A stretch of 64,000 nt of DNA from Candidatus Bathyarchaeota archaeon. GTDB lineage: Archaea; Thermoproteota; Bathyarchaeia; Bathyarchaeales; Bathycorpusculaceae. This document shows, piece after piece, positions 1-64,000 of the stretch. Both the position numbers and the translations under genes were made by a program. Within the stretch, counting starts at the first letter, position 1; each line of letters opens with the position of its first letter. The notes under the pieces were generated by a model. It was not told where the DNA came from. It was given only the letters and a program-made list of their open reading frames with translations, and did no database searches. The DNA is taken from NCBI GenBank assembly GCA_016927015.1, contig JAFGNM010000117.1, positions 29,182 through 93,181 of the forward strand, given 5' to 3'.

Positions 1-1013
1 TCACGTGGTTTTGAGGAAAACCATTTAATTGTTCTTCTAAGTCCATCTTCAAACTTAACTTGCGGCTTCCATCCCACAAGCGCGTCTAATTTGCTCATGT
101 ATGGGCATCTTCTTTTCGGGTCATCCTTCGGCAAAGGATGAAAAGTCACAGGAGACTTGCACTTAGTTATCTCTTTAATCCTCTTTGCTAACTCTAGAAT
201 AGTCATTTCTTTGGAGTTTCCGATATTTACTACTTCACCTTTTGCTTTTTCATTGGTTGTCAGCAACATCAAACCCGTAACTGTGTCAGTTATGTAGCAG
301 AATGATCTGGTCTGTTTTCCATCTCCATACACTGTTATAGCGTCATTTGCCCTCGCCTGAGCTATGAAACGGGACATCGCTCTTCCATATAATCCATCCT
401 CTCTCAAACGTGGACCGTACGAATTGAAAATTCTAGGAATCTTCACATCCAATCCATACTGTTTGTGGTAAGCTACAAGCAAAGCTTCCGCGAAGCGTTT
501 GCCCTCGTCATAGCATGACCTAGGCCCAATTGGGTTTACTTTTCCCCAATAACTCTCAGGTGTAGGCACAACTTCAGCGTCACCATAAACTTCCGAAGTG
601 GAAGCAAACAAAAGAGTGGCATCATTCTTTCTAGCTAACTCTGCCATGTTAGCGCTGCCAAAGGCGCTAGTTTGTAACGTTTCAATTGGATGAATTTGGT
701 ACTCGTCAGGGGAAGCATGCCCTGCCATGTGAAGAATGAATTCGATTTTTTCTTTGTTCTTGAAGGTGCAAACGTCACATTTTACAAATTTGAACTTTGG
801 GTTTTTTGTGAGGTGGTCGATATTTTTCATTCTTCCTGTCGATAAATCATCCACCGCCACTACTTTGGCGCCTAAGCTGATAAATACATCACAGAGCCAA
901 CTGCCAATGAATCCGGCGCCTCCCGTGACAAGCACATTTTTTCCAGCGAATTTGTCTTCTTTTACAAGTTTTTTGATATTCTCAAGGTCTTCTAGAATTA
1001 TGTCATCTATCAC
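1..1013 (-). CDS. uxs: UDP-glucuronate decarboxylase / UDP-xylose synthase-like extended SDR (last few C-terminal residues lie beyond the window edge)
   Basis: A minus-strand frame that is absent from the ORF track because it runs off the window. It translates to ...KNVLVTGGAGFIGSWL...SCYDEGKRFAE...GDGKQTRSFCY.... It has a Rossmann GxxGxxG motif and the YxxxK catalytic pair in the YDEGKR context typical of UXS-type SDRs. The GTG start at 1013 overlaps the upstream stop (TAGTG). Confidence 0.75.
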   Translation of the reverse strand, partial: MIDDIILEDLENIKKLVKEDKFAGKNVLVTGGAGFIGSWLCDVFISLGAKVVAVDDLSTGRMKNIDHLTKNPKFKFVKCDVCTFKNKEKIEFILHMAGHASPDEYQIHPIETLQTSAFGSANMAELARKNDATLLFASTSEVYGDAEVVPTPESYWGKVNPIGPRSCYDEGKRFAEALLVAYHKQYGLDVKIPRIFNSYGPRLREDGLYGRAMSRFIAQARANDAITVYGDGKQTRSFCYITDTVTGLMLLTTNEKAKGEVVNIGNSKEMTILELAKRIKEITKCKSPVTFHPLPKDDPKRRCPYMSKLDALVGWKPQVKFEDGLRRTIKWFSSKPR

Positions 1014-1879
1014 TATTTGGATCTCCTGCACAAACGATTGTATGATAACGATAACGCGTCCCAATATCTTTCAGGGCTACCTATATCCAAATGAGCGTAA
1101 CTTTTATCCAATTTAACTGCGTATACGTTTAGTCCCCAGTCAATAAGTTTCTGAATTGCATCTGTTAGCTGGACTTCCTGGTTTTTTCCGGCTTGGGTCG
1201 CCTCTAATGCCTTAAAAATAATTGGGTGGAAGACATACATCGCCATGATTGCCAAATTAGTTGGTGGTTTATCTGGTTTTTCGACCGCGGTTTTAACCTT
1301 TAAAACTCCGTCTTCTACTTCGTCTCCTTCAATGATTCCGTATTGCCGAGGGTTCTCAATCTCCAATACAATAAACGCTGCGTCCGCCTTAAACCGTTCA
1401 TATACATTTAGCAACTTTTTGATGTAATCCATATCCTTAGATATTATGACGCTGTCGCCAGCATGCACCAGACAAGGCTCGTTTTGGACAAAAGGCTGTG
1501 CCATCAGAACTGCGTTGCCGAATCCTTTAGGCTCAGGCTGATTAACCCACATAATATTTGAAGTTTCGAGTTTTTCGTAGAAACCTTCAAGGTCCGTAGC
1601 TTGACCGTTCTTACCCATACCTTCAAGCGTTCTAATGCACTTATCGTCAGGAGTGAAATGGTCCTCTATGCCTCGCTTTCCCCTGCCAACAATGTAACAA
1701 AACTCCCGAAGCCCAGCATTGTACACTTGCTCAAAAACCATCTGTACCACAGGCTTCACTGATATGCTCCCATCGGCAGTCACAGAAAATATTGGCAGCA
1801 TCTCCTTAGGCTGCTCCTTAGTGGCTGGGAATAAACGTGTTCCCAAACCAGCCGCGGGAATCACAACTTTGCGAATCAT
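1013..1879 (-). CDS. galU: UTP--glucose-1-phosphate uridylyltransferase
   Basis: 288-aa ORF. The N-terminus VIPAAGLGTRLFPATKEQPKEMLPI matches the GalU/UGPase nucleotidyltransferase signature. Confidence 0.85.
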   Translation of the reverse strand: MIRKVVIPAAGLGTRLFPATKEQPKEMLPIFSVTADGSISVKPVVQMVFEQVYNAGLREFCYIVGRGKRGIEDHFTPDDKCIRTLEGMGKNGQATDLEGFYEKLETSNIMWVNQPEPKGFGNAVLMAQPFVQNEPCLVHAGDSVIISKDMDYIKKLLNVYERFKADAAFIVLEIENPRQYGIIEGDEVEDGVLKVKTAVEKPDKPPTNLAIMAMYVFHPIIFKALEATQAGKNQEVQLTDAIQKLIDWGLNVYAVKLDKSYAHLDIGSPERYWDALSLSYNRLCRRSK

Positions 1880-1934
1880 TAAATCTCCTCTTCCACACTT
1901 TTCTGAGACAACTAATATATATTTAATGTGAAGA

Positions 1935-3317
1935 TTGAAACTGAATTATTATACGCATCTGAGCGTGATTGGCTTGAAGAAACCAAAAATATCAGTTATA
2001 GGTGTAGGTTATGTTGGCCTGTGTACGGCTGTTGGCTTCGCAAGCAAAGGATACACGGTCATAGCTTCCGATAATGTGGCTGAAAAGGCTACCAAAATAA
2101 ACAAAGGAATCCCGATATTCCATGAACCTGGTCTGCAAAACCTGCTTGAAGAAGCCGTTGAGAATGGTCGGCTTAAATGTTTAATCAACCAGACAGAAAA
2201 AGCAGTTTTCGACACAGATCTGACTTTTGTTGCTGTGGGCACTCCAAGTAACTCCGATGGCAGCATAAACCTTCAATTTACGGAATTAGCCGCGCATGAT
2301 GTTGGCAAGGCATTGAACAAAAAAGACGCGTATCATGTTGTGGTGATAAAAAGCACCGTCGTTCCTGGAACAACACAAGACATAGTTAAGCCAATCCTCG
2401 AAAAAGAATCGAAGAAGAAGTGTGGGTCAGGCTTCGGTTTATGCATGAACCCCGAATTCCTTCGCCAAGGCTCTGCCTTCGAGGACACAATGCACGCAGA
2501 CCGCCTAGTAATAGGTGAATATGACAAGAAATCTGGTGATGCTCTGGAAAGTCTATACGAAGAATTCTACGGCAAAAATATGCCGCCTACAGTTCACACT
2601 TCTCTTTCAACCGCCGAGCTTATCAAATATGCTAGCAACTCATTGCTTGCCACTAAAATCAGTTTTATCAACATGATTGCGAACTTATGCGAAAAGCTTC
2701 CCGGTGCAGACGTAAAAGTCGTGGCTAATGCTGTGGGGTTGGATAAAAGGATTGGTCCACTATTTCTAAATGCTGGTTTGGGCTACGGCGGCTCATGCTT
2801 TCCGAAAGATGTAAAGGCTCTGATAGCCTGTTCTAAAAATCTTGGTTATCGTCTTAGCCTTCTAGAAGAAGTCGAAAGTGTGAACGAAGTCCAGCCTCTG
2901 AGAGCTGTTGAGTTCTGCAAAGAGCTGCTCGGAAACAATCTCACAGGCAAGCACGTGGCAATTCTCGGTTTAGCGTTCAAAGCAAACACTGACGACATGA
3001 GAGAAGCCCGAGTGATTCCAATAATAAACCAACTAATAAAAGAAGGCGCAAACGTAACTGCCTACGACCCTGTTGCCACCCCAACTGCAAAAACCATTTT
3101 CCAAAATAAAATCCAATACGCGAACTCGGCAATAGCCTGCCTCAAGAACGCTGACTGCTGCATCCTCGTCACCGAATGGGAAGAATTCAAAAAACTTACG
3201 CCGGCAGATTTCACCAAAAACATGAAGCAACCCATACTCATCGACGGTAGAAGAATCTACAACCCAGAAACGTTCAGCAAAAAACTCAAGTTCACCGCCA
3301 TAGGACTTGGCAAGTAA
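1935..3317 (+). CDS. ugd: UDP-glucose 6-dehydrogenase
   Basis: 460-aa ORF with the NAD-binding motif VIGVGYVGLCTAVGFA and the catalytic-Cys motif GGSCFPKD. It is divergent from galU. The TTG start at 1935 is uncertain. Confidence 0.9.
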   Translation: MKLNYYTHLSVIGLKKPKISVIGVGYVGLCTAVGFASKGYTVIASDNVAEKATKINKGIPIFHEPGLQNLLEEAVENGRLKCLINQTEKAVFDTDLTFVAVGTPSNSDGSINLQFTELAAHDVGKALNKKDAYHVVVIKSTVVPGTTQDIVKPILEKESKKKCGSGFGLCMNPEFLRQGSAFEDTMHADRLVIGEYDKKSGDALESLYEEFYGKNMPPTVHTSLSTAELIKYASNSLLATKISFINMIANLCEKLPGADVKVVANAVGLDKRIGPLFLNAGLGYGGSCFPKDVKALIACSKNLGYRLSLLEEVESVNEVQPLRAVEFCKELLGNNLTGKHVAILGLAFKANTDDMREARVIPIINQLIKEGANVTAYDPVATPTAKTIFQNKIQYANSAIACLKNADCCILVTEWEEFKKLTPADFTKNMKQPILIDGRRIYNPETFSKKLKFTAIGLGK

Positions 3318-3504
3318 ACTCTGGCATTAGCCGAATCAACAAGATGAGTGTTCGATGTGATGACTGAAAAGTTCTTCGTATGTGTAGATGGAGTCTAAAT
3401 TAAAGATGGGAAACTCGCTTTTGGAGCTTTAGGAAAACGTCTTTAACAGGAAAATCGCACAAGTCTTAATATTAACTGGTCATTAAAAGGATTCAGGGGT
3501 CTGT

Positions 3505-4563
3505 ATGAAAGCACTTGTGCTCAGCGGCGGTAAAGGCACTAGATTGCGACCTTTAACCTTCACGTGCGCCAAACAGCTTATTCCAGTGGCTAACAAACCC
3601 ATCTTGGGTTACGTGCTTGATCAAGTGGCGGCAACTGGCATAAAGAAAGTCGGCGTTATTACTGCTCCAGAAACCGGCCAGTATGTTGAAGATTACGTTA
3701 GCGACGGTTCAAAATGGGCCCTAAGTGTTGACTATATTTCTCAGGAGCCTCTTGGTTTGGCGCATGCGGTTAAAACTGCGCAGCCATTTCTCGCTCAGGA
3801 CTCTTTTGTTATGTGTTTGGGCGATAACGTGACTGGTCAAGGCTTGAACGCTTTTGTCCAGAAGTTCCAGAAAGAGCGTCTTGACGCTCTTATTATCCTG
3901 AAGGAAGTGGATAATCCCTCAAGCTTCGGTATAGCCCAACTGGATAATGAGGGCAACATTGTTAGGCTGGTGGAGAAGCCTAAAACGCCGATGGGGAATC
4001 TTGCCATAATCGGAACGTACCTTTTCTCCAACAAGGTGCACAAGGCTATAGCGCGCATAAAGCCTTCGTGGCGGGGCGAACTCGAAATAACCGATGCTGT
4101 CCAAGAAATGATAAACATGGGCTTCACGGTCAAGGCTGAAATCCTCAATTCATGGTGGCTGGACACGGGCAAAAAAGACGACATACTCTCAGCTAACGCC
4201 AAAATACTAGACGAGTACATAGAGCGTGACATCAAAGGCAACGTAGCAGATAGTACCATAGACGGGCGGGTCAAAGTGGAAGCCAGCGCAAAGGTAGTTA
4301 ACAGCACAGTCAGAGGACCCTGCATAATAGGAAAAAACGCTTTAATCGAGAACTCTTTCATAGGTCCTTATACGAGCATTGGCGACAACTCCAAAATCTT
4401 GAACTCTAACCTCGAATACTGCGTTACATTGGAAAACGTTATCGTAACAGATGTAGAACGGTTAGAAGACAGCCTAATTGGCAAGAACGCAAAAGTAACC
4501 AAAAACCAAAAAAACAGAACAATCAAACTTCATATAGGCGATTACTCAGAAGTGGAAGTCTAA
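3505..4563 (+). CDS. rmlA: glucose-1-phosphate thymidylyltransferase (long form with C-terminal left-handed beta-helix)
   Basis: MKALVLSGGKGTRLRPLTFTCAKQLIPVANKP signature. The C-terminus carries hexapeptide-like repeats (IGPYTSIGDNSKILNSNLEY...). Confidence 0.85.
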   Translation: MKALVLSGGKGTRLRPLTFTCAKQLIPVANKPILGYVLDQVAATGIKKVGVITAPETGQYVEDYVSDGSKWALSVDYISQEPLGLAHAVKTAQPFLAQDSFVMCLGDNVTGQGLNAFVQKFQKERLDALIILKEVDNPSSFGIAQLDNEGNIVRLVEKPKTPMGNLAIIGTYLFSNKVHKAIARIKPSWRGELEITDAVQEMINMGFTVKAEILNSWWLDTGKKDDILSANAKILDEYIERDIKGNVADSTIDGRVKVEASAKVVNSTVRGPCIIGKNALIENSFIGPYTSIGDNSKILNSNLEYCVTLENVIVTDVERLEDSLIGKNAKVTKNQKNRTIKLHIGDYSEVEV

Positions 4564-4641
4564 CGACGCGCCGCATGGACCCAAAAATAACAACCATTAT
4601 AAAATATTCCCCAGAAATATGATTCCAGACAAAAACAAAAC

Positions 4642-5157
4642 TTGGAAAAAACCATGTTAAAAGGAATAACGATCAAACCAACGAAGCGCTTTTCAGACGA
4701 GAGAGGCTTCTTCACAGAAGTAATGCGTAACGACTGGAAAGACGTTTTCGCAGAAGATAAAGTCGCACAGGCAAACCTTTCAGTAACATATCCCGGTGTT
4801 ATCCGAGCTTGGCACAGACATCTGAGAGGGCAAACAGACTACTTCATAGCCCTGAAAGGAGCCATAAAAATATGTGCCTACGACGAAAAAACTGAAGAAC
4901 TGGACGAGATAGTCTCCACTGGCCAAGATATGCAAGTAGTTCGCATGCCCGGTCATTATTGGCACGGCTTTAAAGCCGTTGGCAACGAGCCGGCAATGCT
5001 GCTTTACTTCACTACAAACTTGTACGATTATGCAAATCCAGATGAGGAGCGCAGAGCTTGGAACGACCCGACTCTCATACCAAAGTCTATAAACGGAAAA
5101 GCAGACGACCCACGCGTCGGCAAACCTTGGGATTGGAACCAACCACCTCATAAGTGA
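4642..5157 (+). CDS. rmlC: dTDP-4-dehydrorhamnose 3,5-epimerase
   Basis: 171-aa cupin with FSDERGFFTE and IRAWHRH motifs. It sits between rmlA and rmlB. The start could instead be the ATG at 4654. Confidence 0.8.
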   Translation: MEKTMLKGITIKPTKRFSDERGFFTEVMRNDWKDVFAEDKVAQANLSVTYPGVIRAWHRHLRGQTDYFIALKGAIKICAYDEKTEELDEIVSTGQDMQVVRMPGHYWHGFKAVGNEPAMLLYFTTNLYDYANPDEERRAWNDPTLIPKSINGKADDPRVGKPWDWNQPPHK

Positions 5158-5162
5158 AAAGT

Positions 5163-6170
5163 ATGAAACTTCTCGTAACCGGCGGCTTAGGCTTCATCGG
5201 AAGCAACTTCTGCAGGTACATACTCAATAAGCACTCTGAATATGAGCTGACAAACTTAGACAAGGTTGGTATAGGCGCCAACCCTGCAAATTTGCGCGAT
5301 ATAGAGAACGACAAAAGGTACACTTTCATAAAAGGCGACATCTGCAACCCTCAGCTTCTAAACAAAATAATCCGGGATGTGGATGCCGTCGTGAACATCG
5401 CGGCGGAAACTCATGTAGACCGAAGTATAGCTGATCCATACATGTTCCTTCAAAACAACACGGTAGGCACTTTCACCATCTTAGAGGCTATAAGAAAACG
5501 CAACGAAAAAGCCCGATTAGTTCACGTGTCAACCGACGAAGTCTATGGTCAAGCGCTCGAGGGGTCGTTCACAGAAGACACCCCGACCAACCCATCGAAC
5601 CCCTATTCAGCCTCAAAAGCCGCAGCAGACATGTTTGTATTATCTTACCATAAAACCTACGACTTGGACGTATCCATCACGAGATGTACAAACAACTTTG
5701 GACCTTACCAACTCCCAGAAAAACTTATCCCCAAAACTGTTATCCGCGCGCTAAGGAACCTTCCCATACCAATCTACGGCTCAGGAACCAACATCCGTGA
5801 CTGGATTTACGCGCAAGATCACTGTGAAGCCATAGACGCCGTTCTGCAGGGAGGAAAAGCTGGTGAAGTGTATAACGTCTCTGCTGGAAATGAGATTCCC
5901 AATATTGAAATCGCCAAAAAAATCTTGGCTATACTGCACAAACCAGAAAGTTTGATAACTTTTGTGGAAGACCGCCCAGGTCATGATGTAAGATATAGTT
6001 TGGATTCAACGAAAACACGATCCATGCTAGGGTGGCAACCCAAGTTTTCTTTCAAGCAATCACTGGAATCAACCATACGATGGTACGTTGAAAATGAACA
6101 ATGGTGGACCCCGCTCGCCACAGAAGCCATTCTCCATCCGACACCGTGGAAACAAAGGGGTGCAAATTGA
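5163..6170 (+). CDS. rmlB: dTDP-glucose 4,6-dehydratase
   Basis: MKLLVTGGLGFIGSNF, STDEVYG and YSASKAAADM (SDR YxxxK) motifs. The ATG at 5163 is preferred over the GTG at 5154 used in the ORF track. Confidence 0.9.
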   Translation: MKLLVTGGLGFIGSNFCRYILNKHSEYELTNLDKVGIGANPANLRDIENDKRYTFIKGDICNPQLLNKIIRDVDAVVNIAAETHVDRSIADPYMFLQNNTVGTFTILEAIRKRNEKARLVHVSTDEVYGQALEGSFTEDTPTNPSNPYSASKAAADMFVLSYHKTYDLDVSITRCTNNFGPYQLPEKLIPKTVIRALRNLPIPIYGSGTNIRDWIYAQDHCEAIDAVLQGGKAGEVYNVSAGNEIPNIEIAKKILAILHKPESLITFVEDRPGHDVRYSLDSTKTRSMLGWQPKFSFKQSLESTIRWYVENEQWWTPLATEAILHPTPWKQRGAN

Positions 6171-7087
6171 AACTCCTTATCACAGGCGCAAGCGGTCTAT
6201 ATGGTTCAAAACTAGCTGAGCTGGCTACAGCAAGGAATTACAAGGTCTACTCTGGATACAGCCGAGACCAACCTGCTTACGGCGCTCCTATTCAGTTTGA
6301 TGTTTCAGACAAAAATCAGGTCGAAGAAGCATTCAAAAAAGCTAATCCAGAGGTCGTGGTGCATGCTGCCGCGTTAACTGATGTTGACAAATGTGAAATA
6401 AACAAAGAACTTGCTTGGAAAATAAACGTTGAAGGCACTAGAAACATTGCTGAAGCAGTTAAAACAAGCCGCGCTTTTCTAATCTACATATCCACAGACT
6501 ACGTATTCAACGGTGAAACAGGACGATATAGGGAGACTGACAGGCCCGACCCAATCAATTATTATGGTCTCACCAAGTTAAAAGCCGAAGAACTCGTTAA
6601 AGACTTGATTGGCGAATACTGCGTAGCAAGAGGCAGCGTCATTTATGGCTCAACTCCCGCAGCAGGCAAAGTCAACTTCGCCTTGTGGGTGCTCAATAAA
6701 CTCAAAAGGAACGAACAAGCGAAAATTGTAACTGACCAGTGGAACTCACCCACTTTGAACACAAACTTGGCTTATATGACGCTGGAAATCATTGAAAGTA
6801 AACTAACTGGAACCTTTCACCTCTCTGGAGCTACACGCATAAACCGATACGACTTTGCCAAACAAATAGCCAAAACTTTCAACTTGGATGCAACCTTGAT
6901 AAGCCCCAGTACATCAGCCGAGTTCTCATGGACCGCCAAAAGACCAAGAGACTCCTCACTTAACACTACAAAAGCTCAACAAACACTAAAAAGCAAACCA
7001 CTACAAATCAAGCAGGCAGTAAAAAGAATGAAACAGGAACTAACACAACTTCCTAAAGTTGCCCAGCCAGACCGCGTAGAAACTTGA
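6167..7087 (+). CDS. rmlD: dTDP-4-dehydrorhamnose reductase
   Basis: KLLITGASGLYGSKL, STDYVFNG and NYYGLTKLKAE motifs. The TTG at 6167 overlaps the rmlB stop (TTGA). The track ATG at 6101 would add 22 non-homologous residues that overlap rmlB. Confidence 0.85.
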   Translation: MKLLITGASGLYGSKLAELATARNYKVYSGYSRDQPAYGAPIQFDVSDKNQVEEAFKKANPEVVVHAAALTDVDKCEINKELAWKINVEGTRNIAEAVKTSRAFLIYISTDYVFNGETGRYRETDRPDPINYYGLTKLKAEELVKDLIGEYCVARGSVIYGSTPAAGKVNFALWVLNKLKRNEQAKIVTDQWNSPTLNTNLAYMTLEIIESKLTGTFHLSGATRINRYDFAKQIAKTFNLDATLISPSTSAEFSWTAKRPRDSSLNTTKAQQTLKSKPLQIKQAVKRMKQELTQLPKVAQPDRVET

Positions 7088-7138
7088 CTTCGTACTTCCC
7101 AGCCTTGTAGCGCGCTTGAACGTGCTTTTTTTGCGTGA

Positions 7139-7294
7139 AAAGCATGCCCTAAAGCTCTCAAGGGTGAGAGACAGGATTTCATTGCAAACTATGTGGTTGC
7201 TGACGCTGAGCATTTGCCTTTCAAGGGCGGCGTTTTTGATGTCGCCTTTTCCAGTCATGTGATTGAGCATGTTCATAATCCGTTTTTGATGTAA
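7139..7294 (+). pseudogene. relic of a class I SAM-dependent methyltransferase (only the C-terminal part of a Methyltransf_11-like domain)
   Basis: The frame reads ...NYVVADAEHLPFKGGVFDVAFSSHVIEHVHNPFLM*. This is the post-motif-I region of SAM methyltransferases. There is no start codon and no GxGxG motif upstream. The frame is closed by a TGA at 7136. Confidence 0.5.
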
Positions 7295-7439
7295 TGGCTA
7301 CTCAAGTCAAGTGTCAGCATAAGAGCAGAACATTGAAGGGAAATGTTAAATCGGTGGAGCATGCAAAGAGTTTAGCGCTGTTTAAGGAGAAATGGAGAAA
7401 AGCCTTGCCAGTTAGGACTACTACACGGATTGTGGAAGC

Positions 7440-8612
7440 TTGAAGATATTATTTGTTAACGTTATTGATTTGGAGAACGCTATCCATAAACGATATTATC
7501 CGTTAGCGTTTGGCTATTTGACAAGTTATTGTCGTAAGAACGGAGTTGAGTTCGAACCTTGTTACGCTGAGAAGCTGAATGAGGATATTTTGCGGACTTT
7601 TCAGCCAGATGTGGTAGCCTTGACCAGCATAACTGAAAATTACAATCTTGCTTGTTCTTATGCACACACAGTCAAAAAATTTAATCCTAAAATTAAAGTC
7701 GTAATTGGAGGAGTTCACATCTCTGCTGTTCCAGAAAGCTTGAGCCCAAGAATGGCTGTTGGAGTTTTGGGTGAAGGAGAGCAGACTTTCATGGAGCTGG
7801 TTAAAGCAGACTTTGAACCAAACGACAACATAAAGGGAATTGTTTATTGGGAATCTAAAAGTCTTCATCAGACCGAAGAGAGACCTCTCATTGAACCTTT
7901 AGACAGTATTCCTCATCCAGACAGAAGTCTATTCGGATTTGAGAATAGACCTCAATACATTTTTACCAGTAGAGGTTGCTGCTACAGATGCAAATTCTGT
8001 TCTTCCAGCAGATTTTGGAAGAAAGTAAGGTTTCACAGTCCAGAATACGTTGCTGAGGAAATCAGGCAACTTGAGGAACTGTTCCACGTAAGCAACGTTA
8101 ACATCTATGATGACCTTTTCATTATGGATGCTGAAAGGGTAAAGCGGATAAGGGACTTGGTTAAGCCTTTTGGTTTAACGTATTCGGTTGCTGCACGGGC
8201 TAACCTCGTAACAGATGATGTTGTATCTGCGCTTAAGGATATGGGCGTGACCGCAATCGGAATAGGAATGGAAAGTCATTCACAGAGAATCTTGGACTAC
8301 TTAGGTAAAGGTAATACAGTGGAGGATAATCAGCGAGCAGTTGACATCATAAGAAAACATAACATTCATCTTCATTGTTCCTTCATCAAAGGTGTTCCAA
8401 TTGAAACTAAAGATGACTTGAAAAAAACCTACACGTTTATCCAGAAGAACAATATTGCTTGCGATTTGTATGAGCTCATGCGGTTTCCTAACACTCCCAT
8501 TTATGAGGGTTCAAAGGATTGGAACGCTTGCAAAGTTCAGTATGCCGAGATACCATCGTATTATAGGTTGAGGCGCTTCGTTTCAAGGCAATTGTATAAA
8601 TTGAAAAATTGA
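7440..8612 (+). CDS. B12-binding-domain radical SAM protein
   Basis: 390 aa. The N-terminal region is B12-binding-like (MKILFVNV...VVALTS...). The radical SAM cluster motif is RGCCYRCKFCSS (CxxxCxxC). TTG start. Confidence 0.85.
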   Translation: MKILFVNVIDLENAIHKRYYPLAFGYLTSYCRKNGVEFEPCYAEKLNEDILRTFQPDVVALTSITENYNLACSYAHTVKKFNPKIKVVIGGVHISAVPESLSPRMAVGVLGEGEQTFMELVKADFEPNDNIKGIVYWESKSLHQTEERPLIEPLDSIPHPDRSLFGFENRPQYIFTSRGCCYRCKFCSSSRFWKKVRFHSPEYVAEEIRQLEELFHVSNVNIYDDLFIMDAERVKRIRDLVKPFGLTYSVAARANLVTDDVVSALKDMGVTAIGIGMESHSQRILDYLGKGNTVEDNQRAVDIIRKHNIHLHCSFIKGVPIETKDDLKKTYTFIQKNNIACDLYELMRFPNTPIYEGSKDWNACKVQYAEIPSYYRLRRFVSRQLYKLKN

Positions 8613-8638
8613 AGGCTAAAACAGAGTAAGCGCGCGCG

Positions 8639-8670
8639 AACCACCTGTATAAACAAAACATATAAACAAA
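8639..8670 (-). repeat. GT-rich block with tandem TTTGTTTATAYG units (inverted copy of 12575-12606)
   Basis: The reverse complement, TTTGTTTATATGTTTTGTTTATACAGGTGGTT, matches 12575-12606 at 30 of 32 positions by hand alignment. It lies directly after the stop of the 8698-9759 gene. Confidence 0.7.
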
Positions 8671-8697
8671 ACCCTCCACCCCACACACAGATATACG

Positions 8698-9759
8698 TCA
8701 CTGGTTTTGATTGCCCAGTGGCTTCGTGGCGCCAACATATTTTTTGAGCGAAAAGATTTCTTCGAAGGAGACGCCTAGCCAAACCACGCTTATAAATCCG
8801 AGGATGACAATCGGTAACAGCCCTACCAAATGGCTTGTTACTCCCATGGCAACAAGCGTTGTCTCTTCTGTAACGCTTAGCGCTAAGAAAATTAGTGCCC
8901 AGAAAATTTCATATGACCCTACGTAGCCTGGTGTGGCGGGTAGGATGTGTGAGAGTGACATGAGGGTTCCACCGAGAATTGCGGCTACAAAGGAGATGGG
9001 CTGATTAAACGCTATAAACGTGAAGTATGTTGCAGACGTGTAGATCAGCCATAGAATCCATGTTATTGACATGTTTGTGATGAACATTTTGGGGTTTTGG
9101 CTGAGTCCTTGTAATCCTTTGATTAGTGAACTTGCGAAATCTGCTATTCTGGTTGTGTATTTTTTAACGAAGGGGATTTTAGATGTGATTCGCGTCAGTA
9201 ACCTTATGATTAAGTCTTCTTTTTTGATGCCTGCAATTATGACTGCGAGTACCACGGCTATGAACACGGCTACCGCTGTGAAGATGTTTACGACTAGGCT
9301 GGACAGGCCTGCTTGGGCGGACACTAAAAACATGGTGACTATGCCTATGCTTAGCAGTCCTATCAGGTCTAAAGTGCGTTCCACAACTATGGAGGATAAG
9401 CCTGGAGCGAACCCTGTTCCTTCTTTCTCGCCTAAGATGTAGGCTCTGACGAATTCTCCGAGTCTTATTGGGATTAAGGTGTTGACCATGGAGCCGATGG
9501 CGGTGGACCAGAACGTGTTGCTGACGCGCACGGTCTTTTTGACGGGGTAAAGCAGGAGTTTCCAGCGGATGGCCCTTAGGATGTACGCGGGTAGGATGAC
9601 TGCGGCAGCTGCGGCAAGCCACAGCGGTGAGGCAGAGCCTATGGCTGCTCCTATTTCGTCTATTCCTGTCCACCAGATTAAGGCGACTAGTAGGAGGATG
9701 CCGACAATGAGAGAGACGCCGATTCTAATCGTGTTCTTTTTGTTGGAACCCAAGAGCAT
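8698..9759 (-). CDS. UPF0104 / LPG-synthase-TM-like flippase-like membrane protein
   Basis: 353-aa polytopic protein. ILRAIRWKLLL...NTLIPIRLGEFVRAYIL...SIVVERTLDLIGLL matches the conserved RW...P.R.GE..R...ER.D pattern of this family. Confidence 0.8.
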   Translation of the reverse strand: MLLGSNKKNTIRIGVSLIVGILLLVALIWWTGIDEIGAAIGSASPLWLAAAAAVILPAYILRAIRWKLLLYPVKKTVRVSNTFWSTAIGSMVNTLIPIRLGEFVRAYILGEKEGTGFAPGLSSIVVERTLDLIGLLSIGIVTMFLVSAQAGLSSLVVNIFTAVAVFIAVVLAVIIAGIKKEDLIIRLLTRITSKIPFVKKYTTRIADFASSLIKGLQGLSQNPKMFITNMSITWILWLIYTSATYFTFIAFNQPISFVAAILGGTLMSLSHILPATPGYVGSYEIFWALIFLALSVTEETTLVAMGVTSHLVGLLPIVILGFISVVWLGVSFEEIFSLKKYVGATKPLGNQNQ

Positions 9760-9903
9760 CCACCTTAAATCTTGAATAAGCTGATGGATAATTATTAAAC
9801 GTATCCGATTCAGAGCATTTTTTGTAGCAGAGGTGATAGTGATTCTTGAATTAAGATTCTCAGTTCATAAGGCTTTTTTTGTGCCACATCTTTCTTTCTA
9901 AGG

Positions 9904-10521
9904 GTGGAAAATATGAGCTTAAAAAACATGCTTACTGGCAAATGGTTCGTTCGGTTAGTTATGATAAGCTGGATAATATGCGCAGTTTCTGTTATTGTTG
10001 TTTTTAGGAATATGGAACTAATAGTCCATGGGCAACTTTATGATTACGGTTTAGTCTTTAGTCCTGAATGGGCTGACGCTTATAGGGTTTTCACATGGTT
10101 GATTTTCGCGTGTTTAGGTCTGCCGATGGCGTTAAGCGGTATTGCTTTAGCTTCGACTTTTCTCAAAGTCGAGAGAATTCCGCAAAGAGCGAATATAGTT
10201 CCACAAAAGGCAGGGCCACCACGTGGGGTCGCCAACGTGGAGTCCCGACAAACCCAGCCAATCCAACAAACCCCGCAAACTCAGCAAACCGTTAAAGAAG
10301 CACCTAGCAGAGTTGATAACGGCAACTGTGTTGGAATTTCCTGCCCTGAATGCAAAAAAGTTTTTGGTAGGGCTCTGGTTATGCTAGATTTTCGCAGTGG
10401 ATCGAACCGAATGGTCAGCGTTTGCCCCTACTGCAATAATGTCTTGGGATACACGAGTGAAGAAAAAGGCAAAAATGAAAGCTTTCATGTTGCGACGCCC
10501 GACAAAAAAATAGTGCAGTGA
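9904..10521 (+). CDS. two-TM membrane protein with a YGLxFxxxWAxxY loop, a Q/P-rich linker and a C-terminal zinc ribbon
   Basis: 205 aa with two hydrophobic helices flanking LYDYGLVFSPEWADAY. A QTQPIQQTPQTQQT linker follows, then CPECKK...17 residues...CPYCNN. The start may be the ATG at 9913. Confidence 0.6.
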   Translation: MENMSLKNMLTGKWFVRLVMISWIICAVSVIVVFRNMELIVHGQLYDYGLVFSPEWADAYRVFTWLIFACLGLPMALSGIALASTFLKVERIPQRANIVPQKAGPPRGVANVESRQTQPIQQTPQTQQTVKEAPSRVDNGNCVGISCPECKKVFGRALVMLDFRSGSNRMVSVCPYCNNVLGYTSEEKGKNESFHVATPDKKIVQ

Positions 10522-10530
10522 CTTCTTTAA

Positions 10531-10851
10531 CTATTCTTTTTCTTTTAAAGCAGAAATGGGAAGCTCAACCGAGGATATCATAAGAATGGCTGCGATAATC
10601 AGGATCACGCTTAGTCTAGACAGCAGAAAGTACGGTTGAGCCCATCCATTATTAAAAATTAAGCCAAAGTAGTACAGCGCGCCATTAACCATCTGGTCAA
10701 CATAATAGATCATAATTGATGCGGTAAATAGTAAAACGTCTACAAGAATAACAAAGCCAATTCGAAGTTTAGACATTGCATCACTAGGTCGTTTTTTTAT
10801 AAACTGCAAACAAGCTTTATTTAGTTTTTTCTTGAAGTAAGTCAGATTCAA
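10531..10851 (-). CDS. small two-TM membrane protein, paralog of 9904-10521 and 47844-48119
   Basis: 106 aa. The loop LYYFGLIFNNGWAQPY lies between two hydrophobic helices. It is convergent with the previous gene. Confidence 0.55.
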   Translation of the reverse strand: MNLTYFKKKLNKACLQFIKKRPSDAMSKLRIGFVILVDVLLFTASIMIYYVDQMVNGALYYFGLIFNNGWAQPYFLLSRLSVILIIAAILMISSVELPISALKEKE

Positions 10852-11067
10852 TTGTAGCTGTTTTTTTTGGCGTTGTTATGTCTTTTAAAGTTGCTGGGAG
10901 TAGCTATAGGAGGTTCTCCTTTAATTTATCACTCGCCGTGTGGAATTTGCCGGAAGAGCTTTAGGTTTTTCTTTTTTTATTGTATTTCATCCTAAAAATG
11001 TTAATTTCTACTGTTAAGCTGCAAAAAAGCTTTTACGCTAAATGCATACAAAGTAGAGCGGATAACT

Positions 11068-12126
11068 ATGAGCGCTACAGATGAGTCACTGCAAACTATC
11101 TTGGATGATATTTTAAGGGAATATGTAAGTAACGGCATGAAATTAATGGATCCCGCTTTGAATGAAGAAATTCGTGTGTTGGTAAAATCAAAATTAGCGA
11201 ATGTTCTTCTTGAAAGGCTGAAATCAAGGGTTCTGGATAAATTAGACGTGAGCAAGGAAATCGAAAAAGAGTTTGAAGATGCTGTTCTCAGAACTTGGAG
11301 AAAACCGCTTGATTTGTTGGATTTACTTTTGAATATTTGCTTTGAAGTTGCTAACGATTTCACTTCAGAATATGGAAGAGGAGCCTCTTCAAAACACGGT
11401 TGCGTTCAGGCTGCTTTGGCGAGGCAGCAGGCGAATGCTTGTTTGGTTTTTAATGAAATACTGCATCTTCTTAAAAGTGGATTTCCCAGCGGGGCCCATT
11501 CGCATTGGAGAACCTTGCATGAACTGGCTTGTATGTCTTACTTTATTTCTAAGCATGGAGAAGAGATGGCGAAGAGATTTTTGGATTATGAAGCAGTTGA
11601 GGTTTATTTTCAAGCTGAGGCGATTTATGAGCACCAGCAGAAGATGGAGTGTACCTCTCTGTCAGAAAGCGATTTTAAAGCGTTGAAGAGGGAATTTAAG
11701 GAGATGGAGAAAACCTATGGTTCTGACTTTGTTAAAAAGGTTAATTATCCGTATGGTTGGGTGCCTCGCACGGTTCTTAAAACGCGTTCTTTTAAAGAAA
11801 TGGAGAAGTCAGTGGAACTTGATACGTTTAGACCTTATTACGATTTGGCTGGTTACAACGTGCATGGGGGACAAAACGGGCTTATATTCAAACTGGGAAT
11901 CATGAAAAATAAGAATAAGCGTGTGGTTATTCCTGTTGGGCCAAGCAATTATGGATTGGCGGATCCGGGTAAAAGTGCGGCTATTTCGCTGGGTCAGGTT
12001 ACGGCGTGTCTTTTGCTAGCTGAATCTGGTGTCAAGAGGTTGGTAATTGTTGAAGCCTTGCGCAATTTAGTTGATGAAATCTGCGATGCTTTCTGTGAAA
12101 TCCAAGCAGAGTTTAGCAAAGATTAA
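11068..12126 (+). CDS. hypothetical helical protein, possibly DUF5677-like
   Basis: 352-aa ORF with clean codon structure. From memory, the segment ANACLVFNEILHLLKSGFPSGAHSHWRTLHELACMSYFI resembles the central helix pair of DUF5677/AbiV-like proteins. Not verified. Confidence 0.55.
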   Translation: MSATDESLQTILDDILREYVSNGMKLMDPALNEEIRVLVKSKLANVLLERLKSRVLDKLDVSKEIEKEFEDAVLRTWRKPLDLLDLLLNICFEVANDFTSEYGRGASSKHGCVQAALARQQANACLVFNEILHLLKSGFPSGAHSHWRTLHELACMSYFISKHGEEMAKRFLDYEAVEVYFQAEAIYEHQQKMECTSLSESDFKALKREFKEMEKTYGSDFVKKVNYPYGWVPRTVLKTRSFKEMEKSVELDTFRPYYDLAGYNVHGGQNGLIFKLGIMKNKNKRVVIPVGPSNYGLADPGKSAAISLGQVTACLLLAESGVKRLVIVEALRNLVDEICDAFCEIQAEFSKD

Positions 12127-12323
12127 AAAATCTAGTGGCTTTGTCTATTGGAAGATTTTAGACGGCAACTGTTCAGGTTCTAGCTGTTTTCCAATCCCTG
12201 CTGAAAGGAATCTAATGTTATTTTATGTGGTTTATTCTCTTCGCGTATATTGACATTTTTCAAAATAGGAGTCCCAGAAACTTTGGCTAAACATCATTGC
12301 CTCGCGGAATAATCTGTTTAGCT

Positions 12324-12485
12324 TTACATTTTGCAGTCTCTGTTGTCTTCCTTGGTTTTGCATTGTTCACAGAGGTCAGAAGGCGGTTCTACAGAGGTCT
12401 TTTGGTAGATGTACATTGGATACTGTGTGCAGTTCTTGCACCAATGCCACTTGTCGCTGTCGCTTCCTCTAACATACTCCACCAT
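12324..12485 (-). CDS. small Cys-rich zinc-ribbon protein (53 aa, below the ORF-track cutoff)
   Basis: Hand translation gives MVEYVRGSDSDKWHWCKNCTQYPMYIYQKTSVEPPSDLCEQCKTKEDNRDCKM*. It has two CxxC pairs 24 residues apart. The overlapping plus-strand ORF 12297-12509 looks like its shadow. Confidence 0.4.
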   Translation of the reverse strand: MVEYVRGSDSDKWHWCKNCTQYPMYIYQKTSVEPPSDLCEQCKTKEDNRDCKM

Positions 12486-12574
12486 TCTTTATCATCTCTT
12501 GACATATAGTCAGCAAAACTAGTTTTTATTGCTTGTGAATAGTGGGTGGTGTGGGTTGGGGTGTGTTTATATGG

Positions 12575-12606
12575 TTTGTTTATACGTTTTGTTTATACGG
12601 GTGGTT
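12575..12606 (+). repeat. GT-rich block with tandem TTTGTTTATAYG units (partner of 8639-8670)
   Basis: TTTGTTTATACGTTTTGTTTATACGGGTGGTT, preceded by a third degenerate unit (GTGTTTATATGG) and GT-rich sequence starting at about 12541. It sits immediately upstream of the GC-rich RHH-like ORF. Confidence 0.7.
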
Positions 12607-12608
12607 GT

Positions 12609-12950
12609 GTGGTTAAGGTGTTTAAGGGTTTCAGGTTTGATCCTGAGCTTTATGGTGAGTTTAGGCGGTTGGCTGTTGCGGGTGGCGTTACGGTTACGGG
12701 TGTGTTTGAGCGGTTTATGAGCGTGTGTGTTGAGGCTGATGCGGTGGTTTTTCCTGAGCGCGGGGTGGCGGGGTTAGAGGCTGAGGCGCGTGTTCTGGTT
12801 GATTGGTTGCGGAAGGGGAAGCGTTTTTACCGTGGGGGTGGCGGTGTGGACGTGAATATTGCTGGGCGGCTGGTTTGGTTGCTGTCGAGGGTGCGTGATG
12901 CGGATTTGAAAGCGCAGATGGAGAAAGTGTTGAAGGCGTCAGTTCCGTGA
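12609..12950 (+). CDS. small ribbon-helix-helix (CopG-like) DNA-binding protein, GC-rich, probably of mobile-element origin
   Basis: From the GTG at 12609 the frame reads VKVFKGFRFDPELYGEFRRLAVAGGVTVTGVFERFM.... This is a beta-strand followed by helices, as in RHH proteins. G+C is clearly higher than in the flanks. The upstream part of the track ORF is translated GT-repeat. Confidence 0.5.
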   Translation: MVKVFKGFRFDPELYGEFRRLAVAGGVTVTGVFERFMSVCVEADAVVFPERGVAGLEAEARVLVDWLRKGKRFYRGGGGVDVNIAGRLVWLLSRVRDADLKAQMEKVLKASVP

Positions 12951-13013
12951 CAGTAACTAGCGGGTCTTTTCGAGCTTGCTATTTGAGAAGCAACGTTGAT
13001 AGCGTTGCTTGTA

Positions 13014-13049
13014 CTATTAGATTGGGGTTCGAATCCCTTCCCCGGCGCT
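13014..13049 (+). repeat. tRNA 3-prime-end-like fragment (T-arm GGGGTTCGAATCCC plus acceptor-like CCCCGG), copy 1
   Basis: ATTGGGGTTCGAATCCCTTCCCCGG at 13021-13045 is identical to 20369-20393. The canonical T-loop TTCGAAT is present. No matching 5-prime acceptor strand or D-arm was found upstream. Confidence 0.7.
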
Positions 13050-13209
13050 GTTTTTCATTTAGAGGCCTGTTTTAGGTTATTCTAGGTAAATTACCTTGTT
13101 TTGCTACAAACTCCGGGTTATTGGCTGCTTGAGAAATGGCGTTTCCTCGGATATATATTAAAATAATTGCTGCTACAAAAGCAATTTAGGAATAAGTGTT
13201 AAATATGCC

Positions 13210-16200
13210 TTGTTTCCGACCATGTACCGAGGGGGAGAGGTTCTGAATAAATGGGTTTGTGCTGTCTTAGGGATCTTTCTCATACTGCTGTTGTGTGGCA
13301 CTGAAGCCATTGCCCCTTTTGAAAATTTTATAAATGCAGATTTGCCGCAGTCGCAAACCAGTACGGGTTTAAAAAGTGTTGTTGAAAGTCTGACGGCTTA
13401 CACTTCTCCTCAGGATCAGGTGGATTCTGATGGAGACGGCATCTACGATAGAGTAGAGGTTGTTATAGGAACCGACTTAAACAATACCGATTCAGACTTT
13501 GATCAGCTAACTGATTCTTACGAGATAGATAACGATTTAGATCCTTTGAGTCCTGATTCGAACAATGACGGATTAGCTGACTACTACGAAGTAACCGACG
13601 TGCTTTCTCTTGATGTTGATGGAGACAACGTCCCTAATGCTTGGGACTTCGACAACGATGGAGATGGCGTAGACGATGGTCTAGACTTGTCTCCTTTTGC
13701 CAAATCCACTATAAACAAAAGCTTCCATTTTGACATCGCAACAAATGGTTTACCCACGTACATTACCTTTCAATTGAGGCCACAGAATCCGGAATACCTG
13801 AAGCTTGTGAACCAGTTTTGGAACTGGCCGACTGACAAAGAAGGGATAATGAAAGATCTGGACAACTCCATGGAGGACGTGCAGGTTGTTCCAATGCTCA
13901 ATCTAAGCGCAAATATTATCCCTGAAGAATCCGAGGTAATAAATTATGGGATAACTACGGAATCAAACCAAGCATACGTTCCATTATACTCGGTTGCTGA
14001 ATTTGGAAATGTTGTGGCTTTCAGCGGCAAAATGTTCTATCCACTCGGTCCTTCGCTAAACCTCTCCATGAACGCGGAGCTAATCTGGCAAGTTATAGGC
14101 AAATCCGACGTGAACACTACGGCTTTACTAGCTCAAAATGGAAAATATATTTCCGTATTTGGCAGTGGAACAGTTGTTGCTAATAGTAGCGAAATCAGTA
14201 TCGGAGAAACGTTACAGTGGGTGGATTTAGGCGCCAATACGGCGGCTTTTAGAGCCTTCAACGGACTGTACTTGTCGGTCGCAGATAACGGCGCGATAGT
14301 TGCTAACGCTAGCGAAATCGGCGACCGCGAGATGTTCGAGTTAAGTGATAATGCAGGCGGCAGAACAGCTCTCAAGGCATACAATAAAAAGTACTTGACT
14401 GTCAACAGCGACGGGACTTTGGCGGCAAGTGGTACCGGAAAAAAATGGAATTATTATTACAAGCGATGGGTGTCTTATTCCGATTTTAAAATGGCTAAAA
14501 CAGATGTGCTTTCAGAAAATTTGGTTCTAGCTACCTACAAAGAGCCATTTATGCTCACAGGTCTTACGGTTGAAGAAAACTACGGCTCTAGTTTCGGGTT
14601 GTTTTTCAGCCATGACAAGAACCAAACAATAGCAGCCAACATCTTACTAGCCTATAACTTTCTAAGAAATTCAACAACTCAATTATCAGAAATGCCCGCC
14701 ATACTTGCCGAATACGATTCGGAAGTTTTCAGTCAAATCGATTGGTTCGGACACAAGGATGAAGCTTTAATATCGCTTGCAACTGAGGCAATGCCAAACG
14801 TTCTGAATTCACTACACGCAGGTGCAGGCTCGCAAATTCTGCCCATAATAACATCAATGGAGGATCATTTTGCTAGTCTTGACATGGCACAATTGATATC
14901 AGGCTCATACGTTATGGGCTCATATTGCAATGCGACTCTGAATTACGAACCCGTTGTGACTTCGAAGAGCTTGAAAGTGGATTTGTATAACACCACCAGC
15001 TACGAAGCCCTTGAAATAGACGAAATAATGGTCGAAGTAGAGCAGTGGGAACAAGACGAGGAAGCATCCTTCCAATTAATGAGTATGATCGCAGCTTGGA
15101 ACGCTGGCGAGCAGTTCATCACAAGCGTTGGTTCAAATAAAACGGAGTTCGATTTTTTTGGCGACTATTTGAATATCTTTAAGGATGTAGCAAAATATGG
15201 CTTTAAGACTTTCAAAGCTTATTCGCAGGCGTTTCGCGGTTATGAAGCATACCGAATCGTTAGTAGTACATTAACAAAACTAACCAAACAAGGTTGGAGC
15301 ATCGGCGGAAAAACTTTAAGCAGCATGTTTAAAGTTTGGAAAGCAAATTTCAAAAGAATTGGATCCGCTAAAACTGGCACATTTGCCGCTTTCAAGAGGA
15401 TAGGTTATGTCTTAGACATGGTTGGAGCGCTCCTTGAGACGGGGATAGCACTCTACTCGCTATTCCAGATCCTCGACAGCGGCTTGACCCCGATGGGCTT
15501 AAACACAGCTCTATTGAAACTGCTAATGACATATTTTTATTCGATGACGCTTGCAATGATTGGCGTTATTCCTGTTGTTGGCTGGCTAATCTCTTTAGCA
15601 ATCGCGCTATCTGATCTTATAGGCAACTGGTCAGAGAAACTTTTCAACGCAATCTTAGCTGCAATGACAAAAGTCACAGCTCAAGTAGATCCAAGCATCA
15701 GCCTTGCAGGCGAACCTTCGCTGTCAATAATTGATAAAGACGGAAATGGACTGGACGTTGGCGACCGTATTGAATACTATGCACGCATGATTGGTAAGGT
15801 CTCCAGTTGGGATTCCTGGTGTTTGAGCAGCAGCTACATTCATCCTTATGTTAAAATAGTAAATCCAGCCGGAACCAACTCCACAGTGGAACCTTTCTCT
15901 GAGACCTTATGGGGTTTTATGGCCAAAGATCTTGGAAAAAAGGGGAACGATATTTGGCTTTGGCTTCCGATACCGCCGAAGAGCACTTGGAACGTTACTT
16001 CAGGTCCAGGATGGCGCGCGCAGGAATATGACGTGGGCGGATGGATAGAGCCTGGAATAGCTATGCCAAATTTCCCAGTAACTGTTCAAACATATGCAGA
16101 ATACGAGCTTGCATATAAGTGGAAGCACTTCGTTTTCCTCGTGTTCTATGGCTTTTGGTGCCATCATAAAGGTCGTAATGCAGGCATAATGAAGTCGCAG

Positions 16201-18456
16201 ACGACCCCAATGGGTAGTGAAACGTTCTATTTTGATGTGCTTCCAGCTAGTCTTTCTGATTTCGTAAAGTGGAAGAGTATAAAGCGGCTCGACACAGACT
16301 TCGATGGACTAATAAATACAGCAGAGACTGCCAGTAGTCCTTTGTTATACGATACTGACGGAGATGGCTTGAATGACAAATACGAATTAGACACAGGTAC
16401 TAACCCAAAACTCTTCGATACAGACCAGGATGGATTAAACGACAAGCTTGAGCTAGTTTACGGCACAAACGCAACAGACATCGATACTGACGGCGACGGG
16501 CTTTCAGATTACGCAGAAATTACCGGTTGGATAAGTGTCTTCGACTACGAAGGAAACCAAGTTGTTTTACATGTAACTTCTAACCCGCTACTGCTTGACA
16601 CAGACGTCGATGGTTTGAATGACAACCTCGAATGCTCAAGCAGACTGAATCCGAAATCTAAAGATACTGACGGCGACGGAATTATCGATCAAGAACGAAC
16701 GCCTCCTGACCTGCCCGCATATCTTGTCGATAGTGATGAGGACGGGTTGAACGATAACGCCGAGGAAGTAGGTTGGAACATCGCCTTCACTAACGCAACA
16801 GACACCTACACTCTTACGGTTACGAGTGAGCCTTTGCTGAAAGACACAGATTTTGATGGTCTTACAGATTACCAAGAGTACAATATGTCATCTAACCCCA
16901 GAACCCCAGACACAGACGGCGACGGACTCAATGATTATTTTGAAAATGAATTAGGCACAAACCTTACCTTATTTGATACTGACGGCGACGGACTCGATGA
17001 TGGAACTGAACTAACCTTAAATGGCAGCCCAACAAGCAGCGATACTGACGGCGACGGATTGCTTGACCTTGACGAAATCAATTTAGGCACAGACTTGGGA
17101 AATAACGATACCGATTCAGACAAGCTCAATGACTTACAAGAGGTCCTATTTGGGTCTGATCCGACTTTGCCTGATACAGATGATGATTTATTGTTCGACA
17201 GTCAAGAATTCATTTTAGGCACTGACCCAACGTGTAATGACTCCGACACCGACGGTCTTCTCGACGGTTGGGAAATTATTTATGAGACTAACCCCTTGAA
17301 CAATGACTCCGACAACGACCTCGTTCTGGATGGAGAAGAGATCAAGTGGGGTCTGAATCCAACGTCGAATGACACCGACGTTGACGAGCTCCTGGATGGT
17401 ATCGAACTGCAACTGGGCACGGATCCCCGCAACCCTGACACCGACTTTGACGGATTACTTGACTCTGAAGATCCTGACACTTACGTTCCAAATGTGAAAC
17501 AGGTTGTCCTCGCCTTCGACTACAACTCGGATCCCACCGAATTCATAACGAACCTTTCATTGTACACCAATGTCACCGTTGTTTCACCTGAAGAGTTGCT
17601 CGAAAACTATTCAGGTGCCCCATACATTGTCCTGGTGGGCAGACCCAACACCGAGAACGGAACAGTTGGCAACATAATTTACAATCTCTTGCAGGATTCC
17701 GGAGAAGTCCTCGCAAACATGACAGAATCAGACGCTTATAGGTTTGCCATCCGTTATGGAGTATGGAACAACACACAGACTGTACTGACTCTTTCACAGC
17801 CCTATTTTGCAGATCACTTCAGAGTACTTGAAATTCTAAAAAGCAAAAACGTAACAATCCTGCCTGACTCTCTGACTGTTGACTACCAAATTCTTGCTGC
17901 CCCCGGATGCGACGTGGGCAATTACTCGATTTACTTCATCACAGACGAAATGGACATGGTTAAGACAACAGACTCTGTAATAGCAGTTGGCCTCGATGAG
18001 TCAGTAAAGCCTAGTGTTCAGATTAACAGATACAACGACACAACTACATCACATGTTCTGACCTATTGTTCTGGATTATCATGCTCCGAAAAAGCTGTTG
18101 GAAGGTATCTGGAAATAAAAGTAAGTGAAAACGTTCAGAACGCAACCAACGACAATCTCACAGCCGCTCTGATTCAAATCTACTATACAAAGGATGACTT
18201 GGATACAAACGGTGACGGAGACATAGATGATCCGGAAGATTTAGACGAGACTACTTTGGTGCTGTACTACTTCAGTGAGCATTTAGGTAAATGGACAAAA
18301 ATTGGCACGAACTTGGATTGGGTTATGGATATCGGAGTCAACTCTACAAATGTTGAGGTTTACGGCACGCAGTATGAAGGCTACATATGGGCTTATGTTA
18401 CGCAATTGCCTCCCTTCTATGCGATTGCGGGGAAGGAAATCGGGCAGGGCTGCTAA
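13210..18456 (+). CDS. giant (1748 aa) secreted or membrane-embedded protein with thrombospondin type-3-like Ca-binding repeats, a fascin-like beta-trefoil and an internal TM cluster
   Basis: N-terminal hydrophobic signal WVCAVLGIFLILLLCGTEAIA. DxDxDGxxDxxE repeats occur at about nt 13420-13690 and 16285-17470. A threefold NGKYISV/NGLYLSV/NKKYLTV repeat (14110-14440) is typical of fascin-type trefoils. Hydrophobic helices lie at about 15400-15630. The start may be the ATG at 13222. Confidence 0.85.
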   Translation: MFPTMYRGGEVLNKWVCAVLGIFLILLLCGTEAIAPFENFINADLPQSQTSTGLKSVVESLTAYTSPQDQVDSDGDGIYDRVEVVIGTDLNNTDSDFDQLTDSYEIDNDLDPLSPDSNNDGLADYYEVTDVLSLDVDGDNVPNAWDFDNDGDGVDDGLDLSPFAKSTINKSFHFDIATNGLPTYITFQLRPQNPEYLKLVNQFWNWPTDKEGIMKDLDNSMEDVQVVPMLNLSANIIPEESEVINYGITTESNQAYVPLYSVAEFGNVVAFSGKMFYPLGPSLNLSMNAELIWQVIGKSDVNTTALLAQNGKYISVFGSGTVVANSSEISIGETLQWVDLGANTAAFRAFNGLYLSVADNGAIVANASEIGDREMFELSDNAGGRTALKAYNKKYLTVNSDGTLAASGTGKKWNYYYKRWVSYSDFKMAKTDVLSENLVLATYKEPFMLTGLTVEENYGSSFGLFFSHDKNQTIAANILLAYNFLRNSTTQLSEMPAILAEYDSEVFSQIDWFGHKDEALISLATEAMPNVLNSLHAGAGSQILPIITSMEDHFASLDMAQLISGSYVMGSYCNATLNYEPVVTSKSLKVDLYNTTSYEALEIDEIMVEVEQWEQDEEASFQLMSMIAAWNAGEQFITSVGSNKTEFDFFGDYLNIFKDVAKYGFKTFKAYSQAFRGYEAYRIVSSTLTKLTKQGWSIGGKTLSSMFKVWKANFKRIGSAKTGTFAAFKRIGYVLDMVGALLETGIALYSLFQILDSGLTPMGLNTALLKLLMTYFYSMTLAMIGVIPVVGWLISLAIALSDLIGNWSEKLFNAILAAMTKVTAQVDPSISLAGEPSLSIIDKDGNGLDVGDRIEYYARMIGKVSSWDSWCLSSSYIHPYVKIVNPAGTNSTVEPFSETLWGFMAKDLGKKGNDIWLWLPIPPKSTWNVTSGPGWRAQEYDVGGWIEPGIAMPNFPVTVQTYAEYELAYKWKHFVFLVFYGFWCHHKGRNAGIMKSQTTPMGSETFYFDVLPASLSDFVKWKSIKRLDTDFDGLINTAETASSPLLYDTDGDGLNDKYELDTGTNPKLFDTDQDGLNDKLELVYGTNATDIDTDGDGLSDYAEITGWISVFDYEGNQVVLHVTSNPLLLDTDVDGLNDNLECSSRLNPKSKDTDGDGIIDQERTPPDLPAYLVDSDEDGLNDNAEEVGWNIAFTNATDTYTLTVTSEPLLKDTDFDGLTDYQEYNMSSNPRTPDTDGDGLNDYFENELGTNLTLFDTDGDGLDDGTELTLNGSPTSSDTDGDGLLDLDEINLGTDLGNNDTDSDKLNDLQEVLFGSDPTLPDTDDDLLFDSQEFILGTDPTCNDSDTDGLLDGWEIIYETNPLNNDSDNDLVLDGEEIKWGLNPTSNDTDVDELLDGIELQLGTDPRNPDTDFDGLLDSEDPDTYVPNVKQVVLAFDYNSDPTEFITNLSLYTNVTVVSPEELLENYSGAPYIVLVGRPNTENGTVGNIIYNLLQDSGEVLANMTESDAYRFAIRYGVWNNTQTVLTLSQPYFADHFRVLEILKSKNVTILPDSLTVDYQILAAPGCDVGNYSIYFITDEMDMVKTTDSVIAVGLDESVKPSVQINRYNDTTTSHVLTYCSGLSCSEKAVGRYLEIKVSENVQNATNDNLTAALIQIYYTKDDLDTNGDGDIDDPEDLDETTLVLYYFSEHLGKWTKIGTNLDWVMDIGVNSTNVEVYGTQYEGYIWAYVTQLPPFYAIAGKEIGQGC
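16285..17470 (+). repeat. array of about 20 TSP3-like calcium-binding repeat units inside the giant ORF
   Basis: Recurrent DTDGDGL(N/S/D)D peptide units. DNA-level near-repeats such as gatactgacggcgacgga(c/t)t occur near 16670, 16910, 16975 and 17040. Confidence 0.85.
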
Positions 18457-18459
18457 AAA

Positions 18460-20184
18460 ATGAAAAAGATTAAACGCATATGCATTCTATCGATTACTCT
18501 TCTACTTCTGCTTTTGGTGTCAGCAATGTCTGCACAAAGTGAAACCGCGCCTCCAACAGGGTTAAACTCACTTTTTTACACGCCAAATGGGACTATTTTG
18601 CTCAGTTACAGCAATAACACATATTTTGTTGTTAAAGACTCCCTCGGCGTTATCTCTTGGAACGGCACACTAGACAAAGGAACCATTATGCAATTACCTC
18701 TCGAAGCTGGGATCTACTCAGTTAGCGCCTCTAAACCTTACACGCTACTTGTTGGTGCTCCCCAAACAGAAAGTGTAGTCGGCTATTTTGCAATTGACGC
18801 AAATGGCAAAGGAACGAGCAAAGATTTATACTCGTACATACCGCCTCCTGATCCTTTGTATGCTGGCAACAGGTTCATTATTTTTTCTTACGAAGAAGAT
18901 ACTAATGTTACCGTAACAGATGTAAATACTGACGCCGTTCTGTGGCAAGGAATTCTCAACGAGAGCCAGCACTTCAGTCAAGACCTAAACAATTCTACAT
19001 GGCAGAACAAAACTGTTCACGTAGAATGCAATAAGCCAGTTTCAGCACTGTGCTACCTTGACCAAGGCTTTATCGTGCCTTCATCTACCGGACTTTTTAC
19101 CGGGAATCTGTTCTACGCTTTCGCTAGTAACATTACCAACGGCAACAACGACCTAAATGTAATTGGGTACCATGACAACACTGAGATTACCATAACCAAC
19201 ACGATTTCGCAGGCTCTAATCTGGAACGGAACCCTACACACCGGAGAAGTTCACAGCGAAGTTTTCGCAAAACCCACTTATCTGACTGTTGAGAGCAACC
19301 AAAGCGTTGCCGTAACAGTTGATCCATACCCAACTTGGCCAATAATGTATCAAGCAGCATTGTACGCATCAGACGTCAATGGAAACTTTATTGGAAACCA
19401 ATTCTTTGCTACAGCAAGAGGAGGCGGATACCTCCGCATTTTAGCCTACGCAAATGACACTAATGTGAGCGTGACGGATCAAACAACGTCTACCTTGCTT
19501 TGGAATGGAACATTGAATAGAATGGAGTCATATACAGGACCGACGTCGCATACAGTTTATAAAATTACGAGTGACAAGTATGTTTCAGTGCTGGAAGGAT
19601 ATGGTGGATGGAGCTCCGCATTCGCCCCCTTATACTACACAATTGACACGCAGCCACCAACAATAGGCACACCTATCCATGTGCCGCAAAATCCTACAGC
19701 AACACAAGATGTTCAAGTAAATGTGGACGTGATTGATGACATGAGCGGGGTCCAAATGGTAATTCTCTCTCACAGTGATGACACATTATGGCAAAACATC
19801 ACTATGACGTGGAGCGGAGGAAACACTTACACTGCAAACATAACCACGCTCCCTTCTCAGACACAACTGAAATACAAACTCATCGCATATGACAACCTTA
19901 ACAACACAGCGACAAGCAGCCAAACAACCCTAACAGTCACCCCTCAACCTTCCCCAACACCTTCACCTACACCAAGTTCATCGCCCTCTCCTACCCCATC
20001 ACCTTCTCCTACTTCATCTCCAAGTCCCTCGCCTTCTCCTTCTCCGAGTATCTCGCCGTCGGCGCCACCATCAAAACCTTTTACCATGGAGCCTTTCTCT
20101 GTGCTGTTTATTGTAGCGGGTATAGTAATAGTAGCTTTGGTTGCAATGGGTCTCAGGCTATACTTCAAGAAACGTAATCAGTGA
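18460..20184 (+). CDS. secreted surface protein with four internal beta-domain repeats, a Pro/Ser/Thr linker and a C-terminal TM anchor
   Basis: Signal peptide ILSITLLLLLLVSAMSAQS. Repeats are marked by ISWNGTL, LWQGIL, IWNGTL and LWNGTL. The linker is PSPTPSPTPSSSPSPTPSPSPTSSPSPSPSPSPS. The tail is a terminal hydrophobic helix followed by KKRNQ. Confidence 0.8.
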   Translation: MKKIKRICILSITLLLLLLVSAMSAQSETAPPTGLNSLFYTPNGTILLSYSNNTYFVVKDSLGVISWNGTLDKGTIMQLPLEAGIYSVSASKPYTLLVGAPQTESVVGYFAIDANGKGTSKDLYSYIPPPDPLYAGNRFIIFSYEEDTNVTVTDVNTDAVLWQGILNESQHFSQDLNNSTWQNKTVHVECNKPVSALCYLDQGFIVPSSTGLFTGNLFYAFASNITNGNNDLNVIGYHDNTEITITNTISQALIWNGTLHTGEVHSEVFAKPTYLTVESNQSVAVTVDPYPTWPIMYQAALYASDVNGNFIGNQFFATARGGGYLRILAYANDTNVSVTDQTTSTLLWNGTLNRMESYTGPTSHTVYKITSDKYVSVLEGYGGWSSAFAPLYYTIDTQPPTIGTPIHVPQNPTATQDVQVNVDVIDDMSGVQMVILSHSDDTLWQNITMTWSGGNTYTANITTLPSQTQLKYKLIAYDNLNNTATSSQTTLTVTPQPSPTPSPTPSSSPSPTPSPSPTSSPSPSPSPSPSISPSAPPSKPFTMEPFSVLFIVAGIVIVALVAMGLRLYFKKRNQ

Positions 20185-20361
20185 ACTGAAAAGTTCATCA
20201 TTTTCGCTTCCTACTTCTTTAGGGGACGTTTGAATTTAAACCGACGACCTTCACCTGGAAAAAGCATGTAAGACAGGTACTATATTGTAACCTACTAAAT
20301 CGAATGTATGCAAAATCAGCAGAAGAAGAAAATGTGGCTCTCACGAATTCCCTCATTTTTA

Positions 20362-20397
20362 CTAGTAAATTGGGGTTCGAATCCCTTCCCCGGAGCT
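20362..20397 (+). repeat. tRNA 3-prime-end-like fragment, copy 2
   Basis: ATTGGGGTTCGAATCCCTTCCCCGG at 20369-20393, in the same orientation as copy 1. The flanks are also partly similar (CTAgTAa / CTAtTAg upstream, xGCT downstream). Confidence 0.7.
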
Positions 20398-20546
20398 AAT
20401 CTCTATGATTTGGCGCCTATTTTGACAGTATTTTAAAAAGCTCCTTTTATAAAGGGGTGAAAATTCAGAACTTTACCCCTGTGCAAGGGGCAAAACCCTT
20501 ATAGGACCACTTCTTGTCTCTTTGCTAAAGTTTGTATTTGGTTCAA

Positions 20547-22016
20547 TCATCTTGGGACCACGACAAGGAATGGTTCTGGTTCTGCTTCTTTGCTTGCATA
20601 ACACGCTAAGGCTAAAGCGAAAAGCTGATCATCATGCCTGCCCCGTGGATGGCGAAACTTTATGTGTATGCGCTCTTGAGCAGTGTTTGGCTTCAGATAC
20701 TCGTATTGCTGCTCGTTGATTTGAGCGATTAACTGTTTGTCTTCGCCTCGGATGCGGAGCTGTTTTTTCTCCATTAGCAGTTTCATATAGTTCAGCATGT
20801 TTTCCTTCTCAGCGTCGGTGAAGAATACGCCTTTAATGTTTGGAATGTCTAAGTTTTCCAACTCGTCTACTATAGCGTCGCCTATTCCTGTCTTGTCTAC
20901 GTAGATGCCTTCAAGGTCAAGGGTTTGGTGAGTTCTTGCTACATAGGCGATGACTTCTGGGTAAGGCGTACCCAAAGGAAACTCTCGTTTATGCACCAAG
21001 CGGACCAAGTTGTTATCGGTTAGCTCTGCTATGGCTAAGACGCTGTGGTCTACCTGTTTGCCTAAGTCTAAACCAGCAAAGTACTTGCGACGGAGTTGTG
21101 TGGGTTTTACGTGTTCTATGTCTTCGATGTACTGGTTTGGTGAAGCTGGATTATCAAGCTCTGGGTCGATGCAGGTTGCTATGAGGTCCAGTGGGAAGAA
21201 CGTTTGTGTTGATTCTATCCATAGTGCTTCGACTTCTCTTTGCCATTCTTCTCGGGTCATCATGTCGCGCCATTCTGCAAGTTGCTGCTCGCTTACGAGT
21301 GGGCTGGTGTTGCTTGGGTAGTGGTGTACGGAGTAGCGTTTTTGGTCTAGGAAGGCTTTGTGGAAGACGTGTTCGAACGCCATCGGGGTTCCGCTCATGA
21401 TTAGTGCAGCGTTGGGTTTTGTAAGCATCATTAGTATTTCGCTTGTTATCATTTCGCTGGGGATGATGCTTGCTTCATCTAAGAATATGTAGTCCGGGTG
21501 GTAGCCCCTGAGCTTGTTTGGAGAGCACGGCAGCGCCACGAGTTTGCCGTTTAATGGAGATTTAAGCTTGATCGTGGTGCGTGAAGTTCCTGGTCGCTGG
21601 AGCATCTCGCGCATGAGCGGGTTTACTGTAGCGGTGGTGTAGCAGTAGTCAAACATTATCATGCTTTGGCGTTGGGTGCTGCTTATGATGAGGCTTTCGA
21701 TGTCGGGTTTGGTGTAGAGAAGCCAGAGGTTCTTTCGGCTGAAAACAAGGCTTTTTCCCCAGCCTCTTCCGCAAACGGCTACTTGTCTTGGTTGCGGGTC
21801 TCGCAGAAGTTTCTGGTGGTCTGGCGCGTTGATTAGCCATTTGTCGCCGCACATCAGCACTGCGAAGAAGACGGGGTCTTCAACGAGTTTGCGTGTTACT
21901 TCCGTGTGGGCGATTAGCTGTTTGAAGGCTTTGGGACGCTGCTTTAGCCCGCTATATGCTTGGGCTGCGAATGTCCAGTCGCTTAGGACTTTTTGTACGA
22001 AAGCCGCCTCTTCCAT
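20547..22016 (-). CDS. terL: terminase large subunit (ATPase plus RNase-H-like nuclease)
   Basis: 489 aa. Walker A is CGRGWGKS, Walker B is PDYIFLDEAS, and the coupling motif is SGTP. The C-terminal nuclease acidic motifs are AGLDLGKQVDHSV, VDKTGIGD and GRHDDQ. Confidence 0.85.
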   Translation of the reverse strand: MEEAAFVQKVLSDWTFAAQAYSGLKQRPKAFKQLIAHTEVTRKLVEDPVFFAVLMCGDKWLINAPDHQKLLRDPQPRQVAVCGRGWGKSLVFSRKNLWLLYTKPDIESLIISSTQRQSMIMFDYCYTTATVNPLMREMLQRPGTSRTTIKLKSPLNGKLVALPCSPNKLRGYHPDYIFLDEASIIPSEMITSEILMMLTKPNAALIMSGTPMAFEHVFHKAFLDQKRYSVHHYPSNTSPLVSEQQLAEWRDMMTREEWQREVEALWIESTQTFFPLDLIATCIDPELDNPASPNQYIEDIEHVKPTQLRRKYFAGLDLGKQVDHSVLAIAELTDNNLVRLVHKREFPLGTPYPEVIAYVARTHQTLDLEGIYVDKTGIGDAIVDELENLDIPNIKGVFFTDAEKENMLNYMKLLMEKKQLRIRGEDKQLIAQINEQQYEYLKPNTAQERIHIKFRHPRGRHDDQLFALALACYASKEAEPEPFLVVVPR

Positions 22017-22321
22017 ACTCTGAAGTCACGCCTAAAACGCGTGGCGATTCTGGGTTCCACGCCTCTCACGTAGTCGCCTAGGTTTTGTTCCTCAAACTGT
22101 TCTTTATCGCCGTTCTGCGTTACCATCTTATTCAAAGTGTTCACGTGATAAGCGAGGACGCTAGCCGTGCGAAGCCGCTCAGTCAAGGTGAGGTCTGGGT
22201 CTTTCAGCATTTTTCGCAGTTCGTTTATGATTTCCCTTTCCATAAGGATCAGGTCTTCACGACTTAACAGTTTTTTTATTTGATCTTTTTTTCCCTCATT
22301 TTTGTTATTCATAATGTTCAC
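21983..22321 (-). CDS. hypothetical protein in the small-terminase position
   Basis: 112-aa helical, charged ORF that overlaps the terL start by 34 nt. Only the position suggests TerS. No motif was recognised. Confidence 0.4.
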   Translation of the reverse strand: MNIMNNKNEGKKDQIKKLLSREDLILMEREIINELRKMLKDPDLTLTERLRTASVLAYHVNTLNKMVTQNGDKEQFEEQNLGDYVRGVEPRIATRFRRDFRVWKRRLSYKKS

Positions 22322-22483
22322 GTGATTGTACCTTGAGTGTAAGTTGTATAGTATCAGCTTAAAGGCAGTTGACGTTATAAGAATTATTGTTATTTTCTAG
22401 TAGTTTTCTAATAACAGTTTTTTAAAATATGTTATTTTTTAAGGTGTGCAGGAAATGTTTTTGGTCGACTTTAGACGGATTGT

Positions 22484-22708
22484 TTATTTTTCTCTGATGA
22501 GTTTCAGGAATTCCTCTTTTGTCAAACCTGCCTCCGCGATGATTTCCATTAGTAATCCTCTTTTTATTTCTCTGTGTTTGGGAACAGGTATTATGTTTTC
22601 GTTTTTGGTGAGAATTAGATGGCTTCCTTTTTGGCGAACAACTTGAAAACCAGCTTTTATGAGAGCTTTTACAACTTTACGCCAAGAGAGCAGAGGGAGC
22701 TTCGACAA
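22484..22708 (-). CDS. hicA: HicA-family mRNA interferase toxin
   Basis: 74 aa. LSWRKVVKALIKAGFQVVRQKGSHLILTK is the classic HicA (YcfA) dsRBD-like signature including GSH. Confidence 0.85.
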   Translation of the reverse strand: MSKLPLLSWRKVVKALIKAGFQVVRQKGSHLILTKNENIIPVPKHREIKRGLLMEIIAEAGLTKEEFLKLIREK

Positions 22709-22910
22709 TTACTTCAGCCTTTTCCCCTTTGACCCTGCGACCTAAGAGTTTTGTTTTAACTTCCAAGTAGCCTTCTATTGCTTCCTTGATGTTTTTTAAT
22801 GCTTCTTCCTTTGTTTCGCCTTGTGTTGCTACCGGTAGCTCAAGACACTTGACTATGAAACCGCCTTCTTCAGCAGGCTCCAAAACAACTGTAAACTTGC
22901 GAGTAACCAT
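22677..22910 (-). CDS. hicB: HicB-family antitoxin (UPF0150)
   Basis: MVTRKFTVVLEPAEEGGFIVKCLELPVATQGETKEEALKNIKEAIEGYLE matches the HicB N-terminal fold pattern. It overlaps hicA. Confidence 0.8.
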   Translation of the reverse strand: MVTRKFTVVLEPAEEGGFIVKCLELPVATQGETKEEALKNIKEAIEGYLEVKTKLLGRRVKGEKAEVIVEAPSALLA

Positions 22911-22955
22911 GTATTTGCACAACCATGGATAAGAGTTTGATGCGGCTATAAGAAC

Positions 22956-23132
22956 TTATCTTAGTGAACTACGATAATATATAATGTTGATGTAGAACCT
23001 TGAGAGTTTATGCAGAAAGTCGTCCCGCTGATTCACAACTTTCTCGTAAGCCCTCGCTAATTTGACTTTCGCCTTAACCCTATTCCGTGAGTCTTTCTTC
23101 TTTCGTGACAGAACTTTGTGCGCTATTAGTAT
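22956..23132 (-). pseudogene. tnpB: relic of an IS200/IS605-family TnpB (OrfB)
   Basis: Hand translation gives ...HKVLSRKKKDSRNRVKAKVKLARAYEKVVNQRDDFLHKLSRFY.... This matches the conserved central TnpB block (RKKKGSKNR..A..K.A.LH.KI.NQR.DF.HK.S). Only about 58 codons are open. Confidence 0.65.
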
Positions 23133-23212
23133 TCCAGAGAGTGTTTATAGAATTTGGCTTGTTTTGTGCTGTGACTTGTAGGGGGACGCTTGCTTGTTGT
23201 CCCGAATTTAGT

Positions 23213-23485
23213 TTATGATTTTTGGATTGTTTTTAGGATGGCAAGAACTCCCGCATTTGCCGCTCTTTTTTCAAGATAATCGTCATCCAGTTTGCCCGCT
23301 TGCCTGACGAGTACGCTTTTCACGTCTTCAGCTTCCAGATAAGCTTGGATTGCTTCCTTGATTCTTTTCATAACTTCATCAAGTGTTTTGGCTTGCGTGT
23401 GGCAACCTGGCAGTTCAGGAACAGAAGCAACATAATAACCCTCTTCATCTTTTTCAACCACTACACCAAACTTCACTATGCTCAC
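23213..23485 (-). CDS. orphan HicB-like antitoxin (UPF0150)
   Basis: 90 aa. FGVVVEKDEEGYYVASVPELPGCHTQAKTLDEVMKRIKEAIQAYLE matches the family pattern. There is no adjacent hicA. Confidence 0.75.
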   Translation of the reverse strand: MSIVKFGVVVEKDEEGYYVASVPELPGCHTQAKTLDEVMKRIKEAIQAYLEAEDVKSVLVRQAGKLDDDYLEKRAANAGVLAILKTIQKS

Positions 23486-23518
23486 CAGATTATATTATGC
23501 ATAAGGAACTATTACTAA

Positions 23519-23728
23519 AGCATTCCCAAAAAACCAGTTCTATGGCGGGCGGGGAGGTATTTGCACCCTCTGGACTTACGCTTATGCTGGGAAGACTCCT
23601 ACGGGAGAATAGACAAAAGCGGGCGCATAACCATATCCAAACTAACCCTTAGCCCGATGCAGAGCAGAGCACACGACCAACAAAGCTTAACGGGTGCGGT
23701 GATGGAGGTAACGCTTGAGCCTGCATGA
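23519..23728 (+). pseudogene. 5-prime-truncated copy of the AbrB/SpoVT-like gene found intact at 25711-26013
   Basis: The frame ends ...YGRIDKSGRITISKLTLSPMQSRAHDQQSLTGAVMEVTLEPA*. The last 126 aligned nt are about 79 percent identical (99/126 by hand count, plus one codon indel) to 25888-26013. There is no start codon and the first AbrB half is missing. Confidence 0.6.
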
Positions 23729-23773
23729 AAAACAAAGAAGACAGCAACAGGCAGGCATAAGGAGAAGTTTTTT

Positions 23774-25426
23774 TCACTGGGTGTGCTTTTTGTCTTGTTC
23801 GTGGTTTGTTCTGAGGGTTGTCATTAGTTTTTCGATGATGTTTAGGATGATGTTGAATAGGCGGCGGAGTGGGCCGAGTGCGGTGAACATTTCGCGGAGG
23901 TTGCTTATGTCTGTTCTGTTGAATGTTTTTGTGAGTATTGCGGCTGTGAGGTAGGTTGGTGTGAAGATGGCTACGCCGATGATTAGTCGTGTGAGGCTGG
24001 TGAAGGAGTTGAGTTGGGTGAGGATGGCGTAGGTTAGTGTTGCGGCTGTGGCGGAGGATAGGAGGATTTTGGTTGATGATTTCCAGTGTACGGTTAAGTT
24101 GTAGCGTTTTTTTATGAAGATAAGTGCTATGGTGATGGCTGGGATGCTTGTGGCTAAGGTTGTGATAATTAAGCCTAGGACGCCGTAGTTTGAGATGAGG
24201 ATGAAGCCGAGGGGGAAGCCTATGGCTGCGGTGATTACGGTTAATATGAGGTTGAAGGTTGTTTGGCCTTGGCCGTTTATGAGGCTGCCGATGCTTAGGT
24301 TGCCCAGTGCTGTGTATAGGTAGGTGATGGCGAGTAACGCGAGGAATAGGGGTGCTTCGGCGTATGTGTTTCCGAATAGTGTGGAGATGGCGGGTTGGGC
24401 GAGGGCCATGATCATGGCTGCGACGGGTACGACGAGGAGGGAGGCGTATTTCACTGATGTTTGGAAGACGTTTTTGAGGGTTTCAGAGTCTCTTTGGTGG
24501 TCAAGTTTTGAGAATGCTGGGAAGAGCATGGTGGTTACGGGCATGGCGAAGAAGGTGATGAGGACGACGAAGTTTTGGGCCATGGCGTAGTTGCCAATGA
24601 GGGCGTCGTCTGGAACGTATATGTACAGGAGGAAGTTGTAGTACTGCGCGAGGAAGCCAGCTAGGATAACGCCGATTGAGAGTGGCAGACCGTATTTTAG
24701 CATGACTTTTACGTTTTGCCCAATCTCCAGTTTGCCTCCTTCTGGTTTGGGTAGCTTCTTGTAGATTGTGAACATGAGCAATACGCCGATTAGTCCGGTG
24801 AGGAGGGTGGCGACTGTGAAGCCGGTGATGGCTCCGTATGTGCCTAAGCCTAGGAGTACGAGTGCGATGATGAGGGCTGTTTTTAGGATGGATTGGCTTA
24901 CGAGCATGATGCTGTTGAGGTGCATTTTTTCGATACCGGTAAAGGCTGCTGTTGCGGTGCTCAATAGCGCGTTTGTTAGGATGCTTAGGGAGGCTATTTG
25001 GATGAGGGGTGTTATGGTGGGGCGGTTAAGAACGGTTACAGCTAGAACGTCTGATAGAAGGAAGCCGATTAGTGAGAGCGCTATGCCTAATGCGATTTCG
25101 AAAATTAGTCCAGACATGAAGATGCTTCGTATGTTGGCGGTTTTATCTTTGGTGTTGCTCTGGGCTGTGTAGCGTGTTATAGCGAAGTTTATGCCCCAGT
25201 CGCGGAACAGCGCGATCATCGTTGGCGCGGTTAGGGCGATGGCGTATAAGCCGTAGTTTTCTGGGCCGAGGAGCAAAGCGATGATTATGGTGCCCGCTGC
25301 CGAGATGACGGTGGACGCGACTAAACCCCACATGACGTGAAAACCGCCCTTAACTGAAACCTTCGCCATGTCTGCTGCCTTACTCATTCTGTATCTTTCC
25401 CTGTTTAATGTGAGCTTGTGATTCAA
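23774..25426 (-). CDS. Wzx-like oligosaccharide/polysaccharide flippase (MOP superfamily, Polysacc_synt-type)
   Basis: 550 aa with about 14 hydrophobic helices. The N-terminal KGGFHVMWGLVASTVISAAGTIIIALLLGPENYGLY pattern is typical of archaeal and bacterial Wzx-type transporters. Confidence 0.75.
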   Translation of the reverse strand: MNHKLTLNRERYRMSKAADMAKVSVKGGFHVMWGLVASTVISAAGTIIIALLLGPENYGLYAIALTAPTMIALFRDWGINFAITRYTAQSNTKDKTANIRSIFMSGLIFEIALGIALSLIGFLLSDVLAVTVLNRPTITPLIQIASLSILTNALLSTATAAFTGIEKMHLNSIMLVSQSILKTALIIALVLLGLGTYGAITGFTVATLLTGLIGVLLMFTIYKKLPKPEGGKLEIGQNVKVMLKYGLPLSIGVILAGFLAQYYNFLLYIYVPDDALIGNYAMAQNFVVLITFFAMPVTTMLFPAFSKLDHQRDSETLKNVFQTSVKYASLLVVPVAAMIMALAQPAISTLFGNTYAEAPLFLALLAITYLYTALGNLSIGSLINGQGQTTFNLILTVITAAIGFPLGFILISNYGVLGLIITTLATSIPAITIALIFIKKRYNLTVHWKSSTKILLSSATAATLTYAILTQLNSFTSLTRLIIGVAIFTPTYLTAAILTKTFNRTDISNLREMFTALGPLRRLFNIILNIIEKLMTTLRTNHEQDKKHTQ

Positions 25427-25710
25427 CTGATGTAAACGAAGTGGCGTTTATCGGTTTTGGTTAAAGCATGCGGTTTGGCGTATGCATCTTTCCCGTTTTA
25501 ATAGCGCATATTATTCTCTATAGTTTTTATCTTTTCAACGAGAAGTAGTAGTCCTGTAGCGCTTAGCGCCGACTACTTCTTTTTCAGCTCTCTCTATTTT
25601 TTGTCTGGTTGTGTTTTGGGCTGGTTTGTTGGTTCTGGGTTTGGAGTGGGTTTTTTGGGTGTCGTTTTTTGTCGTGGAGAGTCTTGTGTTGTCGTGTTTT
25701 GTCAGTGTTT

Positions 25711-26013
25711 ATGTGGGGGTTGTGGGTTGTGCCGTTGACTGAGGAGGTTACGTTCAAGGCGTGTTTGCAGAAGGGTAATAGGGTTCAGGTGCCTAAAGCC
25801 GTTCGCTGGCGGTTCAGGCTGGAATCCAATCAGGTTCTACGAGTGATGGTCTGCCCAGTGGATGTGCGGATGAGCTGGGAAACCTTTTATGGGCGAATGG
25901 ACAAGAGCGGACGCATAACCATACCCAAACTGACGCTCAGCCTACTGCAGAACAGAGCACGCCAGCAGACCCTAACGGGCGCGGCTATGGAAGTAACACT
26001 TGAACCCACATAA
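25711..26013 (+). CDS. AbrB/SpoVT-family DNA-binding protein (two swapped-hairpin halves)
   Basis: KGNRVQVPKAVRWRF and KSGRITIPKLTLSLL are AbrB-type looped-hinge motifs. The gene is GC-rich. The ORF-track N-terminus (25609-25710) is translated GT-rich leader. The start may be the ATG at 25711 or the GTG at 25729. Confidence 0.55.
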   Translation: MWGLWVVPLTEEVTFKACLQKGNRVQVPKAVRWRFRLESNQVLRVMVCPVDVRMSWETFYGRMDKSGRITIPKLTLSLLQNRARQQTLTGAAMEVTLEPT

Positions 26014-26170
26014 AAAACCTAAAAGGCACTAAAGACTTATCGACGCAGCAGGAGTACGTTGCCTTCACCCTTCTGCGGTTTTCAAATGAAGCTGCAAGGT
26101 TTTTTAGAGGCGCTAAAGCATTTCGCCTCTCAATTGCGCCAAAGCCTAGTCAACAGGTAAAGGCTTGCTC

Positions 26171-29100
26171 TTAAGCGCGTTTACGCCTTTTTTTAACAGC
26201 GTACACGGACACGCCAAGGAAAAAAATCACGTTGAATGCCACATTGTAAGAAGAACTCAATACTTCAACCCAGTTAATAGTTGGCTTAGATGTTGTTTCA
26301 TCAGCAAGGTTCAGAACAGTTCCTTCAGCTTTAAAATTTGAAAACATTGTTAGGGGGTAACTGATGTATAGAGTGTCGAATTTTACGTTACCTCGAATTT
26401 CAGCTTTCTGTTGGACAATACCTTCGAGCGGAACGTAAAGAGCAGAGTGCACATCAAGCTGGTCAAAGATGATTGTTCCAGAAGCGTTTATTGAGGGTAA
26501 TCTGGCATATATGGACAGCCCGCTGGTTTTGAATGTGAAGGAAACTGGCACATCAGAGTTATAAACGACCTCGTCATCTGCAACTATTAAAGCGTTCTTG
26601 TCAAGGAGCACTTCGCCTTCGATAGGATAACTTTCGGGTTTAATCAGCAGATATGATTCTGAGGGAGAAACTATTAACGTTGCGTTTTTAATCACCAAAT
26701 TGGTTTTACCGCAAATTTCAATTTCTGTAAATTGGTTGACTGAAAAAGGCGAGTTCGTCAAGTTTATTGTACCTTGCAACTTTAAAACATCCGTCTCGAG
26801 TTGTAAGTCACCTGTTACCTGCATGTAGCCAAAAGCTGAGTTGTACACTGGAAGTGCGTCTATCGGGGGGTAAGAGTAGTTTAGAGCTAAGAGGTCGTTG
26901 ACTTTATCTAAAAATTCTGTTTGCAATATTGCGGATTCGGTTCCAGCAGCTAACATAGGAAATGAGTTTACATAAAGTACCTGTCCTAAGCCGATTTGGG
27001 TCACGGACAGGAGAGGTGAGGAGTAGTTTATGCCTGTCAAACTCGCGAAGAAACCGTTTCCATAAGTGTTGAAAACAATTAAGGTATTACCAGCTGAAAC
27101 CCATTTTGAAAGGCTTTCAACAGGAATTGACGGGTCAGATGGTAGCATAATGTGCGTGTATTGATTGAGGTACGCATCCAGATTTTTGAAAGAAGTTTCA
27201 TCTACGTAGAGAGCTGAATAATTTGTGTGACGAAGAGAAACAAATAGTGAGGGTAAAACGTCCTCTTCTAAATAGAGTTCCGATGATATTTTTATGTTTT
27301 CGATTTGTGCGGAGGCAAAGGTTTGGGACGGTGAATTGTTGCGTGTCTCGACTATGGCCTCTATTCTCGTTATTATTTGGTTATCAGGTAAGGGGTATGA
27401 TTTTGTTGTGAAAGTTGTGTCGGCTAATTGTCCTTGGTAGAAAAAGAAACGTTTAGAGGCGTTTTGAATAATAATTGTAAACCAGGTGTTGTCGTTGTCT
27501 ACTTTGTATCGGAAGGATAAGATGGAATTTTTAGTTTGCAGGTTCAGAGGATACGAATAACTCACCCATGTGTTTCCGCTCTGATTTGAAAGAAGGTTTA
27601 TGTTGTAAACGTTTCCGTCAGAATACGCGTTACACTCGGATATATTTCCGTATTTTTGGTAGAATTCCCAATCTTTCATGAAAGTATCATCGTCAAACGT
27701 TGTTGTTGGAGCTGAAAACTGTATGAAATCCATATACGCCTGTGCGGTTGTCTCTATTGGTGCTTCATTAACGGTTTCCACAATAACTTCGATTTTGGTG
27801 ATAGTCTGGTTTTCGGGAAGAGTAAATCTTTTTGTTGTGAAGTCGGTGGCAGATAAGTGTCCAGAGTAAAAGAATACGTGGTCTGTTGAATTCCTTAGCT
27901 GAAAGGTAAACCATGCTAGATTGTTTTCCACATGGTATCTGAAGGAAAGCGTTTGGTAAAATGTGGTATTTAGAGAGAGTCCTGAACTGGACCAACCTGC
28001 CCAAATGTTACCTGTTTGATTCGAAGTTACTGATGTAGCCATGATTCCGTTGGAAACCTCTAGTTCGTAATCGCTAATGTTTCCATATTGCTTAAACGCG
28101 CTCCACCCTTGTGTGAAGGAGTCATCTATCCATGTTGTATTCTCAAGGTTGGAAATTGAAGGAGCGAAATTTAAAACGCCGAGGGATGCTTCTTGTGATG
28201 GCGGGGTTAAAGATGGAACTTCGTATATAGTCACATGATCGTTTTTCATAACTGTTGGAAAATATTCAAAGAAGTAGCCTAATGTATTTGAGTTCAGAAG
28301 GTCAGCATCTCTTTGTGCAATGTAGATGTACTTAATGTTAGATGAGCCTAGAATGTAGTTTATTATGTATGGGTTAGATGTTGAGAGTAGAAGTTTAGAC
28401 CAGCGTTGGGCGTCTTGTACAGCGTTCAACCCTGCATAGTTTTCGAGGTTATTGGCTGACTCGGTGGTGAAAGTCAGAACGCTTGCGTTAGTTGGAGTAT
28501 TTTGTTTAATGTAGTCGAGAGCGGAAGATTCGTCTTGTGTTATTTGGTTATTTATGGAGTAATAGGACGCATTGGCGTAGAATAAAGTAGTGCTGATCAT
28601 TCCAGAAAGTATGAGAAAGCCGAGAAGTGCAGATGCAATTATCTTACTTTTGGGTGATTGCTTTACTTTGTCTATAATCTTTGTAAAGCCGTATGCCGCT
28701 ATTATACAAGCACCGATAAAAATCAGGGTTCCATATCTGTAAGCAGGATAATAGGGGTAGTAATTAGCTGTTTGCTCTAACAAGAAACCTGTTGGAATTA
28801 AAATAAGGAAGAAAAGCAATGCTTTATTTTGTATAATTTTCTTGAAATAAATGATGATGGAGAGGACCGCTAATAGACCCACTGCGCCAAGCCGCACAGG
28901 CAGTACAAAAAACGGTGTGAAAGTTAAACCGCCCCATGCCCAAAGATTAAAATCGTTTACGACTGTGAGCCAAATTATAAAAAGGAGCAGGTAGGCATAT
29001 AATAAAACCCACCTTAAATACATCCAGCTTTTTCCCAACTTTTCCAAGAAAGAATCCTGAATATTCTTTGAAAAAAGAAGTGCACACCTATCTTTCGCTA

Positions 29101-30544
29101 ACTCTGCAATATTTGTTATAATAGCTAACATTAAGACAACAACAAAAGTGGAAGAAACAACATTACCTGCGCCTATAACGTACCTCTGAGCTGGAGCGAT
29201 AAAATCGAATAGGGCCACTACGACTAAACCTAGAACTAAGTATGGACCTATTTTCATTTCGTTTCTTTGCCTTAGAACCAGAATATATACAAAAAGAAGG
29301 ATTATGAAAAAGAAAATTTCAGATGCATGGGCCAAGTATCCGAGAATTACCAGAATGGATATGATTGCGCCCTTTGTAAAATGGGGGGCCTCTTTTTTTA
29401 GAAAATAGAGAAGTGCGAATAAAACAGGTAACCCTATTTGCCATAGCGGAGCAACAATGTCGGGTAAGTAGAGGATACGCATGGAAATGTCATATGTTTT
29501 GGAAGTTGTTGTACTCAAAAGCTGAACGATACTGGTATAGGTGGGGTTTACCAATGTTAGATACAAGGCGTATAATCCTCCAAAACCTAGAAGAAGCGAA
29601 AGCACAGCAACTATCAACGGTAATCTTCTGTCCGAGTTCTTACTGAGCCAAACTTTAATTGATGAATAGAATGCCAAGAGTGGCATGAAGCTTAGGATGT
29701 ACAAACCTTGTATAGCTATTGCCGGAGGAATACCAGACAAAACGAATAGAGCATTTAGGTAAATTTCAAACAAATACCCCCCAGTACCAATTACCAAATC
29801 TTCACCATAAACAGGGAAACCATTGGAGAAGTCTAATGCAGTTCCGTAATGACGTCCCATGTCCCCCGATGTTAAGGGCATGTTGTTGATCATTACTAAA
29901 ACGGAGGCTACTGTTACCACAGCTAACATTGATAATATAAGCCCGATTTCGCGCCAATGTAAGTTTATTAGGTGATTTCGTGGTTTTTCCCGATTTACAA
30001 GGTAATTGGCAATAATTAGGGCTATATTAATTGCCGCTACTATGGGTAGTACTAATGCTTCTAAAGGATTCGTTGATAGTAAAATGAAAAAACCAACAAG
30101 AAAGGTTATGAAGAGACTTAACAGGTATGATAAAACAATGGTAATGCTGCTGCTATTAATAACGCGCTTTCTGTCAAAGATTTTTAGTAAGAAATAGCCT
30201 GGAAGAAAACTTGTTAATGCCAGAGCGGATAAATACCTTAACCAATTTAAAGGTGAAATTTCCGCGAAATCAAGCATTGACCCACTAAACGGTGGGATGA
30301 AGACCAAGATTATTGCAAGAATTGTGATGAGATAAATTGCTTCAGCCCTAACGCTTAGTCTTTTTGAGATAGAAAACTCGTTTTCAGGTTTTACAAAACT
30401 GAATAATAAAGAAATCAATAATGAAAACGGAATTCCAACATAAAGAATAATCCACTCGTTAAAAAGTAAAGATGCCGCTAAAAAAATAGATAAGGAAGCA
30501 ATGAAGAATACGCTGAACACTAGCATTTCCTTATTTTTAGTCAT
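26171..30544 (-). CDS. 1457-aa polytopic membrane protein (GT-C-like N-terminal half) with a large extracellular C-terminal region containing two tandem ~138-aa modules and a terminal TM anchor
   Basis: About 650 aa of densely packed TM helices are followed by ALDYIKQNTPTNASVL, the arrangement seen after the last TM of GT-C enzymes. Tandem modules lie at nt ~27715-28130 and ~27285-27700 (DDSFTQGWSAFKQYGNIS... versus DDTFMKDWEFYQKYGNIS...). The tail is VIFFLGVSVYAVKKRRKRA. Confidence 0.8.
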   Translation of the reverse strand: MTKNKEMLVFSVFFIASLSIFLAASLLFNEWIILYVGIPFSLLISLLFSFVKPENEFSISKRLSVRAEAIYLITILAIILVFIPPFSGSMLDFAEISPLNWLRYLSALALTSFLPGYFLLKIFDRKRVINSSSITIVLSYLLSLFITFLVGFFILLSTNPLEALVLPIVAAINIALIIANYLVNREKPRNHLINLHWREIGLILSMLAVVTVASVLVMINNMPLTSGDMGRHYGTALDFSNGFPVYGEDLVIGTGGYLFEIYLNALFVLSGIPPAIAIQGLYILSFMPLLAFYSSIKVWLSKNSDRRLPLIVAVLSLLLGFGGLYALYLTLVNPTYTSIVQLLSTTTSKTYDISMRILYLPDIVAPLWQIGLPVLFALLYFLKKEAPHFTKGAIISILVILGYLAHASEIFFFIILLFVYILVLRQRNEMKIGPYLVLGLVVVALFDFIAPAQRYVIGAGNVVSSTFVVVLMLAIITNIAELAKDRCALLFSKNIQDSFLEKLGKSWMYLRWVLLYAYLLLFIIWLTVVNDFNLWAWGGLTFTPFFVLPVRLGAVGLLAVLSIIIYFKKIIQNKALLFFLILIPTGFLLEQTANYYPYYPAYRYGTLIFIGACIIAAYGFTKIIDKVKQSPKSKIIASALLGFLILSGMISTTLFYANASYYSINNQITQDESSALDYIKQNTPTNASVLTFTTESANNLENYAGLNAVQDAQRWSKLLLSTSNPYIINYILGSSNIKYIYIAQRDADLLNSNTLGYFFEYFPTVMKNDHVTIYEVPSLTPPSQEASLGVLNFAPSISNLENTTWIDDSFTQGWSAFKQYGNISDYELEVSNGIMATSVTSNQTGNIWAGWSSSGLSLNTTFYQTLSFRYHVENNLAWFTFQLRNSTDHVFFYSGHLSATDFTTKRFTLPENQTITKIEVIVETVNEAPIETTAQAYMDFIQFSAPTTTFDDDTFMKDWEFYQKYGNISECNAYSDGNVYNINLLSNQSGNTWVSYSYPLNLQTKNSILSFRYKVDNDNTWFTIIIQNASKRFFFYQGQLADTTFTTKSYPLPDNQIITRIEAIVETRNNSPSQTFASAQIENIKISSELYLEEDVLPSLFVSLRHTNYSALYVDETSFKNLDAYLNQYTHIMLPSDPSIPVESLSKWVSAGNTLIVFNTYGNGFFASLTGINYSSPLLSVTQIGLGQVLYVNSFPMLAAGTESAILQTEFLDKVNDLLALNYSYPPIDALPVYNSAFGYMQVTGDLQLETDVLKLQGTINLTNSPFSVNQFTEIEICGKTNLVIKNATLIVSPSESYLLIKPESYPIEGEVLLDKNALIVADDEVVYNSDVPVSFTFKTSGLSIYARLPSINASGTIIFDQLDVHSALYVPLEGIVQQKAEIRGNVKFDTLYISYPLTMFSNFKAEGTVLNLADETTSKPTINWVEVLSSSYNVAFNVIFFLGVSVYAVKKRRKRA

Positions 30545-30577
30545 TTGCAGGCCTATGTTTTTGACTCTATGATTGGG

Positions 30578-31441
30578 TTATCCAAGCTTTCTTGCTATAA
30601 GAACAATATACGGTGAAAAGACATCTGAATTGAGAAAAATGGTCAAGTAACCAACGAATACATTAATTGCGCTAAAAATAGAAGTGAGAAAGCGACTTCT
30701 AAAAGGTAGCATCATTGTGAGGTTTATGGGCCCAACGTAATTTAAAAGGTCAACCTGAAGGTTAAATTCTTCCAAATATTCTTTGAATTTTGGTATTTCC
30801 ATTAACTCCGTATTATGCGTTTTTAATAATTCGCGTTCAGCACTCATTTTTCGTTGATACCATTTTCTATACAATGATCCATTTGCATAATTCGGCATCA
30901 TAATTATTAAAAATCCGCCTTTTATGATCATTTCTAAGTGGATGCGAATTATCTCAGTTGGATCTGTAAAATGTTCAACAACACCTGCAGAAAAAACTAC
31001 ATTAAAATATTCAAGATATTTAGTTTGAAATCCTTTAGTGAATATGTCTTCGCAGATAATTGTTCCCTCGACGCCGTTTTTACTTAGCGCCTCTTTGGTA
31101 ACTTCACATCCTTTTTTGGAATAATCAACCCCATAAACCTCAAAATCGAATTCTCGTTGAAAATATACCAACCAGTCACCAGGGGCGCATCCAATATCTA
31201 GAATCTTATTTGTCTCCTTTTGCATCATTCTTTTGAAAATCAGATCAAGTCTATACTTGAGGGGTGATTTCATAATTCTGCGTAGTTTGTTATTGACTGT
31301 TTTGATCGCGCGATTCTGGCTTTCCGACATTTTGTGTTTTTTATGCCATGAATCCCAATGTTCGTTGCTCGTCTTTACTCCATTACTATGATCTGCTCTT
31401 ACTCTAGAAATTATTTGCGAAAACAATGACTTGCTACTCAT
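30578..31441 (-). CDS. class I SAM-dependent methyltransferase
   Basis: Motif I is ILDIGCAPGDWLVY. The post-I acidic residue is in YGVDYS. Motif III-like sequence is FNVVFSAGVVEHF. Confidence 0.8.
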   Translation of the reverse strand: MSSKSLFSQIISRVRADHSNGVKTSNEHWDSWHKKHKMSESQNRAIKTVNNKLRRIMKSPLKYRLDLIFKRMMQKETNKILDIGCAPGDWLVYFQREFDFEVYGVDYSKKGCEVTKEALSKNGVEGTIICEDIFTKGFQTKYLEYFNVVFSAGVVEHFTDPTEIIRIHLEMIIKGGFLIIMMPNYANGSLYRKWYQRKMSAERELLKTHNTELMEIPKFKEYLEEFNLQVDLLNYVGPINLTMMLPFRSRFLTSIFSAINVFVGYLTIFLNSDVFSPYIVLIARKLG

Positions 31442-31449
31442 TTGTAAAA

Positions 31450-32610
31450 TTAACTCTCTTTGGGCAATTGGTTTTGTTTAGCCGCTTCCATTTTCTGACA
31501 CATCATCATTATTCTTCTATTAACCTGATTCAGATCGAAGTTCTTTGAAATTTTTATACATTCTTTTTTAACTTTCTCTGGTTCCAAATTTAGTATGTCG
31601 GTTATTGCAATGGCAAAACTTTCCTCGTTTCTTTCCACTATTCGCCCAATCCACTCATTTGTAATTATCTTTTGAACATCACCGACATTCGTAGATACTA
31701 CAGGAACCCCACAAGCAAAAGCCTCTCGTACGATATTGGGACTTGCTTCAGATACAGAGCATAAAACCACTACATCCGCACAGTTCAATATTTCCGGAAT
31801 TTTTCGTGGATTTTGAAAACCCATAAAGACAACATCTGTTAATTCAAATTCTTCGGTCAATCTCCTTAAACGGGTTTCATCACTACCACGACCTACAATA
31901 ACCAATTTTGCATTTGGCTCCATTTCCTTCACTGACTTAAAAGATTTAATAAGAAAATCAAGACCTTTTATCCTCTCAACTCGCCCCGCAAACAAAATAA
32001 TCTTATCCTCTGGATCAAATCCATATTTCTTGCGAGTTGTTTTTTTATCCATGGGTTTGAATTTGCTTAAATCAATACCTACGGGTATCACAATGACGTT
32101 TTTCGTTATATTTGGATACTGGCTTACATAGTACTGTTTTGTAGATTCGTCTACAGGCATAAGTAGATCTACCTTTCTTATCAAAACTGACTCGAATCTT
32201 TTATAAAAAAATGAAAACGGCTTAAGAAATTGTGGATAATGTAATTTCACCCAAAAAAGCGGCATTGAGCCGGTTCTCAAGACTTTCGGGTTTTTGGGAC
32301 ATAATAATATGAATGGAAGCAAGTACATCAAGCGATAGGAAAGTATCGTTGCTGAGCTAGGTAGTTTAAGGAAGGGTATTCTGAGCATCATTCCCAAAGC
32401 GAATCTGAATCCAAAAAATGTGCCAGTGTTCAATATGGGGATAAAGTCGAAATCATTTGAGGACCCATTATTATTTTGAATTTTAACACCAAAGAAAGTT
32501 GTTGTCACGCCTTTTTTTGTAAAATATTCCAAAAAATTAAGCGTTTGTCTTGCATCCCCACCTATCGAAGGTGATGAAGGGTCTGAAGGATGTACCAATA
32601 TTATCTTCAA
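31450..32610 (-). CDS. GT4-family glycosyltransferase
   Basis: ILFAGRVERIKGLDFLI...VVLCSVSEASPNIVREAFACGVPVVSTNVGD is the Glycos_transf_1 EX7E region. Confidence 0.85.
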   Translation of the reverse strand: MKIILVHPSDPSSPSIGGDARQTLNFLEYFTKKGVTTTFFGVKIQNNNGSSNDFDFIPILNTGTFFGFRFALGMMLRIPFLKLPSSATILSYRLMYLLPFILLCPKNPKVLRTGSMPLFWVKLHYPQFLKPFSFFYKRFESVLIRKVDLLMPVDESTKQYYVSQYPNITKNVIVIPVGIDLSKFKPMDKKTTRKKYGFDPEDKIILFAGRVERIKGLDFLIKSFKSVKEMEPNAKLVIVGRGSDETRLRRLTEEFELTDVVFMGFQNPRKIPEILNCADVVVLCSVSEASPNIVREAFACGVPVVSTNVGDVQKIITNEWIGRIVERNEESFAIAITDILNLEPEKVKKECIKISKNFDLNQVNRRIMMMCQKMEAAKQNQLPKES

Positions 32611-32653
32611 ATTTGCACCGCGTTATTAGAGTAGATTAAAAGTTACCAAACTA

Positions 32654-33655
32654 TTAGGACTTATTAAAGCTAAGAGTAGTTATTAATGAAGTCATATGTG
32701 ATTCGATTTCTACATCAGATGCGAGTCTTGTTGATTGCACTTTGGTTCTTTCCATCATAATAATCTTAATCCGTTCAATATTCCATACAACGGCTCTAAG
32801 CAACGAATTAAGATAGGCTTTCCTAAATTTATAGGACAAATAGATACAGGTACAAAACATAAGCGTTATTGATATTGGAAGTCTCTTCATTACCCTCGAT
32901 AATGAGTAATTTTTGGACAACACGTAAAGTCTTTCCCTGAAACTTTGATAAGTTAGTTTAAGATGAGGAAATAATGAATTTACAGTGTGACTTCCGAAAT
33001 GGAAGCAAACCGATTTCAGATTTACCGCAATCTTGTAGCCAAGAAGACGTATGCGCCACCCCAAATCATAATCTCCATAAAACAAATTCTCATCAAATCC
33101 ATTACATCTAAGTAGAATCTCCTTTCGGATAATCACTGATGCTCCACTAGGATAAAACATAGTATCAATCAAAATATCATTAGTGACGTTATCATGATTT
33201 GACAGATTACACTTTGGTGAAGGCCACCCGTATGCATCAAATGAATGCCCTATGTTTTGCACGTTATTTATATGCGCAGAAACAAGTTTGCTTTGACAAG
33301 CGCCAACTTCATTATAAGCATCAAGAACCCTGACAAGTTCTTCTAACCACCTTGAATCAACAAAAGTGTCATTGTTCAAAAATACAATATATTCACAAGT
33401 CGTATGTGTTAATCCAACATTGTTACCTCTACAAAACCCAGTGTTCTCTTTGTTCACAATAACCTTTACACTAATTGGATAGTCGCGTATTGTTTTCAAC
33501 GTATTTGCTAAAACATCAAGACTGTTATCTGTGGATGCGTTATCCACAAAAATTATTTCAAAATCGTTAAACGTCTGTTCAGCTAATGAGGTAAACAGCT
33601 TCTTAATGAAGTGAGCACCGTTATAGTTCAATATTATCACAGCAACTTTTTTCAC
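32654..33655 (-). CDS. GT2-family glycosyltransferase
   Basis: VAVIILNYNGAHFIKKLFTSLAEQTFNDFEIIFVDNASTDNS is a GT-A N-terminal signature. A DxD-like motif (NNDT) is present. Confidence 0.85.
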   Translation of the reverse strand: MKKVAVIILNYNGAHFIKKLFTSLAEQTFNDFEIIFVDNASTDNSLDVLANTLKTIRDYPISVKVIVNKENTGFCRGNNVGLTHTTCEYIVFLNNDTFVDSRWLEELVRVLDAYNEVGACQSKLVSAHINNVQNIGHSFDAYGWPSPKCNLSNHDNVTNDILIDTMFYPSGASVIIRKEILLRCNGFDENLFYGDYDLGWRIRLLGYKIAVNLKSVCFHFGSHTVNSLFPHLKLTYQSFRERLYVLSKNYSLSRVMKRLPISITLMFCTCIYLSYKFRKAYLNSLLRAVVWNIERIKIIMMERTKVQSTRLASDVEIESHMTSLITTLSFNKS

Positions 33656-34326
33656 TGTACAGTTGCTCCTGCAACGTTTCCAATGTGCACGCCCACATAT
33701 TGCACAACTTCATTATGAACTACGTCGACTGGCCTCTTTGTATTAATGACCTGCAATCCATTGATTTCAGCGACTCTTCGGTAAAGTCTTCTTTTAATCG
33801 TTAATTGCTGTATGTCGTGCTCATCATCCTTTCTGTTAATTGCAGTGCCTGGCTCAGCGTCAAAGATTAGACTAAATGTGCACGAAGGGAGAATGCATCG
33901 ATAGAGTTTGCCGATATACCGTCGGATTAGACTTTCATTTCTCACATCATATGCAACATCAACTAACGTGTCAACAGGGCTTCTATCCAAAAATACAATG
34001 TATCCAAGAAGATATGGCAAATAGACCTTATTTATCCAAAACAGAAATGCGTCGATTAATTGAAAATGAGGCCATAACGTACGAACCGCTTTGTTCATGT
34101 AAAAGCCAGTTTCCCACATTTTCGTTCCACTAGGGTGTTTAATAACTTTAGTTAAACCCATAAAACGGCACAACCCCAAAATTACGTATGAGAAGAATTT
34201 TGGATGCCTGAACCACACATATTTGAATTTACCTTCCGAGGAAATGATTCTCTTAGTCAAAAGGGCTATGTGGGTACTTTTTCCTGACCCATCAATTCCA
34301 GAGAAACAGAAAATTTTTTTCCTCAT
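33652..34326 (-). CDS. thymidylate-kinase-like P-loop kinase
   Basis: 224 aa. The FCFSGIDGSGKSTH P-loop is in the GIDGSGKST context typical of dTMP-kinase-fold enzymes. LDRSPVDTLV resembles the DR(Y/F) region. It overlaps the next gene by 4 nt. Confidence 0.6.
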   Translation of the reverse strand: MRKKIFCFSGIDGSGKSTHIALLTKRIISSEGKFKYVWFRHPKFFSYVILGLCRFMGLTKVIKHPSGTKMWETGFYMNKAVRTLWPHFQLIDAFLFWINKVYLPYLLGYIVFLDRSPVDTLVDVAYDVRNESLIRRYIGKLYRCILPSCTFSLIFDAEPGTAINRKDDEHDIQQLTIKRRLYRRVAEINGLQVINTKRPVDVVHNEVVQYVGVHIGNVAGATVQ

Positions 34327-34347
34327 AGTATTACTCTAACACGCTCT

Positions 34348-35556
34348 TCACAATGAACCAAAGATTGAGTTTATGCAATCAGCTTCAGCTGACATATCCC
34401 CAAAAATTTTGGCTTGTTCTTTAGCTTTATTTCCCAACGTTTCTAACAGTGTAGGAACATTCATAATGGACTGAATTGCTTCTGCTAATTCGTGTACGTT
34501 GCCTGATTCGACGGTTAGACCACCATCGCTAATTATTTCAGAAATTCCACTAATCTTTGTTCCAATTACTGGTTTGCCCATAGCCATGGCTTCTTCAAGA
34601 GATAACAATGGTTCACTAAATACAATTTTAAACGGAAATAGAACTAAATCGGAAACTCTGAGGAATTTCGCCAATTCCTGAGTGCTCAAGATTCCAGGCA
34701 CAAATCGCACAACATCATTCAAATTCAGTTTCGCGCTAAGCCTTTCCAGATACAAGTCATCAGCAGTCGTTACCTTATCATTGCGCCGTATGAGCATTAA
34801 AAGCCTCAGTTGGACGTGTTTTGATTTAAGGCGGTTAACTGCTTTAAGTATAATATCTGTCCCTCTGAGGGTGTTTGCTGGACCAAAATATGTTACCACA
34901 AAATCATCTTCCTTGAACCCGAGTTCTTCTCTAGTGCTACTGTGGTCCAATGACGCATAACTATCAAGTAAAGCCTTATCGTAAATTCTAGGTGGTATTA
35001 CCCTGATTTTCTCTTCAATAACACCGTTAACGGTCAATGACTGCTTAATTGCGTTATTCGGAACTGTGATAATTCCTATTACATTTTGATTAAGTAACCG
35101 TATTGTTGGCTTAGTTAGTGCGGTATTCAGATAGTAGTATAATCCATATGAAAGGTGAAAATATTCTCTCAGTGACAAATGTAATTCTTTGAAGGCGTAA
35201 ATGTTTGAGTTTATGTGAACAATATTTTTGCATTTTTCATCTTTGAATTTTTCAATATAAGATCCAATATGTGGGTAGCCGATCCAGTAGATGGCATCAA
35301 ATGAAAATCGTCTGAGTATCTCTTTGATCTTGCTTGGGTTCATTCTCTTAAAAAAGAAACCCGCTGTTGGAACAATGAACGTTTTTATGTTTTTGATTTT
35401 TTTCGTTTCCGTCCTATTTTTATTGCTTCCGTCAGTAGCTATTGACACATCATGCCCATTGATGATTAAAATTTTGGCCACTTCGTATGTATATCGCCAA
35501 GGTTGAGCTATTAACGAGCTTTCGGTAAATCCGGGACAAACTATTAAGATTTTCAT
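34348..35556 (-). CDS. GT4-family glycosyltransferase
   Basis: The C-terminal region FPFKIVFSEPLLSLEEAMAMGKPVIGTKISGISEII is an EX7E-type region. Confidence 0.8.
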   Translation of the reverse strand: MKILIVCPGFTESSLIAQPWRYTYEVAKILIINGHDVSIATDGSNKNRTETKKIKNIKTFIVPTAGFFFKRMNPSKIKEILRRFSFDAIYWIGYPHIGSYIEKFKDEKCKNIVHINSNIYAFKELHLSLREYFHLSYGLYYYLNTALTKPTIRLLNQNVIGIITVPNNAIKQSLTVNGVIEEKIRVIPPRIYDKALLDSYASLDHSSTREELGFKEDDFVVTYFGPANTLRGTDIILKAVNRLKSKHVQLRLLMLIRRNDKVTTADDLYLERLSAKLNLNDVVRFVPGILSTQELAKFLRVSDLVLFPFKIVFSEPLLSLEEAMAMGKPVIGTKISGISEIISDGGLTVESGNVHELAEAIQSIMNVPTLLETLGNKAKEQAKIFGDMSAEADCINSIFGSL

Positions 35557-36713
35557 AAGTCTTCAGACGGGCAACTAGTGGCATGTGGTGATTGGCATTT
35601 TACAATTTTTTCATAGAACCATGGTATTCGAAGGGACTCGCTCTCGATAAAACCTTGACCTCTAGGGCGGGTGGCAAAATAGGTTTCAAATAATCTCTGT
35701 AATCCAAGTGCTCCATACTTCTTGAGTGCTACCCTGAACGAAGAGAGGATTGTCTGGAGTCGGCTATCTTGATATGGGATTTCACGAAAATTAACCTTTG
35801 GTGAAAGATAGCGGACAGGTTTTTGAAGAATCGATATTTTATCTAAGATGAGGTCTATGACGTCAGAAGTAATAACCTTTTTTCCGTAGAAAGTTTTGGA
35901 ATATTGGTTGACTGTTAGAAATAAAAACAGTAGATCTTGGCTCCAACCGCCATCATCTGCAATACTTGTTATTTTGTGCCAATTAATTTCTGGAAAACTG
36001 CGCGTTATTCCAATCAATTGAAAAATATCAGAAAGGGCGACCTTTCGTCCACCGAACAGAGTGTGAACCGCCAAAACTAAAATGCAGTACTCCCCGTTAG
36101 GTACAGGTACCGATATTTGGTCGTCCAAGGAGATTCTGACAGAGTTGCTGAGTACTTCTTCTGTAGATATAAGTTCCAAGTAAAACGGTTGCCAAGCCAA
36201 AATAGAATATACATCAATTGTGATTATTCGCTTCCCCTCCCATTTTGCCATTGTAGCTTTACAGCATTCTTCAACCACTTTTGTGTAACCTTCAGTTTCG
36301 AGAAAATTTAGGGTCAGTTTAAAGTCTTCTTCAGGTACTAACACATCAATATCTCCTTGTTCTCGGTAGAAAAAAGAAAACTTTGGAATTGAGTACCTTC
36401 TAAAACACTTGTTAAACAGGTCAGTGTGGTCTAACAGTTCTTGGTTAAAATCAGCTATTAGATGCCTCCTTTTGAAGATTATCTGATCTATGAGAACCAC
36501 TATTTGTCTAATGCTTCGATTTTCCGAGTACTGCGTTGATAAGTTTTTTTGAAAAGTCAAGAGTACACCATTTTGGGACAAAATATTCAATAGCTTATCC
36601 TGTTTTATGTTCGCAAAGTCTTTGATGTCAAATTCTATTTTCTCAAACGGATAGGCATATTTGGCCGCAAGTTGAATTTCTTTAGATAGATTTTTTGGAG
36701 AGTTGCTAGGCAA
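35553..36713 (-). CDS. nucleotidyltransferase-fold protein (NTP_transf_5-like)
   Basis: 386 aa. REQGDIDVLVPEEDFKLTLNFLETEGYTKV matches the G-D-(I/L)-D-(L/V)-L-V catalytic strand of the uncharacterised nucleotidyltransferase family. Confidence 0.55.
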   Translation of the reverse strand: MPSNSPKNLSKEIQLAAKYAYPFEKIEFDIKDFANIKQDKLLNILSQNGVLLTFQKNLSTQYSENRSIRQIVVLIDQIIFKRRHLIADFNQELLDHTDLFNKCFRRYSIPKFSFFYREQGDIDVLVPEEDFKLTLNFLETEGYTKVVEECCKATMAKWEGKRIITIDVYSILAWQPFYLELISTEEVLSNSVRISLDDQISVPVPNGEYCILVLAVHTLFGGRKVALSDIFQLIGITRSFPEINWHKITSIADDGGWSQDLLFLFLTVNQYSKTFYGKKVITSDVIDLILDKISILQKPVRYLSPKVNFREIPYQDSRLQTILSSFRVALKKYGALGLQRLFETYFATRPRGQGFIESESLRIPWFYEKIVKCQSPHATSCPSEDL

Positions 36714-37950
36714 TGCTAGTGTATACCTCAGATATTTTCTGAAAAACTACTGTTTGATCGAATTCTTGAACACTGCTCGCCGCTCTAGCTGCAAACAAGT
36801 CTCTGAGACTTGGGTTTGTATAAAAATTTAAAATAGCTTCCTTTATAGTATTAGTATTTCTAGGATCTATTAAAAGTCCTGTCTCGTCGTTTTTGATGAT
36901 TTTCCTAATATTTGGAATGTCACTGGCAATAATTGCTATTCTGGCAGACATGGCTTCTAATAATGCCATCGGCAAGCCTTCTGTGAATGATGGTAAAACA
37001 AAAACGTCTATTGCGTGCAGAATTCTCGAAATATCTCGCCGATATCCTGTTAAGATGGTAACCTGAACAATTCCAAGTTTTTCAACTAACGCTTTAAGTT
37101 CTTCTTCTTCACTACCCCCGCCTATTATTAATAAACAGATATTTGGGCAGTTTTTTGTATGAACGAGCTCTGCAACCGCTGTTGCCAGTGATGAAATGTT
37201 CTTTTCAGGTGAAAGGCGGCCTGCATATCCCACAACAAACGACTTGGAATCTATGCCTAATACATTACGGGCTTCTGTTTTAGAAAATGATTTTGGTTCA
37301 AATTTCCTAACGTCTATTCCCCCACCGAGCGTAACTAATTTACTTCTGGATAAACCATATTCGATTAAAGATTGGCCAGTGAATTCTCCAACGGCGATAA
37401 CCCTATTGGCAAAGTATTTTAACACGATTTTTTGGATTAGCTCTTCCACGCTTACAACTATGGCTTTTGTTATACTTTTTTCACCCATTTTGGGAAATAG
37501 GTTTCTAATTTGCTCGATTCTATCGCCATGGGAGTGAACTACAACAGGAATTCGGCAAAGCTTACCAACGATACCCGCAGACAACCCCGCATAGATAGTA
37601 TCTTGAGCATGAATGACTGAAAGCCTATTTTTTTTGTTAACCCCCATTATCCCCAGACAAGCAGCCAAACTAAAAAAAAGAAGAGAGGCTTGGTAGAGTA
37701 AAAAAGGAGCTGAATAAGACACCTCACTGTTTCCTTCTTGAAAGGCCACGTTTTCAGAAGGTTCAGCCTCGACCACTTCAATAACTTTAGGTAATCTTCT
37801 GTGCAATAGAGTAACTTTCACATGTTGGTGTAGCAACCAATCAATGTAGGAAGAAGTGAAGGAGGTTATTCCGCCTGTACCCCTTATCACATCACCGCTT
37901 GCAACAAGACATGCATGCTTAGTAGTCATGGTATAAAGCATCTTGTTCAA
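36706..37950 (-). CDS. GT4-family glycosyltransferase
   Basis: VFVLPSFTEGLPMALLEAMSARIAIIASDIPNIRKIIKNDETGLLI is an EX7E motif region. Confidence 0.85.
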   Translation of the reverse strand: MNKMLYTMTTKHACLVASGDVIRGTGGITSFTSSYIDWLLHQHVKVTLLHRRLPKVIEVVEAEPSENVAFQEGNSEVSYSAPFLLYQASLLFFSLAACLGIMGVNKKNRLSVIHAQDTIYAGLSAGIVGKLCRIPVVVHSHGDRIEQIRNLFPKMGEKSITKAIVVSVEELIQKIVLKYFANRVIAVGEFTGQSLIEYGLSRSKLVTLGGGIDVRKFEPKSFSKTEARNVLGIDSKSFVVGYAGRLSPEKNISSLATAVAELVHTKNCPNICLLIIGGGSEEEELKALVEKLGIVQVTILTGYRRDISRILHAIDVFVLPSFTEGLPMALLEAMSARIAIIASDIPNIRKIIKNDETGLLIDPRNTNTIKEAILNFYTNPSLRDLFAARAASSVQEFDQTVVFQKISEVYTSIA

Positions 37951-38038
37951 TACAGGTTTTTTTCTGTTTTTAATTTGTTTTGATGATAAAACTGTTAAAC
38001 ACCAACAAGATTCTGAAACAATTTAGCTGAAAGCTATT

Positions 38039-39151
38039 TTAGAAGAGCGCATCATAAGCTCGTGTCAACTGTGATTCCATATTATCCCAATTGTACTTCA
38101 ATTTAAAGTATCGTCTTCCATTTAAACCAAGACTTTTTCGGGTTTCCTCATTTTCTTTCAAAAGGAAAACCGCATCCATAAGCTCTTTTTGATTATAATA
38201 ATCTACTAAAAGGCCACACTTGGTCTCGAGGACTATATCTTTTGCGATGTTTGTGATTATGGGTTTGCCGATCATCATTGCTTCAAATAGTTTGTTAGGG
38301 TAAGTAATCTGATAGTTTTTCACCATTGGACTATAAAGCGCCACTATTACATCTCCACTAGCCATCGCCCTCAACGCTTTTTCATACGGAAGAACTCCTA
38401 AATACCTTACTCGCTGTTTCTTTGAAATTAGGCTATGCAAGTTTTCTTCCAGTGAAGGTCCCATTATTATTAATTCTACGTTTTCTATTTCGTCCACTAC
38501 CTTTAGTAATTGAATAAGACCTCTATCCAATTTGATTGGGCCTGCATAGGCTAAAATCAAAATCTCCTTTTCTTTGCTATCCCGCTTCTCTTCATGGGGG
38601 ATCTCAATTTCATTTGCACAATTCAGCAAAATTATACCATTTAATGGTTTAAACCAATTTAGACTATCCATCATGTCTTTTGCAACCGTAATGAAAAGGT
38701 CTGCTTTGTAAGCCAAGAACTCCTCTATGAAGCAGACAATCCCACTTAAGAAACTTAGATAAAATGGGAGATATACCATAGAATAACGGTCATAAAGGTC
38801 GAAAACTATGCGTGCTGAGGGTCGAACCAACCGGTAGGCAAAAGGAGGTATCGCAGAATCAAATCCGCAGCTATGCACTATCTGGGGACGTAAAATAAGA
38901 AGATTTATAGTAGCCCAAAGCCAGAAGACAGGTAGCATTAAGGCTACACGAAACTTGCCGTATGCTGAGTGAAGAGGCAGTCTTTTAAAAACAACACAAT
39001 TTTTAATCTCAAACACTGTGGATGTGCATTCACGATCCCAACCAATAACAAAAACTTGATACCCATGTTTAACAAGTGATGTTGTTTCTTTGGTTAATCG
39101 GCTATCTGAAATTCCAGAATTCGTTTGTACAAAAGCTACCTTTGTGACCAT
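38039..39151 (-). CDS. GT4-like glycosyltransferase
   Basis: YPNKLFEAMMIGKPIITNIAKDIVLETKCGLLV is a GT-B C-terminal nucleotide-sugar binding pattern. Confidence 0.75.
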   Translation of the reverse strand: MVTKVAFVQTNSGISDSRLTKETTSLVKHGYQVFVIGWDRECTSTVFEIKNCVVFKRLPLHSAYGKFRVALMLPVFWLWATINLLILRPQIVHSCGFDSAIPPFAYRLVRPSARIVFDLYDRYSMVYLPFYLSFLSGIVCFIEEFLAYKADLFITVAKDMMDSLNWFKPLNGIILLNCANEIEIPHEEKRDSKEKEILILAYAGPIKLDRGLIQLLKVVDEIENVELIIMGPSLEENLHSLISKKQRVRYLGVLPYEKALRAMASGDVIVALYSPMVKNYQITYPNKLFEAMMIGKPIITNIAKDIVLETKCGLLVDYYNQKELMDAVFLLKENEETRKSLGLNGRRYFKLKYNWDNMESQLTRAYDALF

Positions 39152-39228
39152 TTCATCAACTGTCTATCATTGAATTGGGTAACTGTATTGAAAATGAATT
39201 CTTTGCAAAGTAAACTTTTGAGGAAATT

Positions 39229-40266
39229 TTAGTCGAGAAAAGACATTACCTCTGTACGAAAAATGTGCAATAGTGAGGTAAAGGGAAAAACAAAATGCCT
39301 TTTGAATGAGTCCTTATCGGTGACGACTCTGTATTCCTGAACTCTTTGACGGTTATACCATATTTTTCGGAAGTTCCTTACAACATAGACGAAACTTTTC
39401 AAGATAGCGAGGGAATAAGAGTTTTTCCCTTTTATAGCTAAAAGAACACAAGCAACTAGACGAATAAAGATCACTAGTGATCCGTATTTAACCAAATTTA
39501 GCAGCTCATAATTTTTTATCAGAGTCTCTAAGGAGTTTTTCTCAATAAGATAGCGATATTTTGCTGAATGTGCTCTTTTGAAACTGATTTTGTGATAGAC
39601 CACAGACGAAGGCACAGAAAATACTTGGTATCCTATTAAGCGTATTCTCCAACATAAGTCCACTTCATCGAAATACAAGAAGTAGTCATTTGCAAATCCA
39701 TTAACCTTTCTAAAAACTTCGGCTCTAACGAGAAGCGAAACGCCGCAACAGTGAAAAAAAGACTTTAACCTGTTAAGTCGATATCCTGTCCTGTCTTTTC
39801 CAAAACCTAAATCGAGACTGTAACCTGTTTCTCGATTGTACACGCCACCAAGGCTTTGAATAATTTTGCCATTCCAAAATAGGACTGTACTTCCACAAGC
39901 GCCAATTCTTTTGTCGGCAGTTGCCACTTTAAGAAGCTCTTTTAGCCAATTGCGATCTACTCTAGTGTCAGGATTCAAAAAGACGAAAAAATCGCCTTGT
40001 GCATATTTAGCCCCAACATTGCAGCCTCCACCATACCCAATGTTATCCCGATTTTGCACTACTTTAACCCAAGGGAACTCCCTCTTAACAAAACCTGCAC
40101 TGCCATCAGTTGAACAATTATCAACAAACAAGGTCTCAAAATTACGATAACTTGATGCTTTAAGAGATGTTAAACATTCTCTTAAATCGTTTTTACTATC
40201 GTGCCCAACAATTATCACTGAGACCAAAGCTTGTTTAATCATGTAAATACTGCGCCATAACTTCAT
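39229..40266 (-). CDS. GT2-family glycosyltransferase
   Basis: VSVIIVGHDSKNDLRECLTSLKASSYRNFETLFVDNCSTDGS. The start is possibly the ATG at 40242. Confidence 0.85.
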   Translation of the reverse strand: MKLWRSIYMIKQALVSVIIVGHDSKNDLRECLTSLKASSYRNFETLFVDNCSTDGSAGFVKREFPWVKVVQNRDNIGYGGGCNVGAKYAQGDFFVFLNPDTRVDRNWLKELLKVATADKRIGACGSTVLFWNGKIIQSLGGVYNRETGYSLDLGFGKDRTGYRLNRLKSFFHCCGVSLLVRAEVFRKVNGFANDYFLYFDEVDLCWRIRLIGYQVFSVPSSVVYHKISFKRAHSAKYRYLIEKNSLETLIKNYELLNLVKYGSLVIFIRLVACVLLAIKGKNSYSLAILKSFVYVVRNFRKIWYNRQRVQEYRVVTDKDSFKRHFVFPFTSLLHIFRTEVMSFLD

Positions 40267-40394
40267 AAAGCAAAACTGGTTACCGGCTCAAATTATCTGT
40301 AAAAAACTGATGCAGTTACGCTAATTTTAACCGGCAGGCTGGATGAAATCCCATTGCAGCGCGCAGGAATTTTCAAAACTGACCAAGTAGTTCT

Positions 40395-41444
40395 TCAAAC
40401 TTCCTTTGCGAGTTCACGGTAAAAAATTTGGGAGTTTCCAGTAGTTCTTTTCCATTTTCCTTTTGTAATTCCATAAAGCATTCCAAAAAGATAACTAAAA
40501 TGTTCAACTACAAAAAGCGAGGGAATTAGCAACAAATAACGGGGGCAATTTGTTTTAACAAAGCTTCGAAAGGCTGTCACAAAGATTGCAGCTAAGTAAA
40601 CAATGACAACGGCTGCAGCGAGTAAGGGAAAAAAAACGGCTATGAATGGAAACATGAGCGCCATTATGAAGGGTATTATTGCGCCCTTGCTGGCATATTT
40701 TTTATCTGTTAATATTGACCTCATTCGGCCCATTCCATACAAAAAGAATTGCTTAGCAAACCCTTTGATTGTGTCTCTTCGATAATGCCAGACAAAAATA
40801 TCGGGAACAAAAAGAAGTTTACTTCCAGTTTCGCACACTTTATAACTGAGATTTGTGTCTTCACATAATTCGAATTCCTCATCAAAACCATCAATATCCT
40901 GCAAAGCATCGCGCCAAAAGGCACTGTTTATGCAAGCTAAAGCTCTTACAACTTGTGGTTTTTTCGGGTTATACAAACTCGCCGAACCTAAGCTACCAAG
41001 GAAACTTGAGAAAACAAAATCTATCGCCTTACCCAAACAAGACCCTTTTTTAGGTGAAATATTAATTCCACCAACCCCTCCTAATGCCTTGTCCTGTATC
41101 AACTCGTTAATGAGAGCAGAGAGCCACGTTTCCGATGCCACACAGTCCGAGTCAATGAAAGCTATTATTTCCCCGTTAGCTCTCTTAATTCCAAGATTTC
41201 GCGCCTGTGCGCGATTTCCACCTTTAATCACAATGACTTCAAATTTGCCAGAGTAATCTTGCGTCTTAAGGCTTGCTAAGCAACGGCTAATGTTAGGATC
41301 CTGCTCATCTTTGACAGGTATTATTACACTTACTTTAGGCAGTTCGGTCTTATCTCTCAAATTTATATACGATTCGTTGAAAATGCAGTTTTCCCGACAA
41401 CTCTCAGAGGCAGGTAGTGTAATCTTGGTGCTATTCTCATGCAA
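40395..41444 (-). CDS. GT2-family glycosyltransferase with C-terminal TM helices
   Basis: VSVIIPVKDEQDPNISRCLASLKTQDY...IAFIDSDC, followed by a hydrophobic C-terminal third. Confidence 0.8.
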   Translation of the reverse strand: MHENSTKITLPASESCRENCIFNESYINLRDKTELPKVSVIIPVKDEQDPNISRCLASLKTQDYSGKFEVIVIKGGNRAQARNLGIKRANGEIIAFIDSDCVASETWLSALINELIQDKALGGVGGINISPKKGSCLGKAIDFVFSSFLGSLGSASLYNPKKPQVVRALACINSAFWRDALQDIDGFDEEFELCEDTNLSYKVCETGSKLLFVPDIFVWHYRRDTIKGFAKQFFLYGMGRMRSILTDKKYASKGAIIPFIMALMFPFIAVFFPLLAAAVVIVYLAAIFVTAFRSFVKTNCPRYLLLIPSLFVVEHFSYLFGMLYGITKGKWKRTTGNSQIFYRELAKEV

Positions 41445-41447
41445 ACC

Positions 41448-42398
41448 TTATCTTTTCTCACTCATTTTTTTAGAAATTCTTGAAATAGCGTACAGCGTTA
41501 TGGCTGTTGACAACATGAAGACGCCAATTACCACGAAAGACAGGGAAGCCAAAGCAAGATTAGTCACTATTCGATGTTCTATTGCATAAACTTGCAGCAT
41601 CCAAACGCCGAACGATACTCCAGCAAACAAAAACAACAGGGAAGGAACACCCAGAACCATTAACGGCTTTTCCTCAACAATAAGCCGAATGATGGACATG
41701 ACAACGCCTACGCCATGAGTCACAGGGTGCTCCGTGGAAGTGGGCACTTCACAATTTTGATATTTGCATGTGCTTGGCACTTCACAGATCTTCAAATCAT
41801 GTTTGCTGGCTTCTAATAGAATTTCCACGCTAGCACCCATGCCGGCTTCAACGAGGCTGAGGCGCTCTATCGCCTGACGATTGTACGCTCTGAATCCGCT
41901 CTGAGCGTCGCTAACACCGTTCTTCGCGGAACCGTTAACCATCTTTGTAATCAGCTTAGCACCAAGCCGCCTGTACACCGGCATCTCCGCCGTTCCACAT
42001 CCATCAATAAACCTGCTACCGATCACCACATCTGCTACACCTTCAGTGATAGGGACTAGAACACTGGGAATCTCCCGAGGATCATGCTGACCATCAGCAT
42101 CCAGAGTAACCAAAACATCCGCATTCAACTCACGAGCCCGCTCAAACAAGCTCTTAATAGCAGCTCCATAACCCAAATTCCGCTCATGCTTGACCACATC
42201 TGCACCTAAACGCTTAGCAATCTCACATGTTAAATCGGATGAACCATCATCACAGACCACCACCGCATCAGCGTGCTTCTGAGCCTCCAACACAACCCGA
42301 GCAATACTGTTCTCCTCATTAAACGCAGGTATACCTACCACAACAAACGACTCAGCAGACTTTCCTAACTGGCTAACTTCTATCTCAACCAACAACAA
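41448..42398 (-). CDS. dolichyl/polyprenyl-phosphate glycosyltransferase (DPM1/GtrB-like GT2 with two C-terminal TM helices)
   Basis: VVGIPAFNEENSIARVV, CDDGSSDLT and DADGQHDP motifs. Two C-terminal helices, as in GtrB-type enzymes. Confidence 0.8.
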   Translation of the reverse strand: MLLVEIEVSQLGKSAESFVVVGIPAFNEENSIARVVLEAQKHADAVVVCDDGSSDLTCEIAKRLGADVVKHERNLGYGAAIKSLFERARELNADVLVTLDADGQHDPREIPSVLVPITEGVADVVIGSRFIDGCGTAEMPVYRRLGAKLITKMVNGSAKNGVSDAQSGFRAYNRQAIERLSLVEAGMGASVEILLEASKHDLKICEVPSTCKYQNCEVPTSTEHPVTHGVGVVMSIIRLIVEEKPLMVLGVPSLLFLFAGVSFGVWMLQVYAIEHRIVTNLALASLSFVVIGVFMLSTAITLYAISRISKKMSEKR

Positions 42399-42431
42399 CT
42401 ATCTCCATCAATTTTTCGACCACCGAAGCCG

Positions 42432-44024
42432 TCAAACAGGAACAGAACCCGTGAACTCATAAACTGAAATCCTGCCGAAATCCCTCAAAGAAACAAACTG
42501 GCTCGGAACCGACACGTTATACCAACCAATATCCCTATTCCACCAGACAAAATACACAGAACCAAAACCGCGATTCACAGCATCGCCCAAAGCCAAGCCC
42601 GCATCATTCCAAAACTGAAGTGTAACGTGCGAATTGTCACTATACAATCTGTCCCAATAAAGGAAAATACGATTAACAAGCACACAAGAATTGTCGTCCG
42701 AATTCTCTTCCAACCACATTATAGCCTGAGACACCATTTCTACATCTTGATATGGAACTGCAGGTGCCGAGCAGAAGTGCGCAGACACACTCGGCAGAGT
42801 GAATACACCAACTTGAACAGTATTCATCAACAGAGGCGTAGCTAAATAAACAGAACCAAGAAGAACCGTTGCGCCTAACCCTCCGAAAACAATCTTCTTG
42901 GAAATCCCAGCAATCTTAGCTTTCGAGCCGTTAAAGCCGCTGAGTAACTTATGCAGCCCATTAACCGCAAAAAACGTAAAAGGATAAACAAGCATGAACA
43001 TCCACCGGCTCCAAAAATCCAACGCAAAAAACGGCCAGACTAAACAGCCGAAAGAACCAACCAGCAGCAACCCCGTCCAAATGTTTAAAACTCCATTCCT
43101 GAAGAAACCCTTCCATACCAAAAGCAGATAAGACAGGTACAAAAAGGCGAAAAGCAAAACAACATCAATTAACAAATCAGTGTAACCAGCATACTGAAAA
43201 ACCTGGTCGTTGGTAACCAAGTAGTTGGCGAAAAACGTAAAACGCCCCACAGACGCCTCCCCCGTGCTTAGAGAAGTCGTTGTCACGTTGTAGTTTACGG
43301 GGAAAAACCGCAAAAACAACCCAGTCAAGAAAACCGACAGCGCTGGAACAAACGCCAGAACCGTCAACTTCTCTGCTCTGCCAAACCGCTTTCGTGCAAA
43401 ACGCCAGCTACACACTCCCAAAACAATCGTCACTAACGCCACGCCCGCGTACTCATGCGCAAAAACAGTAAGCAGCGAAAGCAAAGCGAACACTGCGAAG
43501 TCTCGTTTTGAACCGAGCTTGCCAACGAAAGGCAAAGCAAACAGCAGCAGACCCATGCCCAGCGTGTTCCGCAGCAGGTCCCACGAAATCCTGAGCGCCG
43601 CCAGTTGAAACGCGAAAAGCCCAGCAGCCGCCAAACATAGTTTTACATCCCAGCCTAACATTTTTTTTCCAACCCAGTAAACGCCAGCCACGTTTAAACC
43701 GTAAAGCGCAGGCGCCACCACCTTCAACAGCAGAAACGGGTCAATCTGGAAAACGCTGTACAGCGGCACAGTGAACGCGTGCAACAGCCATGTTGACGTG
43801 AAAAAGGAACTCCAGTTAGCCCACACCACGCCACTCTTCATCACTGCAGCGTAATAAACCGTGTCGAAACCGATTGGAACAGCACCCGCCAACAGCTCAG
43901 GCACCAAACGAACAAGGAATCCCGCCATGAATACTAAGCCTAAAGCCTTAGCGCCTGAAAAAGCACCAAACCAAGCAAACAAGCGGTTTAAGCTTAAGAA
44001 CGGATGGAAGTTCAGGGTTTTCAC
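42432..44024 (-). CDS. GT-C-like polytopic membrane glycosyltransferase (candidate partner of the Dol-P glycosyltransferase)
   Basis: 530 aa with about 12 TM helices, followed by AIMWLEENSDDNSCVLV in a soluble tail. No WWDYG motif was seen. It overlaps the epimerase gene by 4 nt. Confidence 0.6.
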   Translation of the reverse strand: MKTLNFHPFLSLNRLFAWFGAFSGAKALGLVFMAGFLVRLVPELLAGAVPIGFDTVYYAAVMKSGVVWANWSSFFTSTWLLHAFTVPLYSVFQIDPFLLLKVVAPALYGLNVAGVYWVGKKMLGWDVKLCLAAAGLFAFQLAALRISWDLLRNTLGMGLLLFALPFVGKLGSKRDFAVFALLSLLTVFAHEYAGVALVTIVLGVCSWRFARKRFGRAEKLTVLAFVPALSVFLTGLFLRFFPVNYNVTTTSLSTGEASVGRFTFFANYLVTNDQVFQYAGYTDLLIDVVLLFAFLYLSYLLLVWKGFFRNGVLNIWTGLLLVGSFGCLVWPFFALDFWSRWMFMLVYPFTFFAVNGLHKLLSGFNGSKAKIAGISKKIVFGGLGATVLLGSVYLATPLLMNTVQVGVFTLPSVSAHFCSAPAVPYQDVEMVSQAIMWLEENSDDNSCVLVNRIFLYWDRLYSDNSHVTLQFWNDAGLALGDAVNRGFGSVYFVWWNRDIGWYNVSVPSQFVSLRDFGRISVYEFTGSVPV

Positions 44025-44962
44025 CGTGCAGTACCTCTTCGGTCAAGCAGCAAGCCCTGCAAGCCCTCTTCCAACGCCACTTTGGGCGCGTAGGCAAAGG
44101 CTTTCCGCGCTTTCGAGGGGTCGGCAACGCTGTGCGGTATATCGCCTTCTCTTGAAGGTTCATGTATGAGGCCGCAGTCTCTGCCTGAAAGGCTCAAAAC
44201 CGTCTTAGCTAAATCACTAATCGAAACCGCTTTGCCGTAACCAACGTTAAAGATTTCTCCGGCACAGTCATCTTTCATCAGCGTCAGAACCGCGTTAGCT
44301 ACGTCCGTAACGTGAACGAAGTCTCGGGTTTGCGAACCATCACCGTAAATCACAAGAGGCTGACCTTTTTCGGCGCGTTCCATAAACTTTGTTATGACGC
44401 CGCTGTATTCGCCCGAGGTTTGCCGTGGACCGTACACGTTGAACAAGCGCAGAACAACCACATCTAAACCTGACCGCCCAAAGAGCGCTTGGCAACAGCC
44501 TTCGCCCTCAAGCTTGGAAGCCGCATAAGGCGAAATAGGACAAGTCGGGTGAGCCTCGTCAACAGGCAGGTACCGGGGCGCTCCATAAACGGAACACGAA
44601 GAAACGAAAATGAACTTCTTCACGCCGCTCCGAACGCATGCCTCAAGCAGACCACGCGTGCCCTCAACGTTGACTTCGTAAGTGAGACGAGGGTTCTCCA
44701 CCGAAAACGGCACGCTAACAATCGCGGCTAAATGGACAACCGCGTCCACATCATGAACCAGCTTACCGATTGTTTCGCGGTCTTGAACATCCGCCTTGAC
44801 AAAATCAACTGACCCACGATTGACATGCGCGCTGATATTAGCAAAGTTGCCAGTGGAAAGGTTATCAACCACACCAACGCAGCAACCCTCATCCACCAGC
44901 CGGTCCACCACATGACTTCCGATGAAGCCAGCGCCGCCCGTCACAAGCACTCTACTGTTCAA
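44021..44962 (-). CDS. NAD-dependent nucleotide-sugar epimerase (GalE-like SDR)
   Basis: VLVTGGAGFIGSHVVDRL, SSCSVYG and YAASKLEGE motifs. Confidence 0.85.
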   Translation of the reverse strand: MNSRVLVTGGAGFIGSHVVDRLVDEGCCVGVVDNLSTGNFANISAHVNRGSVDFVKADVQDRETIGKLVHDVDAVVHLAAIVSVPFSVENPRLTYEVNVEGTRGLLEACVRSGVKKFIFVSSCSVYGAPRYLPVDEAHPTCPISPYAASKLEGEGCCQALFGRSGLDVVVLRLFNVYGPRQTSGEYSGVITKFMERAEKGQPLVIYGDGSQTRDFVHVTDVANAVLTLMKDDCAGEIFNVGYGKAVSISDLAKTVLSLSGRDCGLIHEPSREGDIPHSVADPSKARKAFAYAPKVALEEGLQGLLLDRRGTAR

Positions 44963-46210
44963 CTAACGTAAACCAGCCGCAAGCCGCTCTTCTGGCCTGC
45001 CAGTGACTTGACCTGAATGTTCCGTTTTCCGCCAACGCCGCTTTCTTCGTAGTGCGATCTCAAGCAACGCGTACATGGCTATGAAGCTCTGGAATCCCCA
45101 GTAAACGTAGATGAAGGGAAGCCACAACACGTTTCTCAACCTGAAAGGTTTCGCCATGCACGCGAGAGCCACCCCGACCAAGCCTAAAATGAACAGAGTG
45201 AAAACACAGGTGAACTGAGCGATCACAGTAGTAACCAAAGTGGAGGGCACTGAGAAAGCCCAGAAAGGCGCAAAATAGTTTACCACACATAATAGTATCA
45301 TGAAAGTGCCAAAAAGCGTCATTTCCGCGTCAAAGCGTCTCAGACTCGGCTTCTTCATTAACCTGCCAAACCTTAACCCAACCTCAATGTTTCCTCTAAA
45401 CCACCGCGACCTCTGAGCCAGCAGGCTCTTAACGTTAAAGGGGCTCTCCTCAAAAGTTCGCACTTCAGAAGCATAACGAATAACGTTGCCCTGTTCAATT
45501 AACCTCACCGAAAGTTCCGTGTCTTCACCAAGGCAATCCTCATTCCACCCGCCAACCGCATCCAAAGCCGACTTCCGGATGAACTGGCACGTCCCAGCCA
45601 AACCAACATACAAGTCAAGCGCATCTTTCCCCTGCAAATAAAGCTCATACTGAACCGCACACTCGTAAGAGATGAAACGCGTCAACATGTTCTGCTCCGA
45701 ATTAATCGAGCATATCCTCCCCTGCACCCCAGCCACCAACGGCTCCTCAAAGTATCCAGCCGCCTTCAAGAGAGCATCAGGTTCTGGAACACTGTCACCA
45801 TCAAAAGTGGCAACTACCTCACCATGAGCGTAATTCACTCCAAAGTTAAGAGCGCCTGCCTTAGTTGTCGAACTAGCCCTTTCCAAGACTCTGACTTCAG
45901 GATGAGACACGGAATACTGACGACAAATTTCGCCAGTTCTGTCAGTTGAAGCATCATTAACCACGATGATTTCTTTCTTACCTGAGGGATAATTCAAGCT
46001 CGTCAACGCGTTTAACAATCTGGCAACAACTTTCTCCTCGTTTTTCACGGGAATAATTATGGAAACCATCGGAAGCTCATGTCCCGCATTTTCAACAGGC
46101 TTTGTCTCTTTCTTGCGGGTTCGCCAAAGCTTCCAGAAGCCCGTGACGACGACGGGAATGTTATAAAGTGTAAAAGCAAAAAACGTCAAAAGTATCGCAG
46201 TGAAAATCAT
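44963..46210 (-). CDS. processive GT2 polysaccharide synthase (NodC/cellulose/PNAG-synthase-like)
   Basis: An N-terminal TM is followed by VSIIIPVKNEEKVV, FDGDSVPEPD and GEDTELSVRL. The Q(R/Q)xRW motif is LLAQRSRWFRG. Additional C-terminal TM helices follow. Confidence 0.8.
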   Translation of the reverse strand: MIFTAILLTFFAFTLYNIPVVVTGFWKLWRTRKKETKPVENAGHELPMVSIIIPVKNEEKVVARLLNALTSLNYPSGKKEIIVVNDASTDRTGEICRQYSVSHPEVRVLERASSTTKAGALNFGVNYAHGEVVATFDGDSVPEPDALLKAAGYFEEPLVAGVQGRICSINSEQNMLTRFISYECAVQYELYLQGKDALDLYVGLAGTCQFIRKSALDAVGGWNEDCLGEDTELSVRLIEQGNVIRYASEVRTFEESPFNVKSLLAQRSRWFRGNIEVGLRFGRLMKKPSLRRFDAEMTLFGTFMILLCVVNYFAPFWAFSVPSTLVTTVIAQFTCVFTLFILGLVGVALACMAKPFRLRNVLWLPFIYVYWGFQSFIAMYALLEIALRRKRRWRKTEHSGQVTGRPEERLAAGLR

Positions 46211-46348
46211 AAAGACTATGTTTATTTTTCAAACCGCCTTAACAGTGACAAAGCGCATAGAATAAAGTAACTGAATTGGCTTAAATAGTAAATCCGTTGA
46301 AGATGCGTTACAGACCGTCTCTAAACATCAATGGTTTGTCGCTCCGCA

Positions 46349-46762
46349 TCATCCGCTGAACAGCTTAGGTTCATTAAGAGAAAAAGCCGCCAAGTATCTC
46401 GCAAAAACTTCATCAGACGCCCATTTTCCTGCAGACTCGTTGCCCCATTTTTGGGCGATCAAGCCAAGCCTGCGGGCAATTGGGAACCCTACTTCTTTGA
46501 CGGCGCGCTGAAACCTGCTTTCCATGATGCTTTCCAGTTTTCTAATAACGGTAAGGATGTTCTTTGCCAAGGTGAAGCTGCGAACAGTGCCGGCGACTTT
46601 TATCGTTAAATCAACAAGTACTCGGTCAATTCTAGGCAGAGCTTTGAACCACACGCCGGAGCGCATGGCCTTCAACTTCAGTTTCATTAGTTGCGCTTTT
46701 TCCAGAAAGCCGGAATCTGCATCATGAAGCATGTTAGGCATATCGGGTTTATTCCTTCTCAT
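46349..46762 (-). CDS. hypothetical protein
   Basis: 137-aa ORF with no motif recognised. The antisense ORFs look like shadows. Confidence 0.45.
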   Translation of the reverse strand: MRRNKPDMPNMLHDADSGFLEKAQLMKLKLKAMRSGVWFKALPRIDRVLVDLTIKVAGTVRSFTLAKNILTVIRKLESIMESRFQRAVKEVGFPIARRLGLIAQKWGNESAGKWASDEVFARYLAAFSLNEPKLFSG

Positions 46763-47224
46763 TTCTTAAATCGGAATTCTTATTCTATATCCGAATACGA
46801 ACACATACTTTAATCTCAACATCATAAAAGACTTGCTGATTTTCAATAAGTAGTCTTGTTACAGAATTGCCTCTAAAATGTCCAAAATAAACCCTGCGAA
46901 AAACTCATAAAAATCGTAAATTCAAGTTTAAAGCAAGAATCATACGTACCCCCCTTGCCAAATTAACCCAAAACAGTATAAAATTTAATAGCAAAACTGA
47001 AGTCACTTAGAAAGTGCATACACACAAAACAGTAACTGGAATAACACAAAAAACTCTGGAAAACGCGGCTGAAGAACGAAAAGTTTCAACAGATGACTTG
47101 TTAGAGGCTCACCGTTACCAGATAATGCTCAGATTGAGTCAGTCTATAAGAACTTCACGTAAGAATTTGATAAGGGTCGCAAATAACTGGGTTCTTGTAG
47201 TAAACAATTAGAACAGCGTAGATT

Positions 47225-47650
47225 TTAAGAGATCTTCAATAGGATACGTTCTGGAACGCCTTGATTTTCAACAACTAAGAGTTTCATGCCCTCAGTTTCG
47301 CCGAGTTGATCAAGTGGTTTCAGTGCTTCACGGGCTTTTTGCAACGTTAGCAGAAGCTCTTGATGACTGCGCACTACAGATTCTATGGCTGTCAGTTCAT
47401 CTAACGGGGTGGCTTCTAACACAATTTTGATGCTGCCTACGCTGATTTCGCCCAGGCTTTCGCTATCGGCTTTTTTGCCTGCTAGTTTCATGACTACTTG
47501 GCGGATTCTCTTCGACTTTTCTGCTAACGAACGGATTTCGTCTAGTCGACGTAGGTATTCGCCCAGAGTGCTTTTCGTGTGGGAAATTTGCTTATCTAAG
47601 GTTTCTTCTATTTCTTCGGTTGAATTAAATTCTTTAATTTCAACTACCAC
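47225..47650 (-). CDS. hypothetical coiled-coil protein
   Basis: 141-aa ORF, charged and heptad-like (EETLDKQISHTKSTLGEYLRRLDEIRSLAEKSK). Confidence 0.5.
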   Translation of the reverse strand: MVVEIKEFNSTEEIEETLDKQISHTKSTLGEYLRRLDEIRSLAEKSKRIRQVVMKLAGKKADSESLGEISVGSIKIVLEATPLDELTAIESVVRSHQELLLTLQKAREALKPLDQLGETEGMKLLVVENQGVPERILLKIS

Positions 47651-47843
47651 TCTGCATACCCTCGATGTTTACAGGCATGGAGTAAGGAAGGAGGTTAAAT
47701 TAAATCTTATTAATTAATATACAATATTTTCCCTTCATATAGCAAACACACATTGGCATTACTACGCGAACTGGTTCTGTAATAATTATTTTTAAACCAT
47801 AATGGTTAAGTTGATTTTATTCTAACTTGTTTTTGGAATCGAA

Positions 47844-48119
47844 ATGCGCGGCATAGATGGAATAGGTAATTGGATTCTAGTGATTATGGCTACAGCTTCA
47901 GTTATTTCAATGATAGCTGTTCTTAGTTTAAACAGCATAGTCAGTCAAGACCTTCCCTCGTATGGGCTTCAGTTTAACTATGGTTGGGCGATACCGTATT
48001 GGAATACAATTTCAATCGTTTTTGTTATGGCCTGGATCAACATAATAGCAGCAATAGCCTTTCAGATATACAGGATAAGAACTATCCGAAAAGACGAAGT
48101 GCAAAACGCTGAGATATAA
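47844..48119 (+). CDS. small two-TM membrane protein, third member of the YGLxFxxxWAxxY family
   Basis: 91 aa. The loop PSYGLQFNYGWAIPYW lies between two hydrophobic helices. Confidence 0.55.
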   Translation: MRGIDGIGNWILVIMATASVISMIAVLSLNSIVSQDLPSYGLQFNYGWAIPYWNTISIVFVMAWINIIAAIAFQIYRIRTIRKDEVQNAEI

Positions 48120-48375
48120 AAATAGTCTGTTTCAAGGTTGAAAACAACGCCTTCAAATCTAACGCGTAACTTCTGTTAAATCTGAAAATTTTAAAGAAGC
48201 ACATTCCATATAACTAAATCCGCGTACAAAAAAGGTTTAATTTGGAGAGATTGAACCTCAACCTCATACATATCTCAAGAAATTGCGGGCGTAAACAAAA
48301 GCAATATGAACCAAGAAGCTTTCTTAACTGTTAGTTGCAAAGTAGATATTACATGCTGCAAAGAGAGACATCAAA

Positions 48376-48732
48376 ATGAAATCCGCCGCAAAACAAATAG
48401 CTAGGCAGCGAATACAGCTTCTGTTTCAGCAAGCTAAAACTGTCTACCGTGATAATCCTCAGCTCTCTAGCCGCTACGTTGCAACTGCCAGAAAAATAGC
48501 TATGGCAGCAAGAATACCCTTACCAACAGTGCACAAGCGCCAGGCCTGCAAAAACTGTAACACGTTGCTTGTGCAGGGTGAAAATTGCCGCGTGCGAATA
48601 AGGCAGAAAAGGGAGCCTCACGTAGTTATTACGTGTCTAAGCTGCGGCTGCAAAACGCGTATACCTTTGAAAAAGAAGAGGGAGAAAACAAAACTTGAGC
48701 GAGATAACTACCAGAATGAAACGTCATGTTAG
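48376..48732 (+). CDS. rnp4: RNase P protein component 4 (Rpp21/Rpr2)
   Basis: RIQLLFQQAK...SSRYVATARKIAMAARIPLP, followed by the zinc ribbon CKNC...CLSCG. Confidence 0.85.
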   Translation: MKSAAKQIARQRIQLLFQQAKTVYRDNPQLSSRYVATARKIAMAARIPLPTVHKRQACKNCNTLLVQGENCRVRIRQKREPHVVITCLSCGCKTRIPLKKKREKTKLERDNYQNETSC

Positions 48733-48985
48733 GCATAAGCTGAAGGACGAAAAGCCAACCATATGGATCGGCAAAGACGGCTTGACTCCTCAGCTTTCGA
48801 TTGAGATTGAGAAACAACTGAATAAAAGCAGGATGCTTAAAGTGAAAATCTTGAAAAGCGCGTTGCAACAGGAAACCGCGAAGGCCATCGCGACGAAGGC
48901 TGCTGCAGATGCTGGCGCGGCGTTAGTTGAGGTTAGAGGTCACGTTTTCATTCTTTACAGACGCCACAAGAAACCACCGCCTTAG
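48716..48985 (+). CDS. CRS1/YhbY (CRM-domain) RNA-binding protein
   Basis: KLKDEKPTIWIGKDGLTPQLSIEIEKQLNKSRMLKVKIL...VEVRGHVFILYR fits the YhbY fold pattern. The ORF-track TTG at 48695 is an alternative start. Confidence 0.75.
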   Translation: MKRHVRHKLKDEKPTIWIGKDGLTPQLSIEIEKQLNKSRMLKVKILKSALQQETAKAIATKAAADAGAALVEVRGHVFILYRRHKKPPP

Positions 48986-49110
48986 CATCAATGCACTGCA
49001 TCCTCAACCCGCAAAGTACTATGAGTTTGAGGTGGAAACCCGCGTGAAGATGAGATTAGGTAGGAAAACCTAAATGTACTACCTTGCTACATGTACTACT
49101 TGTGCTAAGT

Positions 49111-49341
49111 ATGGAAAATGAGGTTGTAGTGACTAGAAAAGGACAAACAACCATTCCAGCAAGGCTTCGCAAAAAGTTCAAGATTGAAGAAGGAACCCGG
49201 CTTGAGGTTGTTGAAACCGAAGAAGGAATACTCTTCAAGCCCAAAATGTCAACATGGGACCTCGCAGGCTCAGGCGCAAAATTTGCCACTCCCGAAGAAA
49301 TGAAGAAACTTTTGGACAAGCTCAGGGAAGAAGATGTCTAG
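49111..49341 (+). CDS. vapB: AbrB/SpoVT-type antitoxin
   Basis: MENEVVVTRKGQTTIPARLRKKFKIEEGTRLEVVE. It overlaps the PIN gene by 8 nt. Confidence 0.8.
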   Translation: MENEVVVTRKGQTTIPARLRKKFKIEEGTRLEVVETEEGILFKPKMSTWDLAGSGAKFATPEEMKKLLDKLREEDV

Positions 49342-49717
49342 AGCAGTTTACGATACGCGGTTCTTTGTTGAGTTTTATTATTCCAAAGACGACGAAACGC
49401 TCCAGAGAATGAAAGAGGAAAAAAAGCAGCGAGAGAAGTTCATCTCAACCGTCGTGATTCATGAAGTTTACAGGCTTACACTTACACGTGAAGGCCGAGA
49501 AACCGCGGCGCTGAGAGCAACGCTGTTGAAACAGGACTTCAAAGTAGTCTCCGTGACCGCTGAGATTGCAAAAATCTCTGCTGAACTGAGGCATAAATAC
49601 AAACTCTCAATGGCGGATAGCATGATTGCGGCAACAGCCTCCAGCTTAAAGGCTGCCTGCGTTTCAGACGACCCGCATTTTAACAGCATCAAAGAAATCA
49701 AGACCGTTTGGATATGA
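49334..49717 (+). CDS. vapC: PIN-domain ribonuclease toxin
   Basis: Conserved acidic positions are in VYDTRFF, ...HEV..., ADSMIAATA and SDDPHF. Confidence 0.8.
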   Translation: MSRAVYDTRFFVEFYYSKDDETLQRMKEEKKQREKFISTVVIHEVYRLTLTREGRETAALRATLLKQDFKVVSVTAEIAKISAELRHKYKLSMADSMIAATASSLKAACVSDDPHFNSIKEIKTVWI

Positions 49718-49781
49718 AAACTTCAAACTTGTTCGCCACTTTCGGTTTATTCCATTAAGCCCAACGCGTAGGTAAGCCCCA

Positions 49782-49829
49782 ATATTTGGATCCTAATAGA
49801 AATAGTATGCAGAAACCTATAGGGGGTCT
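49782..49829 (+). repeat. ~50-nt dispersed intergenic element, copy 1
   Basis: ATATTTGGATCCTAATAGAAATAGTATGCAGAAACCTATAGGGGGTCT, about 135 nt upstream of rps19e and in the same orientation. Confidence 0.8.
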
Positions 49830-49900
49830 GCTCACAGAGTTTCTGTGCTTTACATAAGGCGGCTATGGTCTTTTTCGAGCAGAATCGTTCCAGAAAAGTG

Positions 49901-49914
49901 AAAGCCTTTATATT
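49901..49914 (+). promoter_or_regulatory. candidate BRE/TATA promoter element for the rps19e operon
   Basis: AAAGCCTTTATATT resembles the archaeal purine-rich BRE plus TTTAWA TATA box. It lies about 50 nt upstream of the start at 49963. Confidence 0.35.
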
Positions 49915-49962
49915 TGGCTTCCCTGTTTTACTGCAAGGAAAAATCAAAAGGAACAAGGCACA

Positions 49963-50427
49963 TTGACAACTCCTTACGACGTTCCAGCATACAAATTCAT
50001 AGAAAAACTATCCAAGTATCTAAAGGATAATGTTGATGAAGTGCAACCTCCCGCATGGGCAAGTGTGGCTAAAACTGGCTCCCACGTGGAAAAGCCGCCT
50101 CAGAACCCCAACTGGTGGTACATACGCGGCGCTTCAATACTTCGCAAGATATACGTTCACGGTCCCATAGGCATAGAGAAACTGCGCGCTGACTACGGAG
50201 GAAGAAAAGACTTCGGCGTCAAACCAGAGCACGCAGTGAAAGCAGGCGGAAGCAACATCAGGAAAATTCTGCAGCAGCTAGAAGCAGCAGAGTTGATTCA
50301 AAAGGCAAGCTCTCGGGGAAGAATCATGGCTCCGAAAGGACGAAAACTTCTGCAGGAAGTGGCTGAGGACCTGCATAAAGATATGGTGAAAGCAGTTCCT
50401 GAGCTCAAGAAATATCAAGGCGAATGA
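49963..50427 (+). CDS. rps19e: 30S ribosomal protein eS19
   Basis: PAWASVAKTGSHVEKPPQNPNWWYIRGASILRKIYVHGPIGIEKLRADYGG. TTG start. Confidence 0.9.
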   Translation: MTTPYDVPAYKFIEKLSKYLKDNVDEVQPPAWASVAKTGSHVEKPPQNPNWWYIRGASILRKIYVHGPIGIEKLRADYGGRKDFGVKPEHAVKAGGSNIRKILQQLEAAELIQKASSRGRIMAPKGRKLLQEVAEDLHKDMVKAVPELKKYQGE

Positions 50428-50428
50428 G

Positions 50429-50758
50429 ATGTCAGATGAAGAGCTTGATGATATTCGCAGAAGAAAACTTTTAGCCATGCAGCAACGAACGACTAATGAT
50501 CAAAGGCAAGGTCAAGCAGAGCGGCAGTTGGAAGCGCAGAAGCAGGCGCTGCTGAGACAGATACTTTCGCCTGAGGCTAGGCAAAGGCTGACGAACTTGA
50601 ACATGGTTAAGCCGGAGTTCACGGAACAGTTGGAACTTCAACTAATACAGTTGGCGCAAGCAGGCAAATTGCCCATCCCGTTATCGGATGCGCAACTGAA
50701 ACAAATATTAATCCAGCTTCAATCTCGGAAGCGAGAAACAAAAATAAGAAGGATATGA
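50429..50758 (+). CDS. PDCD5/TFAR19-like dsDNA-binding protein
   Basis: EELDDIRRRKLLAMQ...LLRQILSPEARQRLTNLNMVKPEFTEQLELQLIQLAQAGKL. Confidence 0.8.
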   Translation: MSDEELDDIRRRKLLAMQQRTTNDQRQGQAERQLEAQKQALLRQILSPEARQRLTNLNMVKPEFTEQLELQLIQLAQAGKLPIPLSDAQLKQILIQLQSRKRETKIRRI

Positions 50759-50761
50759 AAG

Positions 50762-50920
50762 ATGGCGCGAGTTAAACCTCCAGCTAAAAAACGTAGGTTG
50801 GCTAAAGCTAACAAAGAGAAAAAGGCTGTTCCAACCTGGGTAATAGTGCGGACTGATGGAAAAGTTAGGACAAACCCTAAGCGAAGAAGAAACTGGAGAA
50901 CAGGGAAAATAAAGCCCTAG
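50762..50920 (+). CDS. rpl39e: 50S ribosomal protein eL39 (52 aa, below the ORF-track cutoff)
   Basis: Hand translation gives [52 protein letters not shown]. Confidence 0.85.
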
Positions 50921-50935
50921 GAGAGTTAGGAACCA

Positions 50936-51460
50936 ATGAGTAAAGAAGCCAAAGAGCAAGTTTCTGAAGAAGTGCAAGTCGAAGAGAAAGTAGTAAAAGC
51001 GGAAGAAGCGGTTAGCGAAGAGAAAACTGCTGACGAAATCGAAGAACTCTTAGCGGAAGACGAACCCGCAGAGGAACCGCTTGAGGCTGAAGAGGAAGCT
51101 GCACCGGCGGAAGAAGAGGAAGCCAAACCTCGGCGAGGGAAAAAGAAGGAAGAGGAAGAAGAGTTCGTTGAGGAAAGAGTTTACACGATTCCGTTGGGGA
51201 AAGCATGGGTTAGACCGCCGAAGAAGAGAGCTCCTCGGGCTATGCAGCTGATTAAAGACTTCGTAACTAAGCACATGAAACTGGAAATGCGCGTTGAAGA
51301 GGAAGAGGAAAAAGAAGAATTACCTAGGCTTATAATAAGCAATGATGTTAACGAGAAAGTTTGGAGCCGAAGCATCGAGAAGCCTCCGCGGAAGATCCGG
51401 GTGCGCGCCGCTAAAGACAAGGAAGGTAATGTTACCGTTTTCTTGGCTGAAGGAGAATAA
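50936..51460 (+). CDS. rpl31e: 50S ribosomal protein eL31 with a ~85-aa acidic N-terminal extension
   Basis: The core is ERVYTIPLGKAWVRPPKKRAPRAMQLIKDFVTKHMK...NDVNEKVWSRSIEKPPRKIRVRAAKDKEGNVTVFLAE. The preceding region is E/A/K-rich, with no internal ATG/GTG/TTG just before the core. Confidence 0.8.
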   Translation: MSKEAKEQVSEEVQVEEKVVKAEEAVSEEKTADEIEELLAEDEPAEEPLEAEEEAAPAEEEEAKPRRGKKKEEEEEFVEERVYTIPLGKAWVRPPKKRAPRAMQLIKDFVTKHMKLEMRVEEEEEKEELPRLIISNDVNEKVWSRSIEKPPRKIRVRAAKDKEGNVTVFLAEGE

Positions 51461-51463
51461 TCC

Positions 51464-52144
51464 TTGGCCGTTTACTTATGGAGCATCGTTGGAAGCGCAA
51501 GCATAGGCGTTTACTCGCTTGCCAATGACAAGATTGTTATAATTCCGACGATGGTTCCGCTGGAAAAAGCCGAGAAAACAGCTGAATGGTTGCAGGTGAA
51601 ACTCGTTTACACTTCCATAAGCGGTTCCGTGCTGGCTGGCGCGTTGGCTTGCGCAAACTCCAATGGAATTCTGCTTCCTAGCTTAGTCAGAGACGAAGAA
51701 CTAGCTGCAATCAAAGCGTCGTTTGAAGGCAACATCACGGTTATGGAGACGAAAAAGACAGCTTACGGTAACTTGGTCTTAGCCAACGACAATGGCGCGG
51801 TTGTTGACCCGCTTTTCAAGGAGCGTGAAATAAGGCAAATCGCCGATACATTGGGCGTTGAGGCGGTTCCAAGCGAGATTGCCGGGTTGCCTTATGTCGG
51901 GTCGTTGGCTGTGGCTACAAACAAAGGCGTTTTGGCTCATCCGTTGTTGAAGGATGAGGAAAGGAAAATTTTGGAAAACGTTTTCAAGGTTCCCGTTGAC
52001 GTAGGCACAATTAACTGTGGAATACCTTACGTGGGCACTGGCTTACTAGGCAACACGCACGCTGCTATTGCTGGTTCTATGACAACTGGACCCGAGATGT
52101 TTATAATTGGGAATGCACTGGATGTTGTGCAGGAAGATGAATAA
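51464..52144 (+). CDS. eif6: translation initiation factor 6
   Basis: 226 aa. IVGSASIGVYSLANDKIVIIP and pentein-repeat-like GS/GN motifs recur throughout. TTG start. Confidence 0.85.
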   Translation: MAVYLWSIVGSASIGVYSLANDKIVIIPTMVPLEKAEKTAEWLQVKLVYTSISGSVLAGALACANSNGILLPSLVRDEELAAIKASFEGNITVMETKKTAYGNLVLANDNGAVVDPLFKEREIRQIADTLGVEAVPSEIAGLPYVGSLAVATNKGVLAHPLLKDEERKILENVFKVPVDVGTINCGIPYVGTGLLGNTHAAIAGSMTTGPEMFIIGNALDVVQEDE

Positions 52145-52145
52145 A

Positions 52146-52373
52146 ATGAAGGTTTTCAGAGTAACAGGCGAGATTAACAAGCCTAAGTTGAAGACGTCGT
52201 TTGCGAAAGAAGTGATAGTGGATAAACCTGCGCATGCGGTTGAGAAGGTTTATGCCGAAATCGGCAGCAAACACCGCGTTAAAAGGTTCCACATCAAAAT
52301 ATTGAATGTTGAAGAGGTTTCGCCTGAAGAAATCGAGAATCCCATTTTGAAGAAAATAGTCACTGGTGAGTAA
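52146..52373 (+). CDS. rplX: 50S ribosomal protein LX (eL20/L18Ae family)
   Basis: MKVFRVTGEINKPKLKTSFAKEVIVDKPAHAVEKVYAEIGSKHRVKR. The ATG at 52146 is preferred over the track start at 52107. Confidence 0.8.
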   Translation: MKVFRVTGEINKPKLKTSFAKEVIVDKPAHAVEKVYAEIGSKHRVKRFHIKILNVEEVSPEEIENPILKKIVTGE

Positions 52374-52376
52374 GAC

Positions 52377-52826
52377 GTGGCAAACATGGCGAACAGAAGC
52401 ACAGCGGAAGAGGAACTTAACAGGCTCAGCATTGAAATGCGCTTTTTAGAGCAGACAGCCGAAACCTTGCAGCAGCGGATTGGCATGATTAACGCGGCTA
52501 TCAATGACTTGAATTACGCTAATATGACTTTGGAAGGCATGGAAACGGAAAAAGATGATGCGGAACTTCTTGTTCCAATAGGCGGCAGCTCCTACATAAA
52601 AGTGAAGCTTGCGAACACTGGCAAGGTGATTGTTGGAATGGGCGCAGGCGTATCCGTTGAGAAAACGCTGCCAGAGGCAAAGGCAATCGTCAAAGAGCGG
52701 TTAGATGATCTGGAGAAAACCATGATGTCCGCGCAGCAGCAGTTTGCACAGGTTGCCCAGAGAATTAACGCGGGCAGAAGCAGGCTCGAAAGTTTACTTG
52801 CTAAAGTGAGAGAAGGGACAACTTAA
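52377..52826 (+). CDS. pfdA: prefoldin alpha subunit
   Basis: A coiled coil, then the beta-hairpin block LLVPIGGSSYIKVKL...VIVGMGAGVSVEK, then a second coiled coil. GTG start. Confidence 0.85.
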   Translation: MANMANRSTAEEELNRLSIEMRFLEQTAETLQQRIGMINAAINDLNYANMTLEGMETEKDDAELLVPIGGSSYIKVKLANTGKVIVGMGAGVSVEKTLPEAKAIVKERLDDLEKTMMSAQQQFAQVAQRINAGRSRLESLLAKVREGTT

Positions 52827-52830
52827 CGAG

Positions 52831-53736
52831 ATGTTTGAGAAGCTCAAGTCAGGCTTTAAGGGACTAGTAACCAAGGTTACAACAACTGAGCTTAAAGCTG
52901 AAAACCTGAGTCCTATCCTTTCTGATTTTAAAATGAGCCTCGCGGAAAACGATGTTGCGTTTCCAGTGGCAGACCGCATATGCGATGAGCTTGAAAAACG
53001 TTTAACTGGCGTGCAGGTTAAGCGTCTGGAAGACCGCAAGAAACTTGTTGAAGAAAACCTGCGGCAAGTGCTTTTAGACGTGATGCTTACAAACAACAAA
53101 ATCGACTTGCTGAAGAAAGTGGAGGAGAAACGCGAAACAGGTGAGCCGTTTGTTCTGCTTTTTGTAGGCATAAACGGCACGGGGAAAACGACGACTATAG
53201 CCAAGGTCGCGCATTTCCTTCGCGATAAGGGCTACTCAGTGGTGCTTGCTGGCAGCGACACTTACCGCGCCGGCTCGATTGAGCAGTTGGAAGAGCACGC
53301 TCGACGCTTGGGCATGCGCATGATAACGCACAAGTACGGTGCAGACCCTGCGGCTGTGGCGTATGACGCGATAAGCCACGCTAAAGCGCACGGCGTAAAC
53401 GTTGTTTTGATTGACACGGCAGGGCGGATGCAGACGAACCAGAACTTGATGAACGAGCTTGTCAAAGTGAAGCGGGTTGTCCAGCCTGACTTGACGGTTT
53501 TAACTTTGGATTCGCTGATCGGGAACGACGCGGTTATGCAGGCTGAAGAATTTCACAAGTCCATAGGCGTAGACGCTACGATACTGACGAAGGTGGACGC
53601 CGATGTCAAGGGCGGCTCCGCTTTAAGCGTAACATACGTGACGCAGAAGCCCATATTGTTCATTGGCGTGGGGCAGACGTACAAGGATTTGGAATTGTTT
53701 AACCCAGAAAAATTCGTAAACATGATTCTAAGATAA
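52831..53736 (+). CDS. ftsY: signal recognition particle receptor FtsY
   Basis: SRP-GTPase G motifs are present: LLFVGINGTGKTTTIAK, DTAGR and TKVDADVKGG. Confidence 0.9.
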   Translation: MFEKLKSGFKGLVTKVTTTELKAENLSPILSDFKMSLAENDVAFPVADRICDELEKRLTGVQVKRLEDRKKLVEENLRQVLLDVMLTNNKIDLLKKVEEKRETGEPFVLLFVGINGTGKTTTIAKVAHFLRDKGYSVVLAGSDTYRAGSIEQLEEHARRLGMRMITHKYGADPAAVAYDAISHAKAHGVNVVLIDTAGRMQTNQNLMNELVKVKRVVQPDLTVLTLDSLIGNDAVMQAEEFHKSIGVDATILTKVDADVKGGSALSVTYVTQKPILFIGVGQTYKDLELFNPEKFVNMILR

Positions 53737-55011
53737 ATAGTTTAGAGGGGTCTTGCGCAGTTTAGTTTTTTTTCTTTTCCAAAAATAGACAATGAGACAT
53801 GTGCCAACGACAGCTACTGATGTTACAGCAGATAATGTGTAAACTAATTCGGTTGGTAAGTCTAAAAAAGGATTGGGTTGCGGTGTGGAAAAAGGTGATA
53901 AACTTGCATTCCAAAAAAACAGTTTGCTATATCCATAAGTGTTGTCTGGCTCCAGCTCTTCATCGTAAATTATGTCCAGCTTTGGTCCATATTCTTCCAG
54001 AAGATTGCCGACTGCTTTACAGATTTGGTCAGTAAGATTGTCTGCTTCCCACAGTCCCCAAATCTTGTCGCTTGGACCGCGAAAACCATACCCGTAGTGG
54101 TTGGGTAGGACGTAAGCAACTCTATCGCTAATTGAGCTGTTTTCTCTAGGATTGTTTTGCATGTATTGCCAGAATTGTTTTAAAGCTGTCAGATGCTCTT
54201 TTTCCAAGATTCCTTGAGTGTAATTCTTGTTTGAGTCAAAGATCAATATGTATTTCGCTCCGTTTTCGTAAGCTAAAACCAAGTCTTTGTAGAGTTCTTC
54301 TCCTGATTCGATGTACGGCGGCTCGGTGTACGTCCACGCAACTATGACTCCCCACTCCTTTTCATGCATCGTTGCTGCGCCTCTGCACAGTGCAATATTT
54401 AATTGCCTGCTGTAGTTCCAGCCCAGCTGTGCAAGCACCACATCGTATCCTATCTTGTAATCGAACCAGTAAAGCGCGTAATCCGAAGTGAACACGGCGG
54501 GAACTGCTGGATCATTGTAACCCACGAAGTTCAAGCTGTGTGCCATTATGTCAAAGAATTGGTTGCTTGCATCTGTGTAGTTATCTGCCTTGTCAACAGC
54601 TTTGTATTCATAGAGGTCCAGTTGTTTTCCACCGATCTCATCCCAGACATAGAATCCCAAAAAGCGTTCGCCCCACCTGTTTTTTGCGTCTTCCAGCCAC
54701 TGGCGGTTAAGAAACCTTTCGGTGTAAACTAAAAACGATAAGCCTTTGTCGTAAACATACTGGCAAACCTCGTCAAGTCTCGTGACGTTGTATGTTATGC
54801 CGGTGCAGCCTATCCCTAAAAGATTTGTGTACGAGCTTATTTCGTCGATGAGCACTTTGATTTCAGTTAGATTTTCATAAGCTACGTCCACGCCAAAGAA
54901 TACGTCGGGCGGCTGAGTCTCCGTTTGAGCATAGACTGGAAAACTGAAGTTTAAGAAAACTTGAAATGTGAGGAGAGAAATCAGGAAAACAACCAAACAT
55001 TTAGTTTTCAT
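53728..55011 (-). CDS. secreted hypothetical protein with a C-terminal TM anchor
   Basis: Signal-like N-terminus MKTKCLVVFLISLLTFQVFLNFSFPVYAQT. The C-terminal helix VTSVAVVGTCLIVYFW is followed by KRKKTK. It has many NxS/T sequons. Its 3-prime end overlaps the ftsY stop region by 9 nt. Confidence 0.6.
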   Translation of the reverse strand: MKTKCLVVFLISLLTFQVFLNFSFPVYAQTETQPPDVFFGVDVAYENLTEIKVLIDEISSYTNLLGIGCTGITYNVTRLDEVCQYVYDKGLSFLVYTERFLNRQWLEDAKNRWGERFLGFYVWDEIGGKQLDLYEYKAVDKADNYTDASNQFFDIMAHSLNFVGYNDPAVPAVFTSDYALYWFDYKIGYDVVLAQLGWNYSRQLNIALCRGAATMHEKEWGVIVAWTYTEPPYIESGEELYKDLVLAYENGAKYILIFDSNKNYTQGILEKEHLTALKQFWQYMQNNPRENSSISDRVAYVLPNHYGYGFRGPSDKIWGLWEADNLTDQICKAVGNLLEEYGPKLDIIYDEELEPDNTYGYSKLFFWNASLSPFSTPQPNPFLDLPTELVYTLSAVTSVAVVGTCLIVYFWKRKKTKLRKTPLNYLS

Positions 55012-55282
55012 TTTCACAATAAATATAAGCAGCACCCTCAAAATAAGAATTTCCCAGAATCTTTAATTTGCAAGTTTTTCCGAGCACGTACAAGGACTTT
55101 AAATGTTTAAACCAAGAAAAACTCGCCAATATGATCAAGATAGTTCATTTCTGTCCTTAAGCCATCTTTTCCTTTATCCAGGTTTTTCGTGTTTGCTGAA
55201 GAGATAATTACATATATTTCTTGGTTAGGAAGATATCCAGTGTAGGGTGTGCTGTTTTTTGGTGCGCGTGAAATTGCCGAGA

Positions 55283-55735
55283 ATGAGCAAAGCCGAAATT
55301 GATCAGCTGCTAAGTGAGCAGTTTCTGTGCCGTATTGCTTTCGGAGGAAAACAGGCTCCGTACATTGCTCCGTTTCAATACGTTTCCGTCGGCGGCAGCC
55401 TCTATTTTCATTTTACGGATTACGGCAGGAAAATGGGTTTGCTTGAAGAGGGCAAACCAGTTTGCGTGGAAATCGAGCGGTACACGCAAGACCTCGGTGA
55501 GTACTGTTTTGTGACGCTGGTTGGCAAGTTGCATGTCGTCACGGATGTTCAAGAGAAGGCTAAAGCCGTAGCGCGGATGGTTGAAGACGCTAAGGCGAAG
55601 GGTTTGTCTACGAATTTTCTTCCCGCTCACGGGCTCCCGAAAGAAGCTGATTGGTCTGCTTTGAAAGCGGAGAAACCCCTTGTCGTTGTTAAACTTGTTG
55701 ACGTTGCAGAAATTGTTGGGCTCAAGTCGCCCTGA
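55283..55735 (+). CDS. pyridoxamine 5-prime-phosphate oxidase-like FMN-binding split-barrel protein
   Basis: MSKAEIDQLLSEQFLCRIAFGGKQAPYIAPFQYVSVGGSLYFHF fits the Pyridox_ox_2 pattern. The ATG at 55283 is preferred. Confidence 0.65.
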   Translation: MSKAEIDQLLSEQFLCRIAFGGKQAPYIAPFQYVSVGGSLYFHFTDYGRKMGLLEEGKPVCVEIERYTQDLGEYCFVTLVGKLHVVTDVQEKAKAVARMVEDAKAKGLSTNFLPAHGLPKEADWSALKAEKPLVVVKLVDVAEIVGLKSP

Positions 55736-55767
55736 CTGTTGGTCTCGGTGAAACAAAACACGCGTGG

Positions 55768-56778
55768 TTATTTCCAGTAGTCTTTTTCTCTGTCTTGTGC
55801 GGTTGCGTCGGTTTCCATGAGAGCTTCAGGGTATGGTTCAAAGAACGTCTGTTGCATGAGGTATTCTTCGTTGAACCTGATTATCCACGCTTTCAGCACG
55901 TTGAGGGGTGCGCTTAAGGGGAATTTGCCTGCCCTGTACTTTGCCACGGCGTCAAGGAAGAATGCTTTTTCGCTTTTTGATAGTTTGCTTGTGAAGTAGC
56001 CTGCTGCCTTGGTGAGCACGTTTTCGTTTGCGCCTCGCCGCGGCGGCTGTTTCAGAGCTTTCCACAAGTGACCTTGATACTCCGCGATTGTCTCTTGGAA
56101 CAGTCTGCCTTTCGGCTGCGCTACAATCCTGCCCATGGCGTGGAGTTCTGTTTGGCTGTAAGCCGTGAACAACAACTTGTTGCGTGCCTGAAAATCAATT
56201 AGCATGTTTACTGCGCCCGAGTTTTTAACCGCCCTGAAATCCGCTAAAGTGTAAAGTTTCGTAAGGAAATGCTCTTTTATCCGCGAATTCAACAGGCGTC
56301 GTTCATCTTCAACCGCCAGATGCCCAAACCTGTCAACCACGGCGCCTCCGAAGAAGCCAGGTCCCTTTCCCAACGGCGAGACTTTCTCGGTGCTGGGGTA
56401 TATTTTTGCGTCCTTCATGGCGCTGCTCGGCGACCCGCTCTTCAGTATGAAGCCGTCGACTTCCGGCAGCGCGTCCAGAAAATCGTTTGAGAAACGTTTC
56501 ATCCTATCCGTTAAATCCAAGCCTGTTGCCGGCTGAATCAGCTTCAAAGCGTCGCCTGTTTTGACTATTCTGACGGTTTCTCTAGGCACTCTCAGCCCAA
56601 CCTCGACTTCAGGGCACACGGGAATGAACTGCACAAGCGGCTTGAGGCTCCTTACCAAATCGCTCGGCATCATCTGCCCGTTGTAACGGACTGGTTCAAA
56701 CTCGATGCATTTACTCACAACTACACGCGGTTTAGTGAAGTCTCGCACAACCCCGCCTCGCAACCTTTCACAGAACAA
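55768..56778 (-). CDS. DUF523 (TudS-like) plus DUF1722 (YbgA-like) fusion protein
   Basis: PRVVVSKCIEFEPVRYNGQ resembles the DUF523 Cys-containing N-terminus. The helical C-terminal half resembles YbgA. Confidence 0.6.
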   Translation of the reverse strand: MFCERLRGGVVRDFTKPRVVVSKCIEFEPVRYNGQMMPSDLVRSLKPLVQFIPVCPEVEVGLRVPRETVRIVKTGDALKLIQPATGLDLTDRMKRFSNDFLDALPEVDGFILKSGSPSSAMKDAKIYPSTEKVSPLGKGPGFFGGAVVDRFGHLAVEDERRLLNSRIKEHFLTKLYTLADFRAVKNSGAVNMLIDFQARNKLLFTAYSQTELHAMGRIVAQPKGRLFQETIAEYQGHLWKALKQPPRRGANENVLTKAAGYFTSKLSKSEKAFFLDAVAKYRAGKFPLSAPLNVLKAWIIRFNEEYLMQQTFFEPYPEALMETDATAQDREKDYWK

Positions 56779-56851
56779 CCAGCCTTAACTTATGTGCAGG
56801 CACGAAAAAACAGTTTCGCTTAAATGCCCGTTCTGCAGACCTCTCCCTGTC

Positions 56852-56905
56852 ATATTTGGATCCTAATAGTGGATCTATGCAGAAACCTATAGAGGGGGTC
56901 TATCC
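56852..56905 (+). repeat. ~50-nt dispersed intergenic element, copy 2
   Basis: ATATTTGGATCCTAATAGTGGATCTATGCAGAAACCTATAGAGGGGGTCTATCC, about 120 nt upstream of prs and in the same orientation. Confidence 0.8.
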
Positions 56906-57024
56906 AGCAGAGCCTCAGTATTACAGTGTACTCCAAGGTTATTTATGGTAAAGTTAAATAGAGTTCGCTGGAATAAAGCTAAAAATCAAACAAGATACAT
57001 CTAAAGCTGCGAAGGAAAGCTAAT

Positions 57025-57909
57025 ATGAAGATAATTCTCGGTCCTGCCTCGAAAGAGTTAGGCGAAAAAACCGCAAAGTTAGCGAATTTGGAAACAGTGC
57101 CTGTTGTCCATAAAACGTTCCCAGACGGAGAATCCTACATCCGACTGGAAAGCACGGTTCAAAACGACCACGTGGCAATAGTGCAAACCACTAGTCCACC
57201 ACAGGACAGCAAAATCATGCAGTTAGCCTTCTTGGCAGACGCTGCAAAACGAAACGGCGCTAGCAAAGTCACCGCTGTGGTGCCTTACTTGGGTTACGCG
57301 CGTCAAGACAAAACGTTCCTGCAAGGCGAAGGAATAAGCATCGAAACCGTGGCTCGCATGCTAAACGCGGCAGGAGTTGACGCTTTAGTCACAGTAAACA
57401 TCCACGCGGAAAACGCGCTGAAAAAGTTCCCGTTCCCAGCCAAAACCTTATCCGCAATTCCGCTGCTGGCTGAATATTTTGTCCAGAAAGGCTGTAAGAA
57501 AGCGTTTGCTCTGGCACCAGACAAAGGCGCAATGTACATCGCAGAACAGGCACAAGCCGTTTTAGGTGGCGAAGCTGGACACCTCGACAAGCAACGCGAC
57601 AGACACACAGGACAAACAAGCCAAACAGGCAAAGGCTTGAACGTGAAGGGGCAAACTGTCATAATTTTCGATGACATCATCAGCACAGGCGGAACAATCG
57701 TTGGCGCAGCAGAAATCCTCCAAGAACAAGGCGCAGCAAGAATCTTTACGGCTTGCGTTCATCCGCTTCTGATAGGTGACGCAGAAAAACGCATTCTCGA
57801 CGCAGGAGTTGAAGAAATTGTGGGCACCGACAGCGTTCCCAGCCACGTCAGCAAAGTCTCGCTTGCACCGTTAATCGCCAAAGCTTTGAAGGCGCAGAAA
57901 AGTGGCTAA
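57025..57909 (+). CDS. prs: ribose-phosphate pyrophosphokinase
   Basis: FPDGESYIRLE, VVPYLGYARQDK and the PRPP-binding loop FDDIISTGGT. Confidence 0.9.
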   Translation: MKIILGPASKELGEKTAKLANLETVPVVHKTFPDGESYIRLESTVQNDHVAIVQTTSPPQDSKIMQLAFLADAAKRNGASKVTAVVPYLGYARQDKTFLQGEGISIETVARMLNAAGVDALVTVNIHAENALKKFPFPAKTLSAIPLLAEYFVQKGCKKAFALAPDKGAMYIAEQAQAVLGGEAGHLDKQRDRHTGQTSQTGKGLNVKGQTVIIFDDIISTGGTIVGAAEILQEQGAARIFTACVHPLLIGDAEKRILDAGVEEIVGTDSVPSHVSKVSLAPLIAKALKAQKSG

Positions 57910-58939
57910 ACTCTTCTTTCTGCTGTCAGGCGAAAACGAAACTTTGCCTGCTGCCGAGTTAAAAGCCATTCTTGAAGCTGAAGGCTTCGCTTTCGAAGTT
58001 AAAGAGCAACTAGACCAAGTAGTGAGGCTGGACGCAGCCAAAGACAGCGTGAAAGCGGTTCACCGCAGATCGGCTTACACCAGAACATGCGTGCTTGAGT
58101 TGTTTGCGTGTGAAGCTGAAGAAACCGCGATTATGAAGTCAGCGGAATCCGTGGATTTCAGAAGTGTTTTAGGTGAGGGTGAGAGCTTCGCGGTTCGCGT
58201 AAGGCGCGTGAAAGAGTACGCGGGAAAAATTGGAACTGTTCCTCTTGAAGGAAAACTCGGCAAACACGTACTTCACAGCACAACGAAAACAAGGGTTAAC
58301 CTGAGAAAACCTGACAAGACCTTTTTCGGCGTCTTAACCAGCGGCAAACTGGTTTTCGGTCTTAGACTCGCGGAAATGGAAATTAAAACGTTTTCTGAAC
58401 GGCGTCCAAGAAAAAAACCTTTTTTTCATCCGTCAGCTATGCCTTCAAAGCTTGCACGGTGCATGGTTAACTTGGCGCGTGCAAGGTCTGGTGAGCTGGT
58501 GTTGGACCCTTTCTGCGGCACTGGAAGCGCTCTGATTGAAGCGGCTTTTGTCGGCTGCAGGGTTTTGGGTTTTGATGTTCAAAGGCGCATGGCGGAAGGC
58601 ACTCGAAGAAACCTTAGGTATTTTGGTGTGGATGCTGAGGGTTTGGTGATTGCTGACTCCCGAAAGTTGCCTTTGATACGGATTGATCATGTTGTCACTG
58701 ATCCTCCTTATGGCAAGTCTGCGACAACTATGAAGTCTACTACGAAGCAGCTTGTTGAAGGCGTGCTCAGTTCAGCGTGGCCTTTGCTTAGTGTAGGGCA
58801 ACTGATTTGTATAGCTTCGCCAAAGACATTAAACATCTCGCGTGTAGGCGCAGAGTCAGGCTATAAGCATTTGGAGTCCCATTTCACTTACGTTCACAGG
58901 ACTCTGACGCGAGAGATAGCGGTGTTCGAAAAAACGTGA
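57902..58939 (+). CDS. trm11: tRNA (guanine(10)-N2)-methyltransferase, THUMP plus Trm11-type methylase
   Basis: A THUMP-like N-terminal half is followed by LDPFCGTGSALIEAA (motif I) and VVTDPPYGKS (motif IV). GTG start overlapping the prs stop. Confidence 0.8.
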   Translation: MAKLFFLLSGENETLPAAELKAILEAEGFAFEVKEQLDQVVRLDAAKDSVKAVHRRSAYTRTCVLELFACEAEETAIMKSAESVDFRSVLGEGESFAVRVRRVKEYAGKIGTVPLEGKLGKHVLHSTTKTRVNLRKPDKTFFGVLTSGKLVFGLRLAEMEIKTFSERRPRKKPFFHPSAMPSKLARCMVNLARARSGELVLDPFCGTGSALIEAAFVGCRVLGFDVQRRMAEGTRRNLRYFGVDAEGLVIADSRKLPLIRIDHVVTDPPYGKSATTMKSTTKQLVEGVLSSAWPLLSVGQLICIASPKTLNISRVGAESGYKHLESHFTYVHRTLTREIAVFEKT

Positions 58940-59874
58940 GGTGTAAACGGGTGAGTATACGTGTGATCTTCCTTGGTACAGGCGGCAGCGTTCCAACTCC
59001 TATGAGGAGTTTGCCAGCTGTGCTCATAAAACGTCAAAGCGAACAGTTGATGTTCGATTGCGGTGAAGGGGTGCAGAGGCAGATGATAAAGGCGAAGGTG
59101 GGTTTTCACAGGAAAATGAAGATTTTTGTTTCGCACATGCATGGTGATCACGTTTTGGGTTTGCCTGGGCTGCTGCAGACTATGGCTTTGCTGGGCAGGG
59201 CGAGGAAGCTTGAGGTTTATGGTCCAGAGGGGATAAAGCAGTTTTTGGAGTGTGTCCGTGAGAGTTTGCAGTTTGGTTTGACGTTTCCGGTTGAAATCCG
59301 CGAGGTTTGCGGTGCTGGCGTTGTGTGCGAGGAAGAGGATTACGTTGTTGAGGCTGTGAGGTCAAATCATGTGGTTCAGGGTTTGGCGTATGCGTTTGTG
59401 GAAAAACTGCGTCCGGGGAAGTTTTATCCTGAGAAAGCCAAGGCGTTGGGTGTTCCTGAGGGTGAGTTGTGGTCGAAGCTTCAGCACGGTGATGCTGTTA
59501 AGCTGGAGAATGGGCGTGTTGTGAGTCCTGAAGAGGTTTTGGGTTCGTTGAGGAAGGGGCGGAAAATCGTGTATTCGGGCGACACGAGGCCTTTTGAGGG
59601 GTTTGTGGAGTTTGCGGCTGGTGCGGACTTGGTTGTTCACGAAGCCACTTTTGACGATGCTCTTTGTGAAAAGGCTGAGGTGGATGGTCATTCAACTCCT
59701 AGTCAGGCTGGGTTGCAGGCTAAGAAGGCGAAGGCAAAGAAGCTTGTTTTAACGCATATTAGCGCTAGGTACGCTGATGCAGGGTTGCTTTTGGAGCAGG
59801 CGCAGAAGGTTTTCAAGGACACGGTGGTAGCTGAGGATTTTATGGTGTTGGAGTTGCCGCTTCCGGACAGTTAA
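58936..59874 (+). CDS. rnz: ribonuclease Z (tRNA 3-prime endonuclease)
   Basis: FLGTGGSVPT, the metallo-beta-lactamase motif HMHGDHVLGLPGLLQTM, and C-terminal LVLTHIS. The start is the GTG at 58936 or 58951. Confidence 0.9.
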   Translation: MRCKRVSIRVIFLGTGGSVPTPMRSLPAVLIKRQSEQLMFDCGEGVQRQMIKAKVGFHRKMKIFVSHMHGDHVLGLPGLLQTMALLGRARKLEVYGPEGIKQFLECVRESLQFGLTFPVEIREVCGAGVVCEEEDYVVEAVRSNHVVQGLAYAFVEKLRPGKFYPEKAKALGVPEGELWSKLQHGDAVKLENGRVVSPEEVLGSLRKGRKIVYSGDTRPFEGFVEFAAGADLVVHEATFDDALCEKAEVDGHSTPSQAGLQAKKAKAKKLVLTHISARYADAGLLLEQAQKVFKDTVVAEDFMVLELPLPDS

Positions 59875-60656
59875 GCCAGCAGTTGCCGTAGTTTTTGTAG
59901 GCTTTCTTCCACGTGTTCCACTGCTTCGATCATTATGGTTTTGTCGTAGTCTATTTCGCGGAGGGTTTCTGCGAATTGTTGCCAGTTGATTTTTCCGTAG
60001 CCTATTCCTAGGTGCTGGTCGTTTTCGCCCATGTTGTCGCTGATGTGCATGTGCACGATTTTGTCTGGCAGCTTTTTCAGGAATTGTTCTGTTTGGCCTT
60101 CGAGGTTTGCGTGTCCAACGTCTAAAACAATGCCTACATCGTTTAGGCTGGTTTCTTTGTAGAATTTTTGGAAGTCTTCTGGTTGTTTCATTATGAAGCC
60201 GTATTTTTCGGGCAGGTTTTCTATGGCTGTGTTTAAGCCGTGGTTTTCTGCGGTTTCGTGCAGTTGGCGTATGGTTTGGATGTTTTGCTTCCAGTCTTCG
60301 TTTGGATAGAACGTGCTGATGCCTGTTTTTGCGCCTGGATGGAAAACCCAGAGCTGCGCGTTTAAGTCGTTGGCGTAAGCCATTGACTGTTCGAGTCTTT
60401 TGATGCTGGCGTTCAGCATGGGTTTTGACGGTGACGCTATGTTTATGTCTGCGAAAGGCGCGTGCACCGTGTATCTTATGCCTTTGGACTTGGCAATCGC
60501 GTTAAGTTTGGAAACTCTTTTTTTGTTGAGTTCGTGTAACCCTTCATCGACAACTTCAACGAGCTGGACTTCAACTTTGGCTAAGCGTTTAAGCATCTTG
60601 CTGAAGGGTTCGCTTAGGCAATAAAGCATTGAAACACCAATCTTCGGTTTGGGCAT
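59871..60656 (-). CDS. sugar-phosphate isomerase/epimerase (xylose-isomerase-like TIM barrel)
   Basis: VFHPG, LDVGHANLEG and HMHISDNMGENDQHLGIGYGKINW follow the AP_endonuc_2 / TIM-barrel metal-site pattern. Confidence 0.75.
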   Translation of the reverse strand: MPKPKIGVSMLYCLSEPFSKMLKRLAKVEVQLVEVVDEGLHELNKKRVSKLNAIAKSKGIRYTVHAPFADINIASPSKPMLNASIKRLEQSMAYANDLNAQLWVFHPGAKTGISTFYPNEDWKQNIQTIRQLHETAENHGLNTAIENLPEKYGFIMKQPEDFQKFYKETSLNDVGIVLDVGHANLEGQTEQFLKKLPDKIVHMHISDNMGENDQHLGIGYGKINWQQFAETLREIDYDKTIMIEAVEHVEESLQKLRQLLA

Positions 60657-60810
60657 GCGGTTTATCCTCTTCTGGCTTTGAGGGTTTACTTTCGAACTCG
60701 CACTTAATAACCTAATCTGGATGCAGCGGTGCTTTCAGAAGGACTGCTGTGCAATTTTTGACTTATACCCCCTTATTTATACTATAAATAGTTCTGAAGA
60801 AAAGCGCGGT

Positions 60811-60862
60811 GGATAGACCCCTCTATAGGTTTCTGCATTCTATTTCTATTAGGATCCAAATA
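60811..60862 (-). repeat. ~50-nt dispersed intergenic element, copy 3 (inverted)
   Basis: The reverse complement is ATATTTGGATCCTAATAGAAATAGAATGCAGAAACCTATAGAGGGGTCTATCC. It lies about 155 nt upstream of the minus-strand TIM-barrel gene and in that gene's orientation. Confidence 0.8.
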
Positions 60863-60922
60863 TGCTGGAAGACGCGTAAGTGTTAAATATTTGTAAATAT
60901 ATTTCTGTTTACAGGTGAGGGT

Positions 60923-61405
60923 TTGAGTCCAGGCTATTCTTTATCTTCACCACTAAGCCGGAAACAAAAAGCAGTGTGGTCGCTGATAAGCAGAGGCTTG
61001 TCCGTGGCTTCAATCGCTGACAAGCTGAGAACCACGAGGCAATTTGTCAACCAGACAAAACTGGCGGCTGAAGCCAAACTTTCAACAACGCTTCTGGAAG
61101 TTGCACAAGCCAACGACCTTCAAGTGACAAGATTATACCCTAAACAAGCCGTACTTCTCGGCTATCATCCAGCGCTCAAGCGCAAAGCCATCGTGACCTA
61201 CAGCACAAACCACGGGATAAAAGTCTGGTACTGGCACGACAACCCCGAGGAAGTTACCAACGAAGAATTCCTACGCCAGACCCGAGAGTACCTGCTTGAC
61301 ACAGCCAAAGAAAGAGGAATAGAAATCGAAAACGCAGACAAGATTCACCCAGCCAAGCTAGCACACATAATTTTTTGTAAGCTCATCCCAGAGTTGAAAA
61401 CATGA
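60923..61405 (+). CDS. HTH DNA-binding protein, LuxR/sigma70-region-4-type helix-turn-helix, Tfx-like layout
   Basis: LSRKQKAVWSLISRGLSVASIADKLRTTRQFVNQ resembles response-regulator/Tfx-type HTH motifs. The 160-aa size and C-terminal alpha/beta half recall archaeal Tfx (from memory). TTG start. The stop overlaps the next gene (ATGA). Confidence 0.5.
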   Translation: MSPGYSLSSPLSRKQKAVWSLISRGLSVASIADKLRTTRQFVNQTKLAAEAKLSTTLLEVAQANDLQVTRLYPKQAVLLGYHPALKRKAIVTYSTNHGIKVWYWHDNPEEVTNEEFLRQTREYLLDTAKERGIEIENADKIHPAKLAHIIFCKLIPELKT

Positions 61406-61965
61406 CAACCAAAAGAAGTTTAGAAAATCGTATCAGAGGCTGGTTTCCTAAAGAACCTCTTAGAGTTAGTTTCCAAGCTGATATCCTATATTCTGAGTGG
61501 GTCTCGGTTGGAAAATTCGTAAGGGCTATTGTAGGATCTATTTCAGTGCTTGCTCTATTTGTGCTGACAATATCCATCTGGGTTAGCATCTCTATACAGA
61601 ATCCTCTCTTTGCAGTCATATTTGCGTTTCCTCTGATTTTTTTGCTAATTTTGTATGTAAACTATCGAGGTGTTCAGATAATAATAACTTCAAAGGAGCT
61701 CATAGTTAGTTATGGCATCTTGAATCGCAAACGTATTGCTATTTCTGACATAGTTTCATGCGAGCATACTAAAGCAAATTTTGGAAAATATTTGGGTGTT
61801 GGAATAAGATATGGGACTGATGGCTCTTGGGCATATTCAACGTCCTTTAGCAATGCGATAAAAATTAATCAGTTAAGAGGAAGACCCTTCGTCTTTTCTT
61901 CAAACAACCCAGATAAGATTTGCAGCACTATTAGCCAAATGAAGCAGCCAGAAAAGGATAGATGA
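61402..61965 (+). CDS. RGW[FL]PKEP-motif membrane protein 1 (two TM helices plus a small beta-rich C-terminal domain)
   Basis: The N-terminus MTTKRSLENRIRGWFPKEP is followed by two hydrophobic helices. The C-terminus VQIIITSKELIVSYGILNRKRIAISDIV is possibly like a bacterial PH domain. Confidence 0.65.
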   Translation: MTTKRSLENRIRGWFPKEPLRVSFQADILYSEWVSVGKFVRAIVGSISVLALFVLTISIWVSISIQNPLFAVIFAFPLIFLLILYVNYRGVQIIITSKELIVSYGILNRKRIAISDIVSCEHTKANFGKYLGVGIRYGTDGSWAYSTSFSNAIKINQLRGRPFVFSSNNPDKICSTISQMKQPEKDR

Positions 61966-61968
61966 GAA

Positions 61969-62490
61969 ATGGGTGTAAAGAAGAACCTAGAGAAACAAAT
62001 TCGCGGCTGGTTTCCTAAAGAGCCTGCTCTTCCAAGCACTCAAAGCATGAAAATGGCGGCGCAAAAAGAAAATGAAAAACAAAATGAAGCAAAAATTAAA
62101 CAAGTACTTTATGTCATTCTTGGAGTTGGCGGGGTTTTATTAGGTATTTTCTCAGGCATGGGTTATGGATTGTGTGCAGCAATCGTAATTGGTGTCGCTA
62201 CAGCTCTTGTTATAGCAGTGGCTGATAGACATTTGAACCCTCGTCAACGGGGCGCCAAGGAAGTTAGGACTGTAGTTCAAAGAAAAGTGATGAATTCGAT
62301 TTTAATATTTAACGTGGCCATTTTTGGGCTTTACTTAGCACTCTACTTCGGGATTTTGCCGATCATAAGTAATGCTGAACTTGCGTTGGTTATTGTGATA
62401 GCTTTACTTGCTGTATGGTTTTTGGTTAACCGTTTACTTCTTAGGAACCTGCGTAAGCAAGCAACGCCGTCTATGGAGGAGAAATTATGA
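61969..62490 (+). CDS. RGW[FL]PKEP-motif membrane protein 2 (about four TM helices)
   Basis: The N-terminus MGVKKNLEKQIRGWFPKEP is followed by a charged linker and hydrophobic helices. Confidence 0.65.
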   Translation: MGVKKNLEKQIRGWFPKEPALPSTQSMKMAAQKENEKQNEAKIKQVLYVILGVGGVLLGIFSGMGYGLCAAIVIGVATALVIAVADRHLNPRQRGAKEVRTVVQRKVMNSILIFNVAIFGLYLALYFGILPIISNAELALVIVIALLAVWFLVNRLLLRNLRKQATPSMEEKL

Positions 62491-62960
62491 GTTTAAAGAG
62501 AGCATTTATGAACCGTATTCGCGGTTGGCTTCCCAAAGGATACAACTTTACGCTCGCAGATAAAATGTCAAAGCCTCGTTGGTGGAAGCCTCTTTGGGCA
62601 GTCACAATAGTGGGAATCATTGTTTCTACACTCTTCTCCTTCCTTATCTTTCATGTTCCCGTAGAAAGGGCGATTCTGGGACTGGTTCTATCCTTACTTT
62701 GTGTAAGCTTCGCATACTACATCCGCGTCAGGCCTTCAATGAAAATGAATAGAGGCCTATACGTTCTCTTGGGAATAACACCCATCGGATTTTCTCTATG
62801 GATGGTTTTGGCTCTTAGTGGGCTCGGCAGATGGTTAACCAACATGGTTGGCGCTTTTCCTTCTCTTATCATAGGTTGGGTAGTGTGTTTCAGCATAGGC
62901 GCTTTGATAGGCGATTGGATAGGCAAACGAAGAAACTACCACCTGCCCCTTTCACCCTGA
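62487..62960 (+). CDS. RGW[FL]PKEP-motif membrane protein 3 (about four TM helices)
   Basis: N-terminus MSLKRAFMNRIRGWLPKGY. ATGA overlap with the previous gene. Confidence 0.65.
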   Translation: MSLKRAFMNRIRGWLPKGYNFTLADKMSKPRWWKPLWAVTIVGIIVSTLFSFLIFHVPVERAILGLVLSLLCVSFAYYIRVRPSMKMNRGLYVLLGITPIGFSLWMVLALSGLGRWLTNMVGAFPSLIIGWVVCFSIGALIGDWIGKRRNYHLPLSP

Positions 62961-62984
62961 AAACATGGAAGGTTGCTTGAACAC

Positions 62985-63554
62985 ATGAATATAAAGAAAT
63001 ACTTGGAGAATCGCTTTCGGGGCTGGCTTCCTGAAGAGAAGAGTCTAGCATATATGCACAAGTCATCGAAGTCTCGTTGGCGCAAACCCTGCTGGATAGC
63101 TCTTACCTTGGTTAGCGTTGTTGCTCTAGCAGGTTTTACTTTTCTAGGCGTAAACACATATTTACGTTACAGCAACCCAGCTATGGACACTACAACGTGT
63201 TATTACGAGAAAACTGTGAACTGTTCCACCGCAAGCGTAGGCGATATTGTTGAAGTTAACGTTCAGGTGTATTGGCACGGTTATGTATTTCCAGAGTTTA
63301 AACGGGACGTGAAAATTGTTGACTCATTTCCCGAAAGCAACTTCATTCTCATAAATGAAGGCAATGTTTACGAATCCAGCGGTTATGGCGGAAGCTACCA
63401 ACTCCAATACTTGTTAAAAGCCGTTAAAGGAGAAGGCATATCTGTCAAATTGACTGAGCCGAGGCTTTACTTAGATAACGTTGAAGTTTCTCCAGAGGGT
63501 ACAAGTCCAGCTTTGAAGTTACAGAATTTTGCAGAATCAAATATGAGGACTTGA
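62985..63554 (+). CDS. RGW[FL]PKEP-motif membrane protein 4 (one TM helix plus an extracytoplasmic beta domain)
   Basis: From the ATG at 62985 the frame reads MNIKKYLENRFRGWLPEEK. One TM helix (WIALTLVSVVALAGFTFLGV) is followed by VGDIVEVNVQVYWHGY beta-rich sequence. The track start at 62973 adds 4 residues. Confidence 0.65.
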   Translation: MNIKKYLENRFRGWLPEEKSLAYMHKSSKSRWRKPCWIALTLVSVVALAGFTFLGVNTYLRYSNPAMDTTTCYYEKTVNCSTASVGDIVEVNVQVYWHGYVFPEFKRDVKIVDSFPESNFILINEGNVYESSGYGGSYQLQYLLKAVKGEGISVKLTEPRLYLDNVEVSPEGTSPALKLQNFAESNMRT

Positions 63555-63558
63555 AAGC

Positions 63559-64000
63559 CTGAACCTAAAGAAATCTATAGAAAAACGCATTCGCGGGTGG
63601 CTGCCAAAAGAACCCAACCGCCACAGCACCAAGCGTACGATAGGTCGACACCGCTTGGTAAACAAACGTGTACTCATCTTTCTTTCTGTTTCCCTCACTT
63701 GTTTTGTCTTGGTTGCTGGCGGCGCGTATGTTTTTTGGTGGTATTCTGAACAAATATTAGAAAACCTGAAAGGGTATTCTGCAAGGCTTGAGGATGACGG
63801 TTTCATTGTTGAAGAAAAACCTTTGACAGAGTTCAATGTAAATTTCACGCAGGACTGGTACTGGTTTGGCGACTTTCGCACCTATGCTAAACAAGAAAAA
63901 GTGACACACATCTATATTGACCACGAAATAAACGGGCTCTACTATCTCACCCATGTAAGCCCGACAAATGATTCCACCGTGGCAATCATTTTCTATTACA
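63559..64000 (+). CDS. RGW[FL]PKEP-motif membrane protein 5 (partial, runs off the window; no canonical start codon)
   Basis: The frame reads (L)NLKKSIEKRIRGWLPKEPNRH..., then one TM helix (VLIFLSVSLTCFVLVAGGAYVFWW). It stays open to nt 64000. The position homologous to the ATG of the paralogs is a CTG at 63559. An in-frame TGA lies 15 nt upstream. Confidence 0.45.
   Translation, partial: MNLKKSIEKRIRGWLPKEPNRHSTKRTIGRHRLVNKRVLIFLSVSLTCFVLVAGGAYVFWWYSEQILENLKGYSARLEDDGFIVEEKPLTEFNVNFTQDWYWFGDFRTYAKQEKVTHIYIDHEINGLYYLTHVSPTNDSTVAIIFYY

Follow-up and report, generated by a model that had tools for sequence, protein, structure and literature searches.

The window analysed here, a 64-kb stretch of a Candidatus Bathyarchaeota genome, contains the 25-mer ATTGGGGTTCGAATCCCTTCCCCGG at positions 13021–13045 and again at 20369–20393, and exact search confirmed that, as the preliminary description had it, the two copies are identical and both lie on the + strand. 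The copy-to-copy spacing is 7,348 bp, no further copy is present in the window when up to three mismatches are allowed, and the chance expectation for a repeated 25-mer is 0 (100 dinucleotide shuffles). The repeats enclose two open reading frames, of the sizes previously given. The first (13210–18456, + strand) encodes a giant protein of 1748 amino acids in which Pfam recognizes bacterial TSP3 repeats and a domain of Fascin/FRG1 type (TSP3_bac 1.2e-16, FRG1 1.8e-12, Fascin 6.8e-11), and the second (18460–20184, + strand) encodes a 574 amino acid partner protein with 33 homologues; the giant TSP3/Fascin gene precedes the partner gene in every context examined. Pfam finds no recombinase domain in either of these cargo genes, and the cassette shows no compositional anomaly.

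Ungapped likeness between the two copies reaches 41 nt at 90% (13009–13049 and 20357–20397), and beyond this the flanks have no significant similarity upstream (z = 1.8) or downstream (z = 0.1). An nhmmer profile of 22 non-redundant att-like sites from relatives, all picked because a palindrome-like motif stands immediately before the core, matches the window at 12966–13101 (E = 2e-18) and 20284–20435 (E = 6e-22). It finds no other att-like site in the 64 kb, and the outer ends of the neighbouring segments are therefore unmarked. The left, element-side arm of copy 1 (12966–13020, + strand) contains a palindrome that has decayed, TACTATTAG; a hairpin, GCAACG-TTGATAG-CGTTGC, occupies 12990–13008 of the same arm, and about 80 nt are homologous to the left arms of loci L125, L126, L133/L138, L134/L136 and L135 of other genomes (z = 9.8 for L135). 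On its other side is the cassette-side arm together with the region upstream of the giant gene (13046–13209, + strand), which includes a conserved promoter-like sequence, AATAAGTGTTAAATATG, and is matched by homologous sequence that in L140 (z = 13.1) immediately follows the full tRNA-Ser and in L135 (z = 7.6) the partial copy. The left, cassette-side arm of copy 2 (20284–20368, + strand) has an intact palindrome, TTACTAGTAA, at 20359–20368 and is 85% identical to the corresponding arm of L131 (z = 20.6; z = 3.8 for L140). The right arm of copy 2 (20394–20435, + strand; AGCTAATCTC...TTTGGCGCCTATTTTGAC), recognized in alignments, is of a type seen in other arrays behind tRNA-Ser or fragments of it; its homology to L131 is weak (z = 2.5), and to L140 it has none (z = 0.0). 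In copy 2, as in 22/22 profile sites (themselves chosen for a palindrome-like motif), the palindrome is placed at –13 relative to the core; in its exact form it occurs again at +122 to +125 in nine sites, and its TA/CG variants retain the symmetry. The same arm is found in an att-like site that flanks a tRNA-Leu fragment (L146). The conserved palindrome TTACYRGTAA beside the core is a putative protein-binding part of the site.

The segment to the right of the cassette is of viral origin. It carries, at the place of the terminase remnant of the preliminary description, a terminase large subunit gene (20547–22016, – strand, 489 amino acids; phrog_2 E = 9.8e-34, Pfam Terminase_6N only 0.001) and genes for a HicA toxin, a HicB-like antitoxin and a second HicB-like protein (22484–23485, – strand; Pfam HicA_toxin 8.2e-19, HicB_lk_antitox 2.3e-11; PHROGs). 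The left neighbouring segment encodes a DUF5677 protein of a phage-associated family (11068–12126, + strand; Pfam DUF5677 3.2e-23, phrog_27456 6.7e-45). The terminase, HicAB and phrog_27456 matches bear out the earlier statement that mobile-element material lies on both sides of the cassette; the "RHH gene" on which its left half had relied has no Pfam support.

Both repeats are displaced 3' fragments of a tRNA gene that contains an intron, the tRNA-Ser(CGA) of Bathyarchaeia, and comprise its T-arm and 3' acceptor strand. The last 22–25 nt of this tRNA gene in relatives match the repeat without a mismatch, in agreement with the earlier view of the repeats as partial tRNA copies, and in some 110 contexts, most of them in Bathyarchaeia MAGs, the 22-nt core is the 3' terminus of an intron-containing tRNA-Ser(CGA), an identity backed by the Rfam tRNA model and by intron-mode ARAGORN. 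The tRNA-derived part of copy 1, which matches the full gene's 3' end exactly, spans 13024–13048 and runs from T-stem and T-loop through the 3' acceptor strand and the discriminator G to the first C of CCA; that of copy 2, read directly from the sequence, spans 20372–20393, and at 20394 the last acceptor base is A, not C. ARAGORN, run with and without introns, and Rfam at the gathering threshold detected no tRNA gene in the window, and within the 500–600 nt around either copy the Rfam tRNA model gave no match even at E ≤ 10. Since Rfam and intron-mode ARAGORN recover the true gene in relatives, which served as positive controls, neither copy appears to lie within a functional tRNA gene, as the preliminary description had supposed, and the parent that it proposed to seek by such a run is the tRNA-Ser(CGA) of relatives. 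Neither the window nor the 9 kb recovered on its left side contains this parent, so the stack is either very long or separated from its tRNA. ARAGORN without the intron mode missed the intron-containing tRNA-Ser in every Bathyarchaeota locus checked, and such att sites will therefore look like orphan tRNA fragments.

Seven contigs of relatives hold both a full tRNA-Ser and partial copies, and in 7/7 of them the partial copies (8/8) lie downstream of the tRNA on the same strand. The spacings are 5,405 and 2,615 bp in one contig and 7,215, 9,738, 21,693, 6,666, 5,628 and 8,185 bp in the others; the copies follow the tRNA at 5.4–22 kb. In one metagenome contig (L140/L141) a gene pair homologous to that of the window (63% amino acid identity) has the full tRNA-Ser as its immediate neighbour on one side and a partial copy on the other; the L140 cassette has the intact parent tRNA at one end (Rfam, ARAGORN with introns) and a distal fragment with two substitutions at the other. 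Homology between the window and L140 ends at the cores on both sides, with z = 13.1 and 3.8 on the cassette side and 0.8 and 0.0 outside. Both cassette junctions are kept in L135 and L131; in L135 the att copy is followed by the N-terminal part of the giant gene (69% identical), and in L131 another downstream gene, for an H+-pyrophosphatase, comes after the junction. Occupied and less occupied sites can be compared in contigs PKYH01000053 and CAWEPZ010000011, which have the same genes upstream of the tRNA: NikR-ZnuABC follows the tRNA in one and comes after two inserted segments (8 kb) in the other. Cassettes of 2.6–9.7 kb in these arrays have no mobility genes, and in the array segments, mostly ordinary cargo, nothing was seen of integrase pseudogenes or of genes for replication or virions, so a simple origin of each segment as a decayed provirus is not demonstrated. 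Att junctions bracket homologous gene pairs at tRNA-Ser and tRNA-Leu and also at a third type of tRNA-like fragment, and other such pairs adjoin tRNA-Arg or stand where there is no att site. The cassette with both fragments is thus not strictly conserved; its strict conservation, or location of a copy within a tRNA gene, had been named in the preliminary description as an objection to its reading, and neither was encountered.

A tyrosine integrase gene of a Zn-ribbon type abuts the same core in about 11 loci of other genomes, where the gene ends 40 nt from the core and lies on the opposite strand. The integrase of L118 is full length (PF00589 1.4e-18, phrog_1 2.9e-27), and in the other approximately 10 loci it is degraded. 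A palindrome-type junction is found directly beside the integrase gene in five loci, and relatives of the integrase lie at the ends of 32–44 kb IMG/VR viral contigs. The preliminary description reported no integrase, and indeed tblastn with a C-terminal fragment of the L118 family and a box II motif scan detected none in the window; no integrase-like ORF or integrase fragment flanks either copy.

The window repeats are very probably att junctions left by site-specific integration into the 3' end of tRNA-Ser(CGA), with the cassette as one unit of the resulting stack. Each integration would regenerate the tRNA and shift the previous 3' end outward, and successive events would therefore build a same-strand stack in the order tRNA, segment, fragment, segment, fragment, one unit of which would be the 7.3-kb segment with the giant TSP3/Fascin gene and its 574 amino acid partner. 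Having no integrase, this segment would be non-autonomous and at most moved in trans, by an integrase like the 454 amino acid Zn-ribbon tyrosine recombinase found elsewhere. We infer that the L118-type family made the window's junctions and that the stack was once joined to the tRNA. The suggestions that the repeats are att remnants and that the cassette was captured between serial integrations at one tRNA are supported by the position of copies downstream of, and on the same strand as, intact tRNAs in relatives, by the integrase beside the core elsewhere, by the location of the L140 cassette and by the end of its homology at the cores. Weighing against this reading are the lack of the parent tRNA and of an integrase in the window, the unmarked outer ends of the neighbouring segments, the ordinary cargo of most array segments, the failure to find a free attP in IMG/VR and the unexceptional composition of the cassette.

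Other readings of the repeats can be weighed against these observations. They could be live sites rather than scars, in a platform like that of integrons or CIMEs (cis-mobilisable elements) where a trans-acting integrase shuffles, captures and excises integrase-less cassettes at tRNA genes, each cassette bringing palindrome, core and arm as its own recombination site. Such activity would suit the perfect preservation of both cores between diverged flanks, the conservation of arms across unrelated cargo and different tRNA cores (Ser, Leu), the 2.6–9.7 kb cassettes that lack mobility genes, the same gene pair bracketed at tRNA-Ser, tRNA-Leu and a third fragment type, and the five palindrome-type junctions beside integrase genes. 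However, no precise empty site for the window's cassette was found, a JGI scan gave no circle junction for it, and no free attP with this core turned up in IMG/VR, so the empty sites and circular junctions by which the preliminary description hoped to be checked were not found; Logan contig ends were accounted for by other att copies in the sample. Moreover, later insertions at the tRNA alone can explain all array positions without cassette mobility, the integrase copies beside arrays are mostly pseudogenes, and decay is seen in the copy 1 palindrome, the last acceptor base of copy 2 and the twice-substituted distal fragment of L140. We consider live sites in the window improbable. The broader proposal of an integron-like cassette system in Bathyarchaeia, in which a trans-acting Zn-ribbon tyrosine integrase captures, reorders and excises integrase-less units, the giant surface-protein pair among them, at tRNA-Ser, tRNA-Leu and others, seems to us unlikely, if a little less so; each unit would carry a composite site made up of the 10-bp palindrome, the tRNA-derived core and the conserved arm, with a second palindrome about 138 bp further along.

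Since T-arm and 3' acceptor strand are both intact, the hairpin at 12990–13008 in front of copy 1 has an anticodon-like 7-nt loop (TTGATAG), and self-complementary sequence lies directly upstream of the core, one or both copies might be imagined as the 3' half of a split tRNA, or of one that is unconventional in another way, joined in trans to a 5' half elsewhere. This is hardly credible, given that the tools that find the relatives' gene (ARAGORN with introns, and Rfam even at the permissive local threshold) are negative here, that the window has no 5' tRNA half and that all seven contigs with tRNA and partial copies hold a complete, full-length tRNA-Ser(CGA); in addition the first pair of the T-stem does not form (T-T in place of A-T), homologous arms do not share the hairpin, and the A at the last acceptor position of copy 2 and the two L140 substitutions also argue against it. 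The short length of the conserved unit, and its palindrome with a downstream T/A-rich motif, TTTGGGCTTATTTTGGC, that might be a promoter, could instead bring to mind a MITE-like unit, a terminator or a promoter module: a small element, mobile or regulatory, with a mere likeness to a tRNA end and no link to integration. We find this very unlikely, because the core is identical to a real tRNA-Ser 3' end down to the discriminator and CCA, all eight copies in the seven contigs are downstream of tRNA-Ser on its strand, homology between genomes breaks exactly at the core, and an integrase gene abuts it.

Read as att junctions, the bracketing repeats are an ordinary kind of feature, of which this is a tidy example, and the window feature is a tRNA-targeted genomic islet without an integrase. 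The Islander catalogue describes islands targeted to tRNA genes, where the tRNA is regenerated and a 3' fragment displaced, as well as tandem islands at one tDNA (PMC4383910). As in those islands, a direct repeat of the tRNA 3' part marks the island end, the fragments lie downstream of the tRNA on the same strand, autonomous members have a tyrosine integrase beside the att site, several segments are stacked at one tRNA, homology breaks at the att core (window versus L140), and array content differs behind shared upstream genes (PKYH01000053 versus CAWEPZ010000011). The window unit differs in being internal, bounded by two displaced fragments and without a tRNA or an integrase, and ordinary cargo is all that most array units carry. 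Head-tailed proviruses of Bathyarchaeia are likewise bounded by an integrase, direct repeats and a tRNA gene (PMC11705971); host class and boundary logic are the same, the window's right neighbour has a terminase large subunit gene and the integrase has its relatives at viral contig ends, but the bracketed 7.3-kb segment has no viral gene. The archaeal host and the use of a tRNA 3' part as att core recall SSV-type integration, which splits the integrase gene (PMC7253208, PMC8371274); that type was rejected because no Int(N) or Int(C) fragments flank the cores and the L118-type gene, itself intact, ends 40 nt outside the core.

Integrase-less segments that are flanked by the att sites of an integrative element family and stand in tandem at one site also resemble CIMEs, which undergo tandem accretion with ICEs in Streptococcus thermophilus and whose mobilisation in trans has been shown experimentally. 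The window's core is that of integrase-bearing junctions and its cassette has no integrase (box II scan, tblastn, Pfam). CIMEs are bacterial and their trans mobilisation is an experimental finding, whereas the window is archaeal and its trans mobilisation only a possibility. Integron arrays are similar in that short cargo units without an internal mobility gene are separated by a conserved repeat resembling a recombination site. An integron was rejected since there is no IntI, attI or attC (imperfect inverted repeats with GTTRRRY), the repeat here being a tRNA 3' end plus a 10-bp palindrome; the window cassette, unlike integron cassettes, also appears to have a promoter-like upstream region of its own.

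Bathyarchaeia are an abundant and largely uncultured archaeal class, and this analysis names tRNA-Ser(CGA) as the parent gene of the repeat and as a recurrent insertion hot spot in them. We note for annotation that tRNA-Ser-type att sites in Bathyarchaeota can pass for orphan tRNA fragments. The candidate integrase and the 25-bp core with its conserved arms could be tested as a site-specific integration tool in a lineage for which, to our knowledge, there is no genetic system. The giant surface-protein gene pair, bracketed by att sites at three kinds of tRNA-derived site and adjoining a fourth tRNA gene, belongs to the flexible, insertion-prone part of Bathyarchaeia genomes, and an integron-like system, if it were true, would mean fast turnover of cell-surface genes.

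The window contains two and only two exact copies of the 25 bp sequence ATTGGGGTTCGAATCCCTTCCCCGG, copy 1 at 13021–13045 and copy 2 at 20369–20393, both on the plus strand; no further match is found with three or fewer mismatches, and shuffled sequence is expected to give none. Ungapped similarity between the two copies reaches 41 nt at 90%, and beyond this their flanks have no significant likeness. Between them lie two ORFs, a giant gene (13210–18456), whose 1748 aa product combines TSP3 repeats of the bacterial type with a Fascin/FRG1-like domain, and its 574 aa partner (18460–20184), in agreement with the preliminary description of identical, same-orientation repeats that enclose two genes. 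A scan of the 22 nt core GGGGTTCGAATCCCTTCCCCGG against one genome per prokaryotic species found at least 119 loci, those listed being mostly in Bathyarchaeota/Bathyarchaeia MAGs, and in about 110 non-redundant contexts among the matches listed the core is the 3'-end of one gene with the layout GCCGGGGTGGCGGAGTGGTTATCGCGCCAGCCTCGAGATC, an intron of about 30–40 nt, AGCTGGTGGGCTTCGTGCTCGCA, the core and CGCCA. The Rfam tRNA model gives these full-length genes 47–50 bits, and ARAGORN, when introns are permitted, identifies them as tRNA-Ser(CGA) whose intron is at position 38 (its default mode overlooked the intron-containing tRNA-Ser in every Bathyarchaeota locus checked). The window repeat is therefore the T-arm and 3' acceptor part of tRNA-Ser(CGA), and it consists of the T-loop, the T-stem (complete on its 3' strand, four of five bases on its 5' strand) and the 3' acceptor strand. 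In copy 1 the tRNA-derived part (13024–13048) also takes in the discriminator and ends with the first C of CCA, and copy 2 diverges from the tRNA at 20394, where the last acceptor base is replaced by A.

No tRNA was found in the window by ARAGORN, in default or intron-permitting (-i) mode, or by Rfam at the gathering threshold, and around the two copies the Rfam tRNA model has no match at E ≤ 10. The earlier opinion that both are partial tRNAs thus stands, also after an intron-permitting search of the window. A split or 3'-half tRNA gene is judged very unlikely, as the window holds no cloverleaf and no 5' half of tRNA-Ser and relatives have an intact tRNA-Ser(CGA), which is complete in all seven contigs that contain both the tRNA and partial copies. 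The partial copies have T in place of A just before GGGG, which disrupts the first pair of the T-stem. A tmRNA-like or minihelix RNA was dismissed since the sole Rfam signal is the 13 nt T-loop and the 5' acceptor strand is absent, and a structured RNA in the left arm or GGTGAYATCTCCACT element was likewise discarded when MFE folds of seven copies gave no common structure. A perfect 6 bp hairpin with the 7 nt loop TTGATAG (anticodon-loop-like, GAU) is present at 12990–13008, 15 nt upstream of copy 1, and is unconserved; homologous arms of relatives retain the TGATA and not the stem.

The fetched loci of relatives are fixed contig blocks, and neighbouring blocks were joined to see arrays of such sites. 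The tRNA core of PKYH01000053 (12,354) is accompanied by fragments at 17,759 and 20,374 on the same strand, and same-strand pairs of tRNA core and fragment are found in PLYI01000120 (189,511 and 196,726), CAWEPZ010000011 (1,292,148 and 1,301,886), OY969560 (384,197 and 405,890) and metagenome contig L138 (5,680 and 12,346); in metagenome contig L130 the core at 6,124 and the fragment at 496 are on the minus strand. Including metagenome contig L140 (below), all eight partial copies in these seven contigs are downstream of a full tRNA-Ser and co-oriented with it. Upstream of the tRNA-Ser are core genes (ribosomal proteins L3/L4, SRP54, PNP and PhoU), which rules against an integron-like layout with an integrase upstream of the tRNA, and these upstream genes are common to PKYH01000053 and CAWEPZ010000011. 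On the other side, the NikR-ZnuABC genes are close behind the tRNA in CAWEPZ010000011 and behind two inserted segments (8 kb) in PKYH01000053. Segments between sites carry cargo of an ordinary kind, with genes for an MFS transporter, TrmB regulators, a hydrolase, a flavin reductase, GH130, a glycosyltransferase, SPFH, an IS transposase and a PQQ propeller, and no recombinase gene was found in the segments between array sites or beside palindrome-type arms. We note that an IS110-family transposase gene (DEDD_Tnp_IS110 + Transposase_20) is at 7003–7902 (minus strand) of L011, just past that array's second tRNA-Ser fragment.

An att-site profile was made from 22 non-redundant partial sites, chosen because they have a palindrome-like motif immediately ahead of the core (at –13), and with nhmmer it has only two matches in the 64 kb window, 12966–13101 (2e-18) and 20284–20435 (6e-22), so that no att remnants other than copies 1 and 2 were found there. 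The exact form of the palindrome is TTACYRGTAA. In nine sites it is repeated downstream of the tRNA or fragment, at +122 to +125, its TA/CG variants retain symmetry, and it is intact at copy 2 (20359–20368) and decayed at copy 1; copy 1 belongs to a subset of sites that have in common a longer left arm (about 80 nt). Several palindrome-type Ser fragments have a reverse-complement tRNA 3'-end-like fragment (e.g. GCTGGGATTTGAACCCAC) 45–60 nt upstream; such fragments were seen in L077 (~1685–1705 and ~4300–4325), L038 (~4270–4290), L122 and L094, and may be att remnants of elements that targeted other tRNAs. A second arm is also conserved and consists of an A-rich run and then GCGGGTGAYATCTCCACT; it stands ahead of tRNA-like T-arm/acceptor fragments in L142 (4133–4180 and 12317–12365), L011 (6222–6264), L137 (1843) and, on the minus strand, L130 (649–663), L131 (899–913) and L103 (1888–1902), and is also found just past the integrase stop in L153 and L154. 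The latter are two IMG/VR viral contigs with the arm variant GCGGGAG... near that stop, followed in L153 by ATATCTCC; the variant also flanks the gene pair in L142, and in L011 and L095 it is ahead of the Ser core. This arm, whose seven MFE-folded copies have no common structure, looks like the element-side arm of an integrase-bearing family.

One right-arm class, CGCCAxCAACATACTTTTGGACAAATCCCC..., is the 3'-end of an opposite-strand gene whose stop is 40 nt away from the core. In L118 the gene is full length and encodes a 454 aa protein with an N-terminal zinc ribbon and matches to Pfam Phage_integrase (1.4e-18) and phrog_1 integrase (2.9e-27), and it is degraded in L033, L058, L114, L120, L123, L126, L011, L009, L084 and L048. 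Relatives of the L118 integrase (41–55% identity) are encoded by seven IMG/VR viral contigs, mostly at the extreme end of contigs of 32–44 kb; the core is in no IMG/VR contig, and no free attP was found among them. The window has neither a homologue of the C-terminal part of the integrase nor a tyrosine-recombinase box II motif, which bears out the earlier statement that no integrase is present. The degraded integrase-bearing segment beside the tRNA-Ser fragment of L120 also contains a DUF3800-X RNA (Rfam, 60.9 bits; 7772–7845, minus strand).

The 574 aa protein has 33 homologues, and a giant TSP3/Fascin gene is upstream in every context examined. In L140/L141 the gene pair (63% identity) is directly between a full tRNA-Ser(CGA) (L140 4033–4144, by the Rfam tRNA model and ARAGORN with introns) and a partial copy at 12306 that has the palindromic arm and two substitutions. 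The sequence after this tRNA is homologous to that after copy 1 (z = 13.1) and the sequence before the fragment to that before copy 2 (z = 3.8), whereas the outer sides of the cores are unrelated to those in the window (z = 0.8 and 0.0). Two contigs from sister samples each keep one junction: L135 that of copy 1, with left arm, core and a giant gene 69% identical, and L131 that of copy 2, with the partner C-terminus, an 85% identical arm and the core, followed by an H+-pyrophosphatase gene and not the terminase gene. The left cassette junction has no match in GTDB genomes, and only two GTDB representatives have the gene pair. Elsewhere the pair is between tRNA-Leu(UAA) and an att-like site that combines a palindromic arm of the same kind with a decayed 3' fragment of tRNA-Leu (L146), flanked by direct repeats of a different tRNA-like fragment with an arm of another type (L142–L144), followed by a convergent tRNA-Arg(CCG) after the partner gene (L147/L156/L157), or among core genes with no att-like site (L139/L145 and L155). 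The gene-pair module is therefore patchy in distribution and usually beside tRNA genes or their fragments, and it is not always enclosed by two Ser fragments.

To the right of the cassette, whose G+C content is no outlier, are a terminase large subunit gene (phrog_2, 9.8e-34) and then HicA/HicB genes. Its left neighbour encodes a DUF5677/phrog_27456 protein, and the "RHH" gene of the preliminary description has no Pfam support. No other proteins of the window match a fetched tRNA-Ser locus as closely as the HicA/HicB-like pair (22484–22922, minus strand), with 77–83% identity to the pair at 3276–3723 (minus strand) of L048, which is about 200 nt upstream of a full tRNA-Ser(CGA). A second giant ORF (26171–30544, minus strand; 1457 aa, no Pfam match) heads a long minus-strand gene run. 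Positions 30000–40000 have a low G+C content (0.35–0.38 versus 0.42–0.50 elsewhere in the window) and hold a run of minus-strand ORFs of 224–414 aa, several with weak blastp matches (24–28% identity) to fetched-locus ORFs; one of these fetched-locus ORFs, L138 10842–12011, is a group-1 glycosyltransferase by Pfam. A 9 kb leftward Logan extension of the window contains glycosylation genes and no Ser core.

The cassette forms its own Logan contig, SRR13394437_1093857 (7,367 bp, window 13027–20393), which ends inside both repeats, and the next contig starts at 20364 with a 30 nt overlap, so both cassette ends are branch nodes at k = 31 (contigs _1093857 and _5253196 of this sample are L128 and L129). 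A branch at 13056/13057 is expected from a further att copy like those in L134/L136, CGCTGTTTTTC then C, and one at 20393/20394 from any ordinary palindrome-core-CGCC copy. Since other att copies that share these 30-mers account for both break points, the contig is not counted as evidence of a circular, excised form. Many partner-gene homologues are on contigs of about 6–8 kb, a size that points to frequent assembly breaks at these att-like sites.

Serial site-specific integration into the 3'-end of tRNA-Ser(CGA) is the best-supported account of the identity of the core, the geometry of the arrays, the breaks in homology at the cores and the presence of an integrase gene beside the same core in other genomes. 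Each integration would leave a displaced fragment, such fragments would now separate stacked segments, and the giant-protein pair would be one integrase-less unit of the stack. The window stack was presumably once continuous with the tRNA, the L118-type integrase family probably made its junctions, and the palindromes are likely protein-binding parts of the site. That both 25 nt cores are perfect beside decayed flanks is compatible with either fairly recent events or continued use of the sites, and the units could possibly form an actively shuffled cassette system. The SSV split-integrase type (PMC7253208, PMC8371274) does not apply to the window repeats. The integron does not apply to the cassette, and for integrase-less units the nearest functional analogy is the CIME/accretion model, which belongs to streptococcal ICEs. 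Good descriptions exist of islands bounded by a regenerated tRNA and a displaced fragment and of islands in tandem at a single tRNA gene (PMC4383910), as well as of Bathyarchaeia proviruses bounded by integrase, direct repeats and tRNA (PMC11705971), and the window cassette is placed among such tRNA-bounded elements.

Follow-up and report, generated by a model that had tools for sequence, protein, structure and literature searches.

A Conserved Bathyarchaeial Operon Joins a Helix-Turn-Helix Regulator to Variable Membrane Proteins That Share a 19-Residue Tag, a Putative Docking Peptide

Organization of the Locus

The DNA analysed here, a stretch of 64 kb referred to throughout as the window, ends in an operon in which the gene of a small helix-turn-helix (HTH) regulator is followed by five closely packed genes for membrane proteins. 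The five products begin with one peptide, M-x-x-K-[KR]-x-[LFI]-E-x-[RQ]-[IF]-R-G-W-[FL]-P-K-E-P, which we call the tag, and are otherwise unrelated. The features are listed below.

60883..60889, plus strand: TATA-box-like TTAAATA, operon promoter, at the same spot upstream of the HTH gene in 26 loci
60892..60913, no strand: palindrome TGTAAA-N10-TTTACA, inferred HTH operator, between TATA box and start codon
60923-61405, plus strand: HTH regulator gene, 160 aa, TTG start; N-terminal LuxR/sigma-70-region-4-type HTH and C-terminal alpha/beta domain
61402-61965, plus strand: tagged gene 1, 187 aa; tag 61402-61458, 2 transmembrane (TM) helices, small domain weakly resembling a bacterial PH domain
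61969-62490, plus strand: tagged gene 2, 173 aa; tag 61969-62025, 4 TM helices
62487-62960, plus strand: tagged gene 3, 157 aa; tag 62487-62543, KPRWWKPLW motif, 4 TM helices, C-terminal GDWIGKRRNY motif
62985-63554, plus strand: tagged gene 4, 189 aa from the ATG at 62985; tag 62985-63041, 1 TM helix, extracytoplasmic beta-rich domain
63559-64000, plus strand, cut by the window end: tagged gene 5; tag 63559-63615 from a CTG, 1 TM helix, extracytoplasmic domain

The start of gene 1 overlaps the stop of the HTH gene in an ATGA, and the regulator and the array are thus translationally coupled. Genes 1 and 2 are separated by 3 nt, genes 2 and 3 overlap in a further ATGA, and gaps of 24 nt and 4 nt precede genes 4 and 5, respectively. 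An SD-like GGAG lies at -12 to -9 of the tagged genes. The small domain of gene 1 reaches E 0.005 with the bPH_4 model, below the cutoff. Among the bodies (the products without their tags), that of gene 3 is a member of the largest body family, that of gene 4 falls in body cluster 4, with 6 members, and that of gene 5 in body cluster 7, with orthologues of 142-154 aa. Gene 5 has no ATG, GTG or TTG ahead of the tag, which starts at the CTG at 63559 after an in-frame TGA at 63544-63546. In the related scaffold L002, the gene-5 orthologue has 142 aa and a C-terminal ...IIFYYNK*; its stop lies about 10 nt past the equivalent of the window end and is followed by convergent genes. The array therefore probably ends just beyond position 64000 and is not much longer.

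The first-pass annotation, made from sequence alone, had described five plus-strand genes with near-identical N-termini and ATGA overlaps or gaps of 3-24 nt, coupled to an upstream HTH gene. This held, with the N-termini exactly as it quoted them and the coupling resting on the ATGA overlap. Its TM counts also held (2, 4, 4, 1 and 1 for genes 1-5 by hydropathy scan), as did the claim that the products share only the tag, since the five bodies, tags removed, gave no pairwise BLASTP match at E<1e-5. The term "paralogous genes" was misleading, the bodies being non-homologous, and the suggestion of a longer array is probably wrong. The annotation had named recent whole-gene duplication as a scenario that would refute it, and this is excluded because the downstream bodies do not align.

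Promoter and Operator

The palindrome TGTAAA-N10-TTTACA occurs a single time in the 64 kb window. Each of 24 genome loci has it once, directly ahead of the HTH gene, and the same holds for all four loci picked through the HTH gene rather than the tag. From this conservation and position, without binding data, we infer that it is the binding site of the HTH protein.

Selection and Location of the Tag

Across all six frames of the window, [RK]GW[FL]P appears solely at the five ORF starts. The DNA copies of the tag in the window are merely 63-73% identical over 62 nt. Among 85 tags, G, W and P are invariant with every synonymous codon in use: G13 and P16 each employ all four codons, and R12 uses six. 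The low DNA identity and the free synonymous choice place the conservation on the peptide, and not on DNA or RNA; selection acts on the tag peptide. The tryptophan is residue 14 in 133 of 149 representative tagged proteins (~90%). The scan with a tag profile that the first-pass annotation had proposed was carried out as an exhaustive search of representative proteins with a profile of the five window tags, and it returned 237 distinct protein clusters at E<=1e-3 among 1.84 billion; in genomes, tags of the strict pattern cluster in arrays.

The bodies are integral membrane proteins of 100-530 aa, and 107 tagged ORFs fall into 32 body clusters. Some bear extracytoplasmic PQQ beta-propellers or NosD beta-helices, and many tagged proteins have only ~100 aa (the tag and two TM helices), without an obvious sensing domain. 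Residue 15 of the tag (L/F/I/V) seemed tied to the body family and not to the genome, locus L008 being an exception in which all tags have I or V.

The region that precedes the first TM helix (TM1) is strongly basic, with a mean of 8.6 K+R vs 2.8 D+E, which points to a cytoplasmic tag, as the first-pass annotation had proposed. A disordered basic linker of ~19 residues joins tag and TM1 (12-28 residues, median 19). Six natural fusion proteins carry two tags with exactly two TM helices between them, which supports the same location; the internal copy retains just the core GW[LV]PK[ED]P. The tag, basic and amphipathic, always stands ahead of TM1, and charge and fusion topology together support its cytoplasmic location. 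A Sec, Tat, class III or lipoprotein signal peptide was rejected, as TM1 begins a median of 19 residues past the tag, the consensus has no RR-x-FLK or lipobox, and the tag is also internal.

Two rival explanations bear on these data. The first is that the 5' segment acts in cis, as a nascent-peptide/mRNA translation element or as an integron-like DNA capture site. The tight packing with ATGA overlaps and the GGAG at -12 to -9 speak for it, as do two loci, L011 and L016, in which pieces of the HTH 3' end remain ahead of internal cassettes; together with rapid array turnover, these pieces suggest recombination at the junction. R-G-W-x-P also loosely resembles arrest-peptide chemistry. Against it, the DNA copies are poorly conserved, with free variation at synonymous sites, Rfam gave no match, no conserved recombinase lies nearby, and the core persists as an internal cytoplasmic loop in the fusions, where start-proximal effects are irrelevant. 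This rival is very unlikely. An integron-like or other cassette array was likewise not met, the sole repeat being the tag-coding segment at 63-73% identity, with no conserved recombinase nearby.

The second rival takes the N-terminal similarity as the leftover of a recent whole-gene duplication, or as a chance or low-complexity artefact. Only the tandem arrangement favours it. The non-aligning bodies, the 32 body clusters and the 237 clusters database-wide, the fixed tag position and the peptide-level conservation leave it practically ruled out.

Conservation and Linkage in Bathyarchaeia

The HTH protein is 70-87% identical between Bathyarchaeia species genomes. Of the 37 archaeal loci that the tag search yielded, ~30 have a homologue of it directly upstream of the tagged array and on the same strand; in the rest, the arrays run past the edge of the 8-kb locus and their upstream end is outside. 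The converse selection agrees, all four loci chosen through the HTH gene having a downstream tagged array. Strict-pattern tags in genomes are all within arrays, and wherever the 8-kb locus includes their upstream end these are HTH-linked, except in L026, a truncated remnant. An operon holds from 1 to 9 or more tagged genes, all for membrane proteins, and many have a single one. The content of the arrays turns over rapidly between loci.

Around the arrays examined, there is no conserved third gene and the flanks are non-syntenic; no conserved peptidase, targeting gene, recombinase, modifying enzyme or exporter is found near them. PADLOC and PHROG models gave nothing better than E=0.017, and membership in anti-phage defence or phage was not met. 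Rfam gave no match. The literature searched (for the motifs, and for Tfx in Bathyarchaeia) holds no description of this system. The operon in the window is one copy of a conserved Bathyarchaeial operon, composed of promoter, palindrome, regulator and a coupled, variable tagged array.

The HTH Regulator

An AF2 model of the full regulator reached pLDDT 86.6. Foldseek searches of this model against PDB and BFVD gave matches confined to the HTH part, with probability 0.97-1.0 to the DNA-binding domains of GerE, NarL, RcsB and VpsT over 40-68 residues, and no fold analogue of the C-terminal domain that would hint at peptide binding. The profile models are weak on this protein: GerE gave 15 bits, below cutoff, and the HTH part scored 12-14 bits with the sigma70 and ECF models. 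Modelled alone, the C-terminal domain is poor (pLDDT 65), and neither it nor the tag belongs to a Pfam or NCBIfam family or matches a PDB fold. The C-terminal domain carries an invariant KVWYWH motif and equals the tag in conservation; its aromatic and acidic character (KVWYWHDNPEEVTNEEF) contrasts with the basic tag. In total, 1443 homologues of the regulator were counted.

A Second Regulator Class and Tag Swaps

A paralogue of the regulator, HTH2, is 36% identical to the first class, HTH1 (E 7e-29). In 80 metagenome loci, HTH2 is followed by proteins with a different tag, MGxRKRxxDFxxWCPQPP (for example ...DFRNWCPQPP), and the RGW tag is absent from all 80. Sub-variants of the class-2 tag track sub-clades of HTH2, and a conserved palindromic operator, different for each regulator class, lies between TATA box and start codon. 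In L008, both modules are adjacent in one genome without mixing. Class-specific differences are visible in the C-terminal domain right after the shared VWY-H motif, as read from alignments without a position-by-position test. HTH2 also contains an HxxxCxxC motif.

The bodies cross this boundary. Of 63 class-2 bodies, 17 have homologues among the class-1 bodies. In one such pair, identity is 59% beyond about residue 25, yet the tags are unrelated and each fits the neighbouring regulator. Gene 3 of the window itself has a homologous body with a class-2 tag beside HTH2. In these tag-swap cases, the class of the tag goes with the adjacent regulator paralogue, and not with the body that carries it.

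The swaps weigh on two further rivals. One holds that the tag is a sorting, insertion or processing signal read by machinery elsewhere, such as a targeting factor or peptidase, the HTH protein being merely the operon regulator. In its favour, the tag is N-terminal, basic and always before TM1, the bodies are as diverse as the clients of a general pathway, and the conserved operator gives the HTH protein an ordinary DNA-binding role. However, two tag classes exist in one genome, each limited to the operon of its own HTH paralogue, and homologous bodies change tag with regulator, where shared machinery would impose a single motif. No conserved peptidase or targeting gene lies near the arrays, and strict-pattern tags are HTH-linked wherever the array start is visible, the L026 remnant excepted. 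The distance of 12-28 residues to the TM helix is unlike Sec, Tat or class III signals, and the tag is kept internally in fusion proteins. We judge this rival unlikely.

The other rival sees the tag as an amphipathic juxtamembrane helix through which the array proteins associate with each other or with the membrane surface, as a variable hetero-oligomer, leaving the regulator untouched. Hydrophobic residues do recur at L7, I11, W14 and L15, with a helical hydrophobic moment of 0.42-0.53, and several tagged proteins are co-translated from one operon. The mean hydrophobicity is nevertheless negative and the helix highly charged; operons with a single tagged gene are common, and hetero-oligomerisation within an array is therefore not a general role; self-association also leaves unexplained that the tag class follows the regulator paralogue. 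It, too, seems improbable.

Comparison with Known Systems

The window regulator had been called "Tfx-like". It shares with Tfx the small size, the archaeal origin and the order of an N-terminal LuxR/sigma-region-4-type HTH, which the tests bear out, and a C-terminal domain, and weak HMM matches recur. Membership in the Tfx family was rejected: TIGR00721 gave 17.4 bits, over residues 11-46 only, vs a cutoff of 60.25 bits, and HTH2 gave 16-22 bits, also below it. The TFX_C domain had no match at E<=1 in either HTH1 or HTH2. The claim thus held in part, for the HTH motif only. No link between Tfx and arrays of tagged membrane proteins is known.

The first-pass annotation had also drawn an analogy with DUF1673 of Methanosarcina, and it holds as an analogy. 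In each case, membrane proteins with a G-W-x-P or W-C-P motif have expanded within one lineage, and the class-2 tag ...NWCPQPP is closer to the MGWCP of DUF1673 than is the window RGW[FL]P (class-2 tags have [ND]WCP; no DUF1673 profile was compared). The placement of the DUF1673 motif at the extreme N-terminus follows the first-pass annotation and is stated in neither paper cited, and the function of the family is unknown. Pfam membership was not met, since DUF1673 (PF07895, arCOG06827) had no match in the five window proteins (E<=1), in 104 class-1 proteins (E<=1e-3) or in 10 class-2 proteins (E<=1), and the phylum differs (Methanosarcina vs Bathyarchaeia). The claim that no described family covers these proteins held against Pfam, NCBIfam, PADLOC and PHROG.

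Among the closest known systems are ECF sigma factors with their membrane anti-sigma factors, in particular the ZAS-type factors and those with a short class II anti-sigma domain, as in CnrY. There, as here, membrane proteins are co-transcribed with a protein that has a sigma-region-4-like HTH, and paralogous pairs appear insulated. The arrays meet the test of a co-transcribed membrane protein with a conserved cytoplasmic N-terminus, a TM helix and a variable outside domain. The HxxxCxxC of HTH2 recalls the ZAS factors, although here the motif is in the regulator and not in the membrane protein. Identity with an ECF sigma factor was not met; the regulator has an r4-like HTH only, without regions 2 and 4, and its C-terminal domain is unrelated. 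To our knowledge, sigma factors are absent from archaea. The stretch conserved here spans 19 residues, vs 50-90 for an anti-sigma domain, and one regulator faces 1 to 9 or more non-homologous partners, its binding to the tag being inferred from co-diversification and tag swaps.

Two other comparisons are instructive. Mlc-PtsG and MalT-MalK are transcription factors controlled by membrane sequestration, and resemble our proposal in that a soluble DNA-binding regulator would be titrated by the cytoplasmic part of membrane proteins. They differ in using folded domains of specific transporters, and not a portable tag on arbitrary proteins of the regulator's operon. RiPP precursor arrays share a conserved leader read by an RRE domain. 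The likeness lies in tandem genes, in a conserved N-terminal recognition peptide before hypervariable sequence, and in a helix-rich domain proposed as the reader. Here, however, the "cores" are integral membrane proteins of 100-530 aa, no modifying enzyme, protease or exporter is linked, and Foldseek found no structural match of the HTH model to RRE folds.

Proposed Mechanism

In the model that we propose, the operon would be autoregulated: its operator overlaps the site at which transcription is expected to begin, and the regulator would bind there. The C-terminal domain would recognise the tag peptide, with the core Phi-R-G-W-[LFI]-P-K-E-P, and the regulator, docked at the membrane by the tagged proteins, would be titrated by them. 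How abundant the members of this changeable set of proteins are, or in what state, would thereby be coupled to transcription of their operon and perhaps of further targets. The logic would be like that of a membrane-anchored anti-sigma factor, except that the peptide is short and can be swapped and that a single regulator serves many partners. HTH1 with RGW[LFI]PKEP and HTH2 with WCPQPP and its variants would be insulated pairs, each with its own operator and tag.

The docking reading is based on strict linkage, the fixed tag conserved at the peptide level, its cytoplasmic location, co-diversification, the tag swaps, the class-specific operators and the conserved acidic C-terminal domain. Where the first-pass annotation had left recognition, sorting or processing as options, the new evidence favours recognition, with the adjacent regulator as the inferred reader. 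That the tag is an anti-sigma-like tether for the cognate C-terminal domain nonetheless remains an inference without binding data, its function is unproven, and we hold it as apt to be right as wrong. Co-variation of regulator and tag could possibly arise from co-inheritance in an operon without physical contact. The tag swaps argue against co-inheritance alone, yet they leave room for a class-specific reader encoded elsewhere. A general sensor role is doubtful because many tagged proteins have ~100 aa and no obvious sensing domain, and the sign of regulation, either repression or derepression by sequestration, is a guess.

A bolder reading, which is no more than possible, is that archaea possess a family of small sigma-region-4-like regulators, each reading its own portable N-terminal address tag on arbitrary membrane proteins. 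Its classes would be RGW[LFI]PKEP, WCPQPP with sub-variants, and possibly the MGWCP of Methanosarcina DUF1673. If true, this would be a modular, one-to-many code for membrane-to-DNA signalling or quality control without a described counterpart, in which acquiring the 19-residue tag would suffice to wire a new membrane protein into the regulator.

Implications

Bathyarchaeia are among the most abundant archaea of sediment and peat, and their sensing and regulation are almost unknown. The module is class-wide in Bathyarchaeia: the regulator has 1443 homologues, and the tagged proteins form at least 237 clusters, all without annotation. Its two separable parts, a regulator inferred to bind the operator and a 19-residue peptide, are open to in vitro study without culturing. 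A regulator that does read the tag would provide the first analogue of anti-sigma-type membrane tethering known to us in archaea and a natural case of orthogonal peptide-reader pairs, and it would offer a first functional lead for the MGWCP/DUF1673 expansion in Methanosarcina. Whatever the mechanism, the tag is a new protein-family signature that accounts for dozens of "hypothetical" membrane genes per genome set.

Gene Organization of the Tagged Array

The region 60923-64000 contains six plus-strand genes, which are listed here with the control element that precedes them.

Features of the tag-regulator module in the window
60883-60913: TTAAATA and the palindrome TGTAAA-N10-TTTACA, a conserved promoter/operator directly upstream of the HTH gene
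60923-61405, plus strand: HTH gene (160 aa, TTG start), the regulator
61402-61965, plus strand: gene 1, ATGA overlap with the HTH stop
61969-62490, plus strand: gene 2, after a gap of 3 nt
62487-62960, plus strand: gene 3, ATGA overlap
62985 (ATG)-63554, plus strand: gene 4, after a gap of 24 nt
63559-window end (cut), plus strand: gene 5, after a gap of 4 nt

The first-pass annotation quoted a near-identical N-terminus for each of the five genes downstream of the HTH gene, and all five are confirmed. This 19-residue, class-1 tag has an RGW[FL]PKEP core, and the rest of each protein is referred to as its body. Across the whole window, in all six frames, the [RK]GW[FL]P core is confined to the five ORF starts. 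The tag-coding DNA copies share 63-73% identity over 62 nt, and pairwise BLASTP among the five tag-stripped bodies gave no match. That the tags are alike as a leftover of duplication, or by chance, is practically ruled out, and we consider this reading refuted. A hydropathy scan places 2, 4, 4, 1 and 1 TM helices in genes 1-5, and the gene 2 product is identical to a Candidatus Bathyarchaeota MAG protein (locus tag JXA31_09360).

Gene 5 bears an intact tag, which opens at CTG 63559 behind an in-frame TGA (63544-63546), with no ATG, GTG or TTG before the tag. Its orthologues start with ATG at the same position (L032, a related locus) or at an internal ATG, a few codons ahead of RGW (L002, L005). 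A non-canonical start, a very recent loss of the start codon and a sequencing error each remain possible. The array had also been suggested to extend further, and this probably fails. On the related scaffold L002, the orthologue of gene 5 has 142 aa and would end about 10 nt past the window, and convergent genes follow; five genes are therefore probably the whole array.

Some side observations concern the bodies and the assemblies. The gene 1 body (61402-61965), two TM helices plus a small domain, weakly resembles bacterial PH domains below the cutoffs (bPH_4 E 0.005, bPH_2 E 0.011) and is a singleton among 107 collected tagged ORFs. Genes 3 and 4 carry a second juxtamembrane motif, K-[PS]-R-W-[WR]-K-P-x-W, directly before TM1 (62568-62590 and 63066-63088), which recurs in several further body families (e.g., L005, L007, L008, L034 and L035). 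The ENA scaffold L002 has an N-gap at 600-660, exactly at a tag-coding segment, with an identical C-terminal coding sequence repeated on either side. Assemblers seem to collapse or break the arrays where the tag repeats, and MAGs may therefore understate array length.

Linkage of the Tag to a Regulator and Its Operator

In the genome loci, an HTH homologue (70-87% identity) lies directly upstream of a tagged array of 1 to 9+ genes on the same strand, and the loci without one are arrays running past the 8-kb locus edge. When loci were selected through the HTH instead of the tag, a tagged gene overlapped the HTH stop in 4/4. No conserved third gene was found near the arrays, the flanks are without synteny, and the GC content of the module equals that of the window.

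Alignment showed TTAAATA followed by TGTAAA-N10-TTTACA upstream of the HTH in 26 loci. By exact pattern, the palindrome occurs once per locus in 24 loci, always upstream of the HTH; the window copy (60892-60913) is the only one in 64 kb. Judged from sequence alone, its position coincides with the expected start of an archaeal transcript. Such a position is classic for a repressor. Autoregulation of the operon by the HTH is inferred from this position, without binding data.

Fragments homologous to the last 25-35 HTH codons are also seen upstream of internal tagged cassettes (L011:1460-1567 and L016:2976-3053), and in L011 the start codon of the cassette is gone (ATG to GCG). These observations suggest duplication or insertion of cassettes at the HTH-gene 1 junction, followed by their decay.

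Distribution of Tagged Proteins

One genome per GTDB species was scanned with a degenerate DNA pattern for IRGW[FLIM]PKEP, for which about 5 chance matches are expected by an information-content estimate. The scan returned 39 stretches: 36 from Bathyarchaeia, one from a Nitrososphaeria-labelled MAG and two from bacteria. These genome loci hold 107 tagged ORFs, with RGW exactly 11 residues past the Met in about 80%. All have at least one TM helix (range 1-10) except two short ORFs of 64 and 68 aa, which are probably truncated; the others span 83-534 aa. Their bodies form 32 unrelated clusters. No Pfam family common to 104 tagged proteins was found, the isolated matches being NosD/beta-helix in one and MFS_1 in two.

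With a profile built from the five window tags only, an exhaustive search of 1.84 billion representative proteins recovered 237 clusters at E<=1e-3. W stands at residue 14 in 133 of the 149 representatives examined, and ten that were looked up carry, where a source name is given, only "hypothetical", bar one "MFS permease".

The Tag as a Portable Cytoplasmic Peptide

The consensus of 85 tags is M1-N-x-K4-K5-x-L7-E8-N9-R10-I11-R12-G13-W14-[LFI]15-P16-K17-E18-P19, in which G13, W14 and P16 are invariant and R12 is kept in 82/85. All four codons are used for G13 and for P16, and six for R12; this free codon use indicates selection on the peptide. The N-terminal regions average 8.6 K+R against 2.8 D+E, and a K/S/P/R/T-rich linker (median 19 residues) leads to TM1. 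The positive-inside rule puts the tag in the cytoplasm. Residues L7, I11, W14 and L15 would line one side of a short amphipathic helix ended by P16, an inference resting only on sequence. A tag that acts merely by self-association, or as an interfacial helix, is an unlikely alternative reading of such a segment.

Six natural fusions (database proteins P0125, P0130, P0158, P0208, P0228 and P0239) have the order tag, two TM helices, tag and more TM; in P0228 the scan called one inter-tag helix, and the second was assigned on visual inspection. Two intervening helices place both tags on the same membrane side. The internal tag retains only the (R/K)GW[LV]PK(E/D)P core, and its existence argues against roles that need a free N-terminus or proximity to a start codon. 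Some seemingly untagged genes within arrays hold tags that have decayed, for example to KVWFPQEP or IRGVLPKES. A further explanation, that the segment is a cis-acting translational or recombinational element, is very unlikely: it is weakened by the free synonymous variation and the internal tags, no Rfam match was obtained, and no recombinase is conserved near the arrays. The tag is a portable cytoplasmic peptide, selected as such.

A Paralogous Regulator with Its Own Tag

A paralogous regulator, HTH2, aligns with the window HTH (HTH1) over its full length (36% identity for a representative, E 7e-29). Scanning metagenomes with HTH2 returned 103 related loci; 80 of them were retained (L049-L128). 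The genes downstream of HTH2 carry a class-2 tag, MG[IL]RKR[FL][RK]DF[RK][ND]WCPQPP, with W at residue 13 (e.g., MGIRKRLKDFRNWCPQPPNPLPTKL), and no RGW tag was found in the 80 loci. Sub-variants of this tag (…WCPQPK, FWDWCRNPPEIP and LWYYCPRP) track HTH2 sub-clades. HTH2 operators lack TGTAAA/TTTACA and consist of inverted repeats of GTAAG(C)/(G)CTTAC, with sites of the form GTAAGC-N8-GCTTAC. Both systems can coexist: at L008:1213-7004 (minus strand), an HTH2 module lies directly upstream of an HTH1 module in the same genome, with the HTH2 gene 3 kb from the HTH1 module. The HTH2 partner there is a 749-aa, single-pass, beta-propeller-like protein with an FCPEPP tag (start MKIREKIRRFCPEPP), and the HTH1 module comprises HTH1 and six RGW[IV]P-tagged genes, all with I or V after W.

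The most informative result is body homology across the tag classes. Of 63 class-2 bodies, 17 have homologues among the class-1 bodies. Extracytoplasmic beta-propellers of PQQ type (E 1e-51) also occur in class 2. One pair shares 59% identity from about residue 25 on, and begins VGVREKLWYYCPRP beside HTH2 and MNPKKYLEDRIRGWLPKEP beside HTH1. Window gene 3 and its class-2 counterpart (30% identity, E 3e-11) align only past the tags. Which tag a protein carries therefore goes with the regulator and not with the protein itself. A sorting or processing signal for unlinked machinery is unlikely, as two coexisting class-specific tags and the tag swaps weaken it.

HTH2 (e.g., L056:3887-4402) carries an invariant WYKHEGDCxxCx5C, including HxxxCxxC, where HTH1 has WYWHDNPEE, and every class-2 tag has an invariant Cys (W-C-P/R). 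The HxxxCxxC motif is known from zinc-binding anti-sigma factors. The two sets of cysteines could possibly form a common or switchable metal or redox site.

Structure of the Regulator and Comparison with Known Systems

The indexed database holds 1443 HTH homologues; the best 120 share 78-90% identity, and some are JGI-labelled "CsgD family". The AlphaFold2 model (pLDDT 86.6) has three helices (the third long), four strands (67-103) and helices across 114-159. Foldseek matches are restricted to the first 40-68 residues (LuxR/GerE/NarL-type domains). For the C-terminal domain, in which the aromatic and acidic stretch KVWYWHDNPEEVT is invariant, neither PDB nor BFVD gave a significant match.

No curated family cutoff was reached by the HTH (GerE, 15 bits). 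The first-pass annotation had called it Tfx-like, which holds in part: TIGR00721 (Tfx) reaches 17 of the 60 bits required, over residues 11-46 only, and no TFX_C domain was found, so that the likeness is limited to the HTH motif and the protein does not qualify as a family member. The analogy it drew to DUF1673 stands as a likeness only. The WCP of the class-2 tags bears a striking resemblance to it, but the Pfam model matched none of the tagged proteins and the class-2 bodies gave no DUF1673 match; by analogy, we treat this as a lead, not as membership. Defence, phage and RNA libraries gave no match to the module, and a literature search for the tag motifs and for Tfx in Bathyarchaeia found no description. 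The tag-regulator module is real, widespread and undescribed.

Proposed Mechanism and Significance

The module is conserved in two parts, an operator and a peptide tag, each specific to its class. Since the C-terminal domain of the regulator is the only other class-specific conserved component, it is the inferred reader of the tag, without binding data. Tagged proteins would hold the regulator at the membrane or titrate it there, in the manner of an anti-sigma factor, and operon transcription would thereby be coupled to a changeable set of membrane proteins. The evidence leaves this reading finely balanced: many bodies are too small for sensors, and a class-specific reader could still be encoded at another site. 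ECF sigma/anti-sigma pairs have the organisation and the proposed logic in common with the module, but not the proteins. Under this best-supported mechanism, the module would be a new form of regulator control by membrane tethering; a bolder reading, which is possible, is that of a modular archaeal "address-tag" code.
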